Program-made: the position numbers and the translations under genes
Sequence record: NC_048196.1
DNA: 64,000 nucleotides
Direction: 5' to 3' (one strand)
Origin: Escherichia phage vB_EcoM_Schickermooser
The notes under the pieces: generated by a model
Database searches by the model: none
What the model saw: only the letters and a program-made list of their open reading frames with translations
Told to the model about the DNA's origin: nothing
Part shown: in pieces, positions 1-64,000 of the stretch
How positions within the stretch are numbered: position 1 is the stretch's first letter
Layout: each line of letters starts with the position of its first letter

Positions 1-25
1 ACGTACACAGAATAAGGGGTAATTA

Positions 26-3000
26 ATGGCAACATTCCCAACATATCCAGCAACGTCTCTCGAACAGGGCGTAGACCTGGTTATTTTCTCATCTAACCAA
101 CTCCATGATGTTATTAATGGAAGTGCTACAGAGAGTATTGAAACAGAATCAGGGTTGATACCAACCCTGAGAAAAGCCCTTGTTGACAACTTTTTCTTTA
201 AAAGCCCATTGGATTGGGCGCAAGGCACAAACGAAACAGTTTTTAACCAACTACGTTATTTTCAGAATGGGGTATTGAGCGGTTATTATTATGCTCCTAA
301 TGCTACATTGGTAAACCCAATCCCTATGCAAGGTACTCCAGTAGGAGATAACAACTGGGTATTGTGGGGATTGAAGACAGAACAATTGGCAACAGAAGTC
401 ACACCTTGGGTATATTCTGGTGCAACGGGTTATGAAACAGTAATTAGTCCTCCTTACATCTTTGATAGTGCTATTGTTACGATCAATGGTGTTATTCAGG
501 TTCTGGGGGAAGCTTTCCGTATAGAAGATAGTAAGATCATCTTATCTGAACCTTTGGGACACGATCCTGCAACAGGACTGCCAAACAAACTTTTTGCTTA
601 TATTGGCAAAATCGTAGCTTCAGCAGATACAGATCCTAATCTAGAGAACCGTCTTGTTAGTTTAGAAACAAAAACGGAAGAACTAACAGAAAGTATGGAT
701 AAAGTCCCTCTGCAAACTATTGCTCGTAAGTATGGTTTGTTAGATGATGAGGTGGCTTACGCAACAGCAGGTCAATCGTTAACAGGGATTAAAGCTCTAT
801 ATGATCCGGTAGCGCAGTCTTCCTACACATTACCTCCTAACATTACAGGCACTTTAACATCCCTGTCTGTTTCTGGAGTAATGACTTATTCTGGAGGATC
901 TGTAGACCTTTCTGCACTGGCTGTTGAGCGTGGACAGTTTGTTCATTTGCCTACAAGCTTTGGTAATAATGTAACTCTGACAGCTAAAAATCAGACGATT
1001 GGACGTGGCGCTGGTCGTTATCGTTGGGCTGGAAGTTTACCAAAAAGTATTTTGGCTTCTGATACATTGGAGACGAGCGGAGGATTAGGTCCAAATGCAT
1101 GGGTTCTGACTAATACAGAAGGACTGTTAACCCCTCGTGGTGGAACATACAACGATTTATTCGATGTTGTCTACTTGTCCGAATTTGCTAACAATACAAC
1201 TACCTATACCACACCAGAAGCAGCTTTCCAGGCGGCACTGTTAGCAGCAAAAGCTTCGAAAAGCAAGATTCTCGATGCTTACGGTTGCGATATGACTTTC
1301 ACGACAAGCTCTTTTGATATTCAAGGTATCACTTTGCGTGGGGGTGTGTTCCGTGGTCAACGCGACTATCGTGTGCAAAATGCTACGGTAGAAGGCACAA
1401 CTTTCCGTAACTCTCGTGTTATGTATTGGGGTGGTGCTGTGCGCATGTTCGATTGTTTATGGGATGGTGCTCCTCGCGCAGGTCAAGTTGGTAGCTTGGT
1501 ATTCCAAGGCAACCCAATATCAGGTACTTTTGAAATTGATAATTGTACTTTTAAAAACGGGTTATATGGCATTCTTCAACAAGGAACAGGGGAACCAGTA
1601 ACACGTGGTGTCTTCCGTAACCTTACCTTCATGGACATGCAAGGTGATGCAATAGAACTGAACGTCATCAATAAACATTATGACGATGGTTGTGTGATTG
1701 AGAATATTTACCTGTCTAATATCGATGGAACTAATGCTCCTATTCCTCTGTCGAACTGGGGTATCGGTATCGGTGTAGCTGGTAAAGGACCATATGGTTA
1801 CGGAATTCCTGATGATCAATATTGCAAGAATATTACAATTCGTAACGTTTTTGCAAAACGTTGCCGTCAGATTGTCCACGTAGAAGTTGGTCGTAATATT
1901 TCTATCGAAAACATTCATGGCGATCCAGATCAAACCGTATCTGTTGGGACAGGTTTGGCAACTGGCGCAGTTGTAATGTATGGAAGTAAAGATTTTACGA
2001 TTGACGGTGTTTATGGAGAGCCTAAAACAGACGGTAGCACACTTGCAAGTAATATCCGTATGATTTATTTGGAGTGGGGAACTAACGCAGTTCTGGACGA
2101 AGAGGGTAATCCGGTAGTTCCGGCACAGGGTAGACCTTCAAACCCATGTTTTAACTATTCTGTTCGTAACATTCACACCAAAACTGGGCGTGTTTTTGCG
2201 GGAGTTTCCGCTGGGCCAGGTTATGAAAACAGAGTTAGCTTTGAAAATATTCGTTGCGCTGCATTGCAGTTGTTCGGTATAGCTTCTTGGCTTTCAATGT
2301 CTAACATCACCTGTAATATCTTCGATTGTGTTGGTCAACCTGAATCTGGTCCAGGAACATTTTATGATGGATTCTTCCGTAGAGAAAAATCTGTTCTTGA
2401 AATGGTTAACGTAAACTGTTACCCAGATGGCAAGACGATGGTTACTGGTCGTCCACAGTGGAGCCGTTGCCGTTACTCGGATATTCATCGTGTCAACTGT
2501 AATGTTGAAGCTAATATGTATACCAATATCGCAGGTGGTATTGGAGCTATTGTAGGGACAACGGGCAAAGTTTATTACTTAGAGCCTAATCCTAGTCGAA
2601 ACATTGATGGAATGCATTTCCCAACAGGGAAAGAGTTTGACAAAGGTGATATGATAGTCAAAGCGGATAATACGTTCTTCCTTGTAACAACAAGTGGGGC
2701 ATATATTCCAGATATCCCAGCTTTCGGTATTCGAGCTACACAGGCAGGAGATACCTTCCTGACACAGAACTTGACTCCTAACGGGACAGCAACAAATGCT
2801 TCTTGGTTGTATCATTACCCTCTGTCAGCAGGGACACGTATCCGTATTCCTGGTGCTGGCGTAGGTGGAGCAGATTTGGACACAGTTATTACTCGTGCAC
2901 CTTATCAAGATAATGATACGTGGACTAACCCAGTTAAAATAGACATTGCAGATCCAATTGTAACGCCTACAAGTGCTGGAGTTAGAATTAAAACCATACC

Positions 3001-3079
3001 TAATGATTCCAGTAATGTTTCTGTAGGTAATACTGCGGTTATTCGCCCAACGCCAGTAGTAGATGTGCCAACAACCTAA
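26..3079 (+). CDS. tail fibre / tailspike-like structural protein (1017 aa)
   Basis: Long ORF with GGGG RBS about 8 nt upstream; Gly/Thr/Asn/Val-rich beta-rich composition; first of three adjacent fibre-like genes. Assignment by composition and context only. Confidence 0.6.
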   Translation: MATFPTYPATSLEQGVDLVIFSSNQLHDVINGSATESIETESGLIPTLRKALVDNFFFKSPLDWAQGTNETVFNQLRYFQNGVLSGYYYAPNATLVNPIPMQGTPVGDNNWVLWGLKTEQLATEVTPWVYSGATGYETVISPPYIFDSAIVTINGVIQVLGEAFRIEDSKIILSEPLGHDPATGLPNKLFAYIGKIVASADTDPNLENRLVSLETKTEELTESMDKVPLQTIARKYGLLDDEVAYATAGQSLTGIKALYDPVAQSSYTLPPNITGTLTSLSVSGVMTYSGGSVDLSALAVERGQFVHLPTSFGNNVTLTAKNQTIGRGAGRYRWAGSLPKSILASDTLETSGGLGPNAWVLTNTEGLLTPRGGTYNDLFDVVYLSEFANNTTTYTTPEAAFQAALLAAKASKSKILDAYGCDMTFTTSSFDIQGITLRGGVFRGQRDYRVQNATVEGTTFRNSRVMYWGGAVRMFDCLWDGAPRAGQVGSLVFQGNPISGTFEIDNCTFKNGLYGILQQGTGEPVTRGVFRNLTFMDMQGDAIELNVINKHYDDGCVIENIYLSNIDGTNAPIPLSNWGIGIGVAGKGPYGYGIPDDQYCKNITIRNVFAKRCRQIVHVEVGRNISIENIHGDPDQTVSVGTGLATGAVVMYGSKDFTIDGVYGEPKTDGSTLASNIRMIYLEWGTNAVLDEEGNPVVPAQGRPSNPCFNYSVRNIHTKTGRVFAGVSAGPGYENRVSFENIRCAALQLFGIASWLSMSNITCNIFDCVGQPESGPGTFYDGFFRREKSVLEMVNVNCYPDGKTMVTGRPQWSRCRYSDIHRVNCNVEANMYTNIAGGIGAIVGTTGKVYYLEPNPSRNIDGMHFPTGKEFDKGDMIVKADNTFFLVTTSGAYIPDIPAFGIRATQAGDTFLTQNLTPNGTATNASWLYHYPLSAGTRIRIPGAGVGGADLDTVITRAPYQDNDTWTNPVKIDIADPIVTPTSAGVRIKTIPNDSSNVSVGNTAVIRPTPVVDVPTT

Positions 3080-3086
3080 TGGAATA

Positions 3087-3110
3087 GAGGGGGATTCCCC
3101 CTCTTCTTCC
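3087..3110 (+). terminator. hairpin GAGGGGGA-TT-TCCCCCTC followed by TTCTTCC
   Basis: Perfect 8-bp GC-rich inverted repeat immediately after stop of 26..3079; U-tract interrupted by C so may be a partial terminator. Confidence 0.5.
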
Positions 3111-3140
3111 AATAGAATGGTCTAATGATAGGAGAGATAA

Positions 3141-5165
3141 ATGAATTTAACAAGACCTAATAGTGCGATAGCCGATCTGGTAGAAGCTACTTATCGAAAA
3201 CGTCGCAGCTTTGAGGCAGGTTTTACATTACGTAATTCCCGTGAAGTTTTGCTGTTAGCAGCAGAAGGGAATTATTACCAATGGAAAGGAACTTTTCCTA
3301 AAGTGGTTCCAGCAAACTCTACGCCAGCCACCACAGGTGGTATTTCTTCCCTTGCATGGCAAAGTGTTGGGACCGCTGATGATATAGCAATTATCAATGC
3401 CAAGTTTACGGCAATGCAGCAACAAATTGATGATCTGTCGGAAACAATACCTGAAGCTGGTAAATCGGCTTATCAGATCGCACTTGATAATGGTTTTGTT
3501 GGAACAGAAGCACAGTGGCTTGCCTCTTTGAAAGGGGATACTGGTGCTCAACTTAATATTAAAGGATCATTAGCAAGTACTAGTGAACTACCATCCACAG
3601 GTAACGTTGCAGGGGATGGTTATATCGTAGGTGATGTAATCTACGCTTGGGATGGTTCTGTTTGGAAACTTATTTCTTCTCTTGGGCCAGAAGGTAAATC
3701 AGCTTACGAGGTATGGTTGGCAGATGGTAATACAGGATCTGTTTATGATTTCCTTACCTCTATAAAAGGTGATAAAGGCGATGTTGGTCCTACAGGGCCA
3801 CAGGGAGCACCTGGTGTTAACGCCAACGGTTTTGATTATCGTGGAGATTTGCCTTCTACAAGTAACTTACCACAACCTAACTCTGAAAACGTAAGCCAAG
3901 CTTATTCTATCAATGGAAATCTTTATGTCTCTAATGGGACAGCTTGGGTCAACATGGGTAATATTGTTGGTCCTCAAGGTCCACAAGGTGAGGCAGGTAA
4001 AGACGGTCTAGATGGAACAGATGGAGATGAAGGGAAATCTGCATATCAAAGTTGGCTGGATGCTGGTAATGAAGGGACAGAAGTAGATTTTATTGCCTCG
4101 CTTAAAGGTCCAAAAGGAGACAAGGGTGATCAAGGAGAGCAAGGTCCACAAGGTGAATTAGGTCCACAAGGACCAGTAGGTGCAACAGGATCAGGCTTAG
4201 AGATTATCGGGGTTCTGAACAGCGAAGCTGAACTTCCTCCGACTGGAGAAGTAGGTGACGCATATAAAATTAATAATGATTTATATGTTTGGGTCCAAGA
4301 TGCTACGGAATGGATGAATGTTGGCAGTCTTGGAGGAACATCAATTACAGCTAAAGGTCATGTTCCGAACAGTGAAGCTCTCCCTGTTTACAATAACTAT
4401 GGTGATGCTTACTTAACTGAAGACACTAGTAATCTTTACATCTATACCTACGATCAAGACACCAATTCCGCATCTTTTGTTGACATGGGAAGTATTAAAG
4501 GCGACAAAGGTGAAAAAGGGGATAAAGGAGATAAGGGTGATCCTGGAACAAACGGAACCAACGGTACTGATGGGACCAACGGTAAGGATGGCGCACAGTG
4601 GTTTGTAGCAACAACTAATCCAGTCACAGGAGACGGTGTTATCAATGATTACGCCTTCAATACTACCACTGGAGCAGTATTTAAGAAAACAGATTCTTCT
4701 ACGTGGACACTTATAGGAACTCTTCCTAGTATACCAGAAGCCCCTCAAGACGGCTTGACGTATGGTCGTTCTGATGGAAACTGGATCGAACTATCAGGAT
4801 CAGATCCTACGGAAGCTATAACACCAACTAGAGTTACAGCAGGTTTCATGGAACTTGAAACAACTACTGCCAACTCTGGAGCATCTTGGACTCCTTCTGG
4901 AACTTCCAATATGTATGTTGTTACAGTAACTGACGCTCTGACAGTTGGAGCATGGCCTGGTGTCACTGGCTCTACAAAACCTAAAGCGTTTTCAGCAATG
5001 ATTTATTTGATTCAAGATACAACGGGACACACGGTTACACTAGATGCGTCTTATGGAGCACTAAATGATACAGAAATAGCAACTACTGCTAACGCAGTAA
5101 CAATTTTGCAATTAACGTATCCTGGTGTGGGTGATATCGTGGACATGGTTGTTGTAACACGATAA
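3141..5165 (+). CDS. collagen-like repeat tail fibre protein (674 aa)
   Basis: Four G-X-Y tracts (e.g. GDKGDVGPTGPQGAPG, GPQGPQGEAGKDGLDGTDGDEG, GPKGDKGDQGEQGPQGELGPQGPVGATG, GDKGEKGDKGDKGDPGTNGTNGTDGTNGKDG), each preceded by a repeated GKSAY(Q/E)xWL module; RBS GGAGAG upstream. Confidence 0.8.
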   Translation: MNLTRPNSAIADLVEATYRKRRSFEAGFTLRNSREVLLLAAEGNYYQWKGTFPKVVPANSTPATTGGISSLAWQSVGTADDIAIINAKFTAMQQQIDDLSETIPEAGKSAYQIALDNGFVGTEAQWLASLKGDTGAQLNIKGSLASTSELPSTGNVAGDGYIVGDVIYAWDGSVWKLISSLGPEGKSAYEVWLADGNTGSVYDFLTSIKGDKGDVGPTGPQGAPGVNANGFDYRGDLPSTSNLPQPNSENVSQAYSINGNLYVSNGTAWVNMGNIVGPQGPQGEAGKDGLDGTDGDEGKSAYQSWLDAGNEGTEVDFIASLKGPKGDKGDQGEQGPQGELGPQGPVGATGSGLEIIGVLNSEAELPPTGEVGDAYKINNDLYVWVQDATEWMNVGSLGGTSITAKGHVPNSEALPVYNNYGDAYLTEDTSNLYIYTYDQDTNSASFVDMGSIKGDKGEKGDKGDKGDPGTNGTNGTDGTNGKDGAQWFVATTNPVTGDGVINDYAFNTTTGAVFKKTDSSTWTLIGTLPSIPEAPQDGLTYGRSDGNWIELSGSDPTEAITPTRVTAGFMELETTTANSGASWTPSGTSNMYVVTVTDALTVGAWPGVTGSTKPKAFSAMIYLIQDTTGHTVTLDASYGALNDTEIATTANAVTILQLTYPGVGDIVDMVVVTR

Positions 5166-5167
5166 CA

Positions 5168-5194
5168 GAAGCCCCGAAAGGGGCTTTCTTTTTA
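5168..5194 (+). terminator. rho-independent terminator (AGCCCC-GAAA-GGGGCT + TTTCTTTTT)
   Basis: 6-bp GC stem, GAAA tetraloop, T-run, directly after stop of 3141..5165. Confidence 0.8.
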
Positions 5195-5206
5195 TGGAGG
5201 GTTTAA

Positions 5207-7882
5207 ATGTTTCCAATTCCAATATTTACTATTATGACCAGCACTGGTGTCGTTCCTCTGCCAGCAGGTATTGTTAAAAAAGTAATCACTCTAGATTACC
5301 CAGATAATGCTGGCAATTCTAATAGCAGTTTAGCAATTTTGCTTAATGATGGTAGATTGTTTACTCAAGGCGCAAACCTTTTTGGTGAGATTGCAGATGG
5401 AACTCGTAGTGCACGATTCAATAATTTCCACTTAGCTTCTACTGTAGTAGCGGATGTGTTTACCGCAGATCGTTGTTTTGTTATTAAAACTAACAGTGGG
5501 GGATGGCAATATTCAGGATTGACAGCAGGGTTGGTAGGATCTATAGCAGCAGGTGGTACGGATGCATGTGTAACCACTTGGACCAGCTTTCCATCTGTAA
5601 TAACAGGGACTATCTCTTTAGCCAATCTTAAAGAGGTTAAGGGAGGATATAACAATACTCTCTGGTTAATGAATAGTGGTGTTCTTTATGGATCGGGTCA
5701 AAACACAGTAGGCAGTTTAGGTGCAAGCACTACTAACGAAGTTTCTACTCCTCGTCAGATAACAAGCGCAGCAGTTGCTTTTGATGCAGGTTACAACCAA
5801 TGTTCTTATGTCAACAATGTGGGAACCTTGCGTGTTTGTGGAGCCAGTAAAGGTTTAGCAGGTAATAATAACACAACAACAGCTTTTGTCAATGCCAAGA
5901 TATCCGCTACTGAAACAGTGTATGTCAAAGATTACATCAATACAGTTTCCCAGACAATAGTTGTAGGAGATACCTCCGGTGGCACGGGTACAGTAAACTA
6001 CTTATATGTTAGATCTAATACAGAAACAACCTACACTAAACTGGATACCTTTGCAGCAGGTTTCTCAACATGGAAGTTTCCACCAAGCCGCCACTCTTTT
6101 TTCGTTGGGATTAATAATTCCTTGTGGGCTATTGGTAAGAACTACACTGCAAACTTAGGTTTGGGGTATGATTCTGCGAGCGGAGATCCACTCCAAGTGG
6201 GAAAACCAGTTAAACCTGAAGGAGTGGGTTCTTGGGATATAAACAAGCTCACAAGCGTTCATACGCTGAATATGGATGTTACTAACCAATTAGGTTATCA
6301 AGGAACCTTTTTCGTTTATAATGGAGATATGTATTATTCCGGTATTTGGAAAGATGGGAAAGCCTCGTATCTGTTCAATAGTGGTCTAAACTATAATAAA
6401 TTCACACCAATAGCAAGCTCCGTGATTACGGGCGATATTCTGGCAACTGGCTTAACTACAGATTCTTTAGGAATTTGTATTGTAGGTGGAACTAAACAGT
6501 TGACACATTCTGTTAGCCCAGAAGGAGGTAAACTTTTCAATATTAAATACACTTCTTCTGCCCCTGCAAACATGACAATATCATCTACTGGTTTAATGAC
6601 TTTCCATGCAGAAGGTGGTTTTGATGCAGGTATGACAGCCTTAAACGCTGAAGGAACAACTTTATCAGATACCTCTGGAGGATATGCTTCAACATTGAGC
6701 GTTTACACCCCTAGCTTATCTGCGATGGATGTAGGAACAACACAAACAATGGTAGCAGAAATAACGCCAACAGGAGCAGCAAGCTTACCTGGTATGGTTG
6801 TTGAGTATTTCTCTAATGACCCTACGGTAGCAACAGTTGACCCCGTTACAGGCGTTATTACAGCGGTTGCTGATGGGGATTGTCGTATCGGTTGTAGAGC
6901 AACTTATCAAGGTGTGGTAACTGCCGAAGATAGTTCTTATCTCGCAGTGAATGCTGTGGTGATTGTGATGGACTATGATTTGACGCAAGAAACTATTCCA
7001 ACGGATGTAAAGGTCAATAGGAGTAACCGTTATGCCAGGGCTTCTGGAGATATCCTTGTACCTACAGAGAGTTCTGCTCCCGTAGCACCTTTAGAATATG
7101 TTGGTACAACTCCACAAGGTAGACGTGTTGTAGCAGCCAACCGTACACATATCTTTATCAACAATAACTTGACAACAGCTTCCCCGTGGTTGAAGACGAA
7201 CTTGACAGTCACAGCATCAACAATCAACTCTCCGGTTGGAACTACGGCTAACACTTACAAGTTAACACCTTCTACAACTTCAGGACAACATATTTTATCA
7301 GCAGTGAATACAGCCTCTGATATTACAGCAGGTAAGCACTGGGCGGCATCCGTATTCTTGAAGACAGACGGGATCACTAAAGTTAAACTCAAATTGACTT
7401 CAGGAGATGAGATTAACGAAGGGACTTATGATCTTGTAGCTGGAACATTTACAGGTGCAGATGCAAACATAATCGATATGGGGAATGGTTGGTATCGTGT
7501 AATTCTACACAAAGTGACAGTTGCCAAACAAGCATCTATAACCTATGAGATTATAGCTTTGAATGCAAGTGGATCAGACACTTTCGCAGGAGATGGTACG
7601 GCAGGTCTTATTGCTTGGGTTCCACAGCTTGAGATGGGTGATATGACAAATCCAGTTTGGGCGGGGACACCATTTGTTTGTTCTTATGCACGAGACACTA
7701 CCAGTGCTGTTACCTTCACTATTCCTAAGAATGGACATACTGGCGTGGACATTTACCACACCGATGGTACTGTGCAACGAGAGGTCTTCACTGGTACAGC
7801 TACAACTTGGATGTTGACGTTCACCGCCGCAAGTGCGGATTGGGGATCGAAGTTCATTACAGGTTTGAAATATTACGACTAA
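5207..7882 (+). CDS. tail fibre protein with Ig-like (Big_2-type) domain (891 aa)
   Basis: Ser/Thr/Gly/Asn-rich fibre-like composition; segment AEITPTGAASLPGMVVEYFSNDPTVATVDPVTGVITAVADGDCRIGCRATYQGVVTAEDSSYLAVNAVV resembles bacterial Ig-like group 2 domains; GGAGGG RBS. Confidence 0.7.
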   Translation: MFPIPIFTIMTSTGVVPLPAGIVKKVITLDYPDNAGNSNSSLAILLNDGRLFTQGANLFGEIADGTRSARFNNFHLASTVVADVFTADRCFVIKTNSGGWQYSGLTAGLVGSIAAGGTDACVTTWTSFPSVITGTISLANLKEVKGGYNNTLWLMNSGVLYGSGQNTVGSLGASTTNEVSTPRQITSAAVAFDAGYNQCSYVNNVGTLRVCGASKGLAGNNNTTTAFVNAKISATETVYVKDYINTVSQTIVVGDTSGGTGTVNYLYVRSNTETTYTKLDTFAAGFSTWKFPPSRHSFFVGINNSLWAIGKNYTANLGLGYDSASGDPLQVGKPVKPEGVGSWDINKLTSVHTLNMDVTNQLGYQGTFFVYNGDMYYSGIWKDGKASYLFNSGLNYNKFTPIASSVITGDILATGLTTDSLGICIVGGTKQLTHSVSPEGGKLFNIKYTSSAPANMTISSTGLMTFHAEGGFDAGMTALNAEGTTLSDTSGGYASTLSVYTPSLSAMDVGTTQTMVAEITPTGAASLPGMVVEYFSNDPTVATVDPVTGVITAVADGDCRIGCRATYQGVVTAEDSSYLAVNAVVIVMDYDLTQETIPTDVKVNRSNRYARASGDILVPTESSAPVAPLEYVGTTPQGRRVVAANRTHIFINNNLTTASPWLKTNLTVTASTINSPVGTTANTYKLTPSTTSGQHILSAVNTASDITAGKHWAASVFLKTDGITKVKLKLTSGDEINEGTYDLVAGTFTGADANIIDMGNGWYRVILHKVTVAKQASITYEIIALNASGSDTFAGDGTAGLIAWVPQLEMGDMTNPVWAGTPFVCSYARDTTSAVTFTIPKNGHTGVDIYHTDGTVQREVFTGTATTWMLTFTAASADWGSKFITGLKYYD

Positions 7883-7883
7883 T

Positions 7884-7918
7884 AAAAAAGGGAACCCGCA
7901 AAGGTTCCCTTTTCTTTT
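7884..7918. terminator. bidirectional rho-independent terminator (A-run, GGGAACC-CGCAAA-GGTTCCC, T-run)
   Basis: Lies between convergent genes 5207..7882 (+) and 7946..8833 (-); hairpin flanked by A-run and T-run so it can terminate both strands. Confidence 0.8.
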
Positions 7919-7945
7919 ATAAAAACTCTTTATAAATCAATAAGA

Positions 7946-8833
7946 TCAGAATGGAATATCATCGTCGAAGTCCATTGGAGGTTCTTCTTGATTACTTGGA
8001 GTTGGTTCTGGTTGTGGTTCAGGTTTCTTAACTTCTTTCTTCTCTTCTTTCTTAGGCTGTTCTGCGGAACCACGAATGGCAGCAGCAACTTTATCAGACA
8101 GAGCCAGAACTTTACGAGCAGAATCAATCAGATCTTCTACAGAGACAGTCTTGATGGTATGGTCTTTACAAGCATTGAGAATAGCGTGACCAACAGATGC
8201 CCCAAGATCATAATCATTAATATCAACGCCACGAGATTCAGCAATTTCAGATTTCAGCGTGACAGTTGCAGATTGAACAACCCCAGCGATATCGAAAGCA
8301 TCGCCTTTAACACCATTACGAATCAGTTCCAGTGCACCATTTACTGCGTGACCAGTTTCCAGACCTACAGTATCACGTTTTTTATAGGACTGCTTAGGAG
8401 CAGCATCGTTGGAACCTTTATTGCCAGAAGATTTGTTAGACTTCTGAACACCATCGGTAGACAATACTGTAATACGAGATTTTTTAGTATTGTAGTAAGT
8501 TTTACCGCCTTTATTATCAACGCGATCAATATCAATACTTACTTCTACACCTTTTTCAATAGTGATCCAATTATCACCTTCTTTGACTTGCAGGTTTTCA
8601 TAACCTTCTTTCAGTTCAATGTCACCAAGAGAAATCCAAACACCTTTCTCATCTGGTTTAGCACCTTTCTCTTTCAGAACAAGAGAAGCTCGGTGAGTTG
8701 AAACAATCGTTTTTCCTTCCCAATGGAAGGTTTTAGGTTCAGCGAATTTATCCAGTTTAACGTAGTCTACGATACCAGTTGCATAAGTTACGGTTTTGCC
8801 TTTACGATCAGTTTCAGTATTAATTACGGACAT
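7946..8833 (-). CDS. ssb: single-stranded DNA-binding protein-like (295 aa) with E. coli SSB-type acidic C-terminal tail
   Basis: C-terminus ...PSNQEEPPMDFDDDIPF matches the E. coli SSB tip (PMDFDDDIPF) as I recall it; sits next to replication genes. N-terminal domain not recognisably a canonical OB fold by eye. Confidence 0.65.
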   Translation of the reverse strand: MSVINTETDRKGKTVTYATGIVDYVKLDKFAEPKTFHWEGKTIVSTHRASLVLKEKGAKPDEKGVWISLGDIELKEGYENLQVKEGDNWITIEKGVEVSIDIDRVDNKGGKTYYNTKKSRITVLSTDGVQKSNKSSGNKGSNDAAPKQSYKKRDTVGLETGHAVNGALELIRNGVKGDAFDIAGVVQSATVTLKSEIAESRGVDINDYDLGASVGHAILNACKDHTIKTVSVEDLIDSARKVLALSDKVAAAIRGSAEQPKKEEKKEVKKPEPQPEPTPSNQEEPPMDFDDDIPF

Positions 8834-8849
8834 TATTATCTCCTCTACA

Positions 8850-9242
8850 TTACATTAATTTTGCACAGAAAGAGCGGAGTCTTTCCATATCATCTTGCTC
8901 TAACAGGTATTTACCTTTACCTATTCCAACCCCAATTTCACCATTAGGAAAATGAACTATTTGCACTGGGAAACCTCCGAGTTTAATTGTGGCAGCTTTG
9001 CCTTCTTCGTCTATAACGTTTCGGATTGTATCTTGCAGTGAAATGAATTCTTTGTTTGTAACAGTGGTTTCAATTATTTCAGATGTTTCAACACGAGCAG
9101 TTAGCTTCTTGTTTCCACCTTGAATAACCAAAATTTGAAAATAAAAAGAGTTGTCAAGACCTACAACATTTTTCTCAACTAGTGTCAAACTGGTATAGTT
9201 TCCATAAACAGTTTCAACAGCTATCTTAGAACGTTCAGTCAT
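8850..9242 (-). CDS. hypothetical protein (130 aa)
   Basis: ORF in the minus-strand gene train, tightly spaced with neighbours. Confidence 0.5.
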   Translation of the reverse strand: MTERSKIAVETVYGNYTSLTLVEKNVVGLDNSFYFQILVIQGGNKKLTARVETSEIIETTVTNKEFISLQDTIRNVIDEEGKAATIKLGGFPVQIVHFPNGEIGVGIGKGKYLLEQDDMERLRSFCAKLM

Positions 9243-9287
9243 TGAATGCTATCCTATCATAAAATGTTTAATATTGTCAAGCTTTAA

Positions 9288-9884
9288 TTACCAAGGAATA
9301 TCATCTTCTTCTTCCGATTTGGTATCTACTTGAGGTGGACGTGGAACCTTAACCTCTTTAACAAAGCGAAGATATGGGAAACGCGTAGCGATTTTAATAA
9401 CATGTTTGGCATCTTCTCTAACATCTTTGTGCAAGAAGCAGATCCCTGTTTCCAAAGTTGTTTCAAAATCTTTAGAGTAATAACAATCCTTTCCATCAAA
9501 TGCAGCCTGGCAGATGGACAGATCAAACTCATTCAGAAAGGTTGTCATTACATTTGGGTCCATAATCATAAGGTTGCAAAGCTGACCATCACGTTCAAAT
9601 TCAAAAACGTGTTTAAGACCAGTAACACCCTCGTAGTTATCAGAAGCATCTTTGTTTCCTAGTTTACGAATATTAGTTCCCATCAAAGCAGATGCAATCA
9701 AGTCTTGTATTTGCTCTTCTGATCGATGTGCAGGAAGAGACGTGTAAAAATCCAGATCACGTCCAGCAATATCAAGAATACGCCAATCACGAACAGCACC
9801 GCCAGCCAAGACAGAATTAGGATCAGCGATCTTTAATACGGTAAGAATTTCTTTGGCAATATTGATTTGTTTTGATTTAGTCAT
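9288..9884 (-). CDS. hypothetical protein (198 aa), possible pol-beta-type nucleotidyltransferase motif, acidic C-terminal DDIPW tail
   Basis: Motif LAGGAVRDWRILDIAGRDLDFY resembles the GGxVRD...DxD head of CCA/poly(A) nucleotidyltransferases; C-terminus EEEDDIPW is SSB-tail-like. Confidence 0.45.
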   Translation of the reverse strand: MTKSKQINIAKEILTVLKIADPNSVLAGGAVRDWRILDIAGRDLDFYTSLPAHRSEEQIQDLIASALMGTNIRKLGNKDASDNYEGVTGLKHVFEFERDGQLCNLMIMDPNVMTTFLNEFDLSICQAAFDGKDCYYSKDFETTLETGICFLHKDVREDAKHVIKIATRFPYLRFVKEVKVPRPPQVDTKSEEEDDIPW

Positions 9885-10095
9885 TGATACGCTCCACAGT
9901 TACTTTAACAATATCGTCCATATTAATCTCATCTCCCAAGACTTCAATAACACCTTCCTCATAAAGTCGAGCACATTCTTCCCATACTTCTGCTTCCGTC
10001 ATTCCACCTTCAATCTTATTTGCAAGACCTTTAATAACATCTTCATTTTGTTCATCAATAAGAATTGAAACATTAAAGCTCACTAGTTTACGCAT
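9877..10095 (-). CDS. hypothetical acidic protein (72 aa)
   Basis: ORF overlapping the upstream gene by 8 nt (coupling-type arrangement). Confidence 0.45.
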   Translation of the reverse strand: MRKLVSFNVSILIDEQNEDVIKGLANKIEGGMTEAEVWEECARLYEEGVIEVLGDEINMDDIVKVTVERIND

Positions 10096-10272
10096 TGTTT
10101 TCTCCTTATACCTCTAAACGGAAAGTTTCTTTAGATACAAAATCGTATCCACCTTTTTCAAGCCAGCCATTGTAAACCTCATCGGCTTGAGACTCTATCA
10201 TAAAATACCGAGTGGTAACTTCGTCTCCGACAATACGCACAATTTTATAGCAAATCATGATACCATTTCCCA

Positions 10273-10464
10273 TTAATCTTCCTCCAGATCAATTTCATTA
10301 TAACAATGTATGCAGAAACCATCATTGTGCATATGTTGTTCATAAGACATATCTTTACCACAAGACCAACAACGGATATCCCCATCGTCCCATTCACGTT
10401 CTTCTTCACCTTCAAATTCATCTGGTAGGTAAGGCATACCAAGACAATCTAAATCGTAATGCAT
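10273..10464 (-). CDS. small Cys-rich zinc-ribbon-like protein (63 aa)
   Basis: Perfect RBS AGGAGG 4 nt upstream of ATG on minus strand; CxxC...HCY pattern (CWSCGKD...CIHCYNE). Confidence 0.55.
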   Translation of the reverse strand: MHYDLDCLGMPYLPDEFEGEEEREWDDGDIRCWSCGKDMSYEQHMHNDGFCIHCYNEIDLEED

Positions 10465-10475
10465 ATCTCCTCCTA

Positions 10476-10498
10476 TAAAGGGGCAGAAGCCCCTTATA
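10476..10498 (-). terminator. intergenic hairpin GGGGC-UUCU-GCCCC after DNA polymerase gene
   Basis: 5-bp GC stem just downstream of polymerase stop, followed by UUUAUA and then the RBS of the next gene; attenuator or processing site rather than a strong terminator. Confidence 0.4.
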
Positions 10499-10512
10499 AA
10501 ACAATGAGTTAA

Positions 10513-13110
10513 CTAGTGACAGGACGCCCAGGAGTTACCCACATCATATCCGGCAGTAAGCTGAACGTTAAGATTGTAAAATTCTCCAGCCTTAGTAACA
10601 GCTAAAGCAGCAAGTTCACCTGCCCGACTATAGGCTGTAAACCATCCACCTTTGGGAGATTCATGAATGTTAGCCCAAATTTGCCCTGTCTCTTTTTCCT
10701 TATTATGCTTCCATTCTTCGACTTTAGCAAGGCATTCTTTATCAATTTTCTTTTGTTCTTCAGGATCGTCTACTTTTTTCCAACCTAATGATTCGGGTGA
10801 AAACCATTTAAATTCTACAAGGTTACGAGAAACTTCAAGCTGGGCTTCATCGTGATATGCAATCATTTGTTGTACGAAGTCTTTATTCTTCCAGTCATCT
10901 TTAAAGAAGTCAACACTTAGTCCTTCTTCTTCGATCATATCATCATAAATAACCATTGCACGTTTAGCACAGATAACCCCACCGCTTTGGAACAGAGAGT
11001 TAAGAATCGCATGAGCAGAACGAGTAGGAACCTTACGACCGTCAATACCCAAAACATATTGTTTACCAGTCTTAACCCAGAAATCGTTTAAACGTTCTTT
11101 AAGACGCGCCAATGGGAATGCAGCTTCCCAGAAAGCATCGAACACCAATTGACCTGTAAACTTATCGCTACCAATTGTTTTAGCAACCTTGTCGGCTTGT
11201 GCACCATAGGTAATACCATACTTAACAGATTTAGCAGGACTACGTTCAAATTTACGTCCAATAGTTTCAGTGATACGTTTTGCCATCATTGTGTGAACAT
11301 CATTAGGTTTCTCTAACAACAGAGCGTTACAATATTCGTGTGGCTCCGGCTCGTATCGCCAACAGTAGTGTGATTCAATTTTTGCTTCCAAAGAGTCGAA
11401 GTCGTAGCCAATCTGGAAGTATTTAGGAACCTCTACACCAAACAAGTTACGCATCTCCCATCCAAACAAAGATGTGACACGAGGAATATTAGCTACAGAC
11501 CTATGCTTCATACGAGAGGTTGCAGCATCACATGTAGCGGCTGGTGTAGGAATACGCCCATCCGCCCTTACTGCGGCTAAGAAACCTTTATCATATTCTT
11601 GGTCTTCTTCATCTTCTTCCCAATCAGCACCACCACCTAAAATAGAGTTCCTACGATGCTTATACGTTAAGTATTCTACAATCTGTGTAGCATAAGGGAA
11701 TTTCTCACCCAAAGCTTGCAGGTTAGGACAGATTTCTTTTTCCTGACCTTTGGTAAAACATGGGTTAGTCAATACTTTAAGACCGCGACCTTTACCTTTT
11801 GCTATACGCTCTTGAATCTTCCTTTCCAAGGTTTCCGGTGTGCACTCCAGATGATCACAACGGTCCTGACAAAAATTAGAAGATAAAGTTTGCTCAACGT
11901 AAGCTCGAATACCTTTCTGAAGTTCTTCCTCGCTCTTTTTAATCTTGGTGCCAGATTTAAGAGTCAAATCTTTATCTTTATATTCCGATGGTACCCAACC
12001 TAATCCTACAAGCCAGTTTTTAATATGGGTTGTATCGTTTAATGTTGCAGGGATGTGAGGATCACATAAAGGCTCATCTGCTGCAACTGGCAGTTTCCAC
12101 TCTTTCCCCAACATAACTAACCACCAATCTCCATCCCTCTCTTCCAAATGACCATCATGTTTCTTAGCAAAATTGATCATATGGTTAGTTGGTTCTAAGT
12201 TCTTTTTAATTTGCAACTTAGGTGGAATAAAAGCTTTAAGATAACCTTTTGTTGCTGGTTTAGGTGGCAAAATAGGCTCAACGAGTAAACGAAGACGCTC
12301 CATTTCTGCATCCAAAAAAGCAAGGTTCTCTTCTGCTTGCTTCATGTTAAAAGCAAACCCACGGTGTTCCTGGCGCGTGATAATGTCTGCTACACGTTGT
12401 TCAAGTTCAAATGGACCTTCCCATTTATCATAATCACCCCATTCTTCCATGAGGTAATTATATACACTTGTGTTGGCTTTGTTATCATAGATACAGTAAT
12501 AAAGCATATCCGCAGCAAAAGTCTTAAATCGATCTTCTTCTGGAATCTCTTTACGGAAATCTATTTTTACATCACCGCCTGCTTTTCGAGAAAGTGCTGC
12601 CAAGCTATGTCCTGATTTGCCCTCAATCTTTCGATCTGGGTTTAACACTTTACTCAAAATCAAAGAGTCAATAAGTTTTACCTTATTTTTGCCCCACGTG
12701 TTATATTTAACACTGTAATCTAATCCATAAAACAGTTTTGTAGCCAACCAGTCATAGTTGATACCGTTGTGTGCCACAGCCATTTCAACCAAATATTCAG
12801 GCTTGTCTTTAAAATAACCTTCATGATTAATAAAGTCTGGGAAATCTTTTAGTTGAAAATGTGTGTAATCTTGCGCCACATATTCTTTAAGAACATACGT
12901 GTATTTACCATCTGATTCTTCATAAGGACGCCCGTCAAAAATATACTTAGGGCCATCGTGGAAAGCTACTATCTCTCCTGTTTCATGGTTCTCTAAGACA
13001 ATACAGTGCATTTGAAATGTGTCTTTGAGACGATAAGGACTAGCTAAATAATCGATAGTGTCATTATTCAACAATCCGTTTGCTTCAATATCCCATGTAA
13101 ACTTACTCAC
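10513..13110 (-). CDS. DNA polymerase, family A (865 aa)
   Basis: N-terminal 3'-5' exonuclease Exo I motif DIEANGL; polymerase motif B KSVKYGITYGA and motif C AYHDEAQLEV. Confidence 0.9.
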   Translation of the reverse strand: MSKFTWDIEANGLLNNDTIDYLASPYRLKDTFQMHCIVLENHETGEIVAFHDGPKYIFDGRPYEESDGKYTYVLKEYVAQDYTHFQLKDFPDFINHEGYFKDKPEYLVEMAVAHNGINYDWLATKLFYGLDYSVKYNTWGKNKVKLIDSLILSKVLNPDRKIEGKSGHSLAALSRKAGGDVKIDFRKEIPEEDRFKTFAADMLYYCIYDNKANTSVYNYLMEEWGDYDKWEGPFELEQRVADIITRQEHRGFAFNMKQAEENLAFLDAEMERLRLLVEPILPPKPATKGYLKAFIPPKLQIKKNLEPTNHMINFAKKHDGHLEERDGDWWLVMLGKEWKLPVAADEPLCDPHIPATLNDTTHIKNWLVGLGWVPSEYKDKDLTLKSGTKIKKSEEELQKGIRAYVEQTLSSNFCQDRCDHLECTPETLERKIQERIAKGKGRGLKVLTNPCFTKGQEKEICPNLQALGEKFPYATQIVEYLTYKHRRNSILGGGADWEEDEEDQEYDKGFLAAVRADGRIPTPAATCDAATSRMKHRSVANIPRVTSLFGWEMRNLFGVEVPKYFQIGYDFDSLEAKIESHYCWRYEPEPHEYCNALLLEKPNDVHTMMAKRITETIGRKFERSPAKSVKYGITYGAQADKVAKTIGSDKFTGQLVFDAFWEAAFPLARLKERLNDFWVKTGKQYVLGIDGRKVPTRSAHAILNSLFQSGGVICAKRAMVIYDDMIEEEGLSVDFFKDDWKNKDFVQQMIAYHDEAQLEVSRNLVEFKWFSPESLGWKKVDDPEEQKKIDKECLAKVEEWKHNKEKETGQIWANIHESPKGGWFTAYSRAGELAALAVTKAGEFYNLNVQLTAGYDVGNSWASCH

Positions 13111-13904
13111 TATTCCTCCTTTCTAATGTTCTCCAGAACCCACTGAAGTTCTTTTAAACTTAAACTTCTTACTCCCGCAGTTTTACTAGCTTCGGCTTTA
13201 AGTAACGGGTAAGCCTCAATGATACGCGTTTTAAGATCAGAAGTCAAGGCTTTTAAAAAATAGGTAGATGCTTCAGATAAAGAATCTTCTTCTGATAACA
13301 CTTTACCTGCACTTGCTCCCGCTCTCCTAACGGCTATGTCGTAGTCTTTACTGTTGCCTAATACGAATAGTCGATTTTCTCCTAAAACAACGGGAGAACG
13401 CTTCTCGTTGCGTTTAATCCATACCTGGAATACACAAGGAACATCCCAAGGTTCTCCATGAAGAATAAAAGATCCTTTTGGACATTCTTCTTCGTAAAGA
13501 AGATGCATGTGGGGATTTAGTTTGTGTGCAAAAAAGATTTTTTGAAATGTGCGAGGCAAGATAAAACAAATACCACCTTCGTTATCCAACATTTCAGCAC
13601 AATGGTTAAAGAACTTAATGGCAAGACTAGCATTTTTTCCAAACGGAGGATTACCGACAAAAGCAGTTACACTACCAACAGACTCAACAGATTGAGCTAA
13701 AAAATCTGCCTCAATACAATCTTCAAACTTAGGGTCAATATCAAAAGAAGTTATGTTTTTAAAACAAGAAGAGAAAGCTCCTTCTCCCGCAGATGGTTCT
13801 ACGTAGTTAGCTTCCTCTCCAAAAATTTCTTTGATCTTATCACATAAGAACCCCGCATAAGCGGGGTTAGTGTAATATTGATCAAGTGTGTTCAACTTGC
13901 TCAA
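13110..13904 (-). CDS. DNA methyltransferase (amino-methyltransferase, NPPF motif; 264 aa)
   Basis: Motif I-like EPSAGEGAF and catalytic motif IV VGNPPFGK; start overlaps polymerase stop. Confidence 0.7.
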   Translation of the reverse strand: MSKLNTLDQYYTNPAYAGFLCDKIKEIFGEEANYVEPSAGEGAFSSCFKNITSFDIDPKFEDCIEADFLAQSVESVGSVTAFVGNPPFGKNASLAIKFFNHCAEMLDNEGGICFILPRTFQKIFFAHKLNPHMHLLYEEECPKGSFILHGEPWDVPCVFQVWIKRNEKRSPVVLGENRLFVLGNSKDYDIAVRRAGASAGKVLSEEDSLSEASTYFLKALTSDLKTRIIEAYPLLKAEASKTAGVRSLSLKELQWVLENIRKEE

Positions 13905-13913
13905 TAGTCCTCC

Positions 13914-14345
13914 TTAGTTGTTAGCGAACTCAATAGTGAGGTCAACTTTACCATCGTCAGAAATAACCATGTTTTTGGTATTTTTAAAGATGATATCTAC
14001 TTTACCTTCACTTACACGACAGAATGCAACACCATCTGCAACTTTATCGATATAATATTTGTAAGAAAGAATACCCACTTTACTACGACCAGCACCTTTT
14101 GTGAAAGAAGGGCTTACATCGAAACGGAAACCTTTAGAAGAAACAACACGGTAAGAACGTCCAGTTGGAAGATGTTCAATAACAGAGACATTGTTCTCAA
14201 CAACTTTTACAGCAAACTCTTCAGGATGATCCTCAACAATCATATGTGGGATGGCAAATGCCAACGCTTGTTTGTGTTTAATAACACCAGCACCCAGAGC
14301 ACCAGCAGCTTTAACTTTTGCATTCAGATCGATTGTCATACGCAT
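13914..14345 (-). CDS. hypothetical protein (143 aa)
   Basis: ORF between methyltransferase and primase-helicase, same strand. Confidence 0.5.
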   Translation of the reverse strand: MRMTIDLNAKVKAAGALGAGVIKHKQALAFAIPHMIVEDHPEEFAVKVVENNVSVIEHLPTGRSYRVVSSKGFRFDVSPSFTKGAGRSKVGILSYKYYIDKVADGVAFCRVSEGKVDIIFKNTKNMVISDDGKVDLTIEFANN

Positions 14346-14423
14346 TTTTACTTCTCCTCTTGTTTGGTTGATGAGACAAGTATAAGTCCCTTCCGTAAAG
14401 TTGTCAACAGGTATTTTTAATAA

Positions 14424-14439
14424 AAGGGCCGAAGCCCTT
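14424..14439 (-). terminator. intergenic hairpin AAGGGC-CGAA-GCCCTT
   Basis: 6-bp stem at the 3' end of the primase-helicase gene on the minus strand; short U-tract. Confidence 0.35.
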
Positions 14440-16216
14440 AATAGTTGCTATCCGTAGGCAAATTAGCAGGATTGTTGAAATACTGCTCTTTGTCATGCAG
14501 AGTTGCAGTTCTAATGTCATAGTAAAACTGCCCTGCCGGACCCGTTTCCGAGAACTCACGGTTTTTTAGGATAAAGCAATGAGTCGTATTGCGTTCTACA
14601 GGGTCTTCAGCGGCTTTATCTCGTTCCAAAGCCAAGGTAATACCAGCACCTTTAGCCAAGAAACTACTACCCATTGCATCGTCCTCTGTTAAGTGTTCAT
14701 TGCCACCATTAGCTGACTTCTTAACGTGTGAGATGACGATAATAGTTATAGCATACTCTTTCATGATTCGCTTCAACCATGTTGCTAACTCTTCCTGGGC
14801 TTGAACATCCATACCAGAAAGCAAATCAGAATAAGGGTCGATAACAAGAATTGTTACTCCAAAATAGATGATCATCTCCAAAACTTTTTCTTTGATAGAC
14901 TCCACATCTGCTCCACGATCATCACACACATAAAAACGTGGTGATCCATCTTCTCTTTCGTAAAAATCTAGGATTTTTTCTTTATTCTCTTCCAAGATTT
15001 GAAATTTCTCTTCCGGTGTTTTCCTGTGTAGAGGAATATGCAAGAAAGAGGACAACAGGTTACGAGAATATTTCTTATAAGTTGCTTCCAAGGACAGAAT
15101 ACCTAGGGTATGTTCTGGGTGTGCAACGATAATATGTTTGGTGATCTCGTTCACCATCAAAGTTTTACCGATACTGGTCTTTGCCAGGATGACTGTAATC
15201 TCTTCCTCTACTAAACCACCACCCAGCATATTTGCAGCAACACGCATAAAAGGAGGCAAGGTAATCATCTTGGATTCCAAGCATTCTAATGCAGCTTCAT
15301 ACAAGACATTAGAAGCATAAACACCTGCTGGGGTGTATAGACGAGCACTCCAAAAAGCTTTTACGAAATCTTTTGCACGACCTTCTTCCAGATACTGATT
15401 GGCATCCTTAAGATCCATCTGCATACGGTAGACTTTGTTACGAGGCAGCACCTTAACAATATTTTCAAATGCCTCATTACCTGCTTTGTCATTATCCATG
15501 CAAACAATAATCTTCTTAAATTTTTCAAAGAAAGGATATTGTGCCTGAACTTGTTTATACATACTGGTTTCACCAGTTGTGCCACTAACTACTGCTGGAA
15601 GTTCATATTTGTTGTCCAAGTTTTCAGACAGCATTTGATAAGCTGCCAGAGCATCGTGTTCACCACCTGTAATTACCACAGTATGAGAACGGTCTGCAAA
15701 ACGAATTTGTCCAAAAAGATCTACATCTTTACCTACTTGACCAATAGGTTTACTGAAATCTTTAGGATGAATACGACGCTTAAAACCAACCAATTCTTTA
15801 CCGATAGTAGTCGGATATAAACAACTTTCTACTACCATCTGATCCCCTTCCTGACGGTATTCATAACGAACACCATAGAAAGATGAAACTTTTTCTTTAA
15901 TGCCTCGATAACCACGTGGGTTGGTTGATGTTTCTTGAACAATTTTACGATGAATCTGTTTATTAAATTCCGAACCCACAATCTCCTCCTCTTCTTCTAA
16001 AACTTCACCATTTTCTCGTAACCATTCTACGCTAGGAATAGTGTATTCACACGCAAAGCACTTAGCACCTTTATGCTCTCCATTAGAATCTAATCCATAA
16101 ACCATCAGGTTATTACGAGAGCGATCCTTGCCATTTTTCATGCAGCGCGGACAACCTGTATGCCCTTCCTTGCTAAGATCAACATCAAATCCATATTTAG
16201 TTATAATGTGCGACAC
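14438..16216 (-). CDS. bifunctional primase-helicase (T7 gp4-like; 592 aa)
   Basis: N-terminal zinc ribbon CPRCMKNG...CFACEY; C-terminal DnaB-like helicase Walker A ILAKTSIGKT and Walker B-like VLVIDPYSDL. Confidence 0.8.
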   Translation of the reverse strand: MSHIITKYGFDVDLSKEGHTGCPRCMKNGKDRSRNNLMVYGLDSNGEHKGAKCFACEYTIPSVEWLRENGEVLEEEEEIVGSEFNKQIHRKIVQETSTNPRGYRGIKEKVSSFYGVRYEYRQEGDQMVVESCLYPTTIGKELVGFKRRIHPKDFSKPIGQVGKDVDLFGQIRFADRSHTVVITGGEHDALAAYQMLSENLDNKYELPAVVSGTTGETSMYKQVQAQYPFFEKFKKIIVCMDNDKAGNEAFENIVKVLPRNKVYRMQMDLKDANQYLEEGRAKDFVKAFWSARLYTPAGVYASNVLYEAALECLESKMITLPPFMRVAANMLGGGLVEEEITVILAKTSIGKTLMVNEITKHIIVAHPEHTLGILSLEATYKKYSRNLLSSFLHIPLHRKTPEEKFQILEENKEKILDFYEREDGSPRFYVCDDRGADVESIKEKVLEMIIYFGVTILVIDPYSDLLSGMDVQAQEELATWLKRIMKEYAITIIVISHVKKSANGGNEHLTEDDAMGSSFLAKGAGITLALERDKAAEDPVERNTTHCFILKNREFSETGPAGQFYYDIRTATLHDKEQYFNNPANLPTDSNY

Positions 16217-16228
16217 TTTGTTCTCCTG

Positions 16229-16507
16229 TTAAAATGGTTCGTTAGTCTCCATCATATATTCTGCTTCTAGTTCTTCCATATGCTTTCTAAATTGGAAAGC
16301 AATTTCTGCTACAGTTACATTTAAATCTTTTTCAAAAACTTCTGTAGAGCCTTCATAAAAACGAATACCGTCAATTAAAAGCCCTCCGTGGTAATCCCAA
16401 TCACTTTCACGAGAAAGCGGGTTAGGCTCTTCATAATAGTAATCCACCTCCACGACTAAAGCTTTCCCGTTACGAGTGGTGTATTCAAAATCAAAAGTGT
16501 TAATCAT
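16229..16507 (-). CDS. hypothetical protein (92 aa)
   Basis: ORF in gene train; start abuts downstream gene. Confidence 0.5.
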   Translation of the reverse strand: MINTFDFEYTTRNGKALVVEVDYYYEEPNPLSRESDWDYHGGLLIDGIRFYEGSTEVFEKDLNVTVAEIAFQFRKHMEELEAEYMMETNEPF

Positions 16508-17451
16508 TATAGCTCCTCAAATAAAAGTCTACGACGCTCATTCAACACATCAATGTGATAATGAGTCCTGACATACTTAGCTAATGCTAATCCTTTCTCC
16601 ATGCAAACATCGGGAGCACTTAATAAGTATTCCGTAATATCTTTCCACTCGGAAGGTGTTTCAGCAAAGAATAACAAATCTTTAAACTCTTGTGTATGAT
16701 AATTCTCACGAGGAGAACAGATCAAAGGTAAACCCTTAGCACCTGCCTCAAGAATTTTAAGATTGCTTTTTGCATTATTAAACACGTTATCAATCAATGG
16801 CGCAAGACTGATTTGATGACCATCGTAAGATTCCATGTAGTTGGCATATGGTCTTACACCTTCATAAACACAAGTTGGTGCTACATTTTCTCTGATTACA
16901 GACCATTCACGACTACTTAAAACTTCAGAATCCCTACGAAAACCACATATTGTAAGATCTTTACCAAAATCGGGCAAGATAGCCAAATCTTGTTTATGTG
17001 TTTCACTTCCAGCCCAGACTAATGGAGTTTTGGAGTAGCGATCACGGGTCAACACAAATTGACCTTCCTCGTAAGGAAGTCCATTAGGGATTATGTGCAC
17101 ATTATCATTGTATTGTGAAAGTTCAACTTGCAAGGCAGGTGTCGTAGTTGTAACAAGATCACTGTGCTCTAAAAACCATTTTAAATGTTCACGAATACCT
17201 GATTCAAAAATACCTTCTAACATGTGTCCTTTTGGAATAACTAAAGAGTCATCCAAATCCATAACCATTTTAAAGCCTAGGTTTTTAAGGGCTAAAAAGC
17301 CCTCTTTACCTTTTGTTGGCACTCCGTTAAAAACGAAAACGTTGTGTTTAGGTTGTGAAGAGAACTGCCTTGAGTAAGGCAGCACTACCCTATGGAAATC
17401 GCAGACACTATAATTGATTCCGTTACGATTGTCAAGAATTATTTGTCCCAT
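16507..17451 (-). CDS. GT-B fold glycosyltransferase-like protein, paralog 1 (314 aa)
   Basis: C-terminal KSNLKILEAGAKGLPLICS resembles the GT1/GT4 motif (LEA.A.G.P.I); paralogous to 17459..18445. Confidence 0.45.
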   Translation of the reverse strand: MGQIILDNRNGINYSVCDFHRVVLPYSRQFSSQPKHNVFVFNGVPTKGKEGFLALKNLGFKMVMDLDDSLVIPKGHMLEGIFESGIREHLKWFLEHSDLVTTTTPALQVELSQYNDNVHIIPNGLPYEEGQFVLTRDRYSKTPLVWAGSETHKQDLAILPDFGKDLTICGFRRDSEVLSSREWSVIRENVAPTCVYEGVRPYANYMESYDGHQISLAPLIDNVFNNAKSNLKILEAGAKGLPLICSPRENYHTQEFKDLLFFAETPSEWKDITEYLLSAPDVCMEKGLALAKYVRTHYHIDVLNERRRLLFEEL

Positions 17452-17458
17452 ACTTCAC

Positions 17459-18445
17459 CTACAAACTTTCAATAACCTGGCGTCGCAATTCGTTTGCATC
17501 TGCCAGATTATAATGTGTTCGAACATGTTCCGCTAAGAACAAGCCGCGATCTTCCCGATAGTTCGGATTGCGAAGAAGCTTAACAATTTCGTAATGCCAT
17601 TCTGCTTTATTCTCTGCATAAGCAACAGCGCGAGCATCTACAGGGTTAAAATAAGGTAATACCTTAGAACAAACAATCGGAATACCTTTTGCCCCAGCTT
17701 CAAGGATTTTGAGATTACTTTTACAATTATTAAAATCATTATCTACCAAAGGAGCTATAGCAATAGCATGACTTTCGTAAACACTCATGTAATTATCTAA
17801 ATCTTTTACAGCAGCTTTATATTTGGCATTTGGTAAATTTCTACGGATCTTAATCCACTCTTGCCCTGTGATACTCTGCGAAGCTTCATACCCCGCAATA
17901 GTAAGAAGTTCATCATCAAAAGTGTTAGAGACTAGTCGTAAATCAGGTTCATGACTAGCACCTCCAGCCCATACAATAGGGGTACCGGATGAACGGTCAT
18001 TTGACAAAGTAAATTGTCCGCTATCAAAAGGAAGTGCATTTCGGATTACAACAACATTTCTATTTAAATGACGGATTTTATATGCCAAATATTCCGTAGT
18101 CACAATGACCACATCAGCAAGCTTAACCATAGCCACAATAGCGTGAGTGTTTGACTCATATAAACTTGCTAAATAATGTTCTGGATTAAGTTGGTAGAAA
18201 TCATCTAAATCTACAACAATCTTAACACCTTGACGTTTCAGGGACAGAACATATTCTGCACCTTTAGAATGAATACGGTTAAACACGACAACATCTTTCT
18301 TAGGCTGAAAATTATTGTTGTTAAATGGTATAACAATACGATGATAATCACAACCGCTGTGAGGTTTTGCATCAATTTTCAGTTTAGTCCATTTTTTATT
18401 TGACATGTGCCAGTGCCTCCTCATAAGAAATTCGGATTTTCCCAT
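17459..18445 (-). CDS. GT-B fold glycosyltransferase-like protein, paralog 2 (328 aa)
   Basis: Shares KSNLKILEAGAKGIPIVCS, PIVWAG and other blocks with 16507..17451. Confidence 0.45.
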   Translation of the reverse strand: MGKSEFLMRRHWHMSNKKWTKLKIDAKPHSGCDYHRIVIPFNNNNFQPKKDVVVFNRIHSKGAEYVLSLKRQGVKIVVDLDDFYQLNPEHYLASLYESNTHAIVAMVKLADVVIVTTEYLAYKIRHLNRNVVVIRNALPFDSGQFTLSNDRSSGTPIVWAGGASHEPDLRLVSNTFDDELLTIAGYEASQSITGQEWIKIRRNLPNAKYKAAVKDLDNYMSVYESHAIAIAPLVDNDFNNCKSNLKILEAGAKGIPIVCSKVLPYFNPVDARAVAYAENKAEWHYEIVKLLRNPNYREDRGLFLAEHVRTHYNLADANELRRQVIESL

Positions 18446-19079
18446 TTTTAATATCTTCTAAAGACGCTTTATATTCTTCCCAGTTAATGCCAATAGCAGC
18501 TTCTTTCTCTTCTTTTGTCAGGTTAGCAAAAGGCATAGGATTGTTTCCAAAAACATCGTCTGGGTGGATATAAGCCATGATACGAAGTGGACAAGGTATT
18601 GCCTGAATACCCTGATTCAAACCAGCAGCTTTCAAACGGTGTACCCATTCAGCATCTTCAAAACCATAGCCGTGAGTGTAAGGGCGGAAATAACCCATCT
18701 TCTCAACAACGGCACGAGAATACATTGCAAATTGACACATTGCAAGCTCCCAGAGAATAACTTCTCCTTTACTCCCAACAACTTTATCTTTGAAATACTC
18801 CGGCATACCAAAGAAATCCCATCCTCCAGAGACAGCTTGATCTACAAAATATGTTTCCCATCCCTCCATGATTGGGTAGCAATCGTCGTCAAAAATAAAC
18901 CAATAATCATAACCTTCTTCATAAAACTGGTGCATAAGTTCATTCCTGGCGTAAGCTACACCTTTACGATCTGGATCGTTGAATACTCGAAAATCTGCAT
19001 GTGGATCTGTTACAAGATAGTCTTTAAGTGGACGGACACCTACAGTGATAACACCCACTCCGATTTTAATATTTTCCAT
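18396..19079 (-). CDS. GT-A type (DxD) glycosyltransferase-like protein (227 aa)
   Basis: GVAYARNEL and WFIFDDDCYP (DxD) motifs typical of GT-A fold enzymes; 3' end overlaps next gene by about 50 nt. Confidence 0.4.
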   Translation of the reverse strand: MENIKIGVGVITVGVRPLKDYLVTDPHADFRVFNDPDRKGVAYARNELMHQFYEEGYDYWFIFDDDCYPIMEGWETYFVDQAVSGGWDFFGMPEYFKDKVVGSKGEVILWELAMCQFAMYSRAVVEKMGYFRPYTHGYGFEDAEWVHRLKAAGLNQGIQAIPCPLRIMAYIHPDDVFGNNPMPFANLTKEEKEAAIGINWEEYKASLEDIKNGKIRISYEEALAHVK

Positions 19080-19087
19080 TTTCTCTC

Positions 19088-19651
19088 CTAGATAGTTTTA
19101 CTGTGATCGTGACAGTGTAATAAATGATGTATAGACCGTTGAGGATTTGTTTGACCTAATCTGTAAATGTGAAACAGATACATTCCCCGCATCAATCCTA
19201 ACCTCTTTCCTTTTTCATGTAAAGTGCGAGAGAAAATTAAGTCGAATTGGATAGATTTTTCTTCGAAAGGAATTTCATTCCACAATGATTTTCTAAAAAG
19301 CAAAAAGAAACCTGCCAGAGGTGTTCCGAAAGGAACTTCTTCAACACTCACTTTATGATATTCTCTTGCAATCTTAGCATATTCTATATGGTTTAGAATG
19401 TCTGGATCATCGTTAATTTGGTTAGAGAAAAGCTGATAACCACTACCTAACCTGTTACAAGTTGCACCTATTACATCAAAAGGCGGGTTTGACATAACAA
19501 GCTCTTCAAGCATAGATGGTTGATCAGGTAGGAGGAACATCGTATCGGTATCTCTTAAACACACCCAACTATCATCTGGAAGAACGGCAATAGCTTCATT
19601 GATAGCCTTGCCGATATTTCCTGTCAGATAGGGAGTAATATAATAAATCAT
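19088..19651 (-). CDS. hypothetical protein, possible DxD glycosyltransferase-like (187 aa)
   Basis: N-terminal YYITPYLTGNIGKAINEAI...CLRDTDTMF with a DTD motif; weak assignment. Confidence 0.35.
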   Translation of the reverse strand: MIYYITPYLTGNIGKAINEAIAVLPDDSWVCLRDTDTMFLLPDQPSMLEELVMSNPPFDVIGATCNRLGSGYQLFSNQINDDPDILNHIEYAKIAREYHKVSVEEVPFGTPLAGFFLLFRKSLWNEIPFEEKSIQFDLIFSRTLHEKGKRLGLMRGMYLFHIYRLGQTNPQRSIHHLLHCHDHSKTI

Positions 19652-19667
19652 TCTCCCCTCCGTTATA

Positions 19668-19859
19668 TTAACTGTCAGCTACAATCCCACGTTTAATCAT
19701 TTCTTGTTGGATTTGGATGACACGATCTCGTGCTTCCATATATTCTTTAAAAGATTCTTGTAGATGGTCACGAGCTACATCCCGTAGTTTAATCAGTTTG
19801 TCGTTTGTCACTTCTTGAAGAGAGATCTCGCCAGTTTCATTGGTCCCAAGCGTTTTCAT
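19668..19859 (-). CDS. hypothetical protein (63 aa)
   Basis: Small ORF in gene train. Confidence 0.4.
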   Translation of the reverse strand: MKTLGTNETGEISLQEVTNDKLIKLRDVARDHLQESFKEYMEARDRVIQIQQEMIKRGIVADS

Positions 19860-20115
19860 TTACAACCTCCTTAATAGCTACTGCACAGTTCTTACAAATA
19901 CATTGACCTTTGTTCTTAGAAATTTCAATGTAAGGTTCATTTTCGTTTTCTCCGCGTCGTGAATCGTATATTACAGTATTGAAGCAGACAACGCAAATGT
20001 TTTTAATAACGACATATTTTTGCACTTTTTGTTTAGTGCGAAAATTGACTTCAATGACTTCTCCCATCAGTGAATCTCCCCTAAAATGTTGTTTTGAGAC
20101 ATTACTGCGGAGCAT
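19837..20115 (-). CDS. small zinc-finger-like protein (92 aa)
   Basis: CVVCFN...CICKNC pattern (two CxxC pairs). Confidence 0.45.
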   Translation of the reverse strand: MLRSNVSKQHFRGDSLMGEVIEVNFRTKQKVQKYVVIKNICVVCFNTVIYDSRRGENENEPYIEISKNKGQCICKNCAVAIKEVVNENAWDQ

Positions 20116-20414
20116 TCTACAGCATCATGAGTCCTTGCAAAACGCTCCCACAACACAGCATCTACTTTAAGAACCATACAAGGATAAATACTGTCGTTGA
20201 TCATATCAATGCTATATTTATCTACATCCTTTTCATCTTCCATAAACAAAGTAGCGTATGCTTCCAAATGTTTACGGGTGTAGTATACGTCCTCTTCGGT
20301 AAGACCGACAACCAGGTAACTTGCTACAACAACAGTATTATCTTCTTGCATTTTAACTCCCCTTTGGTAGATAGAAACCATGCACTTTATCTCGATAAAC
20401 AAGACGCATATCAC
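20067..20414 (-). CDS. hypothetical protein (115 aa)
   Basis: ORF overlapping both neighbours; true start may be internal. Confidence 0.4.
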   Translation of the reverse strand: MICVLFIEIKCMVSIYQRGVKMQEDNTVVVASYLVVGLTEEDVYYTRKHLEAYATLFMEDEKDVDKYSIDMINDSIYPCMVLKVDAVLWERFARTHDAVECSAVMSQNNILGEIH

Positions 20415-20874
20415 GCTCCCAGTGTGTCCTTATATTCCGTTTCTTGAAGTATAGAGCACCTTTAGTAACATCTAAAACAGACCGCAATTCAGGAAAATGT
20501 TTCTCTAAATAAAGTAAACGCTCCGCTATTGCTTTTGCTTCCTGCCACTTATCTTTCTCTGTCACGTTAAAAGTTTTCGCATATGAGAATTGCCCTTTCT
20601 GGAACAAGACTCCCTTGACTGTGTTAGGGAAGTAGGCATCATTTCTTCTGTTGATTACCACATTCCCAACGGCATTCATTCCTTTTTTACCCAGACCGCG
20701 ACCTTCTGCGTAAATTGCACAAGCTAATAGAATTTTATCATTATATTGCTTTGTACATTTGTGAACTACTTTAGCGGTTTTTACGTTTGCAGCTTCGGCT
20801 TTCGCCACAACAGGTGTAAATGTAAAAGCAGTTAAGGATAGTAACGCAACTGTTACAAAGTTTTTTATCAGCAA
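20353..20874 (-). CDS. SleB-family cell wall hydrolase-like protein with N-terminal signal peptide (173 aa)
   Basis: TTG start with GGAGG RBS; hydrophobic signal-like N-terminus (VTVALLSLTAFTFTPVVAKA); central ACAIYAEGRG...VINRRND block resembles SleB-type hydrolases. Confidence 0.6.
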   Translation of the reverse strand: MLIKNFVTVALLSLTAFTFTPVVAKAEAANVKTAKVVHKCTKQYNDKILLACAIYAEGRGLGKKGMNAVGNVVINRRNDAYFPNTVKGVLFQKGQFSYAKTFNVTEKDKWQEAKAIAERLLYLEKHFPELRSVLDVTKGALYFKKRNIRTHWERDMRLVYRDKVHGFYLPKGS

Positions 20875-20906
20875 ATTTTGCCTCCTTTTTAAGTTAACGA
20901 ACTTCT

Positions 20907-20935
20907 AGTATAACACGATAGAGGCTTTATTGCAA
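20907..20935 (-). promoter_or_regulatory. sigma70-like promoter (TTGCAA-17-TATACT) for the hydrolase gene
   Basis: Minus-strand reading gives TTGCAA, 17-nt spacer, TATACT, then GGAGG RBS and the TTG start. Confidence 0.45.
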
Positions 20936-20956
20936 GAGGGGGGATTTCTCCCCCTC
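20936..20956 (-). terminator. hairpin GAGGGGG-loop-CCCCCTC downstream of TerD-like gene
   Basis: 7-bp G/C inverted repeat in the intergenic gap after stop of 20975..21577; no strong U-tract. Confidence 0.4.
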
Positions 20957-20974
20957 AAAATCATTTGTTAATTA

Positions 20975-21577
20975 TTATGGACATTCATACCATTCTTTTT
21001 TACCACCGAAGGCCATCACCACATCGCAAATATCCAGACCAGCTTTACCTACACCATATGCTTTCAGCTTCCATTCTCCATCTTCACGAACCAGGGAAGC
21101 CACGTGGCAGATTGTGTTGCCAGCTACTTCAGGAGCCAGGAAGTCAAAATCCAGAATTTCCACATTACGCTCGGAGTCGAAGATTTTAAGCATACCTTCA
21201 GAAGCATGACCAAAACGTTTCAGACCTGTATCATCATCAATAGTCAGAACAAAGGCAATCTCTTGTGCATCAGGAGAGATTTTAGCCAGAGTAATATCAA
21301 TCTGCTCCATGCTGCCAGTTCCATCACGAACATCGTCACCAGCAAAGGTAGAACGTTCAGGATCAAACTTATTAGCATAGCAAACCAGATGACGTGCAGA
21401 CAGCATTTCAGGATTGCCAGCGGCATTGTGACGACAAACCAGTGCACTTACATCCAGATCCAGTTTAGAATCAGATTTCCAAGAGAATTCCAGGCGTAGT
21501 TCTTTCAGAGCCGGAGCAACTTTCTTCAGGGAAATTTTTTCGCTAGAGCCTTTTTTCAGGGAAATTTTATCAGTCAT
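20975..21577 (-). CDS. TerD-domain protein (200 aa)
   Basis: N-terminal (K)ISLKK motifs and Ca-binding-like GDDVRDGTGSMEQIDI block as in TerD/TerE proteins; size about 190-200 aa. Confidence 0.75.
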   Translation of the reverse strand: MTDKISLKKGSSEKISLKKVAPALKELRLEFSWKSDSKLDLDVSALVCRHNAAGNPEMLSARHLVCYANKFDPERSTFAGDDVRDGTGSMEQIDITLAKISPDAQEIAFVLTIDDDTGLKRFGHASEGMLKIFDSERNVEILDFDFLAPEVAGNTICHVASLVREDGEWKLKAYGVGKAGLDICDVVMAFGGKKEWYECP

Positions 21578-21592
21578 CTTTTGTCTCCTCTA

Positions 21593-21862
21593 TTATTTAA
21601 GTGTAATACCAGTTACAGTCAATTCTACTTCCAAAAGCTTAGATGTGTTTTGGATTGCTACTAATTGTGCATGATGGTTTAGTTCTACAGCAGAATAATC
21701 ATTTTCCCCATCATCTACTTTTAAATAAACAATTACTTCACTAAGGTCTAAACCATTTTCGTCAAATGCATTTTCATAGACGAAAGTATCTCCTACATCC
21801 AAATCTTTAATGGTAAGGCATCGTTTATTTACTTTTTGCTCATCAATTTCGAAGTTTAACAC
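21593..21862 (-). CDS. hypothetical protein (89 aa), paralog of 22884..23228
   Basis: Shares DLxVGDTFxYxxAFDExGLD...VTxITLK with the 114-aa ORF. Confidence 0.5.
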   Translation of the reverse strand: MLNFEIDEQKVNKRCLTIKDLDVGDTFVYENAFDENGLDLSEVIVYLKVDDGENDYSAVELNHHAQLVAIQNTSKLLEVELTVTGITLK

Positions 21863-22091
21863 TTCTTCCTCCTAATGTTATCTCCGGTTTGTATATACGA
21901 AGAATTATAGCATTTTCATTTTCTTTGTCAACCCATTCTTCATAATCAGGCCATACATGAATCTCTACTCTACTTACAATATCTTCCATCCGCACAGTCC
22001 CAATGAAATATTCTTTGAGACTGCGCATAATGAAAGCTTCTCTCTCGCGCCAATAATTTTCTACGACTTGAGAGGCAAGCTCGTCGATCAT
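21843..22091 (-). CDS. hypothetical protein (82 aa)
   Basis: ORF overlapping both neighbours by a few codons. Confidence 0.45.
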   Translation of the reverse strand: MIDELASQVVENYWREREAFIMRSLKEYFIGTVRMEDIVSRVEIHVWPDYEEWVDKENENAIILRIYKPEITLGGRSVKLRN

Positions 22092-22882
22092 TTTTTAGCA
22101 CCTACTTTAACAACCCACTCTCCGAACTCTTCAGATAAGAGTTTGTCATAAAGCTCTGAATCTGTCAAGTCTAAATCTTTAATGCCAATAAAACCAACAT
22201 TGTCATAAGCATTTGCCAGTTCTTTCAGGAAGCTGAACTTCTCATTACCAACGCCAACCATGAACCAATAGATAGGCTTATTCTTATTCTCTTCAATAAG
22301 ACGACGAACAGCACTAGGATCACCATTCTCACCGTCTGTCTGGAAGAATACAACGCCAGGAGTAACATCAGCACCTGGTTCAGATACAGCTACAACTTTT
22401 TCACGCTCTACCGATACTGTTTCAGTTTTACCAAGCAGACGATTAAAGAAGCCTTTCTTTGGAGCCTCCTCTTGTACCACTTGTTTAGTGGTAACATATT
22501 TGGTAACAGTGCCAAAATACTCATCGTAGATATCTGCCATTACAGGGGCGTAATTTGTTCCACCTCCGATACGAACATTACGCATACATTTACCAACGTA
22601 GTCATCGTAAACGTCTGCTGTTGCTGGAGTAAGCTCTTGAGAACTCGTATTGAAGGCCCACATGTCAATTTGTTCATTATCGTCGAACAGCATACCAAAA
22701 GGAAGCAGTTTACCTACAAAATCACTCACTACCCCACGAGTATATAGACCATGCATACTACCAGAAATATCTAGAGCACATGCTACACGAAGAACAATCT
22801 TACCTTCGTTCAGGTTCTTATTCTTTTTCAGAGAGAAAGCAAGGTTTTCTTGACGTTTTTTCAGGCTGATTTTCTCGGACAT
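22088..22882 (-). CDS. von Willebrand factor A (vWA) domain protein, TerY-like (264 aa)
   Basis: MIDAS motif DISGSM after a TerD-like N-terminal KISLKK segment; sits within the Ter-like gene set. Confidence 0.7.
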   Translation of the reverse strand: MSEKISLKKRQENLAFSLKKNKNLNEGKIVLRVACALDISGSMHGLYTRGVVSDFVGKLLPFGMLFDDNEQIDMWAFNTSSQELTPATADVYDDYVGKCMRNVRIGGGTNYAPVMADIYDEYFGTVTKYVTTKQVVQEEAPKKGFFNRLLGKTETVSVEREKVVAVSEPGADVTPGVVFFQTDGENGDPSAVRRLIEENKNKPIYWFMVGVGNEKFSFLKELANAYDNVGFIGIKDLDLTDSELYDKLLSEEFGEWVVKVGAKK

Positions 22883-22883
22883 A

Positions 22884-23228
22884 TTATTTCTCCTTCTTAA
22901 GTGTAATATTGGTAACTTCTAAATCTACTTCCACCATATTTGTATCTGGTGGGATGCAATGAGTATAGCCTCGTTGTGCTAGTGATCCATTAATACAGAT
23001 CGCACTGTTTGTGGAATTTTTAATGAACACCAAGTTACGGTAGGTATCCAACCCTGCGTCTTCATAGGCATCATAATACATGAATGTGTCCCCTATGCCA
23101 AGGTCTTCGAAAGCAATAGGTAAATCCTGACACTTTTCTTCTTGAATATTGAATCTAAACACGCATACCTCCTCTACCAATTTTGAAGCCCAAATCGTAA
23201 GCTTCCTTAGTGATCTTTTGTAACTCAC
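22884..23228 (-). CDS. hypothetical protein (114 aa), paralog of 21593..21862
   Basis: Shares LGIGDTFMYYDAYEDAGLD...VTNITLK with the 89-aa ORF. Confidence 0.5.
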   Translation of the reverse strand: MSYKRSLRKLTIWASKLVEEVCVFRFNIQEEKCQDLPIAFEDLGIGDTFMYYDAYEDAGLDTYRNLVFIKNSTNSAICINGSLAQRGYTHCIPPDTNMVEVDLEVTNITLKKEK

Positions 23229-23718
23229 TTATAGGAAGTGTTACAAGAGGATCATCTTCTTCAATTTCCATCTTGTCATCTTCTGTTTCAATGAGAGTAT
23301 TATGCACTTTGTGATAAGGGTTGTCAACACGTTTAAACTTATTCTTTTCTGTGCTGAAAAAACAATCTGGATCTTCTTCGCCATCACCCCAACCTTGGTT
23401 AGGATCTCCGTCAGATTGTTCTGTAGGGATTTCACCTGTAAAATACTCTTCCAGCACCATAGCGATACCGTCCCTTGGATTCGAGGAATGCATTAAATCA
23501 CAAACCTTACCCCAATCCATAGCCCATTCGAACCGTTCACGAACGCCATTTTCATCCTCCTTTCCAGAGAAAACACAACCATAACTATCATAGTTGCCAT
23601 ACATCTCTTCAATAACAACACCATCCTTCAAAAGAAAGAGATAGCAAGGTGATCCGTCGAAAGAAGTAGAAAGGGCAGCTTTGCCCGATTCCTTACACAA
23701 AAAGCTAAAACAACCCAT
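23155..23718 (-). CDS. hypothetical acidic protein (187 aa)
   Basis: ORF with acidic Asp/Glu-rich C-terminal half; overlaps downstream ORF so start or stop may differ. Confidence 0.45.
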   Translation of the reverse strand: MGCFSFLCKESGKAALSTSFDGSPCYLFLLKDGVVIEEMYGNYDSYGCVFSGKEDENGVRERFEWAMDWGKVCDLMHSSNPRDGIAMVLEEYFTGEIPTEQSDGDPNQGWGDGEEDPDCFFSTEKNKFKRVDNPYHKVHNTLIETEDDKMEIEEDDPLVTLPISELQKITKEAYDLGFKIGRGGMRV

Positions 23719-23915
23719 TACAAACCCTCCTTCAGATTATCAAGAGCTACAGTGGTTTCACAAAATTCTCCATACGCTTTATGATGTTCTAGAAAAGCTT
23801 CAGGTCCACCCCAATCATTATCTTGTGTATTCCAACCATCAATAAAAGCATCTTCAATGATTGTGATCAGTTCCTGTCGAGTCAACGTAATGGTATCAGG
23901 TTTTGGATTATGCAT
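23718..23915 (-). CDS. hypothetical protein (65 aa)
   Basis: Small ORF in gene train. Confidence 0.4.
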   Translation of the reverse strand: MHNPKPDTITLTRQELITIIEDAFIDGWNTQDNDWGGPEAFLEHHKAYGEFCETTVALDNLKEGL

Positions 23916-24077
23916 CTTCTTTCTCCTCTAAAATATGAAACCCATAGCTACAATAGTCCTGAAAGGTTTCGTGTGCAAGATCTTCTATATCCTCTTGAGA
24001 CATATCATCTTCAATTTCGATATCCACAACCTCATTGCATCCACACCAAGCAGTTTCAATATTCACTCGTAAAGTTT

Positions 24078-24275
24078 TCATTCTTCTTCCTCATTGAAGT
24101 CAATATCTGCAAGGAGTTGAAATTTACGGAAGTTACGACAACCTTCATAAATATAACAATCACGACAAACTGCTAGAACACTTGGGGGATATATGCCTCC
24201 CATCGGTGCGAATCGTTTTTCGTCATCATAACGGACACCAATGTCTTCATCAATTATATAGATACGGATTCTCAT
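24078..24275 (-). CDS. hypothetical small Cys-containing protein (65 aa)
   Basis: Start overlaps TelA-like gene stop; CRDCYIYEGC motif. Confidence 0.4.
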   Translation of the reverse strand: MRIRIYIIDEDIGVRYDDEKRFAPMGGIYPPSVLAVCRDCYIYEGCRNFRKFQLLADIDFNEEEE

Positions 24276-25384
24276 TTACCAAGCCCTCGTTTCACAGCAG
24301 CTACCATCCCGTCTTCCAGAGATTGAACTTCATTAATATAATCAACACGAGCAGCACGGGCTTCCGTATTGATGCGGTTAGTTTCTTCCAACATCTTAAC
24401 CAAGTTTTCCTGATCGTGACGCAGAGTTTCAATATCCAACACTTGACGGTTAGCCAGTGCTGCTGCTTCGATCTGATTCTGTGTGGCAAGATCGCTACCC
24501 AGTTTAATTGCCAGGTTAAATTCATCAAGAACGTTATTCTGCGTCTCTGCTGCTTTCATTTGACGTAAGCTCTCGATATACATTGAGAAGTTAGCAGAGT
24601 AAGCAGGAATAACATTATTTACTATGTTACGCGCAGATCGCATTAAGCTTGCAGAAACTTTTTGCATACCTTGCACACGTGGTCCCATTTGGACACACAG
24701 TAGGCGCAATGCTTTTAAATCGGCAATACGAATCTCCAGAAGATCCAAAGTATCTCGGATCACTTGTCGCTGTTCTACTGCATCTTCTGGAAGAGCAGCC
24801 AAAGCTTGTTCTTCTTTTTCATAGGTTGCTGTTAGAAGCTGCATATCTCGGTTCAAACTTGCAGCATATTGTCCAATAGCTTGATGCAGTTTTTCAAGAT
24901 ATACCAAGGAATCTTCTTCTTTGCGAATATCCATTTGAAGGTTCTTTACCAACTCTTCAATACGGTTATTAACATTATCAAACTCCCCAAACAGGTCTTC
25001 TTTCATACCCATAACTTTTTTAATGAGTTTAGTAATACCTTTGCTTTGTTTAATAGAGTTTGGATCAAGTTGTTTTGCCTGTTTAATCAAAGCTGTGAGT
25101 CGTTCACTCATCTGATCGCCTTGATTACTACGTTGATGTTTTAATACCTCGGCATTCAAGGAACGCAAGGTTGTCCCTGCCTCTGCCCCGATCTCTTCGA
25201 TCTCTTGTCGGGTCATAGAAGGCAAAACTGGGACTTCTTGCGGTGCGGCTGGTGCATAAACAGGACTGGCATCTAATACGCTTGGAGCGAATACAGATTT
25301 ACTTGCATCTGTTGTTGCAGTGAATACACTCATTTCAGACTTCTTCTGACCACCAGTAGCTGCTTTTAAAAACGGACTTGTCAT
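24272..25384 (-). CDS. TelA-like (toxic anion resistance / KlaA family) protein (370 aa)
   Basis: Size, largely helical coiled-coil composition and position in a TerC/TerD/vWA neighbourhood; assignment partly contextual, no sharp motif recognised. Confidence 0.5.
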   Translation of the reverse strand: MTSPFLKAATGGQKKSEMSVFTATTDASKSVFAPSVLDASPVYAPAAPQEVPVLPSMTRQEIEEIGAEAGTTLRSLNAEVLKHQRSNQGDQMSERLTALIKQAKQLDPNSIKQSKGITKLIKKVMGMKEDLFGEFDNVNNRIEELVKNLQMDIRKEEDSLVYLEKLHQAIGQYAASLNRDMQLLTATYEKEEQALAALPEDAVEQRQVIRDTLDLLEIRIADLKALRLLCVQMGPRVQGMQKVSASLMRSARNIVNNVIPAYSANFSMYIESLRQMKAAETQNNVLDEFNLAIKLGSDLATQNQIEAAALANRQVLDIETLRHDQENLVKMLEETNRINTEARAARVDYINEVQSLEDGMVAAVKRGLGK

Positions 25385-25971
25385 TCTTCATTCTCCTCTT
25401 CTGCATCTCTTATGTATGGTGAAACACCGTATTCTTTAGCTACTTTAACCCAATCGTCCCATTTATACAACCATAATTTTCCTTCTGTTCCTTCTTTATC
25501 TGATTTTAACCACATATTAGGTTGCTTACCTGGATACATGCGATTAGGTTTACGATTATACCCTCTAACACATCTTGTCGCAAACCTATCCACCAAAACA
25601 AGAACATATTTATATTCATGGTTCAACGGCTCTTTGGAAGTAGCTTTAGGGTTTGCCCCTAATTCTGCTGCCAGTTTTTGCCAATGAGCACCGTGCCGAC
25701 TAAACTTACCCATACAACCATCAATAGCATGAGCAATTTCGTGCTTCATTGTATCCACGATCATATCTCTTGTAGAGTTCTTATGCAAGTGCCAATTTAC
25801 AACAACAATTTTATCTCGGTAGTTGCACCAACCGAAAGAGTTATTCACTTTGTTTCTAACGCAAGCTTTATATCCTGCTTCACGTAACATGTTGTAGTAA
25901 ACAGGAAAATCTTCTTTTATTTCCTGCATCACTTCCCACCACAAGAGTTGCAAGTCTCTCTCGGTATACAT
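25381..25971 (-). CDS. SprT-like zinc metallopeptidase-domain protein (196 aa)
   Basis: HExxH motif in MKHEIAHAIDGCMGKFSRHGAHWQKLAAELG, resembling SprT-like domains. Confidence 0.55.
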   Translation of the reverse strand: MYTERDLQLLWWEVMQEIKEDFPVYYNMLREAGYKACVRNKVNNSFGWCNYRDKIVVVNWHLHKNSTRDMIVDTMKHEIAHAIDGCMGKFSRHGAHWQKLAAELGANPKATSKEPLNHEYKYVLVLVDRFATRCVRGYNRKPNRMYPGKQPNMWLKSDKEGTEGKLWLYKWDDWVKVAKEYGVSPYIRDAEEENEE

Positions 25972-25974
25972 AAC

Positions 25975-26568
25975 TTACACCTTAAAAGTGAAATGCGTGG
26001 TCGTGGCTTCAAAATCAGGGCCAGATAAACGTGCACTGAAATCTGAAATATTTGTAATTAAAAAGCTTTTATGCATACCCAACACAGCCACGCTTTCAAT
26101 ATCTTCTACTAACATTTCAATCATGTTAGAAACATGGCTGAACGTAGTGTTTTGTTTTTTGATGGTGTAGAAAGAAAGATTCCCACCTGCTGTATAAGAT
26201 ACTTCTTCAAAATCTTTAATCGTATACTGTGTCCCATCAGTAAAGAAAATGGTAGCTTTATTAGTAGCACGTTTCTTGTTTTTTGGTCCTTTTTTACGTT
26301 TACTGCGAGTAGGAAAACCATTTGGGAATACCGTAGCTACAAATTCTTCAGGAGAAACCTCCTTACCGAAATCATAACCATAAGAAACAGCATCTATAAA
26401 CTCATCGTCCTCATTTTTAAAATAATGGAAATAGGGCCAATTTGAAAGATTATCAAGCATCTTATGCTCGTCCACAGCAGAGAATGTATCCCTCAAAGCG
26501 CGTGTGATTTGCAAAGCATTAGGCAACCTTTTAACACCTACGATGGAAGTACGAATAGAAATTGTCAT
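25975..26568 (-). CDS. hypothetical protein (197 aa)
   Basis: ORF in gene train. Confidence 0.5.
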   Translation of the reverse strand: MTISIRTSIVGVKRLPNALQITRALRDTFSAVDEHKMLDNLSNWPYFHYFKNEDDEFIDAVSYGYDFGKEVSPEEFVATVFPNGFPTRSKRKKGPKNKKRATNKATIFFTDGTQYTIKDFEEVSYTAGGNLSFYTIKKQNTTFSHVSNMIEMLVEDIESVAVLGMHKSFLITNISDFSARLSGPDFEATTTHFTFKV

Positions 26569-26582
26569 TGTTTTTCTCCTTA

Positions 26583-27020
26583 TTAACGTCGCTTGCTACG
26601 AGATGAACTCTTTTTACTTAAAGGGCTATTGTAAGATTTACGAGTTGTATAGCTACTATTTGTTTTAAAAGTTTGTCTCGGCTTTTCATAAGTTTTTATC
26701 TCTTGTTTAGGCTTACTATAAAAATTAGTTTTCGGTTTAGGTGTGTTATAATGTTTATTAATAATCGTTCTGTTATCGTTATAATCCCCGCCGCTACGAT
26801 TACTACTACCGCTCATCATATGTCCTAACAACATACCTGTAGCAAACTCACCAACACCGCTACTACTAGAACCGCCACCATTGTTGATAATAGTTGTATC
26901 TCCGTCAGATCCTTGTTGAGCGTATTGTTGAGGAGGTTGTTGATATTGTGTAGGATTTGTTTCATCCTCGCAAGCTGTTAAAAAGATACAACCAATTAAA
27001 ATCAGGGCTAGTTTTTTCAT
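26583..27020 (-). CDS. putative lipoprotein, Gly/Ser-rich with basic C-terminus (145 aa from internal start)
   Basis: MKKLALILIGCIFLTAC... signal peptide with lipobox LTAC; RBS GAGGAAAG upstream of internal ATG at 27020; ORF track's longer start at 27095 is less likely. Confidence 0.5.
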   Translation of the reverse strand: MKKLALILIGCIFLTACEDETNPTQYQQPPQQYAQQGSDGDTTIINNGGGSSSSGVGEFATGMLLGHMMSGSSNRSGGDYNDNRTIINKHYNTPKPKTNFYSKPKQEIKTYEKPRQTFKTNSSYTTRKSYNSPLSKKSSSRSKRR

Positions 27021-27207
27021 ATTTGCTTTCCTCGTTTTGACTATTAATACATCTGTGTTTGAAATCTCCAGAGAAGCAATAAAGCTGCTCTCCATCTCGG
27101 TATAAACTCACTTTACTGCCGTTGATTACGCTTGTCAATACAAAAATTACAACAAACAACCCTATTGCAAAACAAATATTTTCAAACACAACCAACAAGT
27201 ATTTCAT
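26962..27207 (-). CDS. hypothetical small membrane protein (81 aa)
   Basis: Hydrophobic segment FAIGLFVVIFVLTSV; overlaps lipoprotein start by about 59 nt, so extent uncertain. Confidence 0.35.
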   Translation of the reverse strand: MKYLLVVFENICFAIGLFVVIFVLTSVINGSKVSLYRDGEQLYCFSGDFKHRCINSQNEESKYEKTSPDFNWLYLFNSLRG

Positions 27208-27554
27208 TTTAAAAATACCTCATCATCAGTTTCATTATCCCAGAAGAACAAATCCCAACCATTAGGATCATTCCACTTGGCGGTTGGAGAAGTCCAAATT
27301 TGTTCGATATCAATATTCAAAACTTCGCCGTTTCGTTTTGAAACAGCCTTGGTTAATTCCCAACGAGATACAGGTTCTACCTCTCCTGAACCACTCCCAC
27401 AACAAGCTACTACATTAGGAGGAAGGTTAATTGGATCTTTGGTCACAATCATAACGCTTACCCCAGGGTAAACTTTTGAAAGATAATCTGAAACGTAATC
27501 AACATCACCAGGTAAATCCCAAACAAGTTTTTGAATTTCATCGAAATTGCTCAT
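27204..27554 (-). CDS. hypothetical protein (116 aa)
   Basis: ORF in gene train. Confidence 0.5.
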   Translation of the reverse strand: MSNFDEIQKLVWDLPGDVDYVSDYLSKVYPGVSVMIVTKDPINLPPNVVACCGSGSGEVEPVSRWELTKAVSKRNGEVLNIDIEQIWTSPTAKWNDPNGWDLFFWDNETDDEVFLK

Positions 27555-27596
27555 AAGTCTCTCCTATAAAATAGCCTCCCGAAGGAGGCTCATCTA

Positions 27597-28571
27597 TTAA
27601 ACAGCAGCTTGTTCTTTTTCAGGGAAGATAAAGCTTGCAATAACACCAAGAGCTAATGTGCCTAGAACAATCATCAGACTTACGTTAGGGGAAATATCAT
27701 GCGGAAGGAATGACCACTTGGCATGAAGTGTTTCACCGAACGGGTGATACATAAGTTTAGCACCAACAAACACCAGAACCACAGCAACAGCTTTCTCTAA
27801 GTGAACCAAATATTTCACAGCTACACTTAACACAAAGAAAAGTGCACGTAAACCAAGAACAGCCATCAGCATTGCAGAATAAACTAGCAGAGGTTCTTGT
27901 GTCACACCGATCACAGCCGGAACTGAATCAAAAGAGAAGACAATATCTGTAAGCTCAATAACAAACACACAAAGAAGAGCAGGAGTTGCATATTTAATAC
28001 CATTCTTAATGGTAATGAACTTTTCACCATCCAGTGCATTGTGCACAGGCAGAACTTTACCTACTAAACGAACAGCCCAATGCTTAGAGTAATCAATATC
28101 CTCTTCTTCGTCACAACCTTTGATGATAGCCACGGCAGACCAAGCTACAATCAAACCGAACAACACTTGGACCGACCAATGAAGGTTAAACAAAGCGGTC
28201 CCTGCTGCAACAAAAATACCTCGGAAAACAATGGCTCCTGCAATCCCCCAAAGTAAAATCTTATGTTGGAGATGTGTGCTCTTAATTCCAAAGCTTGCAA
28301 AAATTGCCATGAACACCATCAGGTTATCTACAGAAAGACTCTTTTCCAACACATAGCCGCTTAGGAAAAGCGCGGCAAACTCTTTACCATGTTCTACCCA
28401 AATGAATGCGTAATATCCTAAAGCTAAAGCAATCCAAAAAACAGACCAAAGCAAAGCAGATTTAATTCCAATTTCTTTATTCTCTTTATGACCAAAGAAA
28501 TCGATACCAATAGACAATGCTAAAATACCAACTAAAACAACTACATCAATAATTGGGAAACCAAGTTGCAT
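27597..28571 (-). CDS. TerC-family integral membrane protein (324 aa)
   Basis: Multiple TM helices; hallmark TerC blocks LEKSLSVDNLMVFMAIF and ELTDIVFSFDSVPAV. Confidence 0.8.
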   Translation of the reverse strand: MQLGFPIIDVVVLVGILALSIGIDFFGHKENKEIGIKSALLWSVFWIALALGYYAFIWVEHGKEFAALFLSGYVLEKSLSVDNLMVFMAIFASFGIKSTHLQHKILLWGIAGAIVFRGIFVAAGTALFNLHWSVQVLFGLIVAWSAVAIIKGCDEEEDIDYSKHWAVRLVGKVLPVHNALDGEKFITIKNGIKYATPALLCVFVIELTDIVFSFDSVPAVIGVTQEPLLVYSAMLMAVLGLRALFFVLSVAVKYLVHLEKAVAVVLVFVGAKLMYHPFGETLHAKWSFLPHDISPNVSLMIVLGTLALGVIASFIFPEKEQAAV

Positions 28572-28650
28572 TCTTTTCTCCTCTCTTTGCGGGGAACTAT
28601 TCCCCGCTTCATGTGATATATCTTACTCTTTTTAAGAACTATGTCAACAC

Positions 28651-28872
28651 TTATTTTGTTGAATGAGAGGAAAAGATTCCTCGTAATACAGCCAGAATAA
28701 ACGAAACACAAACCACGGTCCAGAAGGTTACTGGAACAGTGATATCTGCATGACCCATAACTTCAGCAACATAGTTGTAAGCCAGCAACAGTAACCAAGC
28801 TGGAATCAAACTAAGCATAAAAGCAATAACAAAAAAGCTTACCACTGCAACAATACCTGCAAAAACACCCAT
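28651..28872 (-). CDS. small 2-TM membrane protein (73 aa)
   Basis: Two hydrophobic helices (GIVAVVSFFVIAFMLSLIPAWLLLLAY; VTFWTVVCVSFILAVL). Confidence 0.5.
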   Translation of the reverse strand: MGVFAGIVAVVSFFVIAFMLSLIPAWLLLLAYNYVAEVMGHADITVPVTFWTVVCVSFILAVLRGIFSSHSTK

Positions 28873-28884
28873 ACTAATCTCCTC

Positions 28885-29370
28885 TTAAAGTTTATAAATA
28901 GTCACATCGTGACCAGCTTTTACTAAAGTTTCTTTGATCATGACTTCAATGATAGCCCAATTACCTCCAGCATGACCTGCACCTATCATAGGTAGACCAA
29001 TCTTATGTGCTGGCTGATCTCCTTTATCGTAATTGTGTAAGTCCATTGCCATAGCTGCAAGAGCATCATACAGCGCATCATAATCTAGTTGACGACCTTT
29101 ACTATTGTATCCATAACGATACTGTCCATAAAGGTTGTATACCATAGGGTTAGGATAATCTTCTGGTTCCCCTAAACTAAAAGAACCAAGCTTTTTCTGG
29201 TTTCCTGCTCCTGTAGCTAAATCTGCTTCGTATGCATATGGAAACGCATATTTTATTTGTGGGGCAATACCTGCCCCCATATTACACATACAGTTGCAAC
29301 AATGAGCAATAACAGTTACTTCACCTGTTTTAGCGGCATCAATAAGATTACCTGTTTTCATTTTAAGCAT
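28885..29370 (-). CDS. macro-domain (ADP-ribose binding/processing) protein (161 aa from internal start)
   Basis: LIDAAKTGEVTVIAHCCNCMCNMGAGIA and IGLPMIGAGHAGGNW resemble the two Gly-rich macro-domain motifs; RBS AAGGAG upstream of ATG at 29370; ORF-track start 29445 would overlap the upstream gene. Confidence 0.5.
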   Translation of the reverse strand: MLKMKTGNLIDAAKTGEVTVIAHCCNCMCNMGAGIAPQIKYAFPYAYEADLATGAGNQKKLGSFSLGEPEDYPNPMVYNLYGQYRYGYNSKGRQLDYDALYDALAAMAMDLHNYDKGDQPAHKIGLPMIGAGHAGGNWAIIEVMIKETLVKAGHDVTIYKL

Positions 29371-29383
29371 TTTTAGCTCCTTA

Positions 29384-30211
29384 TTACAGAATGTGTTGTT
29401 TTGTGTAACGATCCAAGAATTCAAAGTTTTCAGCATACTTTGCAATTCGATTGTAGCCTTCAGCTAAACAGCCGAAGAAAAGTTGTTCCACATAGTAGTG
29501 TGGCAATTGGCTAAGAATGATTTTGAAGTCTTCATGATTTTGGCCCATAAGATACTTAATAGGACGAACAAGGCACTGTGCATCACGTTCTTCATTAATC
29601 ATTTTAACAAACGCTTCTGGTGTATTAATGTAGTTAAAATTCAGTTTAGCTTCAGTATCTGCTTGATTACCTTCGTATTTTGCAAAATACAAGAAGTAAA
29701 CATCATTTTTAACTTGATTTTCATCAAGAATCTCAATCAGTTTGTCTTCATGCGTTCCGGTGATATTTACATCATCAATGAACACCAACTTCTTATCACC
29801 CCAGAATTCTTTGTTGCAGTAGAATGTATCCCCATCAATAAGTTTCTTACGACTAGCTTTATCCAAGAAGCCATAATCGTTAATATAACTAACTTTACGA
29901 TGAATAATATCCAGTTCTGCTGAACGACCTTGATCATATTGTGCTTGCAACATATTAAAGTAATTAATAAAATGATCTGTCATCATTGTTGCAGCATTAT
30001 GCACATGGTTATAAGGAGAAGGAATGATAACAAATTGTTCCCCAATATGTTTCATTGCCACTTGAGCAAAAAACTGAAGTGCCAATTCTTTACCCATACG
30101 ACGCGCAGCTTGGTTACTGCCAAATTTCAATTTTGAATAATCTTTGATATCAAAAGTAGCAGTTTCCAGGTCATCAAATTTATTTGCAAAAATTTGAGTT
30201 TGATTACGCAT
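29384..30211 (-). CDS. phosphoribosyltransferase (PRTase)-domain protein (275 aa)
   Basis: PRPP-binding-type motif KKLVFIDDVNITGTHEDK. Confidence 0.55.
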   Translation of the reverse strand: MRNQTQIFANKFDDLETATFDIKDYSKLKFGSNQAARRMGKELALQFFAQVAMKHIGEQFVIIPSPYNHVHNAATMMTDHFINYFNMLQAQYDQGRSAELDIIHRKVSYINDYGFLDKASRKKLIDGDTFYCNKEFWGDKKLVFIDDVNITGTHEDKLIEILDENQVKNDVYFLYFAKYEGNQADTEAKLNFNYINTPEAFVKMINEERDAQCLVRPIKYLMGQNHEDFKIILSQLPHYYVEQLFFGCLAEGYNRIAKYAENFEFLDRYTKQHIL

Positions 30212-30881
30212 TTACAATTTCTCCTCTTTTAAGTTTCTCTAGTAAGTCGTTAGGGTTCTTAATATGACAGAAGTTAATCCCTATGTCAACACATTTTCCA
30301 TCAAATTCTTCGCTGTCCCCAACATGTAAAATCTCTTCAGCCTTCAAAGGAATGCTTGAATATGTGGCGGTCCTAACAAAGAATCTAGGATCTGGTTTAC
30401 ACAACAGATGTTCGTCTGAAAAATGCATAAATTCAAAACAATTCCAACTGTCAAACATACAAGCACGACGCAAAATATCCCCAGATATGAAATTAGTATT
30501 GCTTTTAATACTAAGATCATATTTACCAGACAAGTATAGCAAACAAACTGGCAAATCTAAAGCAATATGTGGAGGAAATTTAAGAAACCATTGTTCACAC
30601 TCAAAACGCATTTGTGCAGATTCTACAGGGGTTAAACCTATCTTTCTTCCCAACATGTTCCATGCATATGCTACGCCTTCTGCACACCCATTTAGTGCAG
30701 CATTATCCATAATTTCTTTGGCATCTTTATATGCTTCTTTTGCGGCACGTTCAGACATTCTACCATATGTGGCAATAGTGTGCGTACGTGCATCTGCATA
30801 GTTTTGATTGGCAGAAATAAGAGTATTCCATACATCAAAAGAGATATGTTTTATTGTCATATTAGGCCCACCATGCATCAA
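30204..30881 (-). CDS. HAD-superfamily hydrolase-like protein (225 aa)
   Basis: Motif I-like ISFDVWNTL near N-terminus and C-terminal HVGDSEEFDGK; overlaps PRTase gene start by 8 nt. Confidence 0.45.
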   Translation of the reverse strand: MMHGGPNMTIKHISFDVWNTLISANQNYADARTHTIATYGRMSERAAKEAYKDAKEIMDNAALNGCAEGVAYAWNMLGRKIGLTPVESAQMRFECEQWFLKFPPHIALDLPVCLLYLSGKYDLSIKSNTNFISGDILRRACMFDSWNCFEFMHFSDEHLLCKPDPRFFVRTATYSSIPLKAEEILHVGDSEEFDGKCVDIGINFCHIKNPNDLLEKLKRGEIVNA

Positions 30882-31467
30882 GATTTAAGTTACTGTCTAC
30901 CACAACTTGCTCTATGTGGTAGCCTTTTATCTGTATCCCACTGTTCAAGAGCATACCATATGCCTCATTGAAACGCAACTTATCTTCTGCGGAATATAAG
31001 CGAGCATTGTAAAATCGGTAATCAAGTTCTTCAGCATTAGAAGAAATACGGAAGAAGTTTGTTTCTACTTCAGGATCACTTGCTGAAGTTTTAATGTGAA
31101 CTTCTCCGTAATTTTCTTTGCTTAGATCCATGAAAAGAACACAGGCAACATGTTTGAACATTCGTTCTAGTTTGTAACGAACAACATTGAAACCTGCATT
31201 CTCAAGTTTTTCTACACATTGCAACATTAACGTAGTGTCGAGATCGCTTTGATACTTTGTTAACATACGATCACGTTGAGACTTTGTATCCCGATGTAAA
31301 TCAATTGTTGTGCATTTGGCACCAATGATCTTAGCTGCTTTCATCAACTCTTCAGAACTAACGTTAGATAAAGTAAGATGAAAATGGGCTTTCCACACTT
31401 TTTGAGTAGGGACACCAAAAGATTTATCCCCACTATTCGGCATGTTAACTACTACACTATGTTGCAT
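30862..31467 (-). CDS. hypothetical protein (201 aa)
   Basis: ORF overlapping the HAD-like gene; no motif recognised. Confidence 0.5.
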   Translation of the reverse strand: MQHSVVVNMPNSGDKSFGVPTQKVWKAHFHLTLSNVSSEELMKAAKIIGAKCTTIDLHRDTKSQRDRMLTKYQSDLDTTLMLQCVEKLENAGFNVVRYKLERMFKHVACVLFMDLSKENYGEVHIKTSASDPEVETNFFRISSNAEELDYRFYNARLYSAEDKLRFNEAYGMLLNSGIQIKGYHIEQVVVDSNLNLDAWWA

Positions 31468-31482
31468 TACTTATCTCCTCAC

Positions 31483-31707
31483 TTAAAATGGAAGTCTTTG
31501 AAGTTCATCTCCTCCGATATCAAGTAATTTAGCAACATCTCGATCAGAAAGCAACTCTTTTCTTTGTAAAATATCCACAAGGGTTGCAAGAATCTCCTTA
31601 ACGTCTCGATCACTGTTCTTCAAAAGTTCTCCCGCTGTTCCTACCTTGTCTCCTACAGCAAAGTATGTAACCATACAACCTCCTACGCTAATCTGATTGC
31701 CAACCAC
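31483..31707 (-). CDS. hypothetical protein (74 aa)
   Basis: Small ORF overlapping nrdG 3' end. Confidence 0.4.
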   Translation of the reverse strand: MVGNQISVGGCMVTYFAVGDKVGTAGELLKNSDRDVKEILATLVDILQRKELLSDRDVAKLLDIGGDELQRLPF

Positions 31708-32158
31708 TCGCCGTTTTGGTCCATAATCTTTGATTATCTGATCCTCTGAAAGGTTTTGTGGTTGGATTGTTTATTTCATACTTTCCGTCTACAATAATGT
31801 CAACAAGATTTTTAATATACAAAGGCACTTCCTCAAAAGTATATCCTGTATACACCATTATATCTTTGCTTGACCCATAAACGTCTCTAACCTTTTCTAT
31901 AAGGTTTTTAACATTGTAAATATTCTGCGGATCTAATGGTTCTCCTCCTAAAATTGTTAAACCTTTTACAAACGGTCTTGACAAATCTTTTAAAACTTGT
32001 TCTACATTTTCGTTAGTGAACGGTTTCCCATAAGAATAAGACCAGGCTTTCTGGTTAAAACAGCCACGACAACCGTGGCTACAACCACTAACCCAGAGGG
32101 AGCACCTAACTCCCTCACCATTAATAAGATCTACAGGTTCATATCCTGCAAAATTCAA
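31688..32158 (-). CDS. nrdG: anaerobic ribonucleotide reductase activating protein (radical SAM; 156 aa)
   Basis: Radical-SAM cluster motif CSHGCRGC (CxxxCxxC) near N-terminus; immediately downstream of nrdD with 4-nt overlap. Confidence 0.8.
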   Translation of the reverse strand: MNFAGYEPVDLINGEGVRCSLWVSGCSHGCRGCFNQKAWSYSYGKPFTNENVEQVLKDLSRPFVKGLTILGGEPLDPQNIYNVKNLIEKVRDVYGSSKDIMVYTGYTFEEVPLYIKNLVDIIVDGKYEINNPTTKPFRGSDNQRLWTKTASGWQSD

Positions 32159-33969
32159 AGATGTTTCTCCCTTTGCAAAACTTCCTGCATTTTACCTTTG
32201 TTATAAGGCCGTGAATTAGGGGCAGAAAGATACCCTGATACACGTCTAACTACAGAAATAGTTTCTTCTTCATGGTTGCCACAATTAGGACACTCAAACC
32301 CTTTAGCCGTTGCCTTAAATTCTCCATGAAAACCACACTTAAAGCATTGATCCACGGGCTGATTAATACCAAAATAGTGAATATGTTCATAAGCGTAGTC
32401 TACTAAAGTCTCCAAAGCTTCTAAGTTATTCTTTAAGTTTGATGTTTCGACATAACTTATGTTACCACCATTGCTAATCTGTGCAAAACCTGCTTCATAA
32501 TCCCATTTTTCAAAAGGATTTGTTACCAACCATACAGGTTGATGAAAAGAATTAGTAAGATAGTCTCTTTCTACCAGACCTGGATATTTTTCATTTAAAG
32601 CTGTTGCAAATTTATAGCACAAGGATTCTGCTGGAGTTCCATAAAGACTAAATGCCAACTTAGATCGTTCTTTAAACACAGCACACACATCTTTCATATG
32701 TTGCAGAATGTTTTTACCTAGTTCCTTTTTATCTTTTTCCTCTGGATAAAGAATTTCCAAGGCTTCGGCAAGACCTACATAACCAATACTAATAGAAGCA
32801 TAACCACCTTCAAACAAAACACCAATTTCATCGTTGGCATTTAAACGCGCTAAAGCACCTTCCATGAAAAGAATAGGGTTTTCAGATGCTTTGGTATGTC
32901 TAATACGGTTTACACGTAGCATGTGAGCATCGTAGGCTATCTCCATATGTTTATTAAGAAGATCGGTGAAAGATTCTCCTTTACTTCTCGCTTCCGCAGC
33001 AATCAGAGGCAAGTTGATAGAAACTACTCCAAGGTTGAATCGTCCATCATATTTTTCTCCTTGTTCGGTGGCATAGTACGACAAAAAGGAACGACAACCC
33101 ATACTCGTAACGGTACCATCTGCTGATCCCGTAACTTCTTTGTTCAAAGGAACAGAAATAAAATCTGGATAAATACGATCAGCACAACATGCCAAAGCTT
33201 GTTGCTTAAGGTCGTAGTTAGGATCACTAGGTTTCATGTTAACACCTTCTTGTAAAAAGAAAATAACTTTAGGGAATACAGGCGTTACATGATCTTTGCC
33301 TAGACCGTTACTATGCACTTTAAGATAGTTAGCTGTGATCATTCTGCCAAAAACAGAGGTATCCAGACCCATACTGATTGTAATAAAAGGAGATTGTCCA
33401 TTAACACTCATTAAAGTGTTAACCTGATACAAGAGAGTTTGCATAGCGTCATATACATCTTGTTCGGTCATTTCTAGAGCTTCTTTCCTTGCATAACAAC
33501 CGTAGCGACGTTTGGTTATCTCCATGTTTTTAAGGAAACTGGCTTCAACATAAGGACTAAGACCTTTATCAATGTGAGCACACGTCTGACCTCCATACTG
33601 ACTGGAGGCAACAGCTTGGATGATTTGAGTTAGCACTGTAGTAGCTACTCCAATAGATTTTGGTTTTTCTATCTGTGCAGCACCGATCTTAAAACCATTC
33701 TCTAACATATCTTGATAATTAACAAGACAACAGTTTGTAAGAGGAGAGAGCAGATAATCCAAGTCGTGAATATGTCCAAAACCTTCTGTATGCCATTCTG
33801 ACAAGTTTTTTGGCAGTATCTGTGTCATTGCCATATGTTTGCTTAAAATCCCCGCCAAGAGATCCCTATGCGTGTTAACGAGGTGGGAAGGTTTGTTTGC
33901 ATTCTCTCTGGTGTATGTTTCTGAAGTGCGATCTAAAAAAGAAAAAACATCTTGGTACAAATCTTTCAT
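32155..33969 (-). CDS. nrdD: anaerobic ribonucleoside-triphosphate reductase (class III RNR; 604 aa)
   Basis: C-terminal Zn ribbon CFKCG...CPNCG and glycyl-radical motif RRVSGYL...NKGKMQEVLQREKHL; size matches NrdD. Confidence 0.9.
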   Translation of the reverse strand: MKDLYQDVFSFLDRTSETYTRENANKPSHLVNTHRDLLAGILSKHMAMTQILPKNLSEWHTEGFGHIHDLDYLLSPLTNCCLVNYQDMLENGFKIGAAQIEKPKSIGVATTVLTQIIQAVASSQYGGQTCAHIDKGLSPYVEASFLKNMEITKRRYGCYARKEALEMTEQDVYDAMQTLLYQVNTLMSVNGQSPFITISMGLDTSVFGRMITANYLKVHSNGLGKDHVTPVFPKVIFFLQEGVNMKPSDPNYDLKQQALACCADRIYPDFISVPLNKEVTGSADGTVTSMGCRSFLSYYATEQGEKYDGRFNLGVVSINLPLIAAEARSKGESFTDLLNKHMEIAYDAHMLRVNRIRHTKASENPILFMEGALARLNANDEIGVLFEGGYASISIGYVGLAEALEILYPEEKDKKELGKNILQHMKDVCAVFKERSKLAFSLYGTPAESLCYKFATALNEKYPGLVERDYLTNSFHQPVWLVTNPFEKWDYEAGFAQISNGGNISYVETSNLKNNLEALETLVDYAYEHIHYFGINQPVDQCFKCGFHGEFKATAKGFECPNCGNHEEETISVVRRVSGYLSAPNSRPYNKGKMQEVLQREKHL

Positions 33970-34040
33970 TATTAATCCTTATTTTGTGAGTAGAACTATT
34001 ATTCTACCTCTTCCAACCGAAAAAAGCTTTGAGGGAAATC

Positions 34041-34066
34041 AAAAAAGGCGCAAAGTGCGCCTTTAA
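34041..34066 (-). terminator. rho-independent terminator (GGCGC-loop-GCGCC with T6 run on minus strand)
   Basis: Minus-strand reading AAAGGCGCACUUUGCGCCUUUUUU directly after stop of 34073..35488. Confidence 0.75.
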
Positions 34067-34072
34067 GTTTTA

Positions 34073-35488
34073 TCATTTGGAGAGGAATTGTCTTCCCATG
34101 ATCTTACCGTTCTTCACAGCGGTCCCATCGTGTCCATTGTAATCCCAGGTTCCATCGATATTACGCAAGAAGCTATCACGAACAGTATAGGCTTTACCGT
34201 TCTCTACTTTACTTTCTTCCACAATGATTGCCATAACAAGCTTATTTTCAATTTCGGTAGTAACCGATTCTTTGATACCCTCTGTAACTTCACGATCATA
34301 TTGGATATAAACTCGCTCCTCGGTTACTTGCACGTCTACCACATTTTTAAATGTGTAGGTCTGTTGCGTAGTGTAGAGGACACGAACGACACTCTTCTTA
34401 CCTACCGGAGGCTTCTTACGAGGCTTACGGTAACGTGGTTTAGGGTTGTTAGTTGGAAGCCAACCAACAATATCCCGATCATATCCAACATGACCCCAAG
34501 TGAAATGCGTAGCCGATCCACTATCCGTAGTTCCGTCACGAAAGAGAACTTCTACGTGACCACCACAAGGGCGGTGTCCACCATTATTATAGTTGTATTT
34601 TGCCGTGCGCGGGAGAATGAAGTATTCTTTAATCGCCCACTCTTCCAGATTGTCGATATTCCAAGTGAATACTGTTCCCTTAGCAACATCTGTTTGACCA
34701 TTGTTGAAGCGAACCTGCACGAAATCTTCTGAAGGCATAACACCTGTGTTCGGCAGATATTCAAATGCAGTATCTTCCGCTACAAACTGTTCTTCCTCTT
34801 GCTCCTCAATACTTGGCACAGGCGCAGCTTCATCGTATTTCGCAGCAAACATATTTTTAAATTCTTGAGCCGTGACTTCTACAAGGCCGCGATCACCAGT
34901 AGCAGCAGAGTGTGGGCGTGGTAAATCCCCAACTTCAATATGCATTGCATCTAAGCCTGCTTGACGATCAAAGAAGATAACCTTGCGGAATTGTTTATCT
35001 TTATATTGTGGCAGTTCATACATACTTGGATCGATTGTCTTCAAACGTTCAGCATCTTCTGGCTTCCAGAAGCTTTTACCTGTTGCAAATCTAAAGTCTA
35101 CCAGTAGTTTAACAACATCTCCTAATGATAAACTATCTGCATCTACGAAAACGTCTTCGATTCCCAATAACCCTGATTTCTTAAGAATCAGATCTAACAT
35201 GTAACCTCCTGTGGTTTGTTCTGCATCTGGATAACGATCAACACTGGTGCTGGTTACACCGTTTATTTCACCAGTGGAGGCATTGTAGGAAATATATGGG
35301 AAGGTCATATCGTTCATTGCAAAATCACCTGAACAGGTTGGATCATCTTCTCCCTCCCAGCCATACACCTTCACAATACCTTCACACAATTTGTCATACA
35401 CACCAGCGCGACGTGCTGCTTCAGCAACTTCCTGTTTACGGGCAAATTTATTAATCATGATTCCTCCTGTTAATTGCCATAGATGCAC
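34073..35488 (-). CDS. hypothetical protein (471 aa)
   Basis: Long ORF; no motif recognised; true start may be the internal Met (MINKF...). Confidence 0.55.
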   Translation of the reverse strand: MHLWQLTGGIMINKFARKQEVAEAARRAGVYDKLCEGIVKVYGWEGEDDPTCSGDFAMNDMTFPYISYNASTGEINGVTSTSVDRYPDAEQTTGGYMLDLILKKSGLLGIEDVFVDADSLSLGDVVKLLVDFRFATGKSFWKPEDAERLKTIDPSMYELPQYKDKQFRKVIFFDRQAGLDAMHIEVGDLPRPHSAATGDRGLVEVTAQEFKNMFAAKYDEAAPVPSIEEQEEEQFVAEDTAFEYLPNTGVMPSEDFVQVRFNNGQTDVAKGTVFTWNIDNLEEWAIKEYFILPRTAKYNYNNGGHRPCGGHVEVLFRDGTTDSGSATHFTWGHVGYDRDIVGWLPTNNPKPRYRKPRKKPPVGKKSVVRVLYTTQQTYTFKNVVDVQVTEERVYIQYDREVTEGIKESVTTEIENKLVMAIIVEESKVENGKAYTVRDSFLRNIDGTWDYNGHDGTAVKNGKIMGRQFLSK

Positions 35489-36005
35489 GAGGTTCGGCTA
35501 TGGCTGTTGCATAAATATATGGATGACCTTGTGGAGAAGTTCTCATCCCAAACGAACCTAATTCTAACCCATACATATCTTCCACGTCAAGACCAATATC
35601 TGTCTCTATGATTTGAGTTTGAACTTTGTAATACGTCCAAAAGAAATAGCGCATAGTTTCGGCATATTCTTTGACGGACGCTCCTGGATAAAACTCAATA
35701 ATTTCCAACTTTAAGAAAATGTTAAAATGAGCATCATCCAACTCTTCTTCTGTTCGGTAGCAAGGTGTTAGAGCCATATAAGGATGATCTGTTGAAAATT
35801 CAAACCCATCTTTCTCCATCTGAAGGAAAGACTGCTCTGCACTAGCTACGTAGAACTTACCATTAGGATGCCCCAAGGGGCGATCCTCTTTACCTTCTGG
35901 TAATGTATATGCAAGGATATCCGCATCTACAAGATAAGGGACTTCCAACATCTCCGCAAATCGCCCGTAGTAATCAATAGCTTGAGCAATAACAGCTACG
36001 TTCAT
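35451..36005 (-). CDS. hypothetical protein (184 aa)
   Basis: ORF in gene train. Confidence 0.5.
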   Translation of the reverse strand: MNVAVIAQAIDYYGRFAEMLEVPYLVDADILAYTLPEGKEDRPLGHPNGKFYVASAEQSFLQMEKDGFEFSTDHPYMALTPCYRTEEELDDAHFNIFLKLEIIEFYPGASVKEYAETMRYFFWTYYKVQTQIIETDIGLDVEDMYGLELGSFGMRTSPQGHPYIYATAIAEPRASMAINRRNHD

Positions 36006-36253
36006 GATCTTCCTCCTGTGCGGAAAGCGCGTTTAGTAATGTTGGACATAATGATTAAATCTTGTAAAGTCATATCTGGGAACTGTTGTTCTAAAACTCC
36101 CTCAACAGCACCTATAATATCTGATAATTCAACAAGTTGCATTATTTTGCAATCCTGTTCAACAGCATCAAAAAGTTCTTCTACTTCCTCTTTAATCTTT
36201 TCTATGCTGCCATAAGGTTGTTTCTTAATGTCTGTTATGTGATACCCCGCCAT
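36002..36253 (-). CDS. hypothetical protein (83 aa)
   Basis: Start overlaps helicase stop (coupling-type). Confidence 0.45.
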   Translation of the reverse strand: MAGYHITDIKKQPYGSIEKIKEEVEELFDAVEQDCKIMQLVELSDIIGAVEGVLEQQFPDMTLQDLIIMSNITKRAFRTGGRS

Positions 36254-37846
36254 TTAACGATCCTCTCTGATTTGATTAATCTTACGAGCAAGGGCAGCTA
36301 TAAGCTTATCTTCTTCGGATACAGGAGCCGTGCTCTTACCTAAACGATGCATGTCTAGAATCTCTTGAACAGTCCGGTTCCATTGTAGACATTTAATACA
36401 ACGTGTATGTGCAACATACAGAAGGTTTCGTTCTGATTCTTCAAGACCTACCCACTCACCCTTCTTATCATAATTAGAAGGGAAGTCATTTGCAACAATA
36501 ACCTGATCCCATTCCAAACCTTTTGATTTGTGGGCTGTAGTTAAAGTAACTTTAGCCGTTGGAGAGTTACGGTGCATACGTAAAGTGTATGCAATATTAT
36601 TAGCTTTACCAGAAACAACAATGTTTAAAAGTCGTTTTGCATCAGGATCTGATTCTGCACACTCTACAAATTCTTCCCAAGAAGTGTAAGGTAGAACTGT
36701 CTCATGCTTAACTTTGTCCAAATCACCTCTACGTAAAGCATTAACACTATCAACCATAGAAATGAAATCTTTGGTATCTACGTTAATAATAATCTCTTCT
36801 CCGTTAGCGATTCGGTCCATAGCTTCGAGCAACAGAGTCAAATTCTTACGGAAAATAATGGTGTAAGGTTTACTATAATCTACTACATCAGAATGAAAAC
36901 TTCCAGTGACAGTATCATAACCTTTGCCTACCAGCGGATGCTTCAGAGGTGAGCGATCAGAAAGGATCGCATTGGCAATGTCCGCAACTTTAGGACCAAA
37001 GCGAAAACAAGCTGTCAGAGGCAACTCAACCCCATATGTAGCCGTTTGCTTCATCATGTTCTGGCTTCCACGGAACTGATAAATACTCTGAAATTCATCA
37101 CCCACAACAACAATACGTTTAGCCGATTTAGCATTGCGAAGGATAGACAGGAATGCAGGGTTAACATCCTGGAATTCATCTCCAAAAATAATATCGTATC
37201 CTAAATCTTCTTTACTCAATTCAAAGAGTTTCACATAGGTGTCATGAGTCATAATGGTTTCTGATTTAGGATCAATACGCTCACGCCAAAGTTGCTTCGC
37301 ATATTTAACAACTTCATTAATAAGTTTTTGTTCGTTGATGTTCTTACGTTTAAGATCTGACATATGCACTTTAGGAAAATGTTTATGTCCAATATGTTCA
37401 TCGTCAGAAAACTCATATTTAGCTAAAGTTTGTTTTACCATTAGCCCGATCATTGCACGAGTCAGTAGCACTTTACCATTCTTATCAATCAAATTCTGAA
37501 TCTTGAATTTTTTGGCAATCTCACTACCAGTTCCAGCTACGTTAACATATTGACCTTCTGGACGAGACAATTTGTGTCGAAGGTTTTGTGGAAGACGTTG
37601 GTAACAGATTGAATGTAGCGTTCGGCACATAACGTTAGGCGGCATTTTACGTCGAGCTTCCTCTGCCATACTTTTGTTAAACGCCAAGTATAGAATACTA
37701 TCATTTGTGCCATTAGCCAACATATATAGTGTTGACGTTTTACCTGATCCAGATTTAGCTTGAATTGTAACGAAACGATTTTCTTTATACCCGCTTTCAA
37801 TAGCGTATTGTTCCTCGGTAGGTGTAAAACTCAATTGTGTAGACAC
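36254..37846 (-). CDS. UvrD/Rep-type superfamily 1 DNA helicase (530 aa)
   Basis: Walker A AKSGSGKTSTL; Walker B IIFGDEFQD; motif III VVVGDEFQSIYQFRGS; motif VI TAHKSKGLEWDQVIV. Confidence 0.8.
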   Translation of the reverse strand: MSTQLSFTPTEEQYAIESGYKENRFVTIQAKSGSGKTSTLYMLANGTNDSILYLAFNKSMAEEARRKMPPNVMCRTLHSICYQRLPQNLRHKLSRPEGQYVNVAGTGSEIAKKFKIQNLIDKNGKVLLTRAMIGLMVKQTLAKYEFSDDEHIGHKHFPKVHMSDLKRKNINEQKLINEVVKYAKQLWRERIDPKSETIMTHDTYVKLFELSKEDLGYDIIFGDEFQDVNPAFLSILRNAKSAKRIVVVGDEFQSIYQFRGSQNMMKQTATYGVELPLTACFRFGPKVADIANAILSDRSPLKHPLVGKGYDTVTGSFHSDVVDYSKPYTIIFRKNLTLLLEAMDRIANGEEIIINVDTKDFISMVDSVNALRRGDLDKVKHETVLPYTSWEEFVECAESDPDAKRLLNIVVSGKANNIAYTLRMHRNSPTAKVTLTTAHKSKGLEWDQVIVANDFPSNYDKKGEWVGLEESERNLLYVAHTRCIKCLQWNRTVQEILDMHRLGKSTAPVSEEDKLIAALARKINQIREDR

Positions 37847-37860
37847 GTATTTCTCCTCTC

Positions 37861-38376
37861 TTAATAAAAACTCTTGACAATCCTCATCATTTCCTTAGCT
37901 CTGCTGGCATAAGGTTCTTTTAGATTAGGTGGCAAATGTGCATTAATGTACCCCATTTGTTTTTCCCATGTCCACTTATCTTTAAATCTTGGCATGGTGT
38001 CTCCTGCTAAACTGTTTTCTTTTCGTGTTTGAATAATCCAATTACATGGAAAATGCACACCACCTTTACGGAAGGGAATATAATGTCCCAATGTGAATGC
38101 CTTATTGTTCTTTAAACGTCCAGCTAAATTAAGATTAACAATAAGACTACGAAACACGTAGTATTGATAAAGATTGTCAACAGTATATACAGAGTAGTAT
38201 GCTCTAAGTGCATTATCTCTACTAAGATTACCAACATCCAAACTGCACCAGTTTAAATTACTTGGATCGTAGTTGTGATTATCAATCCATTCTTCTCTTT
38301 CCTCAAATTCTGCATTAACAGCAGACTGCCCTGCTGTAGATACAAAAAGAGAATTTGCATCAAAGAACATACTCAC
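37861..38376 (-). CDS. hypothetical protein (171 aa)
   Basis: ORF in gene train. Confidence 0.5.
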   Translation of the reverse strand: MSMFFDANSLFVSTAGQSAVNAEFEEREEWIDNHNYDPSNLNWCSLDVGNLSRDNALRAYYSVYTVDNLYQYYVFRSLIVNLNLAGRLKNNKAFTLGHYIPFRKGGVHFPCNWIIQTRKENSLAGDTMPRFKDKWTWEKQMGYINAHLPPNLKEPYASRAKEMMRIVKSFY

Positions 38377-38383
38377 TCCCCCT

Positions 38384-38737
38384 TTAGTTTACATCGTTTA
38401 GAGCATTACCAATCTTTAAGATAATAACATCATTAAGAGCTTCTTCTCCATTAAGACCAGAGAAAGCAGGAGTAACGAAAGTTACCATATAATAATGGTC
38501 TTCTTGTAGGATTGCGATAACGCCGTCTAGTTTAACATCTCCTGTGAAACGAAAAACTTTCAACTTTTGTTCTAAAGGGAGATCTCCTTCAACATTTAAA
38601 ACCATATCTCCGACACCAAACTTTTCTGCCCCGATGTAGATGTAAGCTTGGTCCTCTTTTTTATGATAATACAGTGTTGCTTGTTTGTCTTGTAGTGTTG
38701 TGATACCAAACACATCTACATCAATAATATTTTTCAA
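38384..38737 (-). CDS. hypothetical protein (117 aa)
   Basis: ORF in gene train. Confidence 0.5.
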   Translation of the reverse strand: MKNIIDVDVFGITTLQDKQATLYYHKKEDQAYIYIGAEKFGVGDMVLNVEGDLPLEQKLKVFRFTGDVKLDGVIAILQEDHYYMVTFVTPAFSGLNGEEALNDVIILKIGNALNDVN

Positions 38738-38748
38738 AAATTCTCCTC

Positions 38749-39291
38749 TTATTTTGTGTTGACCTTATTTCGCATTAACCTGTGGGATACAGAGTTGCGA
38801 GATCTGTTTAGAACCTTACCAATCCCTGCATGACTATACCCTTCACTATTTAACTTTTCAAGAATCTGGTCTTCTTCCTCTGTCCAGTAGCGGCGTTTAG
38901 CTTGTCTATCATCCACACCATACATGATAGGTTGCTTTACATCCATCACTTTTAGCAATCTGACAGCCTCTTCCGCTTTCTCTTTTTTGAAACGGAGATA
39001 AGGGATTAAATTCTCAAGCAATCTTATCACACTTTCTCTGCTGCTAACATTGATATTATACATCAAATTATCATATTTTTCAGCCCAAGCTACGCGCGAT
39101 GTGAAAGAGACAGTATATCCATAACTTTCCAACTCTTTAGCCAAATCGGTCATTTCTTCTGCCGATCTCTCGTGTTGTGTAAGGTTTACTGTGTAGGAGT
39201 CTGAAGTCTCCCTGTTTCTGCTTATAATAGACCCATCACAATCTATGCAACCTGCGTAGTAAGCATAAAACAGTTGTTCTTTTATGTCCAC
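38749..39291 (-). CDS. LAGLIDADG-like motif protein with C-terminal helix-turn-helix (180 aa)
   Basis: N-terminal YAGCIDCDGSI resembles LAGLIDADG; C-terminal EEEDQILEKLNSEGYSHAGIGKVLNRSRNSVSHRL resembles a sigma-70 region 4 / HTH. Confidence 0.4.
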   Translation of the reverse strand: MDIKEQLFYAYYAGCIDCDGSIISRNRETSDSYTVNLTQHERSAEEMTDLAKELESYGYTVSFTSRVAWAEKYDNLMYNINVSSRESVIRLLENLIPYLRFKKEKAEEAVRLLKVMDVKQPIMYGVDDRQAKRRYWTEEEDQILEKLNSEGYSHAGIGKVLNRSRNSVSHRLMRNKVNTK

Positions 39292-39295
39292 AATA

Positions 39296-39658
39296 TTAAC
39301 CTAAACACATACGTGCGATCAGACCCTGGATGAGTTTATCTGCTTCTTCGCGATCATAGTCGGTATCTTCTATACCACCATCTTCGTCACGATAAACTTT
39401 ACCTTCCAGGTACCCAGCATCGATCAAACCAATAATCAAATCGAACTGCCAGCAAGAGTTACCGAAAGGACGTTTTCCACTGAAACTGTCTTCTTCTTCC
39501 CAAAGTGTAGAGAGCAGTCGTCTGAAATATTCACGCACAGTAACAGTGCCAAGATCATCGTCTTCAAAAACAACATCTAAAGCATCTGGTTCAGCTTTCT
39601 CTACAACAGGCACATAACGTTGACCATTAATAACAACATCTACAATCGTTTCTCTCAT
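39296..39658 (-). CDS. hypothetical acidic protein (120 aa)
   Basis: ORF in gene train. Confidence 0.5.
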   Translation of the reverse strand: MRETIVDVVINGQRYVPVVEKAEPDALDVVFEDDDLGTVTVREYFRRLLSTLWEEEDSFSGKRPFGNSCWQFDLIIGLIDAGYLEGKVYRDEDGGIEDTDYDREEADKLIQGLIARMCLG

Positions 39659-40017
39659 TTTTCCTCCTTCTTGTATTCTAAGAACATGTCAACTTCATAA
39701 GCTGTCCGTTCATCAAATTTGCTAGGATCTACTAAAATAAAAAGTTGTTTATTTATATCTTGAAACTCTTTTACTACAATGTAAAGGTGTTTCTTACAAG
39801 AGAAGCTTGTTGCTTGATAAGCATCACCCCAATTATCCACACCTTTTAATGTTTCTACATACTTACATTTTATTTTATCTTTACCATCTTGGTAAAGTGC
39901 TTCACCTCCGAACCATGTGAAGAATTTAGTGCGATCTGCCCCAACCTTAAAGCCGTCACGAGCAAAAACACCAGTAGAGGCTAGTAACAGCAAGGCAAAC
40001 AGCACTTTTCTCATCAC
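39655..40017 (-). CDS. putative secreted protein (120 aa)
   Basis: N-terminal signal peptide MMRKVLFALLLLASTGVFA. Confidence 0.5.
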   Translation of the reverse strand: MMRKVLFALLLLASTGVFARDGFKVGADRTKFFTWFGGEALYQDGKDKIKCKYVETLKGVDNWGDAYQATSFSCKKHLYIVVKEFQDINKQLFILVDPSKFDERTAYEVDMFLEYKKEEK

Positions 40018-40325
40018 ATCTCCTCGTCGGACTTCAAGGCTTTAGAGAATACTACATTAAACATTTCACCGCAACCATTATTAACATAATACATGATGTA
40101 ATTATCATCTTCATCTACAGGCGCACGATACTCCAATTCATAACTATACAAATTAGAATTACTTGTGCAACCTTGTGGATACCAAAAGTAAAGTTCACCC
40201 CAAGATTCTACCCATTTAAGACCAGTCCGATCTTCAAACACCAATGTAGAAGGGTTTTCTGAATCTTTCACAGCTTCTTCATACTGTTGATGTACCATGA
40301 CTGCTAATGACAATGTACTCATCAC
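40014..40325 (-). CDS. hypothetical protein (103 aa)
   Basis: ORF; likely true start is ATG at 40322. Confidence 0.5.
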   Translation of the reverse strand: MMSTLSLAVMVHQQYEEAVKDSENPSTLVFEDRTGLKWVESWGELYFWYPQGCTSNSNLYSYELEYRAPVDEDDNYIMYYVNNGCGEMFNVVFSKALKSDEEM

Positions 40326-40495
40326 GCCTCCAAATAGTGTTTACAAATGACAAAACGCCATGTTTGTTTGTAATAGTCTCTTTTTTCAAGAGCCTCTTTG
40401 TAAGAGGGTATACGTTGCGACAGAAGCATCCATTCACAATCTGCACCCATTCTTCCATAAAGCGCGTAACGGATGTTACTTTGTTTATCTCCCAT
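40322..40495 (-). CDS. hypothetical small protein (about 57 aa; not in ORF track)
   Basis: Hand-translated: ATG at 40495 preceded by AGGAGG; stop TGA overlaps the ATG of the next gene (TGATG). Confidence 0.4.
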   Translation of the reverse strand: MGDKQSNIRYALYGRMGADCEWMLLSQRIPSYKEALEKRDYYKQTWRFVICKHYLEA

Positions 40496-40538
40496 AAATG
40501 CCTCCTTAATCTTGTTTACAAGTATACCCTCTAATTAG

Positions 40539-40736
40539 TTACACTTTTTCCCAAGTACCAAAAGCACAGGAAGGGTAGATTCCAACTTGAGGGTTTCCGT
40601 TATCATCTTTGAAAGTAAAACTGTTGTTGTCTTTATCAAGAACTGTAGAATAAATCTTACCAACAGTAACGCAGTTGGAAGCTTGACCCAGTTCAGTAAG
40701 AGTAAGACATTTCATTTTCTGTTTCTTTGTAGCCAT
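40539..40736 (-). CDS. hypothetical protein (65 aa)
   Basis: Small ORF. Confidence 0.4.
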   Translation of the reverse strand: MATKKQKMKCLTLTELGQASNCVTVGKIYSTVLDKDNNSFTFKDDNGNPQVGIYPSCAFGTWEKV

Positions 40737-40818
40737 TTATAAAGTCTCCTTAGTAAGTGAATCTTTATTCTACACAAAGAGCTTTGCACATGTCAAGTAA
40801 CTCTTTGTGAGATTAATC

Positions 40819-41088
40819 TTAATGATTGATGATGTTGATGACGATCTTAGTTTCAACCTTAGCCCAACAGGAATCTGCTTCATTAAAACGACTATTTGCA
40901 ATGTATTCTCCTGCACGAGAACCTGTTAAGCAAACTGCACCTGTATCTGTAGCTAAGTAGTAGTCCCGTTCTTGTTCATTTACTTCTGAGTTGTAGTAAT
41001 AGAAAACAGACATAGGTTCAATTTCAGATAAACGGTATAACTTTGGAACAGGGGATTTCTCGATAAACTCAACAGAAGTTTTACTCAT
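40819..41088 (-). CDS. hypothetical protein (89 aa)
   Basis: Small ORF. Confidence 0.45.
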   Translation of the reverse strand: MSKTSVEFIEKSPVPKLYRLSEIEPMSVFYYYNSEVNEQERDYYLATDTGAVCLTGSRAGEYIANSRFNEADSCWAKVETKIVINIINH

Positions 41089-41321
41089 TTGTTTTCTCCT
41101 AGATCTAAACTAATTAAGAAGTCACGAAGGATGATCATTTGTTCTGTAGATAATGATAATACACCTTCTCCATAAATATCACCAGACCATTCAGCAGTTA
41201 GATCTAGTGTACCAGTACCAGGAAACCAATCAATAGTGATCTGATTACCATTAGAGTCAGGTAGTATTTCACTGACTAACATAACACACTCTCCTATTAT
41301 TGTTCTTGATCTTACGATCAT
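41085..41321 (-). CDS. hypothetical protein (78 aa)
   Basis: Small ORF with stop overlapping next start. Confidence 0.45.
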   Translation of the reverse strand: MIVRSRTIIGECVMLVSEILPDSNGNQITIDWFPGTGTLDLTAEWSGDIYGEGVLSLSTEQMIILRDFLISLDLGENK

Positions 41322-41451
41322 CTACCGATAAGAACAAGTACTTAAATCTCTGTTCTTCGAACATCTAACGATAGAGATTAATCTATTACATAATCTATAC
41401 TCGCTATCGCTCGACCCTTCGGGGTTAGGGTAGCATATTTTTTGAAAAAAG

Positions 41452-41808
41452 TCAACACTTATTTTTGGTAAGTAGATAAATCAATTGTTCACCTGCTTCT
41501 GGTGCATATAGTGCTTTAGTATCGAAGTCAAAGAAGTGAGTGACTCCTGTTACTTTGGATGCCTGAATAGATAATCGTGCAAGCTTAAGCAGATTATCCA
41601 TTTCTGCAATCTTTGCACGAAACACTGCACGTGTAGCGTCAAAAGCTGCATGTGGCATGTATTTACGATTTAGACTACTACGTTTAAATTTACGATAATC
41701 TGCAATGATCTTGTTACGTTCTTTGTTCAAGTGCTTTACCAGTGCAGTGTATACATGTGGTTCTTTGTTAGCCATTGTTAATCTCCTCTTCATATGTTGG
41801 TAGTGCAT
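41452..41808 (-). CDS. hypothetical basic protein (118 aa)
   Basis: ORF. Confidence 0.5.
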   Translation of the reverse strand: MHYQHMKRRLTMANKEPHVYTALVKHLNKERNKIIADYRKFKRSSLNRKYMPHAAFDATRAVFRAKIAEMDNLLKLARLSIQASKVTGVTHFFDFDTKALYAPEAGEQLIYLLTKNKC

Positions 41809-41980
41809 GGTATGCGATCACAGGTGCCAAGTCAAAATAAAAATGACCATTGATAACAGCTATCGTGCCATTGCGTGTTTTGTTAACTTCACAGAATCCC
41901 TTCTTGCCGTTTGCCATGATTACAAGCCACTCTCCGATAGGAACATCCTCGGTACCAGATACTTTAATCCATCCACTCAC
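41768..41980 (-). CDS. hypothetical protein (70 aa)
   Basis: Small ORF. Confidence 0.4.
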   Translation of the reverse strand: MSGWIKVSGTEDVPIGEWLVIMANGKKGFCEVNKTRNGTIAVINGHFYFDLAPVIAYHALPTYEEEINNG

Positions 41981-42234
41981 TTTACTTCCCCTTTGTAATC
42001 GGACACTATACCAGGTCTTACTTTTGCCTTAAGATGTTTCAACTCTACCATAGGAGTTGCCACTTGTATAGGGCTAACTTCAACCTTGTAGATAGTATAT
42101 TCATAAGTCGCATATTTACCGATGGAATGCAAATACTTAATTGCGTGTTCAGGGGAATCTGCTTCAACATACCCTAAATCTTTCGTAGTACGACCTTCGG
42201 TATCGCCTTCAGTGGTTACGTGATAAAGTGTCAT
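41977..42234 (-). CDS. hypothetical protein (85 aa)
   Basis: Small ORF. Confidence 0.45.
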   Translation of the reverse strand: MTLYHVTTEGDTEGRTTKDLGYVEADSPEHAIKYLHSIGKYATYEYTIYKVEVSPIQVATPMVELKHLKAKVRPGIVSDYKGEVK

Positions 42235-42554
42235 AAAACCTCCTTCTGGTTGGCTGCTTCAATCATAACGTTAAGAGTCTCCATACCGCTTTCAACTGCT
42301 TGAGCAATCTCTTGGAACACTGTTTTCTTAAAGATGTATAAAGATCCTGCCTGTAAGCGTTGCACACAGCATAAGAGGGTTTGGTGATCCATAACAAAGT
42401 CTCCATAAGCACAATCAATTTTCCCTGTGATTGGGTTGTCTCGTGAGCGAGGATCGTATTCTAATGTGATATGCGTTACACCAGGTAAAGTAACAAACTG
42501 ACAACGGATGTTGACACGTGGTGCAATTGACACGCTAAACAAACTGTTTGACAT
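42231..42554 (-). CDS. hypothetical protein (107 aa)
   Basis: ORF. Confidence 0.5.
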   Translation of the reverse strand: MSNSLFSVSIAPRVNIRCQFVTLPGVTHITLEYDPRSRDNPITGKIDCAYGDFVMDHQTLLCCVQRLQAGSLYIFKKTVFQEIAQAVESGMETLNVMIEAANQKEVL

Positions 42555-42697
42555 TTAAACCTCCTCGTAGTAAGGCAAAGCTTTGATCAGCTGTTCTGAA
42601 GTGCCATTCTCTGTCCATGTAACCCCGTTGTCAAGAGAAACATACCCTTTCTTATCGATAAATTTACGGAGACAACCAGTGAACTTGTTTTTGTAGA

Positions 42698-43132
42698 TCA
42701 TTTCTTCTTTCCTTTCTTTAATTTGTTGTGACCTTTACCCTTATAAAGCTTGTGATTACGAGCAGATGGGTTATTTTGGTTCTCCAGTCGGCTAACAGGT
42801 GTATTCCAAAGATTTCCTGCTACAAAAGATGCTGCCACAAGTTCTTCCAGGTATACAAAATCCAAAGCAGGTATCTTTGTTTCCCTCATCTTGCGTTCTA
42901 CATTAGACAACACGCCTTCTTCCTTGCTGTCTTCTTTTTCAATTACAGACCAACCCTCTTCCTGCCAAGCTTCCCCTCTGAACCAAGTTTCCATGTTATA
43001 ACCTTGTTCGTCGAGAATAACACCATCTCGCATCTCAAACCATTCACCACCGCAAAAATAACTGTGCTCAACACGTCTACCTTCCTTCATTGCTTCTTTA
43101 GCTTCGGTCCAAGTCAGTTTGATGTTTTGCAT
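42698..43132 (-). CDS. hypothetical protein (144 aa), first gene of the minus-strand block
   Basis: GAGGAG RBS; preceded by a TTGACA-16-TAAGAT promoter on the minus strand. Confidence 0.5.
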   Translation of the reverse strand: MQNIKLTWTEAKEAMKEGRRVEHSYFCGGEWFEMRDGVILDEQGYNMETWFRGEAWQEEGWSVIEKEDSKEEGVLSNVERKMRETKIPALDFVYLEELVAASFVAGNLWNTPVSRLENQNNPSARNHKLYKGKGHNKLKKGKKK

Positions 43133-43162
43133 TTGTTTTCTCCTCTTGTTTTGTATGAGTTG

Positions 43163-43190
43163 ATCTTAACAGGACTAAAAAGCATGTCAA
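43163..43190 (-). promoter_or_regulatory. sigma70-like promoter TTGACA-16-TAAGAT driving the minus-strand block
   Basis: Minus-strand reading TTGACATGCTTTTTAGTCCTGTTAAGAT. Confidence 0.55.
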
Positions 43191-43193
43191 TAC

Positions 43194-43222
43194 TTGATCT
43201 GAAATTATTTTCAGGTATCATA
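43194..43222 (+). promoter_or_regulatory. candidate divergent plus-strand promoter (TTGATC-16/17-TATCAT)
   Basis: Weaker hexamers upstream of 43247 gene; back-to-back with the minus-strand promoter. Confidence 0.35.
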
Positions 43223-43246
43223 TATGAACATTAACAAGAGAGGTAG

Positions 43247-43540
43247 ATGATGAACATTACTTTAGCAACTAAGAATATTTCTGAGACAATTAACGGTTTT
43301 GGTGTCATTGTAGCCTTACACGGTAACAACGAGAAATGGTTGGCTTCTTTTGAAGAGGATCGTCAGCACAACATTATTTTAGATGCTCCTATAAAAGTTA
43401 TGCATATCGTTGGTGAAAGCAAAGTGCTCACTTCCTCCCGTTCAAAAGAACAAATTACAAATGAATTAGTAAAACTGCTTGACAATGTTCTTAACATGTT
43501 TGATAATGCACCCATCGATACAAAACGTGTCTTAATGTGA
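43247..43540 (+). CDS. hypothetical protein (97 aa)
   Basis: First plus-strand ORF after strand switch; AGAGG RBS. Confidence 0.5.
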   Translation: MMNITLATKNISETINGFGVIVALHGNNEKWLASFEEDRQHNIILDAPIKVMHIVGESKVLTSSRSKEQITNELVKLLDNVLNMFDNAPIDTKRVLM

Positions 43541-43552
43541 GAGGAGAACCAA

Positions 43553-43840
43553 ATGTATTATTCACAAAATGAAGTAGCAAACATTAAACTGGCAGTTGGC
43601 GATCTTATTGTGTCACCTAACTACCATTGGGATAACACAGACTTGGTTGAAGTAGTAACTCATGTTGGGTTTGAGGGTGTTGTGCTCTACACCCTGGGTG
43701 GAGGTGTTGTTGGGGAAATGGAACGTTATACAACGACCAAGAAACTGGTAAGTTCTTATCGTATGTTCTTGCATCAAGGCTCAGAAGAGTATGCAACCTT
43801 CTTGTTGAAATTGGACGCAGATCGGGAGAAGGCACGATGA
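43553..43840 (+). CDS. hypothetical protein (95 aa)
   Basis: GAGGAG RBS. Confidence 0.5.
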   Translation: MYYSQNEVANIKLAVGDLIVSPNYHWDNTDLVEVVTHVGFEGVVLYTLGGGVVGEMERYTTTKKLVSSYRMFLHQGSEEYATFLLKLDADREKAR

Positions 43841-44193
43841 AAATTGTACACGATGAAATTCAAATAGAAGAAAGTGACCTGATGGATTTGGATGCAGCTT
43901 TGGGGAAGGTAATCTATGCAGGAATTAAAGCCTTCCGTGAGAAGGCAAACAATAGCACGTTTGTCATGATCCCCACTAAACTGATGCGTGTTTTGTATCC
44001 AAATAGAAGTGCGCCGTATACAGATGAAGAAGAGGAGACAGGTAGAAGAGAGTGGTTAAATATTTTAGAAAAGATGGAGAATGCTTTTATTGATAGTGGT
44101 AATCCAGAAATCGTGTATGCTGAAGATCAAAGGAAGGCACGGTTAGAGGGCCGTCTTTTATTCGCTAGTTATTTTGATAATCTTTGGAGCTAA
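43837..44193 (+). CDS. hypothetical protein (118 aa)
   Basis: ATGA overlap with upstream gene. Confidence 0.5.
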   Translation: MKIVHDEIQIEESDLMDLDAALGKVIYAGIKAFREKANNSTFVMIPTKLMRVLYPNRSAPYTDEEEETGRREWLNILEKMENAFIDSGNPEIVYAEDQRKARLEGRLLFASYFDNLWS

Positions 44194-44372
44194 ATATGTC
44201 TGAATTCTTCACAATGGCTTTCTTAGGGATCTATCTGATTATTAGTGCTGTTGGCTTAATCATGTCTCTAATAGAGGAAATGGGAATTAAGTGGAATTGT
44301 GCATTCGGTATAGCTCTTATGCTCACTCCGGTTTGGATCTACATCTGCAAAACAGTTGAACTCATTGGTTAA
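44184..44372 (+). CDS. small membrane protein (62 aa)
   Basis: Two hydrophobic segments. Confidence 0.45.
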   Translation: MELNMSEFFTMAFLGIYLIISAVGLIMSLIEEMGIKWNCAFGIALMLTPVWIYICKTVELIG

Positions 44373-44382
44373 TGGAGGTAAT

Positions 44383-44721
44383 ATGTTTAGTAAAGAAATG
44401 AGAGAGGTGATCGCTACTCTGGTAGTAGATCATGGTGTTGAAGTTGAGCGTCACGTTTGGAAAGATGAGCCTCCTTTCTTTGATTTGGCATCACGGGCTA
44501 AAAGTCACATGTATCTCCTTGAAGATGATAAGGATTTTATTCTGCGTATGCGTTATGATCGAGAGTTTAGAATTCCTCTTGACACAGATCCTGATGATGT
44601 AGTATTGTGGTTGGCAGAGCATTTCGCATTTAACGCTCTACATGGAAGAAGTTTTGGTAATGAACGTTGGGATACTATTTGTCGTAAACATAATATTGAA
44701 CCAGAATACGGGAGTCTTTAA
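44383..44721 (+). CDS. hypothetical protein (112 aa)
   Basis: GGAGG RBS before ATG at 44383 (ORF-track start 44356 is a likely over-extension). Confidence 0.5.
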   Translation: MFSKEMREVIATLVVDHGVEVERHVWKDEPPFFDLASRAKSHMYLLEDDKDFILRMRYDREFRIPLDTDPDDVVLWLAEHFAFNALHGRSFGNERWDTICRKHNIEPEYGSL

Positions 44722-44972
44722 TGCTAAGTATCAAACCTAAAATGATTACTGAAGATCAAAAAGATTACATTTATAAATGTGGTCGGGTGTGGAAAGAATA
44801 CACTAAAGGTAATGAAGTTATTGTAGTTACGGAACATGCTATTTCTTTATCAGATCTTTTTGGTGATTATTTGCAAGTCATTAAAATTGGTATTGACAGA
44901 GGTTTGGTGCAGGTGTTAACATTATCCCAAGTTGAAGCAGAACACTTAGACAAAATCATTGTCGAGTTCTAA
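44721..44972 (+). CDS. hypothetical protein (83 aa)
   Basis: Small ORF. Confidence 0.5.
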   Translation: MLSIKPKMITEDQKDYIYKCGRVWKEYTKGNEVIVVTEHAISLSDLFGDYLQVIKIGIDRGLVQVLTLSQVEAEHLDKIIVEF

Positions 44973-44985
44973 GAGGAGAAAGAAT

Positions 44986-45150
44986 ATGATCTCTTTAGAA
45001 TCAATAGCTTTTAAGAAGGGGTATACCGCAGGGTTCAAGTTTGGTATGTTTAATAAAGTAAATCCATATTGTCCAATGACACACAAAAAGGAATTCGAAG
45101 AATGGGAAGATGGATTTTCTAAAGGCTATCAGGCAAAAGGTTGGTTGTAA
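44986..45150 (+). CDS. hypothetical protein (54 aa)
   Basis: GAGGAG RBS before ATG at 44986. Confidence 0.45.
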   Translation: MISLESIAFKKGYTAGFKFGMFNKVNPYCPMTHKKEFEEWEDGFSKGYQAKGWL

Positions 45151-45159
45151 GGAGAGAAT

Positions 45160-45324
45160 ATGATTTTAAACTTCATCATCAACTTGTGTTTGACATTGGG
45201 GTTACTCTGTGCAATAGTATCCCCTTTGGTTGGTGAATATTGTTCTGAACTGGCGATGTTTATAGTTCTTGGTGCGGCTATTGCTAATATGTTTGTCGCT
45301 GCGATTTGTATGTTGTGGGAATAG
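45160..45324 (+). CDS. small hydrophobic membrane peptide (54 aa; not in ORF track)
   Basis: Hand-translated MILNFIINLCLTLGLLCAIVSPLVGEYCSELAMFIVLGAAIANMFVAAICMLWE; GGAGAG RBS. Confidence 0.4.
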   Translation: MILNFIINLCLTLGLLCAIVSPLVGEYCSELAMFIVLGAAIANMFVAAICMLWE

Positions 45325-45335
45325 GAGGGAAGTTT

Positions 45336-45692
45336 ATGAAAAAACTAATCTTAGCCACATTGCTGGCTACCGTAAGCTTCACCACTTACGCTCAAAAATT
45401 TGTAGCAGTTAAAACAGATATTGGTAAAGATGTTGTGATCACAGGCAACAAGTTTTACTATACACCTGGGAATGGTGTTCTAGAAGAGTGTAAAGATGTT
45501 GAGGCATATACGGGAAAAGAAGATAACACGGAACGTCCTTTTTATTCGATTATAGCTACTTGCAAAAATGAAATAGTAGCTATTAAACAATACAAAGATG
45601 CCCCTGGAGGAGAGTACTTATTAGTCAAGAATATTAAGAGTGAAAAAACTGCAAAGTTTACAGTAATTATTTTAAAAGGAGAAACGTTCTAA
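45336..45692 (+). CDS. putative secreted protein (118 aa)
   Basis: GGAGGG RBS; signal peptide MKKLILATLLATVSFTTYA. Confidence 0.5.
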   Translation: MKKLILATLLATVSFTTYAQKFVAVKTDIGKDVVITGNKFYYTPGNGVLEECKDVEAYTGKEDNTERPFYSIIATCKNEIVAIKQYKDAPGGEYLLVKNIKSEKTAKFTVIILKGETF

Positions 45693-46831
45693 TGAAATAC
45701 ACTATTTTTGGAGATGTAGCTGTTGTAAATAAGGAATATGGCGTTGAAGCTAATAAACTTCCTGCTGGAGTTTGGGTTGTCAACTGCGATCCGCACGGTA
45801 ACTACTCTTTAGTGCGTGGTGAAAGTTTCTCTCTTCCGAACACTCTTTATGGGGAAACTAAAAATCGCGCCGCACATGTTATTAAAACATTTGCTCGTCG
45901 TAGTAAAGAAGGTAAAAATACTGGGGTGTTACTGACAGGGACAAAAGGCAGTGGTAAGACGATGTTAGCTAAACTGATTAGCATGTCTCTAATGTCCACA
46001 GAAGGTTTAGGTATTCCAACCATTTTGGTTACACAGCCTTACACAGATGCTGGCTTCTTAGAATTTATGAGTAAAATTACAGATCGTGCTGTTGTTTTAT
46101 TTGACGAATTTGATAAAGTGTACGCTAAGAAAGAAGATCAGGAAGCACTGTTGACCTTGTTGGATGGAACAGGAAGTGGGAATAAACTTTACATCCTCAC
46201 TAAAAATAGTGGTTATATCTCGGAATATTTTGTAAACCGTCCTAGTCGTATCTACTACAGTTTCAATTACGATAAACTGTCTAGTGAAACTATGTTAGAT
46301 TACTTGGATAAGAACTTGGTAAATAAAAAGCACGTAGATAACTTCCAACGTTTATGGGATGTTAGCACAGAGTTGTCTTTCGATGTTATTCAAGGCATTG
46401 TAGAAGAATTGAATTTCTATCCAAAAATGACTTTTAAAGAATGTCTTGAAATGATGGGTATTTCTTTAGGGAACGATGCTAAATGGAATGTGGCTTCTAT
46501 CGTAGCTAATGGCAAAACCTTGAAGGTGAATTGGATCAATAACTGGCACGACTTCACCCCTACTAAGTTTTTGTCGGGTGCTTGTTCCCTGAACATCTAT
46601 CTACAAAGTTTGAAAGATGATGAAGTGGAAGCAATGGAAACCAACAGTTATGTTATCCTGGATGAAGATGGTGATCCACATATTGATCTATGTGCAACGG
46701 CTGATGGTCTAACTTGTGATCTGATTGAAGGTGGTAAGATTCTGGTTATGAGCACTACACCAGGAAACACTTTGCGAGTGGTGCTGGAGCCTGTAACACA
46801 ACGTTCCACTACGCTTGGTAGCGTGTTCTAA
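45692..46831 (+). CDS. P-loop NTPase (AAA-like ATPase; 379 aa)
   Basis: Walker A GVLLTGTKGSGKTMLAKL and Walker B VVLFDEFDKV. Confidence 0.65.
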   Translation: MKYTIFGDVAVVNKEYGVEANKLPAGVWVVNCDPHGNYSLVRGESFSLPNTLYGETKNRAAHVIKTFARRSKEGKNTGVLLTGTKGSGKTMLAKLISMSLMSTEGLGIPTILVTQPYTDAGFLEFMSKITDRAVVLFDEFDKVYAKKEDQEALLTLLDGTGSGNKLYILTKNSGYISEYFVNRPSRIYYSFNYDKLSSETMLDYLDKNLVNKKHVDNFQRLWDVSTELSFDVIQGIVEELNFYPKMTFKECLEMMGISLGNDAKWNVASIVANGKTLKVNWINNWHDFTPTKFLSGACSLNIYLQSLKDDEVEAMETNSYVILDEDGDPHIDLCATADGLTCDLIEGGKILVMSTTPGNTLRVVLEPVTQRSTTLGSVF

Positions 46832-46835
46832 TAAA

Positions 46836-46860
46836 GATGCCCCGCAAGGGGCATTTGTTA
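46836..46860 (+). terminator. rho-independent terminator (ATGCCCC-GCAA-GGGGCAT + TTTGTT)
   Basis: 7-bp stem with GCAA tetraloop right after ATPase stop. Confidence 0.7.
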
Positions 46861-46919
46861 TGGAGGGATTTTAGTTATTCTTTTGTTGTAGGCTCGCACT
46901 AATAGCTAAAGGGGGAGGT

Positions 46920-48380
46920 GTGCCAAAAATAGTCACTTGGGAACAATATAAAACAGATATAAAACAAGCTTATCAAGGTAAGTCTTGGACTGTTGTAGAT
47001 TATATTGAGCCGTGGAACGGCAATAAAACTAAACTCAGATGCATCTGTGCTCTGCATGGAGAATGGAAAACAACAAGCATAAATACCGCTAAACTAGGGA
47101 GGGGTTGTCCAGAATGCGGTAGGGAGATTATAAGTAAAGCAGTATCTATAAACAAATCAAAAACCTGGGAGCAATATAAAGAAGAAGTGCAAACCACTTA
47201 CAATCAGGCAGGTAAGTTTTGGACTGTTACAGGATGGCACGGAGAATGGAAAGGATGGAATACTAAACTGGTTTGTTGTTGTGCTTTACATGGGGAGTGG
47301 AGGTCTACTTCTATATCTTCTGCGAAAAACGGGAGTGGATGCAGGAAGTGTATGGGAGAAGCAAACAGAGAAAGAACATCGATTGCATGGGAGAAACATA
47401 AAGAAGAAGTAGAAGAAGCTTATAAAGAAAAACCCTGGATTGTTAGAGGCTATGTGGAACCGTGGAACGGTTCCCGCACTAAGTTGATTTGTGAGTGTAA
47501 GGTTCATGGTCAATGGTGCACTACCACTGTAAACAGTGCTAAACAAGGGACTGGATGCTACAGTTGTCAAAGAGAAATGACGAAACAAAGGAATACTATG
47601 GAGGATAAACAACATGTTGAAGATTTTATAAAAGCTTGTCCTGATAATGTAGAGCGTAAATATTATCGTAGCGATAGAGTAGATAGATTAGGTCGTCAGG
47701 TTTACTGGATTGTAGAATGTCCTATATGTGCAGAGGATGATTATTGTAAAGAAGGCTTATGCGATAATAAATTTGAGATGAAGATGAGTCATTTGAAAAG
47801 GGGTGGCCTTCCTTGCCGTTGTTCTAAATATTATCATTACACTCCTGAACAATGGGCCTACCGTATGACCAAAGCTTGCCAGGAACGAGGGGATCAATTT
47901 ATAGGATTCATTGATAAGGTAAGCAATAACAGCAAGTTTAAATATCTATGTAGGGAGCATGGAGAGCAAACGATCACACCTACCGATTATCTCAATGGGA
48001 AAGGTTGTCCAGGCTGTAAGAACAGAAATATGCAAGAATTTTACATCAATATTATTCTTGATGAGTACGGAGAAGACACGGGAGCTTACAAGTTGGGGAT
48101 TGCAAAGGACAGTGATATCAGGATCAAAGGGCAGAATGCAAACAACAATTACTCTATGCGCCGTATAGCATTGTTCGATCTGCCGTCCTACCAAGCTTGC
48201 AGGGCGTTAGAGAGTAAGCTAAAGTCTAAGACTGATCAGATTCTACCGTCTATTGGCTGTGTAGAACGCTTGCACATGAAAGATGGTCATAGTGAAACCT
48301 TCCTGCGCGAGGATTTGGCTATCGTCTTAAGTGCTATCAACCAAGCAGGTGGAATAATGAGAGAGGAGGAAACATGTTAG
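46920..48380 (+). CDS. Cys-rich tandem-repeat protein with possible C-terminal GIY-YIG-like nuclease region (486 aa)
   Basis: GTG start with AAAGGGGGAGG RBS; three ~70-aa repeats each with WEQYK...W(T/I)V...PWNG..TKL.C.C..HGEW..T...SAK.G.GC..C; C-terminal EFYINIIL...YKLGIAKD is loosely GIY-YIG-like. Confidence 0.6.
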   Translation: MPKIVTWEQYKTDIKQAYQGKSWTVVDYIEPWNGNKTKLRCICALHGEWKTTSINTAKLGRGCPECGREIISKAVSINKSKTWEQYKEEVQTTYNQAGKFWTVTGWHGEWKGWNTKLVCCCALHGEWRSTSISSAKNGSGCRKCMGEANRERTSIAWEKHKEEVEEAYKEKPWIVRGYVEPWNGSRTKLICECKVHGQWCTTTVNSAKQGTGCYSCQREMTKQRNTMEDKQHVEDFIKACPDNVERKYYRSDRVDRLGRQVYWIVECPICAEDDYCKEGLCDNKFEMKMSHLKRGGLPCRCSKYYHYTPEQWAYRMTKACQERGDQFIGFIDKVSNNSKFKYLCREHGEQTITPTDYLNGKGCPGCKNRNMQEFYINIILDEYGEDTGAYKLGIAKDSDIRIKGQNANNNYSMRRIALFDLPSYQACRALESKLKSKTDQILPSIGCVERLHMKDGHSETFLREDLAIVLSAINQAGGIMREEETC

Positions 48381-48739
48381 TTGACGTTCAAATTATGCGC
48401 AACGAAAGAATGGACTTCTTTGAAGCAGTAGAGAAACATCTGATCAGATGGGACTATGAATTTGTTCCTGCTGGATGTGGACCAGTAGAGCATTTAGCGG
48501 AAGACGACGATGTATACATGATCATTCGTCAAGTGTACCAGACAGACCAGTGTGAAGAAACTCCCGAACTGATTTTGTTTGAGTGTAAAGATCTTGCAAA
48601 ATATTTTGACTATGGCGGAAAAGAGGGTCATAATCTCTCCAGATACAATAAACGTCTACTTATCTTAGACTACATGCGGAACAACAAACACAAACTCATC
48701 GACGCAGACGCAGTTTATGGCTACTGGTGGATGGACTAA
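48374..48739 (+). CDS. hypothetical protein (121 aa)
   Basis: GAGGAGG RBS. Confidence 0.5.
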   Translation: MLVDVQIMRNERMDFFEAVEKHLIRWDYEFVPAGCGPVEHLAEDDDVYMIIRQVYQTDQCEETPELILFECKDLAKYFDYGGKEGHNLSRYNKRLLILDYMRNNKHKLIDADAVYGYWWMD

Positions 48740-48752
48740 CAAAGGAGAAACT

Positions 48753-48932
48753 ATGGCACGTTTAGCAGATCATGAAATCTTTAAACCTATTCTGAACCAC
48801 TATGATGAACTTAAAGCAGTGTTGGATTGTTATAGAGAGGATGAAGAACGTTTGGAAGTCAATCTTAAGATAGTTCTGATGAAAGCTTTTCAAGACGGGC
48901 AAGCTAAAGTTTTAGAAGGCATGAAAAAATGA
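48753..48932 (+). CDS. hypothetical protein (59 aa)
   Basis: AGGAG RBS before ATG at 48753. Confidence 0.45.
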   Translation: MARLADHEIFKPILNHYDELKAVLDCYREDEERLEVNLKIVLMKAFQDGQAKVLEGMKK

Positions 48933-49471
48933 GAATAACTGATGAATATGTATTCTTCTTTTCACATAAAGATGTGTTTAGTAATTGGTATATTGCACCC
49001 TTTACAGAAACTGAACCAGGTTACAATGAGACTTTCTGTTGTGTTGAGCAATATATGATGTGGCGTAAGGCTTTGCTGTTCAAGGATCATGCGATTGCAG
49101 CAGCTATCCTTGATCACTCAACTATACGTGACAACGAGAGGAAACAAGCATACTACAAACGTATGGGTCGAGCGGTATCTGGTTTTAATAATAATATGTG
49201 GGAAGAGAACCGTGAGCGTATTGTTATGCGGGGCTTATGCTTGAAATATGTACAGAATCCAGATTTGTATGCAGACTTACACCTTTACCAATACAAAACG
49301 TTTGTTGAAGCAAGTCCTTACGATAAGGTTTACGGTATTGGAATGGGAATGTATGAACCAGGGGTGCTAAACCCTGCTACCTGGAAAGGGCAGAATCTTT
49401 TAGGCAAATATCATAATAAACTGATCGAAATACTTTTCCCAGACAAAATACCGCAAAGACGATATTTGTGA
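48929..49471 (+). CDS. NADAR (YbiA-like) domain protein (180 aa)
   Basis: Hallmark blocks FFFSHKDVFSNWY..PF, FCCVEQYMMWRKALLF and EASPYDKVYGIG as in YbiA/NADAR N-glycosidases. Confidence 0.75.
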   Translation: MRITDEYVFFFSHKDVFSNWYIAPFTETEPGYNETFCCVEQYMMWRKALLFKDHAIAAAILDHSTIRDNERKQAYYKRMGRAVSGFNNNMWEENRERIVMRGLCLKYVQNPDLYADLHLYQYKTFVEASPYDKVYGIGMGMYEPGVLNPATWKGQNLLGKYHNKLIEILFPDKIPQRRYL

Positions 49472-49526
49472 TATTTTAACTTTTTTCATTTTTAGAACAA
49501 AGGTGTCACTTTGTAGCACAGAAATA

Positions 49527-49562
49527 AGGCTCCTACAGCACCGTAGAGAGCCTGTTATTTTG
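49527..49562 (+). terminator. rho-independent terminator after NADAR gene
   Basis: GGCTCCTAC-AGCACC-GTAGAGAGCC stem followed by TGTTATTTTG. Confidence 0.55.
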
Positions 49563-49715
49563 TCCTATACAAACCCTTGTCTTTTTCAGTTTGCATCACT
49601 AGGATTCGATCTGAGTGGGTTCCTGAAGGTTTACCAATAAGATTAAAGGTTATATCAAATTCCCACTATCTTTTATCTCAAAAATCCCTCAAATTATTTA
49701 AACTTTTTAAGAATT

Positions 49716-49900
49716 TACAAAAGTGAAAGTTGAAAACCAAAATTTAAAGTTTAGGAAAATTATCTTAAAATGTTAGATACAAAACAAAACTCAAAAGTCA
49801 AGGAAAATTTTAAAAATTTTGCGCGCCCACAGTATTTAAAGTTTTTTTGCTTTTACAAAAATGAAAGTACAAAAGCAAAATTTAAAGTTTACAAAAATTT
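49716..49900. repeat. degenerate A-rich tandem repeats (~68-bp period, about 3 copies)
   Basis: TACAAAAGTGAAAGTTGAAAACCAAAATTTAAAGTTTAGGAAAATT recurs as TACAAAAATGAAAGTACAAAAGCAAAATTTAAAGTTTACAAAAATT, with a partial copy between. Confidence 0.6.
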
Positions 49901-49941
49901 TTATGCAGGTGAAAATGAGAAGAGTTCTCATATGGAAATGC

Positions 49942-50021
49942 AAATGATAATGATTCGCATTTAAGTTTATAAATGAGAATGATTGTCATTTACCTTATTA
50001 AATAAGAATCAATCTCATTTA
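49942..50021. repeat. three 22-bp iteron-like direct repeats at 29-bp spacing
   Basis: AAATGATAATGATTCGCATTTA (49942), AAATGAGAATGATTGTCATTTA (49971), AAATAAGAATCAATCTCATTTA (50000); each is an internal imperfect palindrome; first copy loosely resembles a Fur box. Confidence 0.65.
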
Positions 50022-50280
50022 GAGAATGACGCGCAGGGGCGGTGTTTGTCTCGCGCTCCCGTGTCCCCTCGCCATGTAATAAGAATAACAGATCCAGCCA
50101 GGAAAGCAAGCGATTATTTTATCTTTACATTTCTTTACAAATATATAGCGCCCAGCCTACCGGCGATCAACCTTCCAACCAGTGCCCCCTGGTATGTTAG
50201 CCCCGCCTTTACGCCGTGGGGGTGGCGCTTCCTCTTCTGTATGTAAAACAGTATAAGCCCGATCCCTGGGCTTGTCAAGA

Positions 50281-50544
50281 TTATTTTTTGTTTTCTTGCC
50301 AGGATAGGACACCTAACCAAAAATACATATCGCCCCGCGCCCCTGGTGGTATCTTGCTTTCCCCGCCGCCACTGCAAGCCCATAGATAACCATTTGCGAA
50401 CGTATCAAAATGATCTATTTCTTCCACCCTATGATCGCCCAGGTTGAGAACTGTTTCAACCTTTAAGCCCGTTGCGCTTGCTACCTGGTGCACCGTGCCG
50501 CCTTGCCAGCCCAATGAGTGCATAAGGTGTAATGTAGTTGTCAT
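50281..50544 (-). CDS. possible ORF (87 aa) in GC-rich intergenic segment
   Basis: Only candidate ORF in an otherwise non-coding GC-rich stretch; no convincing RBS; may not be a gene. Confidence 0.2.
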   Translation of the reverse strand: MTTTLHLMHSLGWQGGTVHQVASATGLKVETVLNLGDHRVEEIDHFDTFANGYLWACSGGGESKIPPGARGDMYFWLGVLSWQENKK

Positions 50545-50652
50545 GGTATCGCCCTTTCTTTGTTGTGCGCCCTGGTTGGCGCGGTAGAAAGATAATAGCC
50601 CTTTTCTTTATATATAGCAAGCAAAAAGAAAATAAAAAAGATTGAAAAATGG

Positions 50653-50711
50653 TTGACGTTAACCAGACGGCGGCGTAGTATTCATCTTGTAGGGCGGCAA
50701 TGGTGCCGCTC
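50653..50711 (+). promoter_or_regulatory. promoter-hairpin cassette (TTGACG-17-TAGTAT, hairpin GGGCGGCAATGGTGCCGC)
   Basis: First copy of the repeated unit; hairpin starts 8 nt after the -10 hexamer. Confidence 0.6.
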
Positions 50712-50730
50712 ACTATTTGGAGTTAAGATC

Positions 50731-50928
50731 ATGGCAACATTGCACATTGTGGCGAAAGCTGGACAAATCAACGTAGTGGTAAACGGTTTTACTGAGTTCA
50801 GTCACCCCCAGGATGATCATGAAACGGTTTTATCTTTCATTGATTCCCTGTTAGAAATGGGAGTCATTACAGAAGACCAGCACGCTACAAAATGCAAGCG
50901 CGTTAATCAAATTGCAGGAATAGAATAA
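50731..50928 (+). CDS. hypothetical small protein (65 aa)
   Basis: GGAG RBS; ORF-track N-terminal extension LVGRQWCRS is translation of the hairpin. Confidence 0.5.
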   Translation: MATLHIVAKAGQINVVVNGFTEFSHPQDDHETVLSFIDSLLEMGVITEDQHATKCKRVNQIAGIE

Positions 50929-50934
50929 AAACTA

Positions 50935-50993
50935 TTGACAACAAACAACAACCTGATAAGATGTATCACATAGGGCGGGAAGTGGTTTCCCGC
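50935..50993 (+). promoter_or_regulatory. promoter-hairpin cassette (TTGACA-16-TAAGAT, hairpin GGGCGGGAAGTGGTTTCCCGC)
   Basis: Consensus hexamers at canonical spacing; GC-rich stem-loop 8 nt downstream of -10. Confidence 0.65.
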
Positions 50994-51018
50994 TCGTAAC
51001 AGAAGAGAGATTATCATC

Positions 51019-51291
51019 ATGGCATCATATAGCGCAACAATGATCGTAGCTGGCACAACTGGTAAACCTATGAGCGGTGGCGGATCTTTCGCTAATATCA
51101 ATATTGACGGGCGTTTATCCCTGGACGCAGCGATCGCTATTGCACGGGAAACATTTAAGAAAGAATGTAATTTCAACAAGCAAGATTATCTCGGTTTCGC
51201 TATTGAAAAAACCGCGCGCTTTGTTGATTATAAAAGCCCGAAAATGGTTGATACTACACTAAAAGCGCAAGATGTAGCGTTTTTGCTTTAA
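51019..51291 (+). CDS. hypothetical small protein (90 aa)
   Basis: AGAGAG RBS; follows cassette. Confidence 0.55.
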   Translation: MASYSATMIVAGTTGKPMSGGGSFANINIDGRLSLDAAIAIARETFKKECNFNKQDYLGFAIEKTARFVDYKSPKMVDTTLKAQDVAFLL

Positions 51292-51294
51292 GGC

Positions 51295-51350
51295 TTGACA
51301 TTAACGAATAATTTGTTAATATGTTACATAAAGCGGGAATAGTTCCCGCT
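51295..51350 (+). promoter_or_regulatory. promoter-hairpin cassette (TTGACA-16-TAATAT, hairpin AGCGGGAATAGTTCCCGCT)
   Basis: Variant hairpin without the TAGGG lead. Confidence 0.6.
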
Positions 51351-51367
51351 ATTTGTAAGGTGGTAGA

Positions 51368-51625
51368 ATGTTTTACATCAAATTAAAAGGTCACGTGATC
51401 GCGTTCAAAGATAACGCTTTTTACAGATTAGCAAAATATGCGTTAATACATCCCCACTATGTTTATATAAGGGGGCGTGATGAAATAAATATCTTTGATC
51501 AAACAACATGCGAGAACATCGAGATCCGCAAGGTTGGCGTACGTGATTATCGTACATCTTTCTACCCTTGCAAGGATTCAGCAAGTCTTTTTAAAGTATG
51601 CCAATTGTTGAAAAAAGGTGGTTAA
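51368..51625 (+). CDS. hypothetical small protein (85 aa)
   Basis: AAGGTGG RBS. Confidence 0.55.
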   Translation: MFYIKLKGHVIAFKDNAFYRLAKYALIHPHYVYIRGRDEINIFDQTTCENIEIRKVGVRDYRTSFYPCKDSASLFKVCQLLKKGG

Positions 51626-51626
51626 T

Positions 51627-52184
51627 ATGGGCCGCGAATATGTGATCCAGTCTTGGGTAAAACATGAAGCAGATGATCCGCGCATCATTCCCGATCATCT
51701 TGTCGATGAATCCACGGGCTATAGCGGGGAGCAAATAGGTAACAGATTAGCACGTAGTAACGGCAACGTAAAAGCGCGTTATGTGCGCCCTGGTTGGCTG
51801 GCAAATGGTAACGCTGATTTATCCAGTGCGGAAGATGCGAGCGACGGCGCGAAAGATAATCCTTTGTACAAAGTTGATCCGGCTTTTCGTGTCCTGGATG
51901 AATACCCCAGCAAGATAGCGGCGCTTGATGAAGCACTAGAAAGTAAGCGCATCACCTGGACCGCTTACAACATGGCAAAAAACGTACTTGATGGTAAACT
52001 GATTCAAGCGGAGAGAAAATTAGCCAAAATTGCAGCCATAGCCCAGGAGGAAGACGAGGAGACAACGGAAGAGGAAGAGTACGAAGAGATCCCGCCGTTG
52101 TTGTGTGTTGATGCTTTTCCTGATTATCAGCCGACAGAGGAAGAAAAAAGGATCGCCCTAGAAAACTTTGAAAATAGTCTTTGA
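51627..52184 (+). CDS. hypothetical protein with acidic C-terminal region (185 aa)
   Basis: GGTGG RBS before ATG at 51627; acidic tract QEEDEETTEEEEYEE. Confidence 0.55.
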   Translation: MGREYVIQSWVKHEADDPRIIPDHLVDESTGYSGEQIGNRLARSNGNVKARYVRPGWLANGNADLSSAEDASDGAKDNPLYKVDPAFRVLDEYPSKIAALDEALESKRITWTAYNMAKNVLDGKLIQAERKLAKIAAIAQEEDEETTEEEEYEEIPPLLCVDAFPDYQPTEEEKRIALENFENSL

Positions 52185-52239
52185 CATATCGCCGCCACTA
52201 GCATAATATTTACCACGTAGGGCGGCAATGGTGCCGCTC
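52181..52239 (+). promoter_or_regulatory. promoter-hairpin cassette (TTGACA-17-TAATAT, hairpin GGGCGGCAATGGTGCCGC)
   Basis: -35 overlaps stop codon of upstream gene. Confidence 0.6.
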
Positions 52240-52266
52240 ATAGTGAAATTATACAAGAGGCTTACA

Positions 52267-52362
52267 ATGATTAATAAAGAAAATAGCTTGACGGTTGGAA
52301 CGATTAACGGTATCATTCTAGCCGTTCCATTTTGGATTGTAGTAGCGGCTATTATTTTCTAA
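52267..52362 (+). CDS. small hydrophobic peptide (31 aa; not in ORF track)
   Basis: Hand-translated MINKENSLTVGTINGIILAVPFWIVVAAIIF; AAGAGG RBS; sits between two cassettes. Confidence 0.4.
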   Translation: MINKENSLTVGTINGIILAVPFWIVVAAIIF

Positions 52363-52370
52363 AAATATTC

Positions 52371-52431
52371 TTGACAACGTTTTTTAATCTGATAAGATGT
52401 ATCACATAGGGCGGCGGAATACTTCCCCGCC
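52371..52431 (+). promoter_or_regulatory. promoter-hairpin cassette (TTGACA-16-TAAGAT, hairpin GGGCGGCGGAATACTTCCCCGCC)
   Basis: Same architecture. Confidence 0.65.
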
Positions 52432-52452
52432 AAAACAAAAAAGGGTAACACA

Positions 52453-52815
52453 ATGAGCAAGCAAATCAATACTATCATGTTTAATCTGGTATCTTTCCGT
52501 GAAGATATGAAAAATTTACCACGTGAAACGGTTGATATTCATGTTTCAGCTTATCGCGCCCTTATTGACATGTTACCGCTAAAACGTGATCAACATGCCG
52601 CTAACATGATGCTTAATGCTATGCTTAAAAAGATGATTCAAACGGATCTCATCCTGGCGTATGAGTATCAAGGGCGCTTATATGCTACTTACAACAAGGC
52701 GGTACCTGGTCTGGGAAGTACCGAAGAGTTGCACGGCTTAAACCTGGATCAGAACACTTGGGATAGTATGCGCCGCGTTATGGTATGGGCCGAAAGCGGT
52801 AAAATTTACGAATAA
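52453..52815 (+). CDS. hypothetical protein (120 aa)
   Basis: AAGGG RBS. Confidence 0.55.
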   Translation: MSKQINTIMFNLVSFREDMKNLPRETVDIHVSAYRALIDMLPLKRDQHAANMMLNAMLKKMIQTDLILAYEYQGRLYATYNKAVPGLGSTEELHGLNLDQNTWDSMRRVMVWAESGKIYE

Positions 52816-52820
52816 AACGG

Positions 52821-52877
52821 TTGACACTGTTTAAAATTCTGGTATAGTTTATCACGTAGGGCGGCAATGGTGCCGCC
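52821..52877 (+). promoter_or_regulatory. promoter-hairpin cassette (TTGACA-17-TATAGT, hairpin GGGCGGCAATGGTGCCGCC)
   Basis: Same architecture. Confidence 0.65.
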
Positions 52878-52897
52878 AACAATAAAAGGTTAACATC

Positions 52898-53077
52898 ATG
52901 ACTATCATTGCAAAAACTGAGATTATAGGTTTAGATTCGATCCTCCTGGCTTATGAGGAAACTTTAAAAATGTATGTAGTGACCTATGGTGATTATGTGC
53001 GTGAATACGAATACATTGATCTTGCTTTCGAATGTTACATTCGCCAGGTCAATAAAGCCTATAACGATTATCGTTAA
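52898..53077 (+). CDS. hypothetical small protein (59 aa; not in ORF track)
   Basis: Hand-translated MTIIAKTEIIGLDSILLAYEETLKMYVVTYGDYVREYEYIDLAFECYIRQVNKAYNDYR; AAGG RBS. Confidence 0.45.
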   Translation: MTIIAKTEIIGLDSILLAYEETLKMYVVTYGDYVREYEYIDLAFECYIRQVNKAYNDYR

Positions 53078-53096
53078 AAGTTTTAGTCTTATACTA

Positions 53097-53148
53097 TTGA
53101 CAATGAGTGATAGTATAAGCATAATAACTTTTATCGGGAATACTTCCC
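53097..53148 (+). promoter_or_regulatory. promoter-hairpin cassette variant (TTGACA-17-CATAAT, hairpin GGGAATACTTCCC)
   Basis: Shorter stem. Confidence 0.5.
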
Positions 53149-53173
53149 ACTAACCAAAAAAGAGAGTAATATC

Positions 53174-53539
53174 ATGGCTATTAATATCAATGTTTCCTCT
53201 TATGCTACCCTGGCTGACACGGCTAAAATTGAATTGTCCAGCATTGAGGCGGTGCATATTAGCGCCCGTCGTTGGTTTCAACAGTCCTACGGTAACACAT
53301 ATTTTTCTTTAATGGTTGACGTTGAGATCGGCGGTAAACTGATCGAGGTGGTTAACGTTCCGTTTCAATATGGCTATGGTGATCATTTTGATACCGTCGC
53401 CCTGGAAGAATTTAGCAAGGTTATCAACCTTGAGGGCAAGGAATTTTCACGCGGCGCGTATCTTTCCCGTTTTTGCCGTGACAATGGGATCACTGTATAC
53501 AGTCATGCAAGCGATGTAAAACGTAAAAAAGATTTATAA
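53174..53539 (+). CDS. hypothetical protein (121 aa)
   Basis: AGAGAG RBS. Confidence 0.55.
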   Translation: MAININVSSYATLADTAKIELSSIEAVHISARRWFQQSYGNTYFSLMVDVEIGGKLIEVVNVPFQYGYGDHFDTVALEEFSKVINLEGKEFSRGAYLSRFCRDNGITVYSHASDVKRKKDL

Positions 53540-53545
53540 AAAGCA

Positions 53546-53604
53546 TTGACAGCACGAATAAAAAGAGTAAACTGTATTACATAGAGAGCGGGAACACTTC
53601 CCGC
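53546..53604 (+). promoter_or_regulatory. promoter-hairpin cassette (TTGACA-16-TAAACT, hairpin GCGGGAACACTTCCCGC)
   Basis: Same architecture. Confidence 0.6.
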
Positions 53605-53628
53605 CTCACTGAAAAAGAGAGAAAAATC

Positions 53629-53868
53629 ATGGCTAAATCTAAAATGTACAACGGTCACAAAAACAAAACTCATTGGAATGTAAGCCTGTGGATTAATAAC
53701 GATGAGGGATTGTATCGGTTTGCACTGGGATTGATCAATGAGTGCGGTAATAAAGATCAGGCGGCTGATTTAATGTGCTACCGTTTGAAACAGGATGGAA
53801 TCACTACAACGCCAGACGGCTTTAAGTATAGTAAAACTGCAATCCGCGCCGCTATGGTTGGAATGTAA
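53629..53868 (+). CDS. hypothetical small protein (79 aa)
   Basis: AGAGAGA RBS. Confidence 0.55.
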   Translation: MAKSKMYNGHKNKTHWNVSLWINNDEGLYRFALGLINECGNKDQAADLMCYRLKQDGITTTPDGFKYSKTAIRAAMVGM

Positions 53869-53963
53869 AGGAGACATAAAAATGAAACATCGTTCGACCT
53901 ATCTCACAAAACGTTTTAGCTTAGATCATAAATTGGGCTATTACGGAAGAAATAGAAAATAAT

Positions 53964-54023
53964 TTGACAACGTTTAAAATTAGTGTAAGATGTATCACAT
54001 AGGGCGGGAAGTGGTTTCCCGCC
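53964..54023 (+). promoter_or_regulatory. promoter-hairpin cassette (TTGACA-16-TAAGAT, hairpin GGGCGGGAAGTGGTTTCCCGCC)
   Basis: Near-identical to the 50935 copy. Confidence 0.65.
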
Positions 54024-54045
54024 AACAACAGAGAGATTAAAGATT

Positions 54046-54273
54046 ATGGCTATCAATATTGTTCGCGTATCCGGCACCGTTGGCACTTCCCAGGTTGTAG
54101 CAGTTGTAACAAACAAAAAGATTAATGATGTATGTGAGATCTTGAATAAGTGGGCTATTGCTAATTTTGGGGAATATGCAAGCGTCGAGTACATCGAATC
54201 CTACCAGGTGCCAACCATCAGCCTGACCGATCTCAACGTTGATCGCCTGTTATGCCTGGATGAATTAATCTGA
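54046..54273 (+). CDS. hypothetical small protein (75 aa)
   Basis: AGAGAG RBS. Confidence 0.55.
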   Translation: MAINIVRVSGTVGTSQVVAVVTNKKINDVCEILNKWAIANFGEYASVEYIESYQVPTISLTDLNVDRLLCLDELI

Positions 54274-54282
54274 AAAAGATTG

Positions 54283-54340
54283 TTGACACGGGAAAGAAAA
54301 AGAGTAAACTGTATTACGTAGGGCGGCAATAGTGCCGCTC
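54283..54340 (+). promoter_or_regulatory. promoter-hairpin cassette (TTGACA-16-TAAACT, hairpin GGGCGGCAATAGTGCCGC)
   Basis: Same architecture. Confidence 0.65.
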
Positions 54341-54363
54341 ACAACAGAAGAGAGATTATCACG

Positions 54364-54576
54364 ATGGCTAATATCCGCACACTGTTAAAAAATGCAAGTC
54401 AAGTTTTATTTTCTGATCACGATCATTTTAATAAAGATATTACAGGCGTGAAGAATATCAAAGATGTAAAAAGTGTTATGGGTATATATTGCAATGTTAA
54501 ACGTGTTGGAACGTTCGGTGATAAAGTATTGTACCAATCAGGTGATTACAATTTTACTTTGACGATTATTTCATAA
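54364..54576 (+). CDS. hypothetical small protein (70 aa)
   Basis: AGAGAG RBS. Confidence 0.55.
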   Translation: MANIRTLLKNASQVLFSDHDHFNKDITGVKNIKDVKSVMGIYCNVKRVGTFGDKVLYQSGDYNFTLTIIS

Positions 54577-54581
54577 AACGC

Positions 54582-54643
54582 TTGCAATACTGCAAAAATA
54601 AAGTAAACTGTATTACATCAAGGCGGCGGAATGGTCCACCGCC
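54582..54643 (+). promoter_or_regulatory. promoter-hairpin cassette (TTGCAA-16-TAAACT, hairpin GGCGGCGGAATGGTCCACCGCC)
   Basis: Same architecture. Confidence 0.6.
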
Positions 54644-54667
54644 TAACAAAGAGAAGAGGAAAATATT

Positions 54668-54835
54668 ATGATCACTTTCGCTACCCGTGAAGCCGCTCGC
54701 AACGTTGCACGTAAAGTTAACGCCGCCAACCTGGGCGCTACGCTTAAAGCCCCTGTAAAAGATGAATCAGGAAAATGGATCTTCCCTGGTCTACGTCATG
54801 CTGACAAGTTAGGTACTTTAAGCCTTAAAAAATAA
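54668..54835 (+). CDS. hypothetical small basic protein (55 aa; not in ORF track)
   Basis: Hand-translated MITFATREAARNVARKVNAANLGATLKAPVKDESGKWIFPGLRHADKLGTLSLKK; AGAGGA RBS. Confidence 0.45.
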   Translation: MITFATREAARNVARKVNAANLGATLKAPVKDESGKWIFPGLRHADKLGTLSLKK

Positions 54836-54838
54836 TCG

Positions 54839-54876
54839 TTGACTTTTCGTTATAGCGCCTTATAATGGGCGCTATA
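54839..54876 (+). promoter_or_regulatory. promoter TTGACT-16-TATAAT with inverted repeat TATAGCGCC/GGCGCTATA flanking the -10
   Basis: Consensus -10 embedded between 9-bp inverted repeat arms (54851-54859 and 54868-54876); operator-like. Confidence 0.55.
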
Positions 54877-54913
54877 GAGAAGAGAAACCAATCACCAGAA
54901 AGAGAGAAAGAAA

Positions 54914-55132
54914 ATGGCAATCCGTAAAATTAAAGTTGTTTGCATTGAATCAACTGGTGGCGCTTTTGTAGTTGGTCAGAAATATAATGCGGTTTTAATG
55001 GGCATGGATTGGAAGGTTAAAGGTCTTGATGGTTACGAATACGGCACTACTCTCGGATTGCGTGGTCGAATCGGATACGTGAGCTTAGACAACAAAGAAA
55101 AATTTGTTTTCGATATTGTTGTGAGTAAATAG
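54914..55132 (+). CDS. hypothetical small protein (72 aa)
   Basis: AGAGAGA RBS. Confidence 0.55.
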   Translation: MAIRKIKVVCIESTGGAFVVGQKYNAVLMGMDWKVKGLDGYEYGTTLGLRGRIGYVSLDNKEKFVFDIVVSK

Positions 55133-55211
55133 CATGAATTGCTAAAGACTAATCTGCAAATTGCTGTATTATCAACTAATTGAAACGAAACACATAAAGA
55201 GAAAAAACATT

Positions 55212-55433
55212 ATGATCACTTTCGCTATTGTCGCCGTTGTTGCTGGTCAAGTTTACGTAAACGATACATTCACCACAGAAGACAAGGCCGCAGGAGATAT
55301 AACCGCCGTTTACAATGAGTGCAAGGCAGTAGAAAGGATGTTAGCGCCTTGTATGCTAATGAGTGAACGCCAGGACGGAATAACAGTATTTACTAACATT
55401 GAAACAGGGTACCAAATGGTAGTAACAAAATAA
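55212..55433 (+). CDS. hypothetical small protein with hydrophobic N-terminus (73 aa)
   Basis: AAGAGA RBS before ATG at 55212; N-terminus MITFA shared with 54668 ORF. Confidence 0.5.
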   Translation: MITFAIVAVVAGQVYVNDTFTTEDKAAGDITAVYNECKAVERMLAPCMLMSERQDGITVFTNIETGYQMVVTK

Positions 55434-55436
55434 AGC

Positions 55437-55493
55437 TTGACACCGATTTAATTTTTAGTAAACTGTTACACGTAGGGCGGGAATAGTTCCCGC
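55437..55493 (+). promoter_or_regulatory. promoter-hairpin cassette (TTGACA-16-TAAACT, hairpin GGGCGGGAATAGTTCCCGC)
   Basis: Same architecture. Confidence 0.65.
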
Positions 55494-55512
55494 TCAAAAA
55501 GAGAGAAAGACC

Positions 55513-55866
55513 ATGAAAGCACAAAATGCAATTAAAGAGTACATCCTTGCCGCTATCGATTTTAATGATTACGGTATTACAACCGAAAAAGAGAAGATCG
55601 CGGAATTGATGCGCCGTTTTAATTCCGAGTACTGGTACCCTGATAACCAATCACGTTTTAATTATAGTATTGTTAAAGCACTTGCATCATGGTTACAAGG
55701 TTTGCCATCAGATATCAATATCGCTTTCGAATATTGGGAAATTGATCGCTTGTTAACATCCTGGGGATACATTAAAGAGAATAGCAGCGATGATAAAATC
55801 CAACGAGAAAGGGAAAATTATTGGCTTTATATTGCAGGCGTGATCCTTGCTTGCTCTTATGAATGA
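55513..55866 (+). CDS. hypothetical protein (117 aa)
   Basis: AGAGAGA RBS. Confidence 0.55.
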   Translation: MKAQNAIKEYILAAIDFNDYGITTEKEKIAELMRRFNSEYWYPDNQSRFNYSIVKALASWLQGLPSDINIAFEYWEIDRLLTSWGYIKENSSDDKIQRERENYWLYIAGVILACSYE

Positions 55867-55872
55867 TAAACC

Positions 55873-55927
55873 TTGACAATTTTACAAAACAGTTTAAATT
55901 AACAATATAGCGGCAATGGTGCCGCTC
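55873..55927 (+). promoter_or_regulatory. promoter-hairpin cassette variant (TTGACA-17-AAATTA, hairpin AGCGGCAATGGTGCCGCT)
   Basis: Weak -10 but conserved hairpin. Confidence 0.5.
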
Positions 55928-55945
55928 ATATGAAGAGGAAACAAA

Positions 55946-56092
55946 ATGAATACATCTAATCGCGCAGAAAAAATTCAATCTTCCAAGATCCGCAAGGCCT
56001 GGAACGAGGAAGTGATCCGCAAAGGCGACAAGCGTAATAAAACAAAGCGCGGGAAGAGTGACAAATATAATTGGATGGATTTAGAGGATTAA
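55946..56092 (+). CDS. hypothetical small basic protein (48 aa; not in ORF track)
   Basis: Hand-translated MNTSNRAEKIQSSKIRKAWNEEVIRKGDKRNKTKRGKSDKYNWMDLED; GAGGAA RBS. Confidence 0.45.
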   Translation: MNTSNRAEKIQSSKIRKAWNEEVIRKGDKRNKTKRGKSDKYNWMDLED

Positions 56093-56098
56093 CATAAC

Positions 56099-56127
56099 AA
56101 GGGCGCATCAAGCGCCCTTTCTTTTTA
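56099..56127 (+). terminator. rho-independent terminator (GGGCGC-ATCAA-GCGCCC + TTTCTTTTT)
   Basis: 6-bp GC stem followed by T-run. Confidence 0.8.
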
Positions 56128-56147
56128 CATGTAGAGGATAAACAAAA

Positions 56148-56333
56148 ATGACTTTAAACGAGCTTAAAACAGCCTACAACGCAACATTAAAAATAGCCGT
56201 GCGTTACCGTGATGCGTATGGTTTTATCGCGCAGGGCGTGATCCTGGGCTTTTCTGACGATGGTTTGATCTATGTTGATGCACATCACAACAAGGTTAAA
56301 CCTGAAAACGTCATTAGCATAAAATATCTTTAA
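56148..56333 (+). CDS. hypothetical small protein (61 aa)
   Basis: GAGGA RBS. Confidence 0.5.
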   Translation: MTLNELKTAYNATLKIAVRYRDAYGFIAQGVILGFSDDGLIYVDAHHNKVKPENVISIKYL

Positions 56334-56338
56334 AAACG

Positions 56339-56395
56339 GTTGACAGCATAACCAAGTATGATAAGATGTATCACGTAGGGCGGGAATAGTTCCCG
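56339..56395 (+). promoter_or_regulatory. promoter-hairpin cassette (TTGACA-16-TAAGAT, hairpin GGGCGGGAATAGTTCCCG)
   Basis: Same architecture. Confidence 0.65.
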
Positions 56396-56418
56396 ACCAC
56401 ATAAAAGAGAAAAACATT

Positions 56419-56631
56419 ATGACCACTATCACAACAAAACAAGAAAAAATTATTACAGACATTGCCGCAGTAGCCGCTATTGCTATTATTGGTACCTACT
56501 ATGACACCGCGCGACCTTCCTCCTTACATGAGATCGCCGCCGTTGCATCAGTTGGCGTACTGTTTTACGTTGGTAAACGCTATTTATCACCAATGATTAA
56601 CAAGCTGACACCGTGGAAAAATAAAGGTTGA
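56419..56631 (+). CDS. small membrane protein (70 aa)
   Basis: AGAGA RBS; hydrophobic segment IAAVAAIAIIGTYY. Confidence 0.55.
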   Translation: MTTITTKQEKIITDIAAVAAIAIIGTYYDTARPSSLHEIAAVASVGVLFYVGKRYLSPMINKLTPWKNKG

Positions 56632-56682
56632 TCCTGTTTTATATTGTGTTATAGTTATCGTGTAGGGCGGCAATGGTGCCGC
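56628..56682 (+). promoter_or_regulatory. promoter-hairpin cassette (TTGATC-16-TATAGT, hairpin GGGCGGCAATGGTGCCGC)
   Basis: Same architecture. Confidence 0.6.
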
Positions 56683-56702
56683 GCCCCTTTGAGGATGCAA
56701 TC

Positions 56703-56987
56703 ATGCGTAAAGCTAACACCGTGCTAATGTTTTCCCTGATTAATAATGCCGCTTACTTGTCCAACATGACGCAGGAGGGTAACACATTAACGGCAACATT
56801 CACCAATAAGCTTGACCGAGTGATCATAATCTCACTGAAAACAGTTAGTAAAGGCTTTTACTCGTTAGCTTATCATTGTATCACTGACACCGACGAGACA
56901 AGCCAGGACTATAGCGCCCCTTTCCCTGAATCAATGGCACGGGAGATCATCGCCGCCGTTGTAAATGATGGTTTGTTTACTGCATAA
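56703..56987 (+). CDS. hypothetical protein (94 aa)
   Basis: GAGGA RBS before ATG at 56703; ORF-track start 56673 runs through the hairpin. Confidence 0.55.
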   Translation: MRKANTVLMFSLINNAAYLSNMTQEGNTLTATFTNKLDRVIIISLKTVSKGFYSLAYHCITDTDETSQDYSAPFPESMAREIIAAVVNDGLFTA

Positions 56988-57004
56988 AATAATTCAGAAA
57001 AGGC

Positions 57005-57061
57005 TTGCAATAATTTTCAGACCGTGTATATTTAATTCATAGGGCGGCGGGAATAGTTCCC
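57005..57061 (+). promoter_or_regulatory. promoter-hairpin cassette (TTGCAA-16-TATATT, hairpin GGCGGGAATAGTTCCC)
   Basis: Same architecture. Confidence 0.55.
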
Positions 57062-57084
57062 TAAGCAAACGAGAGGATTACACG

Positions 57085-57204
57085 ATGAGCAAGTATACAG
57101 TAGAATACACGGTAGAAAATCCGGCAGTATCCGAAGGTAAAAAGATGACATTTGCCATCAGTATAATCGCTTTCGTTATCACTATCTTATCAATCATCTT
57201 ATAA
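57085..57204 (+). CDS. small membrane peptide (39 aa; not in ORF track)
   Basis: Hand-translated MSKYTVEYTVENPAVSEGKKMTFAISIIAFVITILSIIL; GAGAGGA RBS. Confidence 0.4.
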   Translation: MSKYTVEYTVENPAVSEGKKMTFAISIIAFVITILSIIL

Positions 57205-57214
57205 GGTGCGTACT

Positions 57215-57376
57215 ATGAAAACAACAGACATTATCAAAGAGATCGCCCTTGCCGCTGACGTTGAGATCGAGGAAGTGATCGCGCTCAACCTTACAGAAAA
57301 CGATCTGCGCAACTATGAAGCGGAAAGCGTGAAAGCAAGCGGCGCGGTCCTGGCATATAATCCGGCTAACAAGTAA
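57215..57376 (+). CDS. hypothetical small acidic protein (53 aa; not in ORF track)
   Basis: Hand-translated MKTTDIIKEIALAADVEIEEVIALNLTENDLRNYEAESVKASGAVLAYNPANK; AAGG RBS. Confidence 0.4.
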   Translation: MKTTDIIKEIALAADVEIEEVIALNLTENDLRNYEAESVKASGAVLAYNPANK

Positions 57377-57385
57377 GGGGATAAC

Positions 57386-57496
57386 ATGAATCCGAAAGAT
57401 ATGCAAGCATGGAAAGGGTACGACGATCTAAGCGCCTTGCGCAATAAGTCAAGCCGTAACCTTAGACGATTGCAAGCAAAGAAAAAGAAAAAATAG
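57386..57496 (+). CDS. hypothetical small basic peptide (36 aa; not in ORF track)
   Basis: Hand-translated MNPKDMQAWKGYDDLSALRNKSSRNLRRLQAKKKKK; AAGGGG RBS. Confidence 0.35.
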   Translation: MNPKDMQAWKGYDDLSALRNKSSRNLRRLQAKKKKK

Positions 57497-57497
57497 T

Positions 57498-57555
57498 TTG
57501 ACAAGTCCGCTTAATCTGATAATATGTATCTTGTAGGGCGGCAATGGTGCCGCTC
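57498..57555 (+). promoter_or_regulatory. promoter-hairpin cassette (TTGACA-16-TAATAT, hairpin GGGCGGCAATGGTGCCGC)
   Basis: Same architecture. Confidence 0.65.
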
Positions 57556-57574
57556 ACAAGAAGAGAGAAAAATC

Positions 57575-57859
57575 ATGAAAATCACAAAAAGCCTAACTAA
57601 TTATGCAGCACGTCGCGGATTATGTTTAACCGTTGAAAACTTAGGGAAAGAAGACTTTTTGTGTTTTTGGGAGCTTGAAAACGATTGCGAGTGGATGTTT
57701 TCCTATTCTATCTGCGAAGATCAAAACGGTTGTTTGTTAACCTGGCGCGGTAATATTTATTTACCGGAAGAAATTAAAGAGGAATTACCAGGTACGATCA
57801 TGACAGAGAGACAGCTTAAGGAAATGATTAATTTTGTATGGCAAAACATTAAAAAATAA
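57575..57859 (+). CDS. hypothetical protein (94 aa)
   Basis: AGAGAGA RBS before ATG at 57575. Confidence 0.55.
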   Translation: MKITKSLTNYAARRGLCLTVENLGKEDFLCFWELENDCEWMFSYSICEDQNGCLLTWRGNIYLPEEIKEELPGTIMTERQLKEMINFVWQNIKK

Positions 57860-57860
57860 T

Positions 57861-57921
57861 TTGACAGCAGGCAAACAACGTAGTAAAGTTTACCACATAG
57901 GGCGGCGGAATGGTCCACCGC
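57861..57921 (+). promoter_or_regulatory. promoter-hairpin cassette (TTGACA-17-TAAAGT, hairpin GGGCGGCGGAATGGTCCACCGC)
   Basis: Same architecture. Confidence 0.65.
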
Positions 57922-57944
57922 TCACAACAGAAGAGAAACAAATC

Positions 57945-58115
57945 ATGATCCCGACTATGTTTTATGTATCGCGCAAAGGTCACAATATTTTTTGGTCTGA
58001 AGATTTAAATGAAGCCATGACGTTTGCCCGTGATCGTGTCGCTATCGGTGGCGTTAACATCACCGTAACCGATGAAAACGGCATTGAATACTATAACGGC
58101 AACGATGAAGAGTAA
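57945..58115 (+). CDS. hypothetical small protein (56 aa)
   Basis: AGAGA RBS before ATG at 57945. Confidence 0.5.
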   Translation: MIPTMFYVSRKGHNIFWSEDLNEAMTFARDRVAIGGVNITVTDENGIEYYNGNDEE

Positions 58116-58122
58116 TCAACAA

Positions 58123-58140
58123 GGCGGGATTAATCCCGCC
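58123..58140 (+). promoter_or_regulatory. perfect palindrome GGCGGGATTAATCCCGCC (hairpin or operator)
   Basis: 18-bp perfect palindrome between two genes; no following T-run, so not a canonical terminator. Confidence 0.45.
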
Positions 58141-58159
58141 TGTATTAAAGGGTAATATA

Positions 58160-58297
58160 ATGAAAACTTTCAACGCAACAGCCTCGACAATTGGTTATAT
58201 TATTACAGTGCAAGCCGTTGACCTGGTAGCGGCAGCAAACAAGATTAAAAAGATGATCCCAACAGGCAGCGAATTTTCCGTTTGGGAAGTAAAATAA
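58160..58297 (+). CDS. hypothetical small protein (45 aa; not in ORF track)
   Basis: Hand-translated MKTFNATASTIGYIITVQAVDLVAAANKIKKMIPTGSEFSVWEVK; AAGGG RBS. Confidence 0.4.
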   Translation: MKTFNATASTIGYIITVQAVDLVAAANKIKKMIPTGSEFSVWEVK

Positions 58298-58300
58298 ATC

Positions 58301-58358
58301 TTGACAATAGTTTATTACTTGATAGAATGTATTTCGTAGGGCGGCAATAGTGCCGCTC
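58301..58358 (+). promoter_or_regulatory. promoter-hairpin cassette (TTGACA-16-TAGAAT, hairpin GGGCGGCAATAGTGCCGC)
   Basis: Same architecture. Confidence 0.65.
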
Positions 58359-58379
58359 ACAACTAAAAGAGAAATCATC

Positions 58380-58574
58380 ATGGCGCTTAAAAAATTAACA
58401 AGCAATACTCGTTGGGATGAAATCGACGGGGAAGTATACATTTTCGCCCGTAAACCAGGTGATCAAAAATGGTCAAAGGCTTTTACTTGCCACCCTGCAA
58501 CAATAGATCTAATAAAAAGTAAAGGTTTACGTGAAGCAGTAGCAAGGAGTTTACTGATCCCTTGTAAAAAATAG
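58380..58574 (+). CDS. hypothetical small protein (64 aa)
   Basis: AAGAGA RBS before ATG at 58380. Confidence 0.55.
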   Translation: MALKKLTSNTRWDEIDGEVYIFARKPGDQKWSKAFTCHPATIDLIKSKGLREAVARSLLIPCKK

Positions 58575-58637
58575 TTTGACAATACGCGGTTATCTGGTAA
58601 AGTGTACGACATAGGGCGGGGCAATAAGGCAACGCCC
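58575..58637 (+). promoter_or_regulatory. promoter-hairpin cassette (TTGACA-17-TAAAGT, hairpin GGGCGGGGCAATAAGGCAACGCCC)
   Basis: Variant, longer hairpin. Confidence 0.55.
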
Positions 58638-58655
58638 ACTAATGAGGGTAAAATC

Positions 58656-58760
58656 ATGTTAGAGAAAATTTTCACGGTTGTAATAGTGGGCTTGGCGTTA
58701 TCGGTTGGAGTGGTTGCAACTATGGCTAATATGATCCTATCTTCCCACGGTATCGGTTAA
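58656..58760 (+). CDS. small membrane peptide (34 aa; not in ORF track)
   Basis: Hand-translated MLEKIFTVVIVGLALSVGVVATMANMILSSHGIG; GAGGG RBS. Confidence 0.4.
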   Translation: MLEKIFTVVIVGLALSVGVVATMANMILSSHGIG

Positions 58761-58770
58761 GGTGAAACAA

Positions 58771-58986
58771 ATGATCACGAACAAAACAGGCAAAACGGAA
58801 TTTTTACGCGGCTTACAAGTTGGTAAGCCTGAGATCTGGCATTGCACGAAGTCCGCGCATAATGAAATGAAAGATTTCACCGCTACTTTACAACGTGTTA
58901 AAATATCTATTACGCAGAAAAAAGCCTTGTTAGTAGTAGAAAACGAGATCCCGCAAACTATTATTATTGTCGAGCGTACAGCATGA
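58771..58986 (+). CDS. hypothetical small protein (71 aa)
   Basis: Start ATG 58771 or GTG 58762. Confidence 0.5.
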   Translation: MITNKTGKTEFLRGLQVGKPEIWHCTKSAHNEMKDFTATLQRVKISITQKKALLVVENEIPQTIIIVERTA

Positions 58987-59369
58987 AAACAGAAATCATT
59001 ATTGAAATCATCAACGGTTATAAAGAAGCCTTTATTTTTGCTGAATCAGCCAGGGATCATGAAGGTGATTTTATTGATAACTTAGACGATTATGATTTTT
59101 CTCCTGGCGCGGATGAACGGATCGCCCAGGATGTAACAGCCTTTATTAATGCTAATCTTGCCGCTATCTCTGAGGCAATGAGCGACGGCGCAACAGCCAA
59201 CCAGATCGGGAATGATTTACATTTTACCCGTAACGGTCACGGCGTAGGATTTTGGGATCGCCCTGAAATATACACCACTAACACGGCGAACCGCCTAACA
59301 AATGCAGCTAAGTTTATGCCGAACGTGTCGGCTTACATTGGTGAAGATAATTTGATTTATATTGAATAA
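58983..59369 (+). CDS. hypothetical acidic protein (128 aa)
   Basis: ATGA overlap with upstream ORF. Confidence 0.55.
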   Translation: MKTEIIIEIINGYKEAFIFAESARDHEGDFIDNLDDYDFSPGADERIAQDVTAFINANLAAISEAMSDGATANQIGNDLHFTRNGHGVGFWDRPEIYTTNTANRLTNAAKFMPNVSAYIGEDNLIYIE

Positions 59370-59375
59370 AAAGTA

Positions 59376-59433
59376 TTGACACAGATCGCCAGTGTGATAA
59401 TATTTACCACGTAGGGCGGCAATGGTGCCGCTC
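59376..59433 (+). promoter_or_regulatory. promoter-hairpin cassette (TTGACA-16-TAATAT, hairpin GGGCGGCAATGGTGCCGC)
   Basis: Same architecture. Confidence 0.65.
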
Positions 59434-59452
59434 CCCGAAAAAGGTAAACATT

Positions 59453-59644
59453 ATGAAAACTATCTCCTACCTGGAATCGAATAACATGTTTTTTGCGCCC
59501 GTTGATGAAATCATCGAGGCTTTAAACAATGAAGAGGGGATCAATGGTTTATCTTATAGCGAGCTTTTAGGAATGGTTGCAGCAAATGAAGAGCTTGCTT
59601 ACTATGTTGAAAATTTTGATGAAGCTGTAATCTTTACAAAATAA
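59453..59644 (+). CDS. hypothetical small acidic protein (63 aa)
   Basis: AAGG RBS. Confidence 0.55.
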   Translation: MKTISYLESNNMFFAPVDEIIEALNNEEGINGLSYSELLGMVAANEELAYYVENFDEAVIFTK

Positions 59645-59647
59645 TCC

Positions 59648-59704
59648 TTGATCTAATCTCTTAGATAACTTATATTTAATGCGTAGGGCGGCAATGGTGC
59701 CGCC
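59648..59704 (+). promoter_or_regulatory. promoter-hairpin cassette (TTGATC-17-TATATT, hairpin GGGCGGCAATGGTGCCGCC)
   Basis: Same architecture. Confidence 0.6.
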
Positions 59705-59722
59705 GATAATGAGGAAAACAAA

Positions 59723-60022
59723 ATGGAAACTATCGCTATTGTTACCGTAGAAAAACTGGTTGTTGGTGACGTATTCGCGTTAATGGTGCCTAACAGCAGC
59801 AAGCTGGGCGCTTATGAAGTGATGGACCATAAAAATGAATCATTTGGCGACGGTTGCACAATGGCGGTAAAATCTTTGAAGGATGGAATCACCCGCCAGG
59901 CTAACTGGCACAAAGGGAACCAGGTCGGTTTAATATCCGCTAATTTCTTGCCAGAAGAGCAAACGTTAGACCAACTATCAGGCGGTAAGACGTTAGCCGA
60001 ACTACTGGAAACAGCGATCTAA
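59723..60022 (+). CDS. hypothetical protein (99 aa)
   Basis: GAGGAA RBS. Confidence 0.55.
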   Translation: METIAIVTVEKLVVGDVFALMVPNSSKLGAYEVMDHKNESFGDGCTMAVKSLKDGITRQANWHKGNQVGLISANFLPEEQTLDQLSGGKTLAELLETAI

Positions 60023-60030
60023 TCAACAAA

Positions 60031-60046
60031 GGGGCGGCAACGCCCC
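60031..60046 (+). terminator. hairpin GGGGCG-GCAA-CGCCCC (no U-tract)
   Basis: 6-bp GC stem with GCAA tetraloop after gene stop; function uncertain. Confidence 0.35.
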
Positions 60047-60067
60047 ACATCAGGAAGGGAAAAGATT

Positions 60068-60304
60068 ATGAGTATTGCAACAGTATTAACCGCCGTTAAA
60101 ACCGCTGAATCATCCGGCTTACATGTTGAGCTTATAGATCAACCAGGTGGCGATCTCCTTGTCCAGGTTTACCCGCCGAAAGTAGGGGATGATTATTATT
60201 GGGCTTATTCTGATACGTTCGAACAAGTAGACACGAAAGCGGTAACAGCCTTTATTTTAAAAGCCGTTGAAGAAAATAACTTTCATCATAACATCAATCA
60301 ATAA
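60068..60304 (+). CDS. hypothetical protein (78 aa)
   Basis: AGGAAGGG RBS. Confidence 0.5.
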   Translation: MSIATVLTAVKTAESSGLHVELIDQPGGDLLVQVYPPKVGDDYYWAYSDTFEQVDTKAVTAFILKAVEENNFHHNINQ

Positions 60305-60339
60305 CGCCCCATTAAACGCAATAGGAAGAGGATAGACAC

Positions 60340-60630
60340 ATGAAAAAGATGATCGCAGTAGTTGCCCTGGTTGTTGGTATTAACGCGCCTGTAATGGCTA
60401 ACGATTTGCCGGAATCGATCACGTTAACCGATATCAACGCAGTAAACCGGATCGGTGTTAATTATCGCCTATGCCTTGCCGCTAAAACTTTTAAGGACGG
60501 GGAAACAGAATACCACGGATTCGAGGGAGTCCGGTGCGGTGAGCTTGCACGCGACCTTAAGGAAGATCCAGACCTTGAGGCCATACCGATGACCGTAAAC
60601 GGTAAAGCTTACGTAAACCGCCAACAATGA
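60340..60630 (+). CDS. putative secreted protein (96 aa)
   Basis: GGAAGAGG RBS; signal peptide MKKMIAVVALVVGINAPVMA. Confidence 0.55.
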   Translation: MKKMIAVVALVVGINAPVMANDLPESITLTDINAVNRIGVNYRLCLAAKTFKDGETEYHGFEGVRCGELARDLKEDPDLEAIPMTVNGKAYVNRQQ

Positions 60631-60641
60631 GAAAGGTAATC

Positions 60642-60761
60642 ATGACAATGGGGATCATAGTAGCAACGCTGGCGCTAATCCCCTTCCTGATTAGATATGT
60701 GATAGTAGATCTGGTCCTGGTTATTAGTGACCTGCTATCTTCCATCGGCACACTATTTTAA
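60642..60761 (+). CDS. small membrane peptide (39 aa; not in ORF track)
   Basis: Hand-translated MTMGIIVATLALIPFLIRYVIVDLVLVISDLLSSIGTLF; AAGG RBS. Confidence 0.4.
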   Translation: MTMGIIVATLALIPFLIRYVIVDLVLVISDLLSSIGTLF

Positions 60762-60770
60762 GGGTACATC

Positions 60771-60962
60771 ATGAACGTGGAACAAGTTAGAAAGGTATTA
60801 GCAGCGTTACGCTATCACAACTATAGCAAGGTTAAGAATGATCCTGATTATGTGGATTCAAGCCTGGAAGAAGACACATTGCAAGCTATAAGCCATATGC
60901 AAGAATTGCTTAAGCGTATGACAGAGAAAAACAGATCTGATTATATAGGTGACGAGATCTAA
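60771..60962 (+). CDS. hypothetical small protein (63 aa)
   Basis: AAGGG RBS. Confidence 0.5.
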   Translation: MNVEQVRKVLAALRYHNYSKVKNDPDYVDSSLEEDTLQAISHMQELLKRMTEKNRSDYIGDEI

Positions 60963-60968
60963 AATAGC

Positions 60969-61026
60969 TTGCACAATGTATCTGATAGTGTAAGATGTAT
61001 CACGTAGGGCGGCAATGGTGCCGCTC
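60969..61026 (+). promoter_or_regulatory. promoter-hairpin cassette (TTGCAC-16-TAAGAT, hairpin GGGCGGCAATGGTGCCGC)
   Basis: Same architecture. Confidence 0.6.
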
Positions 61027-61046
61027 ACAACTGGAAGGAAAACACC

Positions 61047-61250
61047 ATGACTACAGCTAACCGCCTGATCGCCGTCCTGAACAAAGCAAAGGCTAACCGC
61101 CTGGATGTTCAAATCAAAGAGCAAGCAAATGGCGAGATCCTTGCTACGGTGTCCGATGGCGGTTATGTATCGGAATCATTTTTATCAGGGAGCTTAGATC
61201 ATCTTGTTTGGAAATTAGAAATTACCGTGGAGGATATGCAGATCATCTAA
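61047..61250 (+). CDS. hypothetical small protein (67 aa)
   Basis: GGAAGGA RBS. Confidence 0.55.
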   Translation: MTTANRLIAVLNKAKANRLDVQIKEQANGEILATVSDGGYVSESFLSGSLDHLVWKLEITVEDMQII

Positions 61251-61255
61251 TCTTT

Positions 61256-61288
61256 ACAAAACAGGGCTTGTTTTTGTCCTGTTTTTTG
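61256..61288 (+). terminator. terminator-like hairpin AACAGG...CCTGTT followed by T6
   Basis: Inverted repeat with large loop followed by TTTTTTGTT. Confidence 0.5.
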
Positions 61289-61424
61289 TTATGCTTATTG
61301 AACGGGCGGCACTGGCAACGGGGGAGGTAATCACCGGACGACCCCGCTATATATTGATAGCTAACACCTATCAAACAACAAAACATCAAAGAGATAAACT
61401 ATCAAATCTTTACAATTCTACCTA

Positions 61425-61483
61425 TTGACACCGGATCACCCTTATATTATTATTTATCACGTAGGGCGGGAATGTTTCCCGCC
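61425..61483 (+). promoter_or_regulatory. promoter-hairpin cassette (TTGACA-17-TATTAT, hairpin GGGCGGGAATGTTTCCCGCC)
   Basis: Same architecture. Confidence 0.65.
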
Positions 61484-61501
61484 TGATTTAGGAGTCACAT
61501 C

Positions 61502-61735
61502 ATGATCGAACAAATTAAAAGCACTAAACCGAACGTTAACGGCAATGTTTCACACTTTATCGGTGATAATGAAAAAGGCACACCATACGCCGCCGTAACC
61601 GTTCAACCGAACGGGGATTATTGGTTTACCGTTTACGGATCTTATTCCTTTGGACGTTCGGCACATGATAAGATCTTGCAAGCGGTTAAGCCTACAGGGA
61701 AGAATATCACAGCAGAAAAATTTTATAAAAAATAG
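61502..61735 (+). CDS. hypothetical small protein (77 aa)
   Basis: AGGAG RBS. Confidence 0.55.
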   Translation: MIEQIKSTKPNVNGNVSHFIGDNEKGTPYAAVTVQPNGDYWFTVYGSYSFGRSAHDKILQAVKPTGKNITAEKFYKK

Positions 61736-61736
61736 C

Positions 61737-61796
61737 TTGCTTTATACACCCTGTTAACTTATAGTTATTGCGTAGGGCAAGCAATACAGCAAGCCC
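61737..61796 (+). promoter_or_regulatory. promoter-hairpin cassette variant (TTGCTT-17-TATAGT, TAGGGCAAGCAATACAGCAAGCCC)
   Basis: Degenerate copy: only a 4-bp stem remains. Confidence 0.45.
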
Positions 61797-61813
61797 ACAA
61801 AGAGGAAAAGAAG

Positions 61814-62182
61814 ATGAGCAAATCAGCAATTAAAGCAGTTGAAAAAGCGCAAGAAGTGATCGCAACGTCCACCACTGGCGCAAAGGTTAATCTCGTTGGT
61901 TATCTGACAGATGAAACTATCCGTAAAAATTGGCGCAACGCTGATTTACTGGCTTGCTTATTGATTAATAGTGTCGCTGATGCTTTCCAGTGTGAAACAG
62001 CCGAGAGCTTGGAGGAAAACTTGTTTGATAATATGGATCAAGCCATTGAAACCTATATACAGTCAAACCTGGATAGCTGGAACAGTAAAACATGGCCTGA
62101 CAGCTTACGCGATACAACTGATCAACTGATCCGCCTTGCCTTGATGGTTGAACGCGATAACGTTCACAACCGCACAAAGTAA
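61814..62182 (+). CDS. hypothetical protein (122 aa)
   Basis: AGAGGAAAAG RBS. Confidence 0.55.
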   Translation: MSKSAIKAVEKAQEVIATSTTGAKVNLVGYLTDETIRKNWRNADLLACLLINSVADAFQCETAESLEENLFDNMDQAIETYIQSNLDSWNSKTWPDSLRDTTDQLIRLALMVERDNVHNRTK

Positions 62183-62190
62183 GATTATAC

Positions 62191-62215
62191 AAGGGCGCGC
62201 ACTAAGCGCCCTTTA
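62191..62215 (+). terminator. terminator-like hairpin AAGGGCGC-GCACTAA-GCGCCCTT
   Basis: 8-bp GC-rich stem; weak U-tract; shares the GGGCGC core with terminators at 56099 and 62757. Confidence 0.55.
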
Positions 62216-62241
62216 ACGTAAAGAGATGTAAATAATGCGCT

Positions 62242-62276
62242 ATCCCCTATTGACAGGGGATCGGCGTTATATTATA
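62242..62276 (+). promoter_or_regulatory. promoter TTGACA-17-TATATT with palindrome ATCCCCT-ATTGAC-AGGGGAT spanning the -35
   Basis: Inverted repeat 62242-62261 encloses the -35 hexamer; operator-like. Confidence 0.5.
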
Positions 62277-62323
62277 TTTAACTCACTGGCAGCAAACAAC
62301 GAAATGAAACAAAGGATAACAAC

Positions 62324-62743
62324 ATGAACATTAAATCAAATAATCCGGCTTACTCTTTCGATAATGCTTTTTGTCACGGGAGCGCCGCTAAAGGCTTCGA
62401 AATTGATGGTAAGCTGGTTATTGTGAACGTTGACGGGGAAGAGGTTGCAGTATATCCGGCAAACGATGTTAAAAGCCGTTTACAGTGCCGCATGGATGTT
62501 ACCGCGTATCAGCTTGATCCGATCCGTGTAGTTGCCCTGGTCCTGGAGGAAGAGATCAAAGCAATGCATCATAGCAATAAGTTTATTGGTGACGCGCAGG
62601 ACAATATGAAAGTATGCCGCAGTAAAGTTAACGAAGCATTGAAAGAATACGGTTTTAAGGATCTGATGATTAAACGTGATGAAAAATTCCGTTTTCGTAA
62701 TGACCTGGCGAACCGGATCTACTCAATCTATGAAGCGTTATAA
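62324..62743 (+). CDS. hypothetical protein (139 aa)
   Basis: AAGG RBS; last recognisable gene before the non-coding terminal region. Confidence 0.55.
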   Translation: MNIKSNNPAYSFDNAFCHGSAAKGFEIDGKLVIVNVDGEEVAVYPANDVKSRLQCRMDVTAYQLDPIRVVALVLEEEIKAMHHSNKFIGDAQDNMKVCRSKVNEALKEYGFKDLMIKRDEKFRFRNDLANRIYSIYEAL

Positions 62744-62756
62744 TCGACAACAAAAC

Positions 62757-62786
62757 AAGGGGCGCACCAAGCGCCCTTTCTTTTTG
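62757..62786 (+). terminator. rho-independent terminator (AGGGGCGC-ACCAA-GCGCCCT + TTCTTTTT)
   Basis: Strong GC stem plus T-run immediately after the last gene. Confidence 0.8.
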
Positions 62787-63367
62787 CCCGAACAATGTTG
62801 ATAGATTCCACCTATGAAAAACCGACACAGAACAAAATTGCATAATTTGCGCTATCGAGCTAATCAACCATTAAACGAATAACCATACACCCCAGGGCAA
62901 CAGGCTGTTAGAGAGCTATTTAGAGCGGTTAAAATCGATCAACAACCAACAACAAACCATCAAAAACACGCTTTTCCTTCCTTTCCAGTGCAATGATAAC
63001 CATTATCATCTACCCTTGCGTATCTATGCAATATAAGTGCATAACTATAATGTTGATAATAGTTCGCAACAACTAACCAACCAACAACCTAAAACAATAA
63101 GCAAACTAATCATAATCAAAGGAATAATAGAAAGATGATTGATAACGATAAACAATCAAACCATGATGAATACTAAGCAAGATAACGATAACACGACAAA
63201 ACAACCAACTAACTAACGATAACAAACGAAACCATTAAAATAATAATTATTAGCAAAATAGTGCCTGAATGAAATCATTACAAAACGAATCATTCCCAGA
63301 GTCATCATTAGCACGCTATGCCGGACACATAGCGAGCTAATAATAAGCCAACTACACCCCAACAATC

Positions 63368-63422
63368 ATAACCATCGGTGATGGTTATTTCTTGTTACTG
63401 CGTAGCTTGCAATAATTGCAAG
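63368..63422. repeat. palindromes in non-coding terminal region (ATAACCATCGGTGATGGTTAT; CTTGCAATAATTGCAAG)
   Basis: 21-bp perfect palindrome at 63368-63388 and 17-bp near-palindrome at 63406-63422. Confidence 0.5.
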
Positions 63423-64000
63423 CGTAATGACGCTTACACTTATTGCGCTGGCTTATTATTAGCATTATATGTAATTACCAAGATCATAACATTAGCGCAA
63501 TAACAATAATCATTGTAATAATTATGTAAGGAAATAATTAGCATGGCAATAATTATGGGGGCAATGGGAGGATGATTATCATCATTCCGATACATTGCAC
63601 ACTATGCACATAATAGAATAAAAGTCAATAATTTTGGGGGCGAAATGTTACCGCCACAGGCGGGAATGTTGAGCAAGTTCTCTTAAACGTAAATAAAATC
63701 AGAAAATTCTTGATTTATTTTAGTTTATATGTTAATAAACGTTTAAATAATAATCATTCTCATATAAATAATAGTCCGTCTGTCATGAGCGGGATTAGTT
63801 GACATTGTTCCGTCATATGATGAAGTTGCCAAACCATTGATAAATAAGTGTTTGTGTGATTTATAATCAAGTGGCCCACCTTGTCGCTACGTTGGCATGA
63901 GCCTTGCATAAGTCATTGAATACGAATGATAATTATTCTCATTCGCATGATATTTGGGAATTGTCGCTGCGTGGACCTGACGGCCCGAAAATTCGCGTTA

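Follow-up and report, generated by a model that had tools for sequence, protein, structure and literature searches.

Locus and genomic setting

The window, by which we mean the whole stretch of 64,000 nt that was analysed, is judged by its sequence that of a Phapecoctavirus (phAPEC8-like), an E. coli myovirus; its closest relatives are phAPEC8-type E. coli phages with 97-98% nucleotide identity, which bears out the E. coli-like host proposed in the initial annotation. Two genes on the minus strand encode products with acidic, aromatic-ended C-termini: that of a 295-aa SSB analogue (7946..8833), with an ATG start and a GAGGAG Shine-Dalgarno sequence 8 nt upstream, and that of a minimal nucleotidyltransferase (NTase) of 198 aa (9288..9884), of class II CCA-adding/poly(A)-polymerase head type, the acidic tail of which reads DDIPW. 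The former ends in ...PEPTPSNQEEPPMDFDDDIPF and the latter in ...VDTKSEEEDDIPW, with EEEDDIPW as last residues; the coordinates and both peptide strings agreed exactly with those first annotated. Acidic ends finishing in IP[FW] were found in 2 of the 627 ORFs of the window (stop-to-stop, at least 40 aa), namely these two, and in 2 of the 2422 ORFs (at least 30 aa) of the complete related genome LR597654.1, where they belong to the same two genes; ends of the type [ILV]P[FWY] occur in 3 of those 2422 ORFs, including the same pair. Among homologues the linkers ahead of both tails are variable, whereas the tails themselves are kept.

The SSB-analogue gene is the last of a leftward replication operon, which also holds the genes for a primase/helicase and a family A DNA polymerase. 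No canonical SSB was found elsewhere in the 150-kb related genome LR597654.1, using tblastn with E. coli SSB as well as the annotation. A GC-rich hairpin with A and T runs on its flanks (7886..7913), terminator-like in both directions, separates the SSB-analogue gene from a convergent tail-fibre-like gene. Between the two tailed genes lies a gene for a 130-aa protein (8850..9242, minus strand; phrog_16560, unknown) without Pfam or NCBIfam match; a gene of 130-135 aa is also found directly upstream of the SSB analogue in L001, L008, L009 and VEcB. The 130-aa and SSB-analogue genes are preceded by a sigma-70-like promoter match (TTGACA-18-TAGGAT with TG; 9251..9280, minus strand; 10 of 12 positions), a weak candidate because sigma-70-like matches in the region are not more numerous than in shuffles.

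Domain architecture and family of the 295-residue protein

Structure modelling predicts an N-terminal OB-fold beta domain (residues 1-130; 8444..8833, minus strand) as putative ssDNA-binding module, followed by a four-helix domain with two GHA..NA motifs (residues 150-256; 8066..8386, minus strand), for which a role in oligomerisation or cooperativity is a guess, by a disordered K/E/P-rich linker (residues 257-283; 7985..8065, minus strand; pLDDT 42-68) that differs in length and sequence among homologues, and by the tip. Among the solved structures nearest to the predicted OB domain are SSBs of bacteria and mitochondria, Stn1 and RPA32. The protein probably binds single-stranded DNA.

At the sequence level the protein belongs to phrog_4477 ('unknown function', E 2.7e-97), and its 137 homologues are without a Pfam domain; in GenBank, family members are labelled 'SSB' in some records and 'hypothetical' in most, and a literature search on the family returned nothing relevant. 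There was no match to Pfam SSB (PF00436) at E<=1, and the matches to NCBIfam PRK09010 and to SSBs in the PDB were confined to residues 254-295 or 269-295. Remote homology of the N-terminal domain to SSB was rejected both by hhalign, which gave its profile a probability of 0.55% against 31 canonical SSB OB domains, and by searching PDB sequences with a profile; core homology to phage SSBs of the T7 gp2.5 or T4 gp32 type was also sought and not found. Measured against canonical SSB (PF00436), the protein thus lacks the profile match and has the predicted OB fold, the disordered linker and D-D-D-I-P-F-COOH. Members of the canonical family are homotetramers that bind ssDNA with high affinity whatever its sequence. 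The initial annotation had called the protein SSB-like and proposed an N-terminal OB fold as a check: the label stands for the tail and for the OB fold, now predicted, but no sequence relationship to the SSB family is detectable outside the tail.

The C-terminal tip

The tip (residues 284-295, EPPMDFDDDIPF; 7949..7984, minus strand) is the same as that of E. coli SSB. The product of E. coli K-12 ssb (NC_000913.3 b4059) ends in ...APAAPSNEPPMDFDDDIPF, and C-terminal alignment upheld the exact copy that had been noticed, all 12 of the final residues being shared, with PSN just upstream of the identity; in a phmmer search of PDB sequences, the 295-aa protein aligned to E. coli SSB (1eqq/4mz9) in the tail stretch only. 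Over the 39 nucleotides of the 12 tip codons and the stop codon there are 7 differences from E. coli ssb, each of them synonymous and in the third position of its codon. The identity therefore lies at the protein level, and recent capture of DNA from a K-12-type host ssb gene is ruled out. Chance is a negligible explanation for an identity of 12 residues, and the pattern of solely synonymous differences suggests that it is kept by selection.

In the homologues of the 295-aa protein, the bodies of which have diverged to ~30% identity, the tip motif ends in PF in all 120 clusters; IPF is found in 98 of these, DDDIPF in 70 and PPMDFDDDIPF in 27, and an upstream E-P-P-M/V-D-F is also common. If the SSB-Ct is defined by I-P-F as the very last residues, with the carboxyl group free and a run of acidic residues just ahead, in a flexible part of the chain, the 295-aa protein has the exact motif and the 198-aa protein has it in part, with D-D-I-P-W, and hence Trp instead of Phe, on a disordered segment. 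In exonuclease I, RecQ, RecO, chi and DnaG, a hydrophobic pocket takes the terminal Phe of the SSB tip, and basic residues of the pocket contact the Asp residues of the tip and the C-terminal carboxyl (PMC3632105). PriA is another partner of this kind.

In 14% of the homologue clusters, and in the viable isolate Mt1B1_P17, IPF is followed by 14-17 extra residues, PPMDFDDDIPFAPIGLQYGRNFLHCF being a tip peptide that carries this extension. The added peptide is conserved (APIGLQY...), is also present on many canonical phage SSBs, and often has a homing endonuclease adjoining; no mention of it was found in the literature searched. As partner pockets accommodate the terminal Phe and carboxyl (PMC3632105), the additional residues would bury both, and the extended sequences of Mt1B1_P17 and of these clusters argue against an indispensable free ...IPF end. 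Its presence on both the 295-aa family and canonical phage SSBs suggests that evolution treats the two kinds of C-terminus as interchangeable. Two origins of the extension were rejected: read-through into a group I intron, as the search gave no Rfam intron and a ribozyme core would not fit into the available space, and a by-product of the endonuclease frame, as the endonuclease starts at varying places relative to the extension, the codons for APxGLQY are variable in their third position, and most extension-bearing canonical SSBs have no downstream endonuclease.

The 198-residue nucleotidyltransferase

The catalytic motif GGAVRDW...DLD (residues 28-45; 9750..9803, minus strand) is invariant in 12 of 12 aligned homologues. 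The SSB-tip-like DDIPW tail (residues 194-198; 9291..9305, minus strand) ends a low-confidence, presumably disordered segment, with pLDDT <50 across residues 186-198, and is found in 9 of 10 close homologues (58-95% identity), the remaining one having DDSFPW. What had been annotated as a possible nucleotidyltransferase motif could accordingly be specified as pol-beta-type, with the class II CCA/PAP head motif and a predicted CCA/PAP head fold, and the SSB-tail-like EEEDDIPW end recorded with it proved to be present and conserved in its DDIPW part. The PF01743 profile is matched with 14.9 bits where the cut-off is 23, and matches were obtained for 5 of 12 homologues, with a best E-value of 0.0011. 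The GGxVRD and DxD motifs and the predicted pol-beta NTase fold are present, and the neck, body and tail domains, which hold tRNA/RNA in the full enzyme of ~400 aa, are absent. By motif and predicted fold, the protein is a minimal head domain of the CCA-adding/poly(A)-polymerase type with an intact GGAVRD...DLD, and it is active-looking.

Six of the best 150 family representatives end in [ILV]P[FWY] (e.g. NFPDDIPW, SSNDIPW, YPDDGIPF), and these fall in at least four separate sub-lineages; the relatives neighbouring them end in WDEEF, SDDDF or YPPL. Most of the ~1000 family representatives are without an SSB-tip-like tail, and the phi92-type orthologue is without a DDIPW-like one. Kinship with Gad2 (anti-Gabija), suggested by precomputed 'faint' Pfam matches, was dropped when hmmscan at E<=10 failed to recover them. 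A literature search for SSB-tailed nucleotidyltransferases returned nothing relevant.

Comparison with known systems

With E. coli SSB (PF00436; PDB 1eqq, 4mz9, 1kaw), the 295-aa protein shares the OB core, here predicted, a disordered linker, the identical tip, and a presumed role in coating ssDNA and as recruitment hub; it differs in that homology by sequence is undetectable across the OB domain, a four-helix domain is added, and the linker is rich in K/E/P instead of G/Q/P. In T7, the tails of the SSB gp2.5 and the helicase-primase gp4 resemble each other, both being acidic and ending in Phe, and dock on a common partner. The pair described here is alike in that two proteins of one phage replication module have acidic tails similar to each other, the last residue being aromatic, and gp2.5 likewise combines an OB fold and a tail in a protein non-homologous to bacterial SSB. 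The SSB of phage HK620 ends in NDYPPF, an SSB-tip-like sequence required to recruit the phage partner Sak4 (PMC5928155); it is distantly homologous to canonical SSB and its tip has diverged, in contrast to the non-canonical scaffold with an exact tip seen here. The 198-aa protein resembles the head of class II CCA-adding enzymes and poly(A) polymerase I (PF01743; 1miv, 3aql) in its pol-beta-type fold, GGxVRD and DxD, and is similar in size and fold to stand-alone heads such as head-only proteins (2la3) and MenT-type NTase toxins (8an4). Unlike the CCA/PAP families, it falls below the Pfam cut-off, lacks the tRNA-binding neck, body and tail, and bears the SSB-tip-like C-terminal peptide; the literature searched contained no account of a tail like this in CCA/PAP, head-only or MenT-type families.

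Proposed mechanism and alternatives

The conserved ends suggest that both tailed proteins probably use the enzyme-recruiting docking peptide of SSB. With moderate confidence, we propose that the 295-aa protein is a non-canonical phage SSB analogue which plugs into the SSB-tip pockets of host and/or phage proteins, and that the NTase shares this docking code; ssDNA binding, docking of the tip and the identity of the partners are what we infer from the features above. The protein would be the phage's own SSB, built on a scaffold of OB fold and four-helix domain unrelated in sequence to bacterial SSB, its flexible linker terminating in the gammaproteobacterial SSB tip. It would coat phage ssDNA at forks and recombination intermediates, and its tip would then dock in the pockets that recognise host SSB, hydrophobic and ringed by basic residues, bringing host genome-maintenance enzymes to phage DNA; proteins of the phage replisome that recognise this code would probably be recruited too, and the tip may also compete with host SSB for partners. 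The NTase, encoded two genes upstream, would have acquired the docking-peptide variant DDIPW and, by virtue of it, would be delivered to the same class of pocket and not to ssDNA itself. Each tail may bind host partners, as initially suggested, and the two may vie for a common set of pockets.

Clients encoded by the phage, like those of T7 gp2.5 or in the HK620 SSB-Sak4 pair (PMC5928155), would fit the data as well as host partners do, and the two models are not exclusive. That the tails serve phage clients only, be it the polymerase, the primase/helicase or a protein of recombination, is possible, if rather unlikely; the host-identical tip would then have been inherited via exchange of ssb 3' ends between phages and hosts, not retained for capturing host proteins, and the NTase would be brought to the phage replisome. 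This reading would fit the nearly complete replication and recombination set that the phage encodes, the binding of T7 DNA polymerase by the tails of gp2.5 and gp4, and the need of HK620 SSB for its last six residues to reach its cognate partner (PMC5928155). It would also account for the movement of C-terminal modules between canonical phage ssb genes and the 295-aa family, seen in the common APIGLQY extension with a homing endonuclease at the junction, and for the varied NTase tails (WDEEF, SDDDF, YPPL), as if fitted to different cognate systems. Yet a private code could drift, as in T7 and T4, while here the tip and the residues upstream of DDDIPF stay host-like at ~30% body identity.

We regard it as improbable that mimicry of the SSB tip is an address label for phage effector enzymes, which would nucleotidylate or otherwise act on the pocket protein or nearby 3' ends, the NTase tails (here DDIPW; elsewhere DDGIPF, NDIPW, WDEEF) targeting pockets of host genome maintenance or defence, or the replisome, with the SSB analogue and the optional APIGLQY as a second, switchable layer.

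Very improbable, in our estimation, is a decoy, in which the 295-aa protein is no working SSB and, as a competitor, acts as a sink for the host proteins that bind SSB (nucleases, restart proteins or SSB-monitoring defence sensors, for instance), the NTase tail being equally inhibitory. The exact host tip, the scaffold without sequence relationship to SSB and the helical domain without assigned function would suit it, but it would leave the genome SSB-free, which would be out of the ordinary in a phage of 150 kb that has its own replisome; the gene closes a replication operon and has a strong ribosome-binding site, the OB fold and a conserved body of 250 residues are needless for a peptide decoy, and alleles bearing the extension would lose decoy activity, yet persist.

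That DDIPW is no docking peptide but a coincidental or structural resemblance, on an enzyme for tRNA 3'-end (CCA) repair or of poly(A) type, is hardly probable: the GenBank label 'tRNA nucleotidyl transferase / poly(A) polymerase', the 10 tRNA genes and tRNA methyltransferase of the phage group, and the tail-less majority of the family with the phi92-type orthologue speak for it, but DDIPW lies in a low-confidence segment and is kept in 9 of 10 homologues behind a linker of varying length and sequence, [ILV]P[FWY] ends recur across NTase sub-lineages far above background, the tRNA-holding body and tail domains are missing, and a function in CCA maturation of phage tRNAs is unlikely as 10 of 10 phage tRNA genes already encode CCA.

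Significance

The C-terminal tip of SSB is a hub through which more than 12 bacterial replication, repair and restart enzymes reach ssDNA. Here it is grafted letter for letter onto a scaffold without detectable sequence relationship to SSB, and this scaffold is conserved in therapeutic-type myoviruses of E. coli, Klebsiella, Salmonella and Cronobacter, which form a large group (Stephanstirmvirinae, Vequintavirinae). The conserved extension beyond the tip raises the separate question of how phage SSBs modulate the SSB-tip hub. If the proposed docking is true, the NTase would be a natural example of a non-SSB enzyme with a tip-like tail, a function would be assigned to a widespread 'hypothetical protein', and the tips would offer a simple handle on the host functions that these phages need or disable.

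SSB tip and replication operon

The C-terminus of the 295-aa protein (7946-8833, minus strand), ...PTPSNQEEPPMDFDDDIPF, was compared with that of E. coli K-12 SSB (from NC_000913.3), ...APAAPSNEPPMDFDDDIPF. The final 12 residues are identical, which bears out the exact E. coli SSB tip proposed in the initial annotation, and in a phmmer search against all PDB sequences the tip stretch alone matched, aligned to E. coli SSB (1eqq/4mz9). Over the 39 nucleotides of the 12 tip codons and the stop codon, the gene departs from E. coli ssb at 7 sites, each a synonymous third position, so the match is kept at the protein level; the same differences rule out recent K-12-type ssb DNA as the origin of the tip. 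The 198-aa neighbour (9288-9884, minus strand) has the SSB-tail-like end ascribed to it, EEEDDIPW. An acidic end with terminal IP[FW] was found in only these two of the 627 ORFs of the window, and in only the same two genes' ORFs among the 2422 of the complete related genome LR597654.1. The latter also encodes a complete dTDP-rhamnose pathway (homologues of rmlA, B, C and D, 39310-42588) beside ribonucleotide reductase genes, and a TerC-like membrane protein.

Among the listed homologue clusters of the 295-aa protein, the tip motif with terminal PF is kept in 120 of 120 (IPF in 98, DDDIPF in 70, DFDDDIPF in 56, full PPMDFDDDIPF in 27), with bodies down to ~30% identity and freely changing linkers. 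A tip kept over diverged bodies is the pattern expected if it serves the pockets of bacterial SSB. Such pockets, documented in exonuclease I, RecQ, RecO, chi and DnaG, are hydrophobic and accept the terminal Phe, and surrounding basic residues contact the Asp residues and the C-terminal carboxyl (PMC3632105).

The nearest matches of 7800-10200 are phAPEC8-type E. coli myoviruses (Phapecoctavirus, Stephanstirmvirinae) with 97-98% nucleotide identity, in agreement with the E. coli-like host suggested earlier. A long minus-strand operon runs from the primase/helicase (14438-16216) through the family A DNA polymerase (10513-13110), three small ORFs, the 198-aa ORF and a 130-aa ORF (8850-9242) to the 295-aa ORF at its end. 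The 295-aa gene is preceded by a GAGGAG ribosome-binding site, the 130-aa gene by a sigma-70-like match (TTGACA-18-TAGGAT), and a GC-rich hairpin (7886-7913) lies beyond the operon towards a convergent tail-fibre-like gene. Between polymerase and primase/helicase lies a methyltransferase-looking 264-aa ORF (13110-13904, minus strand, NPPF motif), labelled 'DarB-like anti-restriction' in a related record. Immediately upstream of the primase/helicase gene, a 92-aa protein (16229-16507, minus strand) ends in ...EAEYMMETNEPF; the 10 full-length homologues all end in NE[S/P/Y]F, the final Phe being invariant. The replication module may here have a third tail of the acidic, Phe-terminated kind, though no copy of the SSB tip.

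Fold and family of the 295-aa protein

No Pfam domain was found in the 295-aa protein; it belongs to PHROG 4477 (category 'unknown function'), and GenBank labels its family 'hypothetical' or, now and then, 'SSB'. A search of 5.8 billion proteins yielded 137 homologues of 275-425 aa, and tblastn located the family in 336 phage records, covering Stephanstirmvirinae, rV5-like Vequintavirinae, and Cronobacter, Klebsiella, Salmonella, Pectobacterium and Serratia myoviruses. Several INPHARED 'Campylobacter phage' records (MG065645, MG065658, MG065662) hold homologues of these genes that resemble the versions in E. coli Justusliebigvirus and rV5-like phages. Protein identity to the window's protein, 62% and 35.5%, is just what those E. 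coli phages show, and the host labels may for this reason be unreliable.

In the AlphaFold2 model (77 homologues as input, mean pLDDT 79.6), residues 1-130 form an all-beta domain (pLDDT 80-90) and residues 156-253 four long helices (pLDDT ~93), with disorder between them (133-149) and in the 40 C-terminal residues. The designation 'SSB-like' thus suits the architecture, a predicted OB core with flexible linker and acidic tip. It fails as a statement of family membership, because the family profile matched SSBs in the PDB through the tail only and hhalign of the OB domain against 31 canonical SSB OB domains gave a probability of 0.55%; at the sequence level, the domain is unrelated to canonical SSB. 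Support for an SSB-like job comes from the gene's place as the last of the replication operon, from the absence of a canonical SSB from the whole 150-kb related genome, and from the evolutionary behaviour of the C-terminus.

Proposed role

The reading we favour, with somewhat better than even confidence, is that the phage has its SSB analogue in the 295-aa protein, which would bind ssDNA and dock via its tip into SSB-tip pockets, those of host proteins and probably also those of phage replisome proteins reading the same code; the nucleotidyltransferase would reach the same class of sites through a variant of the peptide. What the analysis established directly is the identity and conservation of the sequences, the predicted folds and the genomic context, and ssDNA binding and docking are inferred from these. 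In the main rival reading, the clients might be phage proteins, by analogy with HK620, whose SSB needs its last six residues for the phage partner Sak4 (PMC5928155), or with the tail-sharing T7 gp2.5 and gp4; we hold this for less likely, and it is compatible with docking of an SSB analogue into host pockets. A pure decoy model, for which the exact host tip could be cited, is less likely for a protein with the support for an SSB-like job named above.

The 198-aa nucleotidyltransferase

The suspected nucleotidyltransferase motif was corroborated: LAGGAVRDW...DLDFY is invariant among homologues of the 198-aa protein and the PHROGs label, nucleotidyltransferase, agrees; the match to Pfam's head domain of poly(A) polymerases stays under the cut-off. 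Ten homologues (58-95% identity) have the DDIPW end, one with DDSFPW, behind a linker varying in length and sequence. The tail is missing from two homologues at 31-33% identity, one located elsewhere in its genome, and from the phi92-type orthologue (35% identity). That the tail is irrelevant, as the phi92-type case might suggest, is a less likely explanation. When 1.84 billion representatives were searched with a profile, the family proved large, with 1045 matches, mostly 175-220 aa; [ILV]P[FWY] ends occur in 6 of the best 150, against a background of 3 in 2422 ORFs of the related phage genome, two of these three being the 295-aa and 198-aa genes. Within the best 150, NFPDDIPW, SSNDIPW and YPDDGIPF belong to separate sub-lineages, and close neighbours end in WDEEF, SDDDF or YPPL. 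Judged by these counts, the tail is a recurrent, selected feature of the family and no accident. A more novel reading, in which mimicry of the tip would serve to direct effector enzymes to SSB-binding pockets, is rather improbable. At the related locus L009, the place of the nucleotidyltransferase, two genes ahead of the SSB analogue, is taken by a 270-aa SIR2-family protein lacking an SSB-like tail (1270-2082), and variable cargo may be carried at this position.

Extension beyond the tip

In 17 of the 120 listed clusters, [AS]P[ILV]GLQY and 7-10 further residues (14-17 in total) follow IPF, e.g. APIGLQYGRNFLHCF. The extension was seen in the loci L001 (4884-4933), L003, L008, L009, L010, L061 and L011-L059; among its carriers are the isolated phage Mt1B1_P17, with an annotated CDS of 310 aa, and L001, whose protein shares 99% identity with that of the window. 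The window gene has none, its stop codon (7946-7948) lying right behind IPF. Third positions of the APxGLQY codons differ among loci, so the peptide appears to be under selection. A degenerate DNA pattern for D-x-P-F-x-P-x-G-L-Q-Y matched 49 loci in IMG/VR, ~30 of them canonical phage SSBs (OB domain 53-85% identical to that of E. coli, end e.g. DDDIPFAPIGLQYPALLMCM), mostly on 40-56-kb temperate-looking contigs and in a minority with an endonuclease downstream. In bacterial genomes it is rare, with only 10 matches in GTDB (one genome per species), and it was absent from the literature searched. Judging by these matches, the extension is widespread among phage SSBs as an alternative C-terminus.

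In 4 of 4 such loci, a homing-endonuclease-like gene is inserted directly after the SSB-analogue gene and begins at or near the extension's stop codon, its start overlapping or abutting the stop of the extended ORF: L001 (4905-5399, at the site equivalent to ~7946 of the window), L008 (3468-3896), L009 (3414-3761) and L010 (3674-4216). The products have a zinc-finger N-domain (CxxC..KPLSEFYKHK..DG..NKCKEC) and, in 3 of 4 loci, an HNH C-domain. The window is free of the insertion, and Rfam gave no intron at the extension/endonuclease loci. The conserved tip-coding DNA looks like the endonuclease's homing region, and the phAPEC8 family probably acquired the extension together with the endonuclease, in a co-conversion mediated by this DNA. 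The L010 endonuclease, downstream of a 387-aa family member, itself ends in ...VIPEIKIPF; this IPF may be coincidence.

The extension would bury the terminal Phe: in those phages the free tip would be dispensable, the extension removed, or the protein directed to a different client. Any claim that host-pocket docking is essential is weakened accordingly. Host-type tips on phage and plasmid SSBs are familiar, and so is a tail code common to two replication proteins, with T7 as the precedent. New are the post-tip extension, the tip-like tail on a nucleotidyltransferase, recurrent inside that enzyme family, and the occurrence of the exact host tip on a non-homologous scaffold of OB and helical parts, uncharacterised so far and kept across a large phage group.

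Follow-up and report, generated by a model that had tools for sequence, protein, structure and literature searches.

Comparative analysis of four adjacent glycosyltransferase genes suggests that they encode a soluble assembly line which may build a rhamnose-containing glycan on virion proteins. We give this reading, with virion proteins as the putative acceptor, a probability of roughly 0.4; on comparative sequence grounds, virion proteins are most likely the decorated target in preference to DNA. The genes occupy positions 16507-19651 (minus strand) of the window, i.e. the whole stretch of 64,000 nucleotides that was analysed, which belongs to a Phapecoctavirus, a lytic phAPEC8-like myovirus. 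Two are paralogous GT-B genes (GT4-family-like) and two are mutually unrelated GT-A genes with an invariant DxD motif. The four genes and a small neighbour are listed below.

19088..19651, minus strand: GT4, 187-amino-acid minimal GT-A glycosyltransferase (phrog_14179); opens the cassette and is its constant member
18396..19079, minus strand: GT3, 227-amino-acid GT-A / GT2-like glycosyltransferase (phrog_2456); optional cassette member
17459..18406, minus strand: GT2, GT-B glycosyltransferase (GT4-family-like), paralog of GT1; likely 315 amino acids
16507..17451, minus strand: GT1, 314-amino-acid GT-B glycosyltransferase (GT4-family-like; phrog_7162); last glycosyltransferase of the cassette
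16229..16507, minus strand: 92-amino-acid acidic protein (pI 4.2), its start overlapping the GT1 stop; possible accessory, uncertain module membership

The glycosyltransferase identity of all four genes is already known and is not new, because RefSeq and PHROGs both label all four as 'glycosyltransferase'. A preliminary description made from the sequence had recognised two GT-B paralogs and two DxD-containing GT-A genes; Pfam, PHROG and structural or profile matches show this to be right for all four genes, and the HMM and structure searches it had proposed for family assignment (Pfam, PHROG and PDB profile search) returned glycosyltransferases. GT1 and GT2 share 41% identity and match phrog_7162 with E-values of 6e-145 and 1e-148, respectively. 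In Pfam, GT1 scored 25.2 bits for PF13524 (cutoff 25), a domain precomputed on many members of this family, and GT2 scored 20.6 and 22.6 bits for Glyco_trans_1_4 and Glyco_trans_1_2, under the cutoff. Both proteins possess a C-terminal Rossmann domain with the nucleotide-sugar signature of the Glycos_transf_1 clan. Among the profile searches against the PDB only that with the GT-B profile was informative, matching TreT (E 1e-4), PglA, BshA and the sucrose-phosphate-synthase-like chain 6kih over positions 91-316. At 314-315 amino acids these proteins are short for GT-B enzymes, and their N-terminal domain is represented by a weak PF13439 match (E 0.0013) and the 6kih alignment only. The likely start of GT2 is the ATG at 18406 (the RefSeq start, with the ribosome-binding site GAGGAGG before Met14), the maximal open reading frame extending to 18445. 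One bacterial homolog of GT1 was found (P0070), and it lies in a prophage.

Analysis of the GT-A proteins revealed a single Rossmann-like alpha/beta/alpha GT-A fold in both. The invariant residues are N18, D34-x-D36, R67, H161, R164 and H176 in GT4, and R45, D64-D65-D66 and E141-D142 in GT3; D34-x-D36 is invariant in an alignment of 55 diverse members of the GT4 gene's family and D64-D65-D66 among 14 GT3-family members. GT4 matched no Pfam glycosyltransferase family. The scores of GT3 were under the Pfam cutoffs for TAGT (PF20691; 19.2 against 27.5, spanning only residues 33-68 around the DxD motif) and Glycos_transf_2 (13 against 23.3). Membership of GT3 and GT4 in the GT2-like clan thus holds at the level of fold and clan only, and they represent distinct uncurated families, phrog_2456 and phrog_14179. 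Searches of PDB sequences with the GT3 and GT4 profiles gave nothing, single-sequence searches of the PDB with the four proteins gave noise alone, and NCBIfam gave no usable matches. The GT-A and GT-B folds are uninformative on the type of acceptor.

Pfam scores at or under the curated thresholds might be taken as a sign of inactive remnants or chance reading frames. This explanation is effectively refuted, its probability being close to nil, because of the conservation of the genes (98-100% across over 60 genomes of Phapecoctavirus, with Justusliebigvirus and further relatives at 60-80%). All four genes are also intact open reading frames with strong ribosome-binding sites and conserved catalytic motifs, the catalytic residues being invariant.

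As judged from gene order and family distribution, the four genes form a cassette that is both modular and mobile, with GT4 as its constant member. The cassette variants comprise GT4-GTB-GTB, GT4-GTB, GT4-[NDP-sugar dehydratase/epimerase]-GT3-GTB and GT::GT4 fusions, and GT4 is present in all of them. The same order GT4-GT3-GT-B was found in a Serratia HK97-like prophage (hhalign E-values 4e-63 and 8e-50; 39% identity), where the cassette follows directly after the lysis cassette and lies upstream of HNH, terminase and capsid genes; among the known homologous cassettes this is the only one in a prophage. The family of the GT4 gene comprises about 976 clusters with invariant catalytic residues. 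Its domain fusion partners are only other glycosyltransferase domains and a SAM methyltransferase, as in the MT-GT-GT4 protein of P0091. For retrieval of loci, three subgroup alignments replaced the broad 55-sequence alignment, which was too diverse.

Analysis of neighbours within 5 kb of GT4 in 29 dereplicated small-phage lineages revealed the major head protein (16 lineages), portal (16), head protease (12), Neck1 (11), a GT3-like glycosyltransferase (10), head closure (10) and head-tail adaptor (9). Other glycosyltransferases, an FkbM methyltransferase and NDP-sugar tailoring enzymes (dehydratase, reductase, C-methyltransferase) also occur near GT4 in small phages. A head or neck gene lies within 5 kb in 26 of the 29 lineages and within 2 kb in 23 (P ~3e-7 under a crude positional null), the lineages being not fully independent because their head genes are homologous. 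Most small phages have the cassette inside the late head-neck operon and co-directional with it. This coupling to structural genes is a property of the GT4 gene's family in small phages and of the Serratia prophage, and is not seen in the window, where the cassette lies outside the head module, with the endolysin/Ter module on one side and the primase-helicase on the other; its position here argues against virion proteins as acceptor. DNA-modifying glycosyltransferases may also adjoin terminase genes (Pyle et al., bioRxiv 10.1101/2023.12.21.572611).

Why phAPEC8- and phi92-like phages carry dTDP-rhamnose and glycosyltransferase genes has been flagged as a puzzle (Olsen 2020; Maffei 2021). In phAPEC8 the rhamnose pathway is a contiguous RmlB-A-C-D block located elsewhere in the genome than the cassette. 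The distributions of RmlC and GT4 among phage records match, a link that consists of co-occurrence within a single subfamily. The four glycosyltransferases have no membrane segments (maximum Kyte-Doolittle 19-residue mean 1.65); four soluble enzymes, sugar-tailoring neighbours and fusions, and the phage's own Rml pathway have the make-up of an oligosaccharide-building machinery and support glycosylation of the virion. The four enzymes would act as a soluble cytoplasmic glycan-assembly set, in which GT4 would put the first sugar on a phage structural protein and GT3 and the two GT-B paralogs would lengthen it to a short oligosaccharide, with dTDP-L-rhamnose from the phage's own RmlB/A/C/D as at least one donor. 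Virion proteins, most likely those of the head as in mycobacteriophage Che8 and chlorovirus PBCV-1, would in this way receive a coat of glycan, which may shield or stabilise the particle. Virion protein glycosylation was not among the options of the preliminary description; it is favoured by comparative genomics.

According to the accounts of Freeman et al. (2023) in PMC11256854 and PMC12619734, soluble glycosyltransferases of the mycobacteriophages Che8, Corndog and Myrna, often at least two per phage, glycosylate capsid and tail-tube subunits and so produce a glycan shield. Attachment to the virion is demonstrated there and proposed here; those phages have actinobacterial hosts, and their glycosyltransferase genes lie outside the head module, close to the right end of the genome (PMC11256854). 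The PBCV-1 protein A064R (rhamnosyltransferase-rhamnosyltransferase-methyltransferase) builds a capsid glycan (PMC7019647), and its fusion architecture is mirrored by MT-GT-GT4 of P0091, although PBCV-1 is a eukaryotic giant virus, the similarity is at fold level only and the sugar nucleotides are possibly different. In the literature searched, no functional study of the genes was found for Phapecoctavirus, Justusliebigvirus or phi92, nor any report of a virion glycoprotein in Stephanstirmvirinae. Tentatively, the cassette family may be a machinery for virion glycosylation, which would be the first in any phage of Gram-negative bacteria: widespread (~1000 protein clusters), modular, horizontally mobile, usually located in the head-neck operon of small siphoviruses, and in E. 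coli Stephanstirmvirinae paired with a dTDP-L-rhamnose pathway of the phage itself.

The comparative evidence shifts the rhamnose-glycosyltransferase puzzle of phAPEC8 and phi92 toward virion glycosylation. If this is true, glycan-coated capsids extend beyond actinobacteriophages and giant viruses, and phAPEC8, phi92 and BASEL phages Bas60-62, which are much used in therapy and as models, carry a rhamnose-containing coat affecting stability, immune recognition or self-adsorption. Since Phapecoctaviruses are common phage-therapy candidates, such a shield could change how antibodies recognise the particles, how they are cleared and how stable they are. Bas60-62, which grow on E. coli K-12, or any Phapecoctavirus would be a tractable system for the virion-glycan question.

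The preliminary description had offered modification of host surface polysaccharide as one alternative, and this fits the comparative context poorly, though we keep it as an unlikely rival. The substrates of the glycosyltransferases would here be precursors of envelope glycans, undecaprenyl-linked or otherwise (LPS core/O-unit, ECA, or the N4 glycan that these phages use as receptor), and receptor masking would bring superinfection exclusion or less adsorption of progeny to debris, or seroconversion in a prophage. The top structural and profile matches do include polysaccharide, teichoic-acid and Und-PP enzymes (TarP, RmlT, PglA, AvpGT, K4CP), which are of a peripheral kind and have no transmembrane helices; rhamnose is common among O-antigen sugars, surface glycans serve as receptors for these phages, and the Serratia cassette is in a temperate prophage. 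However, the cassette and its surroundings lack a flippase, a polymerase, a ligase and any further membrane component, including those of the GtrA/B/C type, and the late head-neck operon location in most small phages is a poor fit to prophage conversion genes or early receptor masking. Full modification of abundant surface glycans in a lytic cycle is considered unlikely to work (Humolli et al.), and the window phage is strictly lytic. These points also separate the cassette from seroconversion enzymes such as S. aureus TarP and GtrABC.

DNA is disfavoured, and unlikely, as the acceptor. The preliminary description had drawn an analogy with T4-like glycosylation of modified bases; the enzymes would then glycosylate a modified base in phage DNA (T4-like or of the 5mYOX/ThyA type) as an escape from nucleases, and the modification would necessarily be sparse or sequence-specific. 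As in the T4 alpha- and beta-glucosyltransferases and the T2/T6 beta-glucosyl-HMC alpha-glucosyltransferase, the genes are located by replication genes (here those for primase-helicase and DNA polymerase); an N6-type methyltransferase gene is also adjacent. GT3 has an R...DDD...ED pattern, the weak TAGT match below the family threshold, and a weak local sub-threshold match (E 5e-6, 40 residues around the DxD motif) to the PHROG of the T-even enzyme. As Pyle et al. show (bioRxiv 10.1101/2023.12.21.572611), 5hmC can be given mono- to trisaccharides by glycosyltransferases acting in sequence and by epimerase-glycosyltransferase pairs. Such 5mYOX/TET or ThyA clusters share with the cassette sequential GT-A and GT-B enzymes, sometimes an epimerase, the generic R...DDD...ED motif and TarP as structural neighbour (also Lee et al. 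2026, PMC13326640), but they are defined by an adjacent C5-methyltransferase plus dioxygenase, or by a ThyA homolog, none of which was found here. Olsen et al. (2020) speculated that rhamnose serves DNA glycosylation.

The earlier statement that the window holds no hydroxymethylase was upheld. Neither a ThyA-type synthase nor a 5mYOX/TET enzyme nor a C5-methyltransferase was detected within 10 kb on either side of the cassette or among candidates elsewhere in the near-identical genome of ZCKP1. Pfam scans of all mid-size reading frames within ±10 kb matched neither PF00145 nor TET_JBP; what they did identify was a Ter module together with SprT-like, macro-domain, PRTase and HAD-hydrolase proteins. 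The genome-wide search for base-modification genes that had been proposed likewise yielded none among the ZCKP1 genes checked: the parts inspected (all but ~25 kb of structural genes at 50-75 kb) have no hydroxymethylase annotation, the 'putative thymidylate synthase' is ThyX (PF02511), and the 'DNA methyltransferase' genes and their neighbours did not match a C5-methyltransferase/dioxygenase pair, one being a misannotated prohead protease. No acceptor-generating enzyme occurs among the recurrent neighbours in the 29 lineages. Cellulophaga phage phi18:1 encodes two C5-methyltransferases, a point in favour of DNA, but no acceptor-generating ThyA-type synthase or 5mYOX/TET was found in its complete genome. 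T4 AGT and BGT are absent from the PDB matches of the GT1/GT2 profile (E <= 1) and from the PHROG matches. Three of the four glycosyltransferases are acidic, and the restriction of GT4 fusions to glycosyltransferase and methyltransferase domains also counts against DNA.

Published restriction data, which the preliminary description had suggested as a check, point the same way. In one assay HincII cut Phapecoctavirus and Justusliebigvirus DNA and left T-even DNA uncut (PMC10269720); the cut set includes ESCO25, 98.7% identical across the cluster, and the 67 HincII sites in the window show no depletion. The phi92-like phages Bas60-62 carry the cassette, complete in Bas60, and have been described as 'exceptionally susceptible' to restriction-modification (PMC8594841). 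DNA glycosylation, the only suggestion made by Olsen 2020 and Maffei 2021, is at odds with this restriction sensitivity of phAPEC8- and phi92-like phages. Together with the other points against it, this makes glycosylated DNA an improbable explanation.

A different acceptor is also rather improbable: a non-structural protein of phage or host (e.g. one with a part in defence or translation), or else a small molecule, perhaps tied to the adjacent Ter-type metabolite module. The Ter module (PRTase, HAD phosphatase, macro domain) is syntenic with the cassette in all large myoviruses, but does not accompany it outside them. No capsid family common to Phapecoctavirus and the cassette-bearing small phages was detected, and no shared acceptor is evident because the Phapecoctavirus capsid protein does not match the capsid family of those small phages, a point against the virion reading. 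The presence of multiple glycosyltransferases and sugar methyltransferases argues for an oligosaccharide on a macromolecule and not for a metabolite. The conserved small acidic ORF, translationally coupled to GT1, is a point in favour of a different acceptor. It lies downstream of the GT-B gene in every large-myovirus version of the cassette, has an SDWDY motif conserved in L004, L006, L014, L023 and L024, and matched no Pfam family. It was rejected as a fifth, universal module member because the ORF at the corresponding place after the GT-B gene of the Serratia prophage is unrelated to it, and that prophage's cassette has no homolog of it.

In a Cellulophaga glycosyltransferase fusion, the N-terminal half, considered as a GT3-like domain, proved to be TOD1/MUCI70-like instead. 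A scan of genome contigs retrieved a single locus, on a phage-like MAG contig.

The window comes from a phAPEC8-like myovirus of the genus Phapecoctavirus (subfamily Stephanstirmvirinae). Over the 4 kb around the cassette of four glycosyltransferase (GT) genes, it shares 98-99% identity with more than 60 E. coli phage genomes, each of about 150 kb. The four genes are tightly packed on the minus strand. Downstream of GT1 follow a 92-aa acidic ORF, the primase-helicase, a 143-aa ORF, the NPPF methyltransferase and the DNA polymerase; upstream of GT4 lie three small ORFs, a SleB-type endolysin and a Ter-type module.

Genes in and next to the cassette (window coordinates)
13110-13904, NPPF methyltransferase, motif VGNPPFGKN
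14438-16216, primase-helicase, downstream of GT1
16229-16507, minus strand, acidic ORF, 92 aa, pI 4.2, start codon overlapping the GT1 stop
16507-17451, minus strand, GT1, 314 aa
17459-18445, minus strand, GT2 as the maximal ORF, 328 aa, overlapping GT3 by 50 nt
18396-19079, minus strand, GT3, 227 aa
19088-19651, minus strand, GT4, 187 aa

On profile evidence, all four genes encode glycosyltransferases. All four proteins matched PHROG families named glycosyltransferase (E 1e-79 to 1e-149), which is also their RefSeq label. GT1 and GT2 form a paralogous pair (41% identity, E 1e-76), with Pfam matches to Glyco_trans_1_2/1_4 at or slightly under threshold; their family profile matches GT-B enzymes of enzyme family GT4 (TreT, PglA and BshA) and, over positions 91-316, a sucrose-phosphate-synthase-like chain. 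GT3 and GT4 show no sequence relationship to each other, and the DxD motif is invariant in each of the two families. No hydrophobic segments were found in any of the four proteins, and three of the four are acidic. These results bear out the four-gene cluster and the GT-B and GT-A fold calls of the preliminary description. The paralogy it proposed also holds, while its length of 328 aa for the second paralog is that of the maximal ORF: the true start of GT2 is probably 18406, as in RefSeq, giving 315 aa, because Met14 follows a strong GAGGAGG ribosome-binding site.

The 92-aa ORF, with its SDWDY motif, is conserved in every large-myovirus version of the cassette, where it separates the GT-B gene from the primase-helicase; it had no family match and is unrelated to the ORF at the same position in a Serratia prophage. 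GC skew stays below zero between about 8 kb and 43 kb and is positive thereafter. The sign change (window ~42000-44000) coincides with the minus- to plus-strand gene change annotated in the homologous phage ZCKP1, and reflects transcription-strand bias, separate from the cassette. Directly upstream of the cassette, a Ter-type stress/metabolite module occupies 20975-30881 on the minus strand, and its synteny with the cassette is preserved in three distant large phages (L004, L023 and L024).

Ter-type module (window coordinates)
20975-21577, minus strand, TerD-like
22088-22882, minus strand, vWA-TerF-like
24272-25384, minus strand, TelA
25381-25971, minus strand, SprT-like
27597-28571, minus strand, TerC
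28885-29445, minus strand, macro-domain
29384-30211, minus strand, ComF-like PRTase
30204-30881, minus strand, HAD hydrolase

HMM scans of related loci revealed a modular cassette. The order GT4-GT3-GTB-GTB is the architecture of most large myoviruses, including the phi92-like phage Bas60; shorter versions are GT4-GTB-GTB, GT4-GTB and GT4 alone, and further versions are GT4-x-GT3-GTB, GT4-[NDP-sugar 4,6-dehydratase/epimerase]-GT3-GTB and GT::GT4 fusions. In a prophage of Serratia sp. M24T3, GT4 (hhalign E 4e-63), GT3 (E 8e-50) and GT-B (39% identity) all have homologs, which keep the same gene order and lie between a lysis cassette and HNH/TerS/TerL/capsid genes. Since GT4 is the only constant member across architectures, it may be the initiating enzyme that specifies the acceptor. 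An exhaustive profile search (E <= 1e-3) identified GT4 relatives in 976 clusters at 50% identity. The only additional domains they carry are further GT domains (TOD1/MUCI70-like, GT2) and a SAM methyltransferase, as in MT-GT-GT4, and no nucleic-acid-binding domain was present in the ten architectures scanned.

A dTDP-rhamnose pathway has been noted in phapecoctaviruses and phi92-like phages (Olsen et al., PMC7552041). The rml genes are located outside the window. In phAPEC8 (JX561091) a contiguous RmlB-RmlA-RmlC-RmlD block is annotated at 1625-4903, and ZCKP1 (NC_047994) has RmlC and RmlD only, at 16250-17652 (confirmed at 224 and 247 bits). E. coli RffH and RffG make dTDP-4-keto-6-deoxyglucose for ECA synthesis; hence the first two rhamnose steps are presumably dispensable in ZCKP1, the host supplying them. 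The phage-record distribution of RmlC (63 records at >=95% identity, 65 at 60-80%) nearly equals that of GT4 (63 and 64-67), and this co-occurrence suggests dTDP-L-rhamnose as donor for at least one of the four GTs. Sugar-tailoring enzymes occur in the cassettes of both small and large phages, which implies that the cassette sugars may be unusual, namely methylated or branched deoxy-sugars.

Sugar-tailoring enzymes in cassettes of other phages (locus coordinates)
L034:2578-4509, RmlD-like::NDP-sugar C-methyltransferase fusion
L092:5731-6375, FkbM-type methyltransferase
L024:10565-11629, NDP-sugar 4,6-dehydratase/epimerase, inserted between GT4 and GT3

The preliminary description had considered DNA glycosylation of the T4 type. 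Several GTs by themselves leave DNA possible as acceptor, because sequential GTs and epimerase-GT pairs can put mono- to trisaccharides on DNA (Pyle et al.). Known phage DNA glycosylation requires an enzyme that makes a base hydroxyl, either a ThyA-family synthase (5hmC, 5hmU, 5hoC; PMC13326640) or a C5-methyltransferase with 5mYOX/TET, and this enzyme usually clusters with the GTs (Pyle et al.). All mid-size ORFs up to 10 kb on either side of the cassette were scanned against Pfam, which returned TerD, vWA-TerF, TelA, SprT-like, TerC, macro, ComF-like PRTase and HAD domains, and no dioxygenase, ThyA or C5-methyltransferase. Beyond the window, the sole thymidylate-synthase-like gene of the near-identical ZCKP1 genome, searched outside its 50-75 kb structural region, codes for a ThyX-type protein that is divergent and, at 332 aa, long (23126-24124, 'putative thymidylate synthase'; partial Thy1 profile match, 33 bits), and the ZCKP1 genes labelled DNA methyltransferase gave no C5-methyltransferase match. 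A 5'-nucleotidase-like gene adjoins the ThyX-type gene. Cellulophaga phage phi18:1, searched across its complete genome, has a GT4 fusion and C5-methyltransferases, with no detectable dioxygenase or ThyA.

In experiments, HincII cuts every Phapecoctavirus and Justusliebigvirus DNA of one collection, in which only three T-even relatives are resistant (PMC10269720); one of the cut phages, ESCO25, is 98.7% identical to the window across the cluster. HincII (GTYRAC) sites are not depleted in the whole window (67 observed, 55.7 expected from shuffles), which fits a phage that neither avoids nor masks them. The phi92-like Bas60-62, which carry the full cassette, are described as 'exceptionally susceptible' to restriction-modification systems of types I, II and III (PMC8594841). 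The lack of a hydroxyl-making enzyme in these searches, HincII cutting and Bas60-62 susceptibility therefore effectively exclude wholesale DNA glycosylation; the sparse or sequence-specific form is quite unlikely. One 'DNA methyltransferase' in RefSeq (ZCKP1 46806-47285), placed between portal and head genes, proved to encode a prohead serine protease of the XkdF type (PF14550, E 1.4e-11), and such a misannotation could misdirect hunts for modification genes.

Three subgroup profiles retrieved 116 further loci from IMG/VR, which dereplication at 60% identity reduced to 29 GT4 lineages. Every protein encoded up to 5 kb on either side of GT4 was clustered, and recurrent families were annotated.

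Protein families recurring within 5 kb of GT4 (lineages of 29)
Major head protein, 16/29
Portal, 16/29
Head maturation protease, 12/29
Neck1/tail completion, 11/29
GT3-like GT, immediately upstream of GT4 on the same strand, 10/29
Head closure, 10/29
Head-tail adaptor, 9/29
Other GTs, 6/29
Head morphogenesis, 6/29
Tail tube, 6/29
FkbM-type methyltransferase, 4/29
RmlD-like::NDP-sugar C-methyltransferase fusion, 3/29

No recurrent DNA-modification family was found among them. In 26 of the 29 lineages GT4 has a head or neck gene no more than 5 kb away, and in 23 no more than 2 kb away. Against a crude positional null of 0.33-0.47 this gives P of about 1e-6 to 1e-7; the lineages share homologous head genes and are therefore incompletely independent. 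Typical layouts are MCP-[GTs, FkbM, GT3-like, GT4]-adaptor-Hc1-Neck1 and portal-[cassette]-protease-MCP, and the Serratia prophage head proteins belong to the same families as those of the small phages. In one small phage, a pectate-lyase/beta-helix protein, possibly a depolymerase, is encoded immediately upstream of GT4 and adjoins the portal gene (L027:5-880).

Gene identity, folds, motifs, architecture, genomic context and DNA sensitivity are established by these results. For acceptor, order of action, donors and biological role, we infer that the cassette would be a soluble assembly line: GT4 would put the first sugar on a virion protein, and the glycan would then be lengthened by GT3 and by the GT-B paralogs, partly from phage-made dTDP-L-rhamnose; the finished glycan would stand on the particle surface. 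We give virion glycosylation a probability of about 0.42, because in the window's own phage the cassette lies outside the head module and the capsid protein of that phage shows no match to the capsid family found in the small cassette phages. Modification of host-envelope glycans, also raised in the preliminary description, is unlikely, and another acceptor is given a low probability; the rest of the probability is unassigned. For virion glycosylation, the two closest working analogues are the glycans on mycobacteriophage capsids and tail tubes (Freeman et al. 2023, summarised by PMC11256854 and PMC12619734) and the enzyme A064R of PBCV-1, which makes capsid glycan and has the layout rhamnosyltransferase-rhamnosyltransferase-methyltransferase (PMC7019647). 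The cassette is filed among virus-encoded glycan-building GT sets.

The genes and their glycosyltransferase annotation are already public. The link to rhamnose genes has likewise been published, as has the conflict with restriction sensitivity; we found no function assigned to the GT genes in the literature on these phages. This analysis adds the concept of a cassette that is mobile and modular, the GT4 family size and fusion pattern, the head-module context and the explicit tests weakening the DNA hypothesis. Three 'Campylobacter phage' records, B15, A150 and C3 (MG065650, MG065639 and MG065656; hits H9, H62 and H63), are close to E. coli Stephanstirmvirinae: over 4 kb, the DNA of B15 matches the window at 98.6% identity, and A150 and C3 cluster with phi92-like phages in the GT4 search (66% protein identity). 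Probably these records either carry mistaken host labels or are contaminants.

Follow-up and report, generated by a model that had tools for sequence, protein, structure and literature searches.

Two small acidic proteins of a duplicated phage family are encoded directly upstream of the vWA and TerD genes in the Ter cluster of Escherichia phage vB_EcoM_Schickermooser

Our results indicate that two small genes of Escherichia phage vB_EcoM_Schickermooser, here called smallA and smallB, are, as judged by comparison of their sequences, anciently duplicated members of one small, phage-restricted family. One stands directly before the gene of a vWA-TerF-like protein and the other directly before that of a TerD-domain protein, and the paralogs are a lineage-specific addition to a known kind of Ter system. 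Membership of both proteins in a PHROG family, and the phage Ter cluster as a kind of system, were already known; the link of the family to the Ter genes, its predicted fold and its duplication appear to be new, and a literature search found no paper describing any of the three.

The window, by which we mean the whole stretch of 64,000 nucleotides that was analysed (sequence record NC_048196.1), has as its kin the phAPEC8-like myophages of E. coli (subfamily Stephanstirmvirinae), and Phapecoctavirus genomes (KKP 3954, UP17, phAPEC8) are about 98% identical to it. Its Ter cluster is a run of minus-strand genes, with the core genes lying within 20975-30211. The core of a Ter system is co-located there, with TerD, TerC, TelA, the vWA-TerF-like protein and a PRTase all scoring above the Pfam gathering thresholds, and the vWA-TerF-like protein carries a DxSxS MIDAS motif (ALDISGSM). 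Among the proteins of the cluster scanned with PADLOC, the sole match was that of the Macro protein to DarG; no PADLOC model matched smallA, smallB, vWA, TerD, TelA or TerC. The features are, in the order of transcription:

29384-30211, minus strand: ComF-like PRTase_3 (Pfam, 143 bits)
28885-29445, minus strand: Macro/DarG-like protein (PADLOC DarG, 1.9e-9)
27597-28571, minus strand: TerC (Pfam, 137.6 bits)
25381-25971, minus strand: SprT-like protein
24272-25384, minus strand: TelA (Pfam, 115.7 bits)
Between TelA and the 187-aa ORF: three tiny ORFs
23155-23718, minus strand: 187-aa ORF, phrog_14928, no assigned function; upstream of smallA and holding its promoter-like site
23299..23327, minus strand: smallA promoter-like site, TTGACA-17-CATAAT, 11/12 consensus positions
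22884-23162, minus strand: smallA, 92 aa, GTG start, phrog_11278 clade A; putative first cistron before the vWA gene
22088-22882, minus strand: vWA-TerF-like protein, 264 aa (PF10138, 129.2 bits)
21843-22091, minus strand: 82-aa ORF, phrog_22387, no assigned function; between vWA and smallB, holding the smallB promoter-like site
21904..21931, minus strand: smallB promoter-like site, TTGACA-16-TATAAT with an extended -10 TG (TGcTATAAT), 12/12 consensus positions
21593-21862, minus strand: smallB, 89 aa, GTG start, phrog_11278 clade B; putative first cistron before TerD
20975-21577, minus strand: TerD-domain protein, 200 aa (PF02342, 98.9 bits)
20353-20874, minus strand: cell-wall hydrolase

A sequence-only reading of the window had described minus-strand ORFs at 21593..21862 and 22884..23228 as paralogs of 89 and 114 aa, and had named a pairwise alignment as the way to check this. 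Both ORFs lie where it placed them, and BLASTP aligns smallB with the 114-aa ORF without a gap (28/89 identities or 31%, 51% positives, E=1e-13), starting with residue 1 of smallB and residue 23 of the longer ORF and reaching both C-termini; the similarity is thus significant and covers the full length of the 89-aa protein. The size of 89 aa is correct. That of 114 aa is the maximal ORF, and the gene itself almost certainly starts at the GTG at 23162, giving 92 aa, because a GAGGAGG Shine-Dalgarno sequence stands 5 nt upstream of this codon, the alignment of the paralogs begins exactly there, the ESCO13 annotation has a 279-nt CDS at the same position, and the homologs are all 87-93 aa long. 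With this start, both proteins match the 92-position profile of phrog_11278 from end to end (smallA residues 1-92 on 1-92, E=1.6e-49; smallB 1-89 on 1-89, E=3.2e-44).

In comparisons with phi92 and phiWec190, the dN/dS ratio is 0.17-0.29 for smallA and 0.34 for the 82-aa ORF; for smallB, dS is saturated. The hydrophobic pattern of the family is kept down to about 25% identity. By these measures, smallA and smallB are real coding genes under purifying selection, the dN/dS evidence being that of smallA. Two other histories were considered and rejected. Duplication of a segment made up of an upstream ORF and its small gene does not agree with the 82-aa and 187-aa ORFs, which are dissimilar, as are both upstream stretches of DNA. 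As to a programmed frameshift from the 82-aa ORF into smallB, no slippery heptamer was seen in the overlap of the two, and smallB has a promoter-like site, a Shine-Dalgarno sequence and a start codon of its own.

The family, phrog_11278, carries no annotation and its members are labelled hypothetical proteins. Genome-wide tblastn of a phage collection found it in 125 phage records, and those among the matches listed and checked all belong to Stephanstirmvirinae or to unclassified near-identical relatives. Phapecoctavirus and the phiWec-like phages have two copies, and the remaining records one. Word-indexed searches returned close relatives only, and an exhaustive HMM search of 1.84 billion cluster representatives gave 36 matches, about 14 of which are true member clusters. 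These are all stand-alone proteins of 87-93 aa with neither fusions nor other domain partners, and no bacterial member was present among the 1.84 billion proteins. The other 22 of the 36 matches are proteins of 485-5697 aa, whose scores we took to be the sum of chance resemblances to a beta-strand motif (GDTF.Y). Eight such giant repeat proteins were scanned; they consist of He_PIG/Big_9, ankyrin, DUF11 or HYR repeats, which are unrelated folds, and match parts of the query only (positions 15-68 or shorter), many times over. A remote kinship of the family with the Ig-like DUF11 repeats is formally conceivable. A scan of IMG/VR with the clade-C profile found no loci, and a scan of metagenomes for further family loci found no new contig; the alignment of the whole family is too variable along its length to offer a stretch usable as a search pattern.

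Comparison with known domains was equally negative. No Pfam family was consistently matched by 18 members, even when E was allowed to reach 1; the sequences of the PDB gave no meaningful match to the family profile and no FeoA chain; and, with E allowed to reach 0.1, the TerD profile PF02342 matched neither smallA nor smallB. The pI is acidic throughout the family (4.3-5.5); D+E outnumber K+R about twofold, and the sequences show no basic patch. Conservation is highest at F4, L21, G24, F27, G37-L38-D39, A54, N58 and V83.

In every context examined, the family gene directly adjoins a vWA-TerF-like gene, a TerD gene or both. These contexts are the window, ESCO13, phi92, phiWec190, Klebsiella 05F01, Serratia KKP_3264 and PsgM04F, together with loci L005-L012, L015-L017 and L024, and the genes are arranged in them as follows:

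Small-vWA-80/82aa-small-TerD: window, ESCO13, phiWec190, PsgM04F, L010-L012, L024
187aa-small-vWA-TerD: phi92, Serratia KKP_3264
Unrelated ORF-small-vWA-TerD: Klebsiella 05F01
VWA-small-TerD: metagenomic contigs L005-L009, L017
VWA-small-small-TerD: L015, L016

The extra 90-aa ORF of L015 and L016 is a member of the family (E=3e-14) and forms an independent tandem pair. A neighbour-joining tree, indicative only with its approximately 90 columns, separates the proteins according to their place in the cluster: those before vWA form clade A, those before TerD, accompanied by the 82-aa ORF, form clade B, and those between the two genes form clade C. The four arrangements, of which small-vWA-TerD is one whatever its upstream ORF and the tandem pair another, imply that the gene was moved or duplicated several times, at least three, yet stayed inside the vWA-TerD unit. 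Adjacency in related genomes, which the earlier reading had named as a check, is kept in every context examined; it is not fully independent evidence, since all the contexts come from one syntenic lineage, that of Stephanstirmvirinae and its metagenomic relatives. The suggestion that each Ter protein has its own dedicated small partner does not hold as a general state: phi92-like phages have a copy before vWA only, a metagenomic clade carries just one copy, placed between the vWA and TerD genes, and one lineage has two tandem copies at that place. The 187-aa protein was also considered as the true partner of smallA and was rejected, given that in Klebsiella 05F01 an unrelated gene takes its slot upstream while the downstream vWA neighbour is kept.

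The position of the two genes just 5' of the vWA and TerD genes on the minus strand, noted from the sequence at the outset, is a close one. The stop codon of smallA is separated by 1 nt from the ATG of vWA, and that of smallB by 15 nt from the ATG of TerD; across the family contexts, the gap to the downstream gene is -1 to 32 nt. The AAGGAG ribosome-binding site of vWA lies inside the last codons of smallA (KKEK), and the K(K/E)EK tail of clade A is conserved because those codons encode this site. On the upstream side, the 187-aa ORF overlaps smallA by 8 nt, and the 82-aa ORF, found wherever clade B occurs, overlaps smallB by 20 nt.

In each of the three clades, the small gene is closely preceded by a promoter-like site with conserved hexamers, spacing and position; these sites are consensus matches and not mapped transcription starts. 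The -10 hexamer of the smallB site ends 42 nt upstream of the GTG of smallB; the site is kept in phiWec190 and is the single 12/12 sigma-70 site in the 64-kb window, against 0.15 expected. The -10 hexamer of the smallA site ends 137 nt upstream of the GTG of smallA, and its hexamers, spacer and position are identical in phi92, phiWec190 and Serratia KKP_3264. In the clade-C loci and L015, TTGACT-17-TATGAT or TATAAT is located within the 3' end of vWA, at a distance of about 58 nt from the small gene that follows. Where TerD is not preceded by a small gene (phi92, KKP_3264, 05F01), a promoter-like site is found directly before TerD. In the window as a whole, 14 strong sigma-70-like sites were observed, compared with 3.4 in shuffles. 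The conservation of these sites suggests that the transcription unit of vWA or TerD has the small gene as its first cistron, so that each copy shares a conserved unit, headed by a consensus promoter match, with its downstream Ter gene. Each copy would then have its own host-type (sigma-70) promoter, in the units P-smallA-vWA(TerF-like) and P-smallB-TerD, and the small protein would be made together with the Ter protein encoded after it.

The family is predicted to consist of acidic soluble proteins with a short disordered N-terminus and a small beta-barrel of SH3-like topology. An AlphaFold model of smallA built from a 15-sequence alignment has a pLDDT of 82.7 and a pTM of 0.71, with the five models at 82.0-82.7; an AF2 model from 6 sequences was poor (pLDDT 60.5) and was not used. 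In the model, residues 1-10 are disordered; a beta-barrel comes next, which includes a single short helix (residues 30-36). The independent model of the phAPEC8 89-aa protein in BFVD fits onto it with a TM of 0.81-0.83, and this paralog was also the top Foldseek match among viral models, followed by many uncharacterised small phage proteins. The Gly-Leu-Asp motif that comes after the helix may simply cap it.

We tentatively favour, at slightly less than even chances, the reading that the small proteins are non-essential accessory proteins, either adaptors or modulators, of the vWA/TerD module, acting by protein-protein contact. This would agree with a tiny stand-alone family that is found beside vWA/TerD in every context examined, with its tight coupling to these genes and with the promoter-like sites; the absences in close relatives, and a divergence much faster than that of TerD and vWA, speak against it. 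Homologs of the vWA-TerF-like protein occur in 216 phage records, against the 125 with the small family. No family member was found in the flanks of vWA/TerD in Citrobacter Tr1, Klebsiella phi1_175008, KP13-16, Caulobacter CcrPW or Pseudomonas Kremar, and Citrobacter records were absent from the genome-wide tblastn matches of the family. In KP13-16, an ORF of 110 aa stands upstream of vWA. The TerD of phi1_175008 is 86% identical to that of the window and the TerD of Tr1 81%; for vWA, the values are 67% and 68%, respectively. Judging from such identities, the Ter proteins appear not to be noticeably changed where the small genes are absent, and a role that is optional rather than essential is indicated by the lack of any copy in close relatives with similar TerD and vWA.

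On the accessory reading, one copy may have specialised for the vWA unit after the duplication and the other for the TerD unit, and both could act as stand-alone SH3-like barrels do, by contact with proteins, by analogy with FeoA. More speculatively, the nearly invariant Gly-Leu-Asp after the single helix might offer an acidic ligand to the MIDAS metal of vWA or to the Ca2+ bound by TerD. The most specific form of the idea, which we regard as unlikely, is that of an SH3-like specificity or adaptor subunit of the Ter system whose Gly-Leu-Asp would dock on the MIDAS/Ca2+ site, with the paralogs dedicated to vWA and TerD, tuning or redirecting the Ter module during infection. The N-terminal KISLKK common to vWA and TerD was considered as a docking peptide and rejected; it is also present in Tr1, KP13-16 and CcrPW, which do not have the small family, and is thus a general feature of these Ter proteins.

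The main rival to an accessory role is that of independent early phage proteins, which would act on a host factor, for instance to take over the cell or to counter its defences, and would have no contact with the Ter proteins; the adjacency to Ter genes would come from shared transcription and inherited gene order. We hold this to be possible, although rather unlikely. Between the window and phiWec190, smallB is 44% identical and TerD 91%, and smallA is 56% identical and vWA 74%; in every comparison, the small proteins are the fastest-evolving of the vWA/TerD gene group. Such fast divergence is seen more typically in proteins that have to follow a changing target than in subunits tied to a partner that is itself conserved. 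Gain and loss among close relatives with TerD and vWA visibly unchanged, the many uncharacterised small proteins of similar fold that Foldseek finds in unrelated phages, and host-type promoter-like sites, as expected for early genes, point in the same direction. However, a gene of independent function would not readily account for at least three moves or duplications that always ended within the vWA-TerD unit, for the absence of the family elsewhere, both among the 1.84 billion proteins and in the contexts retrieved, or for an upstream neighbour that is exchangeable when the Ter neighbour is not.

The sequence-only reading had proposed adaptors, chaperones or regulatory subunits. Its basis in paralogy and conserved adjacency stands, but an obligate chaperone or subunit role is unlikely, and one small protein per Ter protein is not the general rule. 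The immediate upstream position with its tight translational arrangement, and the presence in the window phage of one copy before each Ter gene, would suit obligate chaperones or stoichiometric structural subunits for the folding or assembly of the phage vWA and TerD proteins. Nevertheless, Tr1 and phi1_175008 keep TerD at 81-86% and vWA at 67-68% identity without any copy, the TerD of phi92 has no copy in front of it, and other phage Ter operons (Caulobacter, Pseudomonas) have no member of the family. To our knowledge, TerD and vWA-TerF-like domains are also widespread in bacteria without it, in line with the lack of bacterial members among the 1.84 billion proteins. Obligate subunits are therefore improbable.

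A further reading is that of nucleic-acid-binding regulators of the KOW/SH3-like type, which might, for instance, control the translation or transcription of the downstream Ter gene. Such binding is very improbable, given the acidic pI of every member (4.3-5.5) and the lack of a basic patch in the sequences, and no Pfam KOW or S1 match was obtained. That the similarity of the two ORFs is due to chance, or that they are not genes, is suggested by nothing more than their small size, and is practically negligible in view of the pairwise E=1e-13, the homologs in 125 phage records, a dN/dS well below 1, strong Shine-Dalgarno sequences and a confident and consistent fold prediction.

The immediate value of these results lies in a better annotation of approximately 125 Stephanstirmvirinae genomes, to which the corrected start of the 92-aa protein, the paralogy, the class of fold and the pairs of genes headed by promoter-like sites can be added. 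TerD and TerF-type vWA proteins are found in bacteria and in many phages, and a dispensable small protein that always travels with vWA/TerD would be a convenient experimental entry point to their role. If the docking Ter subunit proved true, the family would open a genetic route to the ligands of TerD and TerF-type vWA proteins.

Among known proteins, FeoA (with FeoB), HspQ (with Lon) and the C-terminal SH3-like domain of DtxR/IdeR are soluble beta-barrels of about 75-90 residues, as the members of the phage family are predicted to be. Stand-alone SH3-like barrels such as FeoA generally act by protein-protein contact. The phage family resembles the FeoA group in that its gene directly precedes that of the presumed partner and is closely coupled to it. 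It differs in having no sequence similarity to that group, either in Pfam, where PF04023 was unmatched by 18 members, or among PDB sequences, and in having vWA and TerD as neighbours instead of a transporter, a protease or a repressor. The C-terminal domain of ribosomal protein L2, domain I of EF-P and the KOW domains of Spt5/NusG are basic RNA-binding modules; unlike these translation-type SH3-like/KOW barrels, the family is uniformly acidic, and its sequences do not match theirs.

In phages of Caulobacter and Pseudomonas, the compact TelA-vWA-TerC-TerD operons have no small barrel gene. Phage Ter systems with TerD, TerC, TelA, a TerF-type vWA protein and a PRTase are known from jumbo phages and others (PMC7824862, citing Anantharaman et al. 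2012), and phrog_11278 is not among the Ter components given in the part of PMC7824862 consulted. The window has the same core set as the systems described there, and its Ter cluster differs in being broken up by lineage-specific small genes, the two paralogs among them.

The end of the transcription unit proposed for smallB, the copy of the small protein encoded before TerD, may be marked by a hairpin, and the same strand carries a predicted promoter of perfect consensus:

20936-20956, minus strand: G+C-rich hairpin GAGGGGG-AGAAAT-CCCCCCTC, directly past the TerD stop codon
21904-21931, minus strand: predicted sigma-70 promoter, called by consensus match (TTGACA-16-TATAAT plus extended -10 TG)

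The hairpin is followed by no run of T, and a terminator scan made no call there. The perfect sigma-70 match at 21904-21931 is the sole one across the 64-kb window, in which 14 sites match at 11 or more of the 12 positions, against about 3.4 in shuffled sequence; nearly all of these 14 have the orientation of the local genes. The predicted promoter is internal to the 82-aa ORF that lies between the vWA gene and smallB. Over the window as a whole, both the direction of the genes and the GC skew change from minus strand to plus strand at about 43 kb (window about 43000), and tRNA genes were found nowhere in its length.

In related phages, additional ORFs occur next to TerD or vWA:

phi92 (L002), 6788-7390: extra ORF (gp171) in the interval from TerD to the cell-wall hydrolase gene
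Tr1 (L019), 4042-4686: extra ORF in the same interval
phi1_175008 (L022), 4055-4669: extra ORF in the same interval
metagenomic relative (L005), 2095-2574: Band_7 (SPFH) domain gene directly after TerD
Klebsiella phage KP13-16 (L018), 2148-2480: 110-aa ORF directly upstream of vWA

The first three, of about 200-214 aa and unknown function, follow TerD in phages that have no small-protein copy before it, and the window has no ORF of this kind in that interval. The Band_7 gene, seen in this one relative, is a further membrane-associated component attached to the vWA-small-TerD unit. KP13-16 is without the family, and its 110-aa ORF, which had no significant match to the family HMM (E=5), might be an analogous protein of different sequence.

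Among the phage records retrieved with window 20900-25400, some that name Campylobacter, Acinetobacter, Klebsiella (ZCKP1) or Pseudomonas (PsgM04F) as the phage host are nearly identical to genomes of E. coli Phapecoctavirus or Justusliebigvirus; such records look doubtful in their host labels, or else the host range is very broad.

Two gene groups flank or belong to the Ter cluster:

16507-19651, minus strand: four consecutive ORFs immediately downstream of the cluster
28885-30211, minus strand: ComF-like PRTase_3 gene, then a Macro-domain protein gene, both cluster members

Three of the four downstream ORFs have glycosyltransferase Pfam matches, all sub-threshold (two GT-B-like, one TET-associated-glycosyltransferase-like). 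The 187-aa ORF at 19088-19651 (minus strand) had no match in the Pfam search, its glycosyltransferase label coming only from annotations of related phages (phi92, PsgM04F). The run could indicate modification of DNA or surface sugars.

Within the cluster, the ComF-like PRTase_3 scores 143 bits. At 20.8 bits the Macro protein falls slightly short of the 22 bits that Pfam requires, and it matches the PADLOC DarG model at 1.9e-9. With its listed TTG start (29445), the Macro ORF shares 62 nt with the PRTase gene; in ESCO13 the Macro gene is annotated at 157 aa, shorter than the ORF listed for the window.
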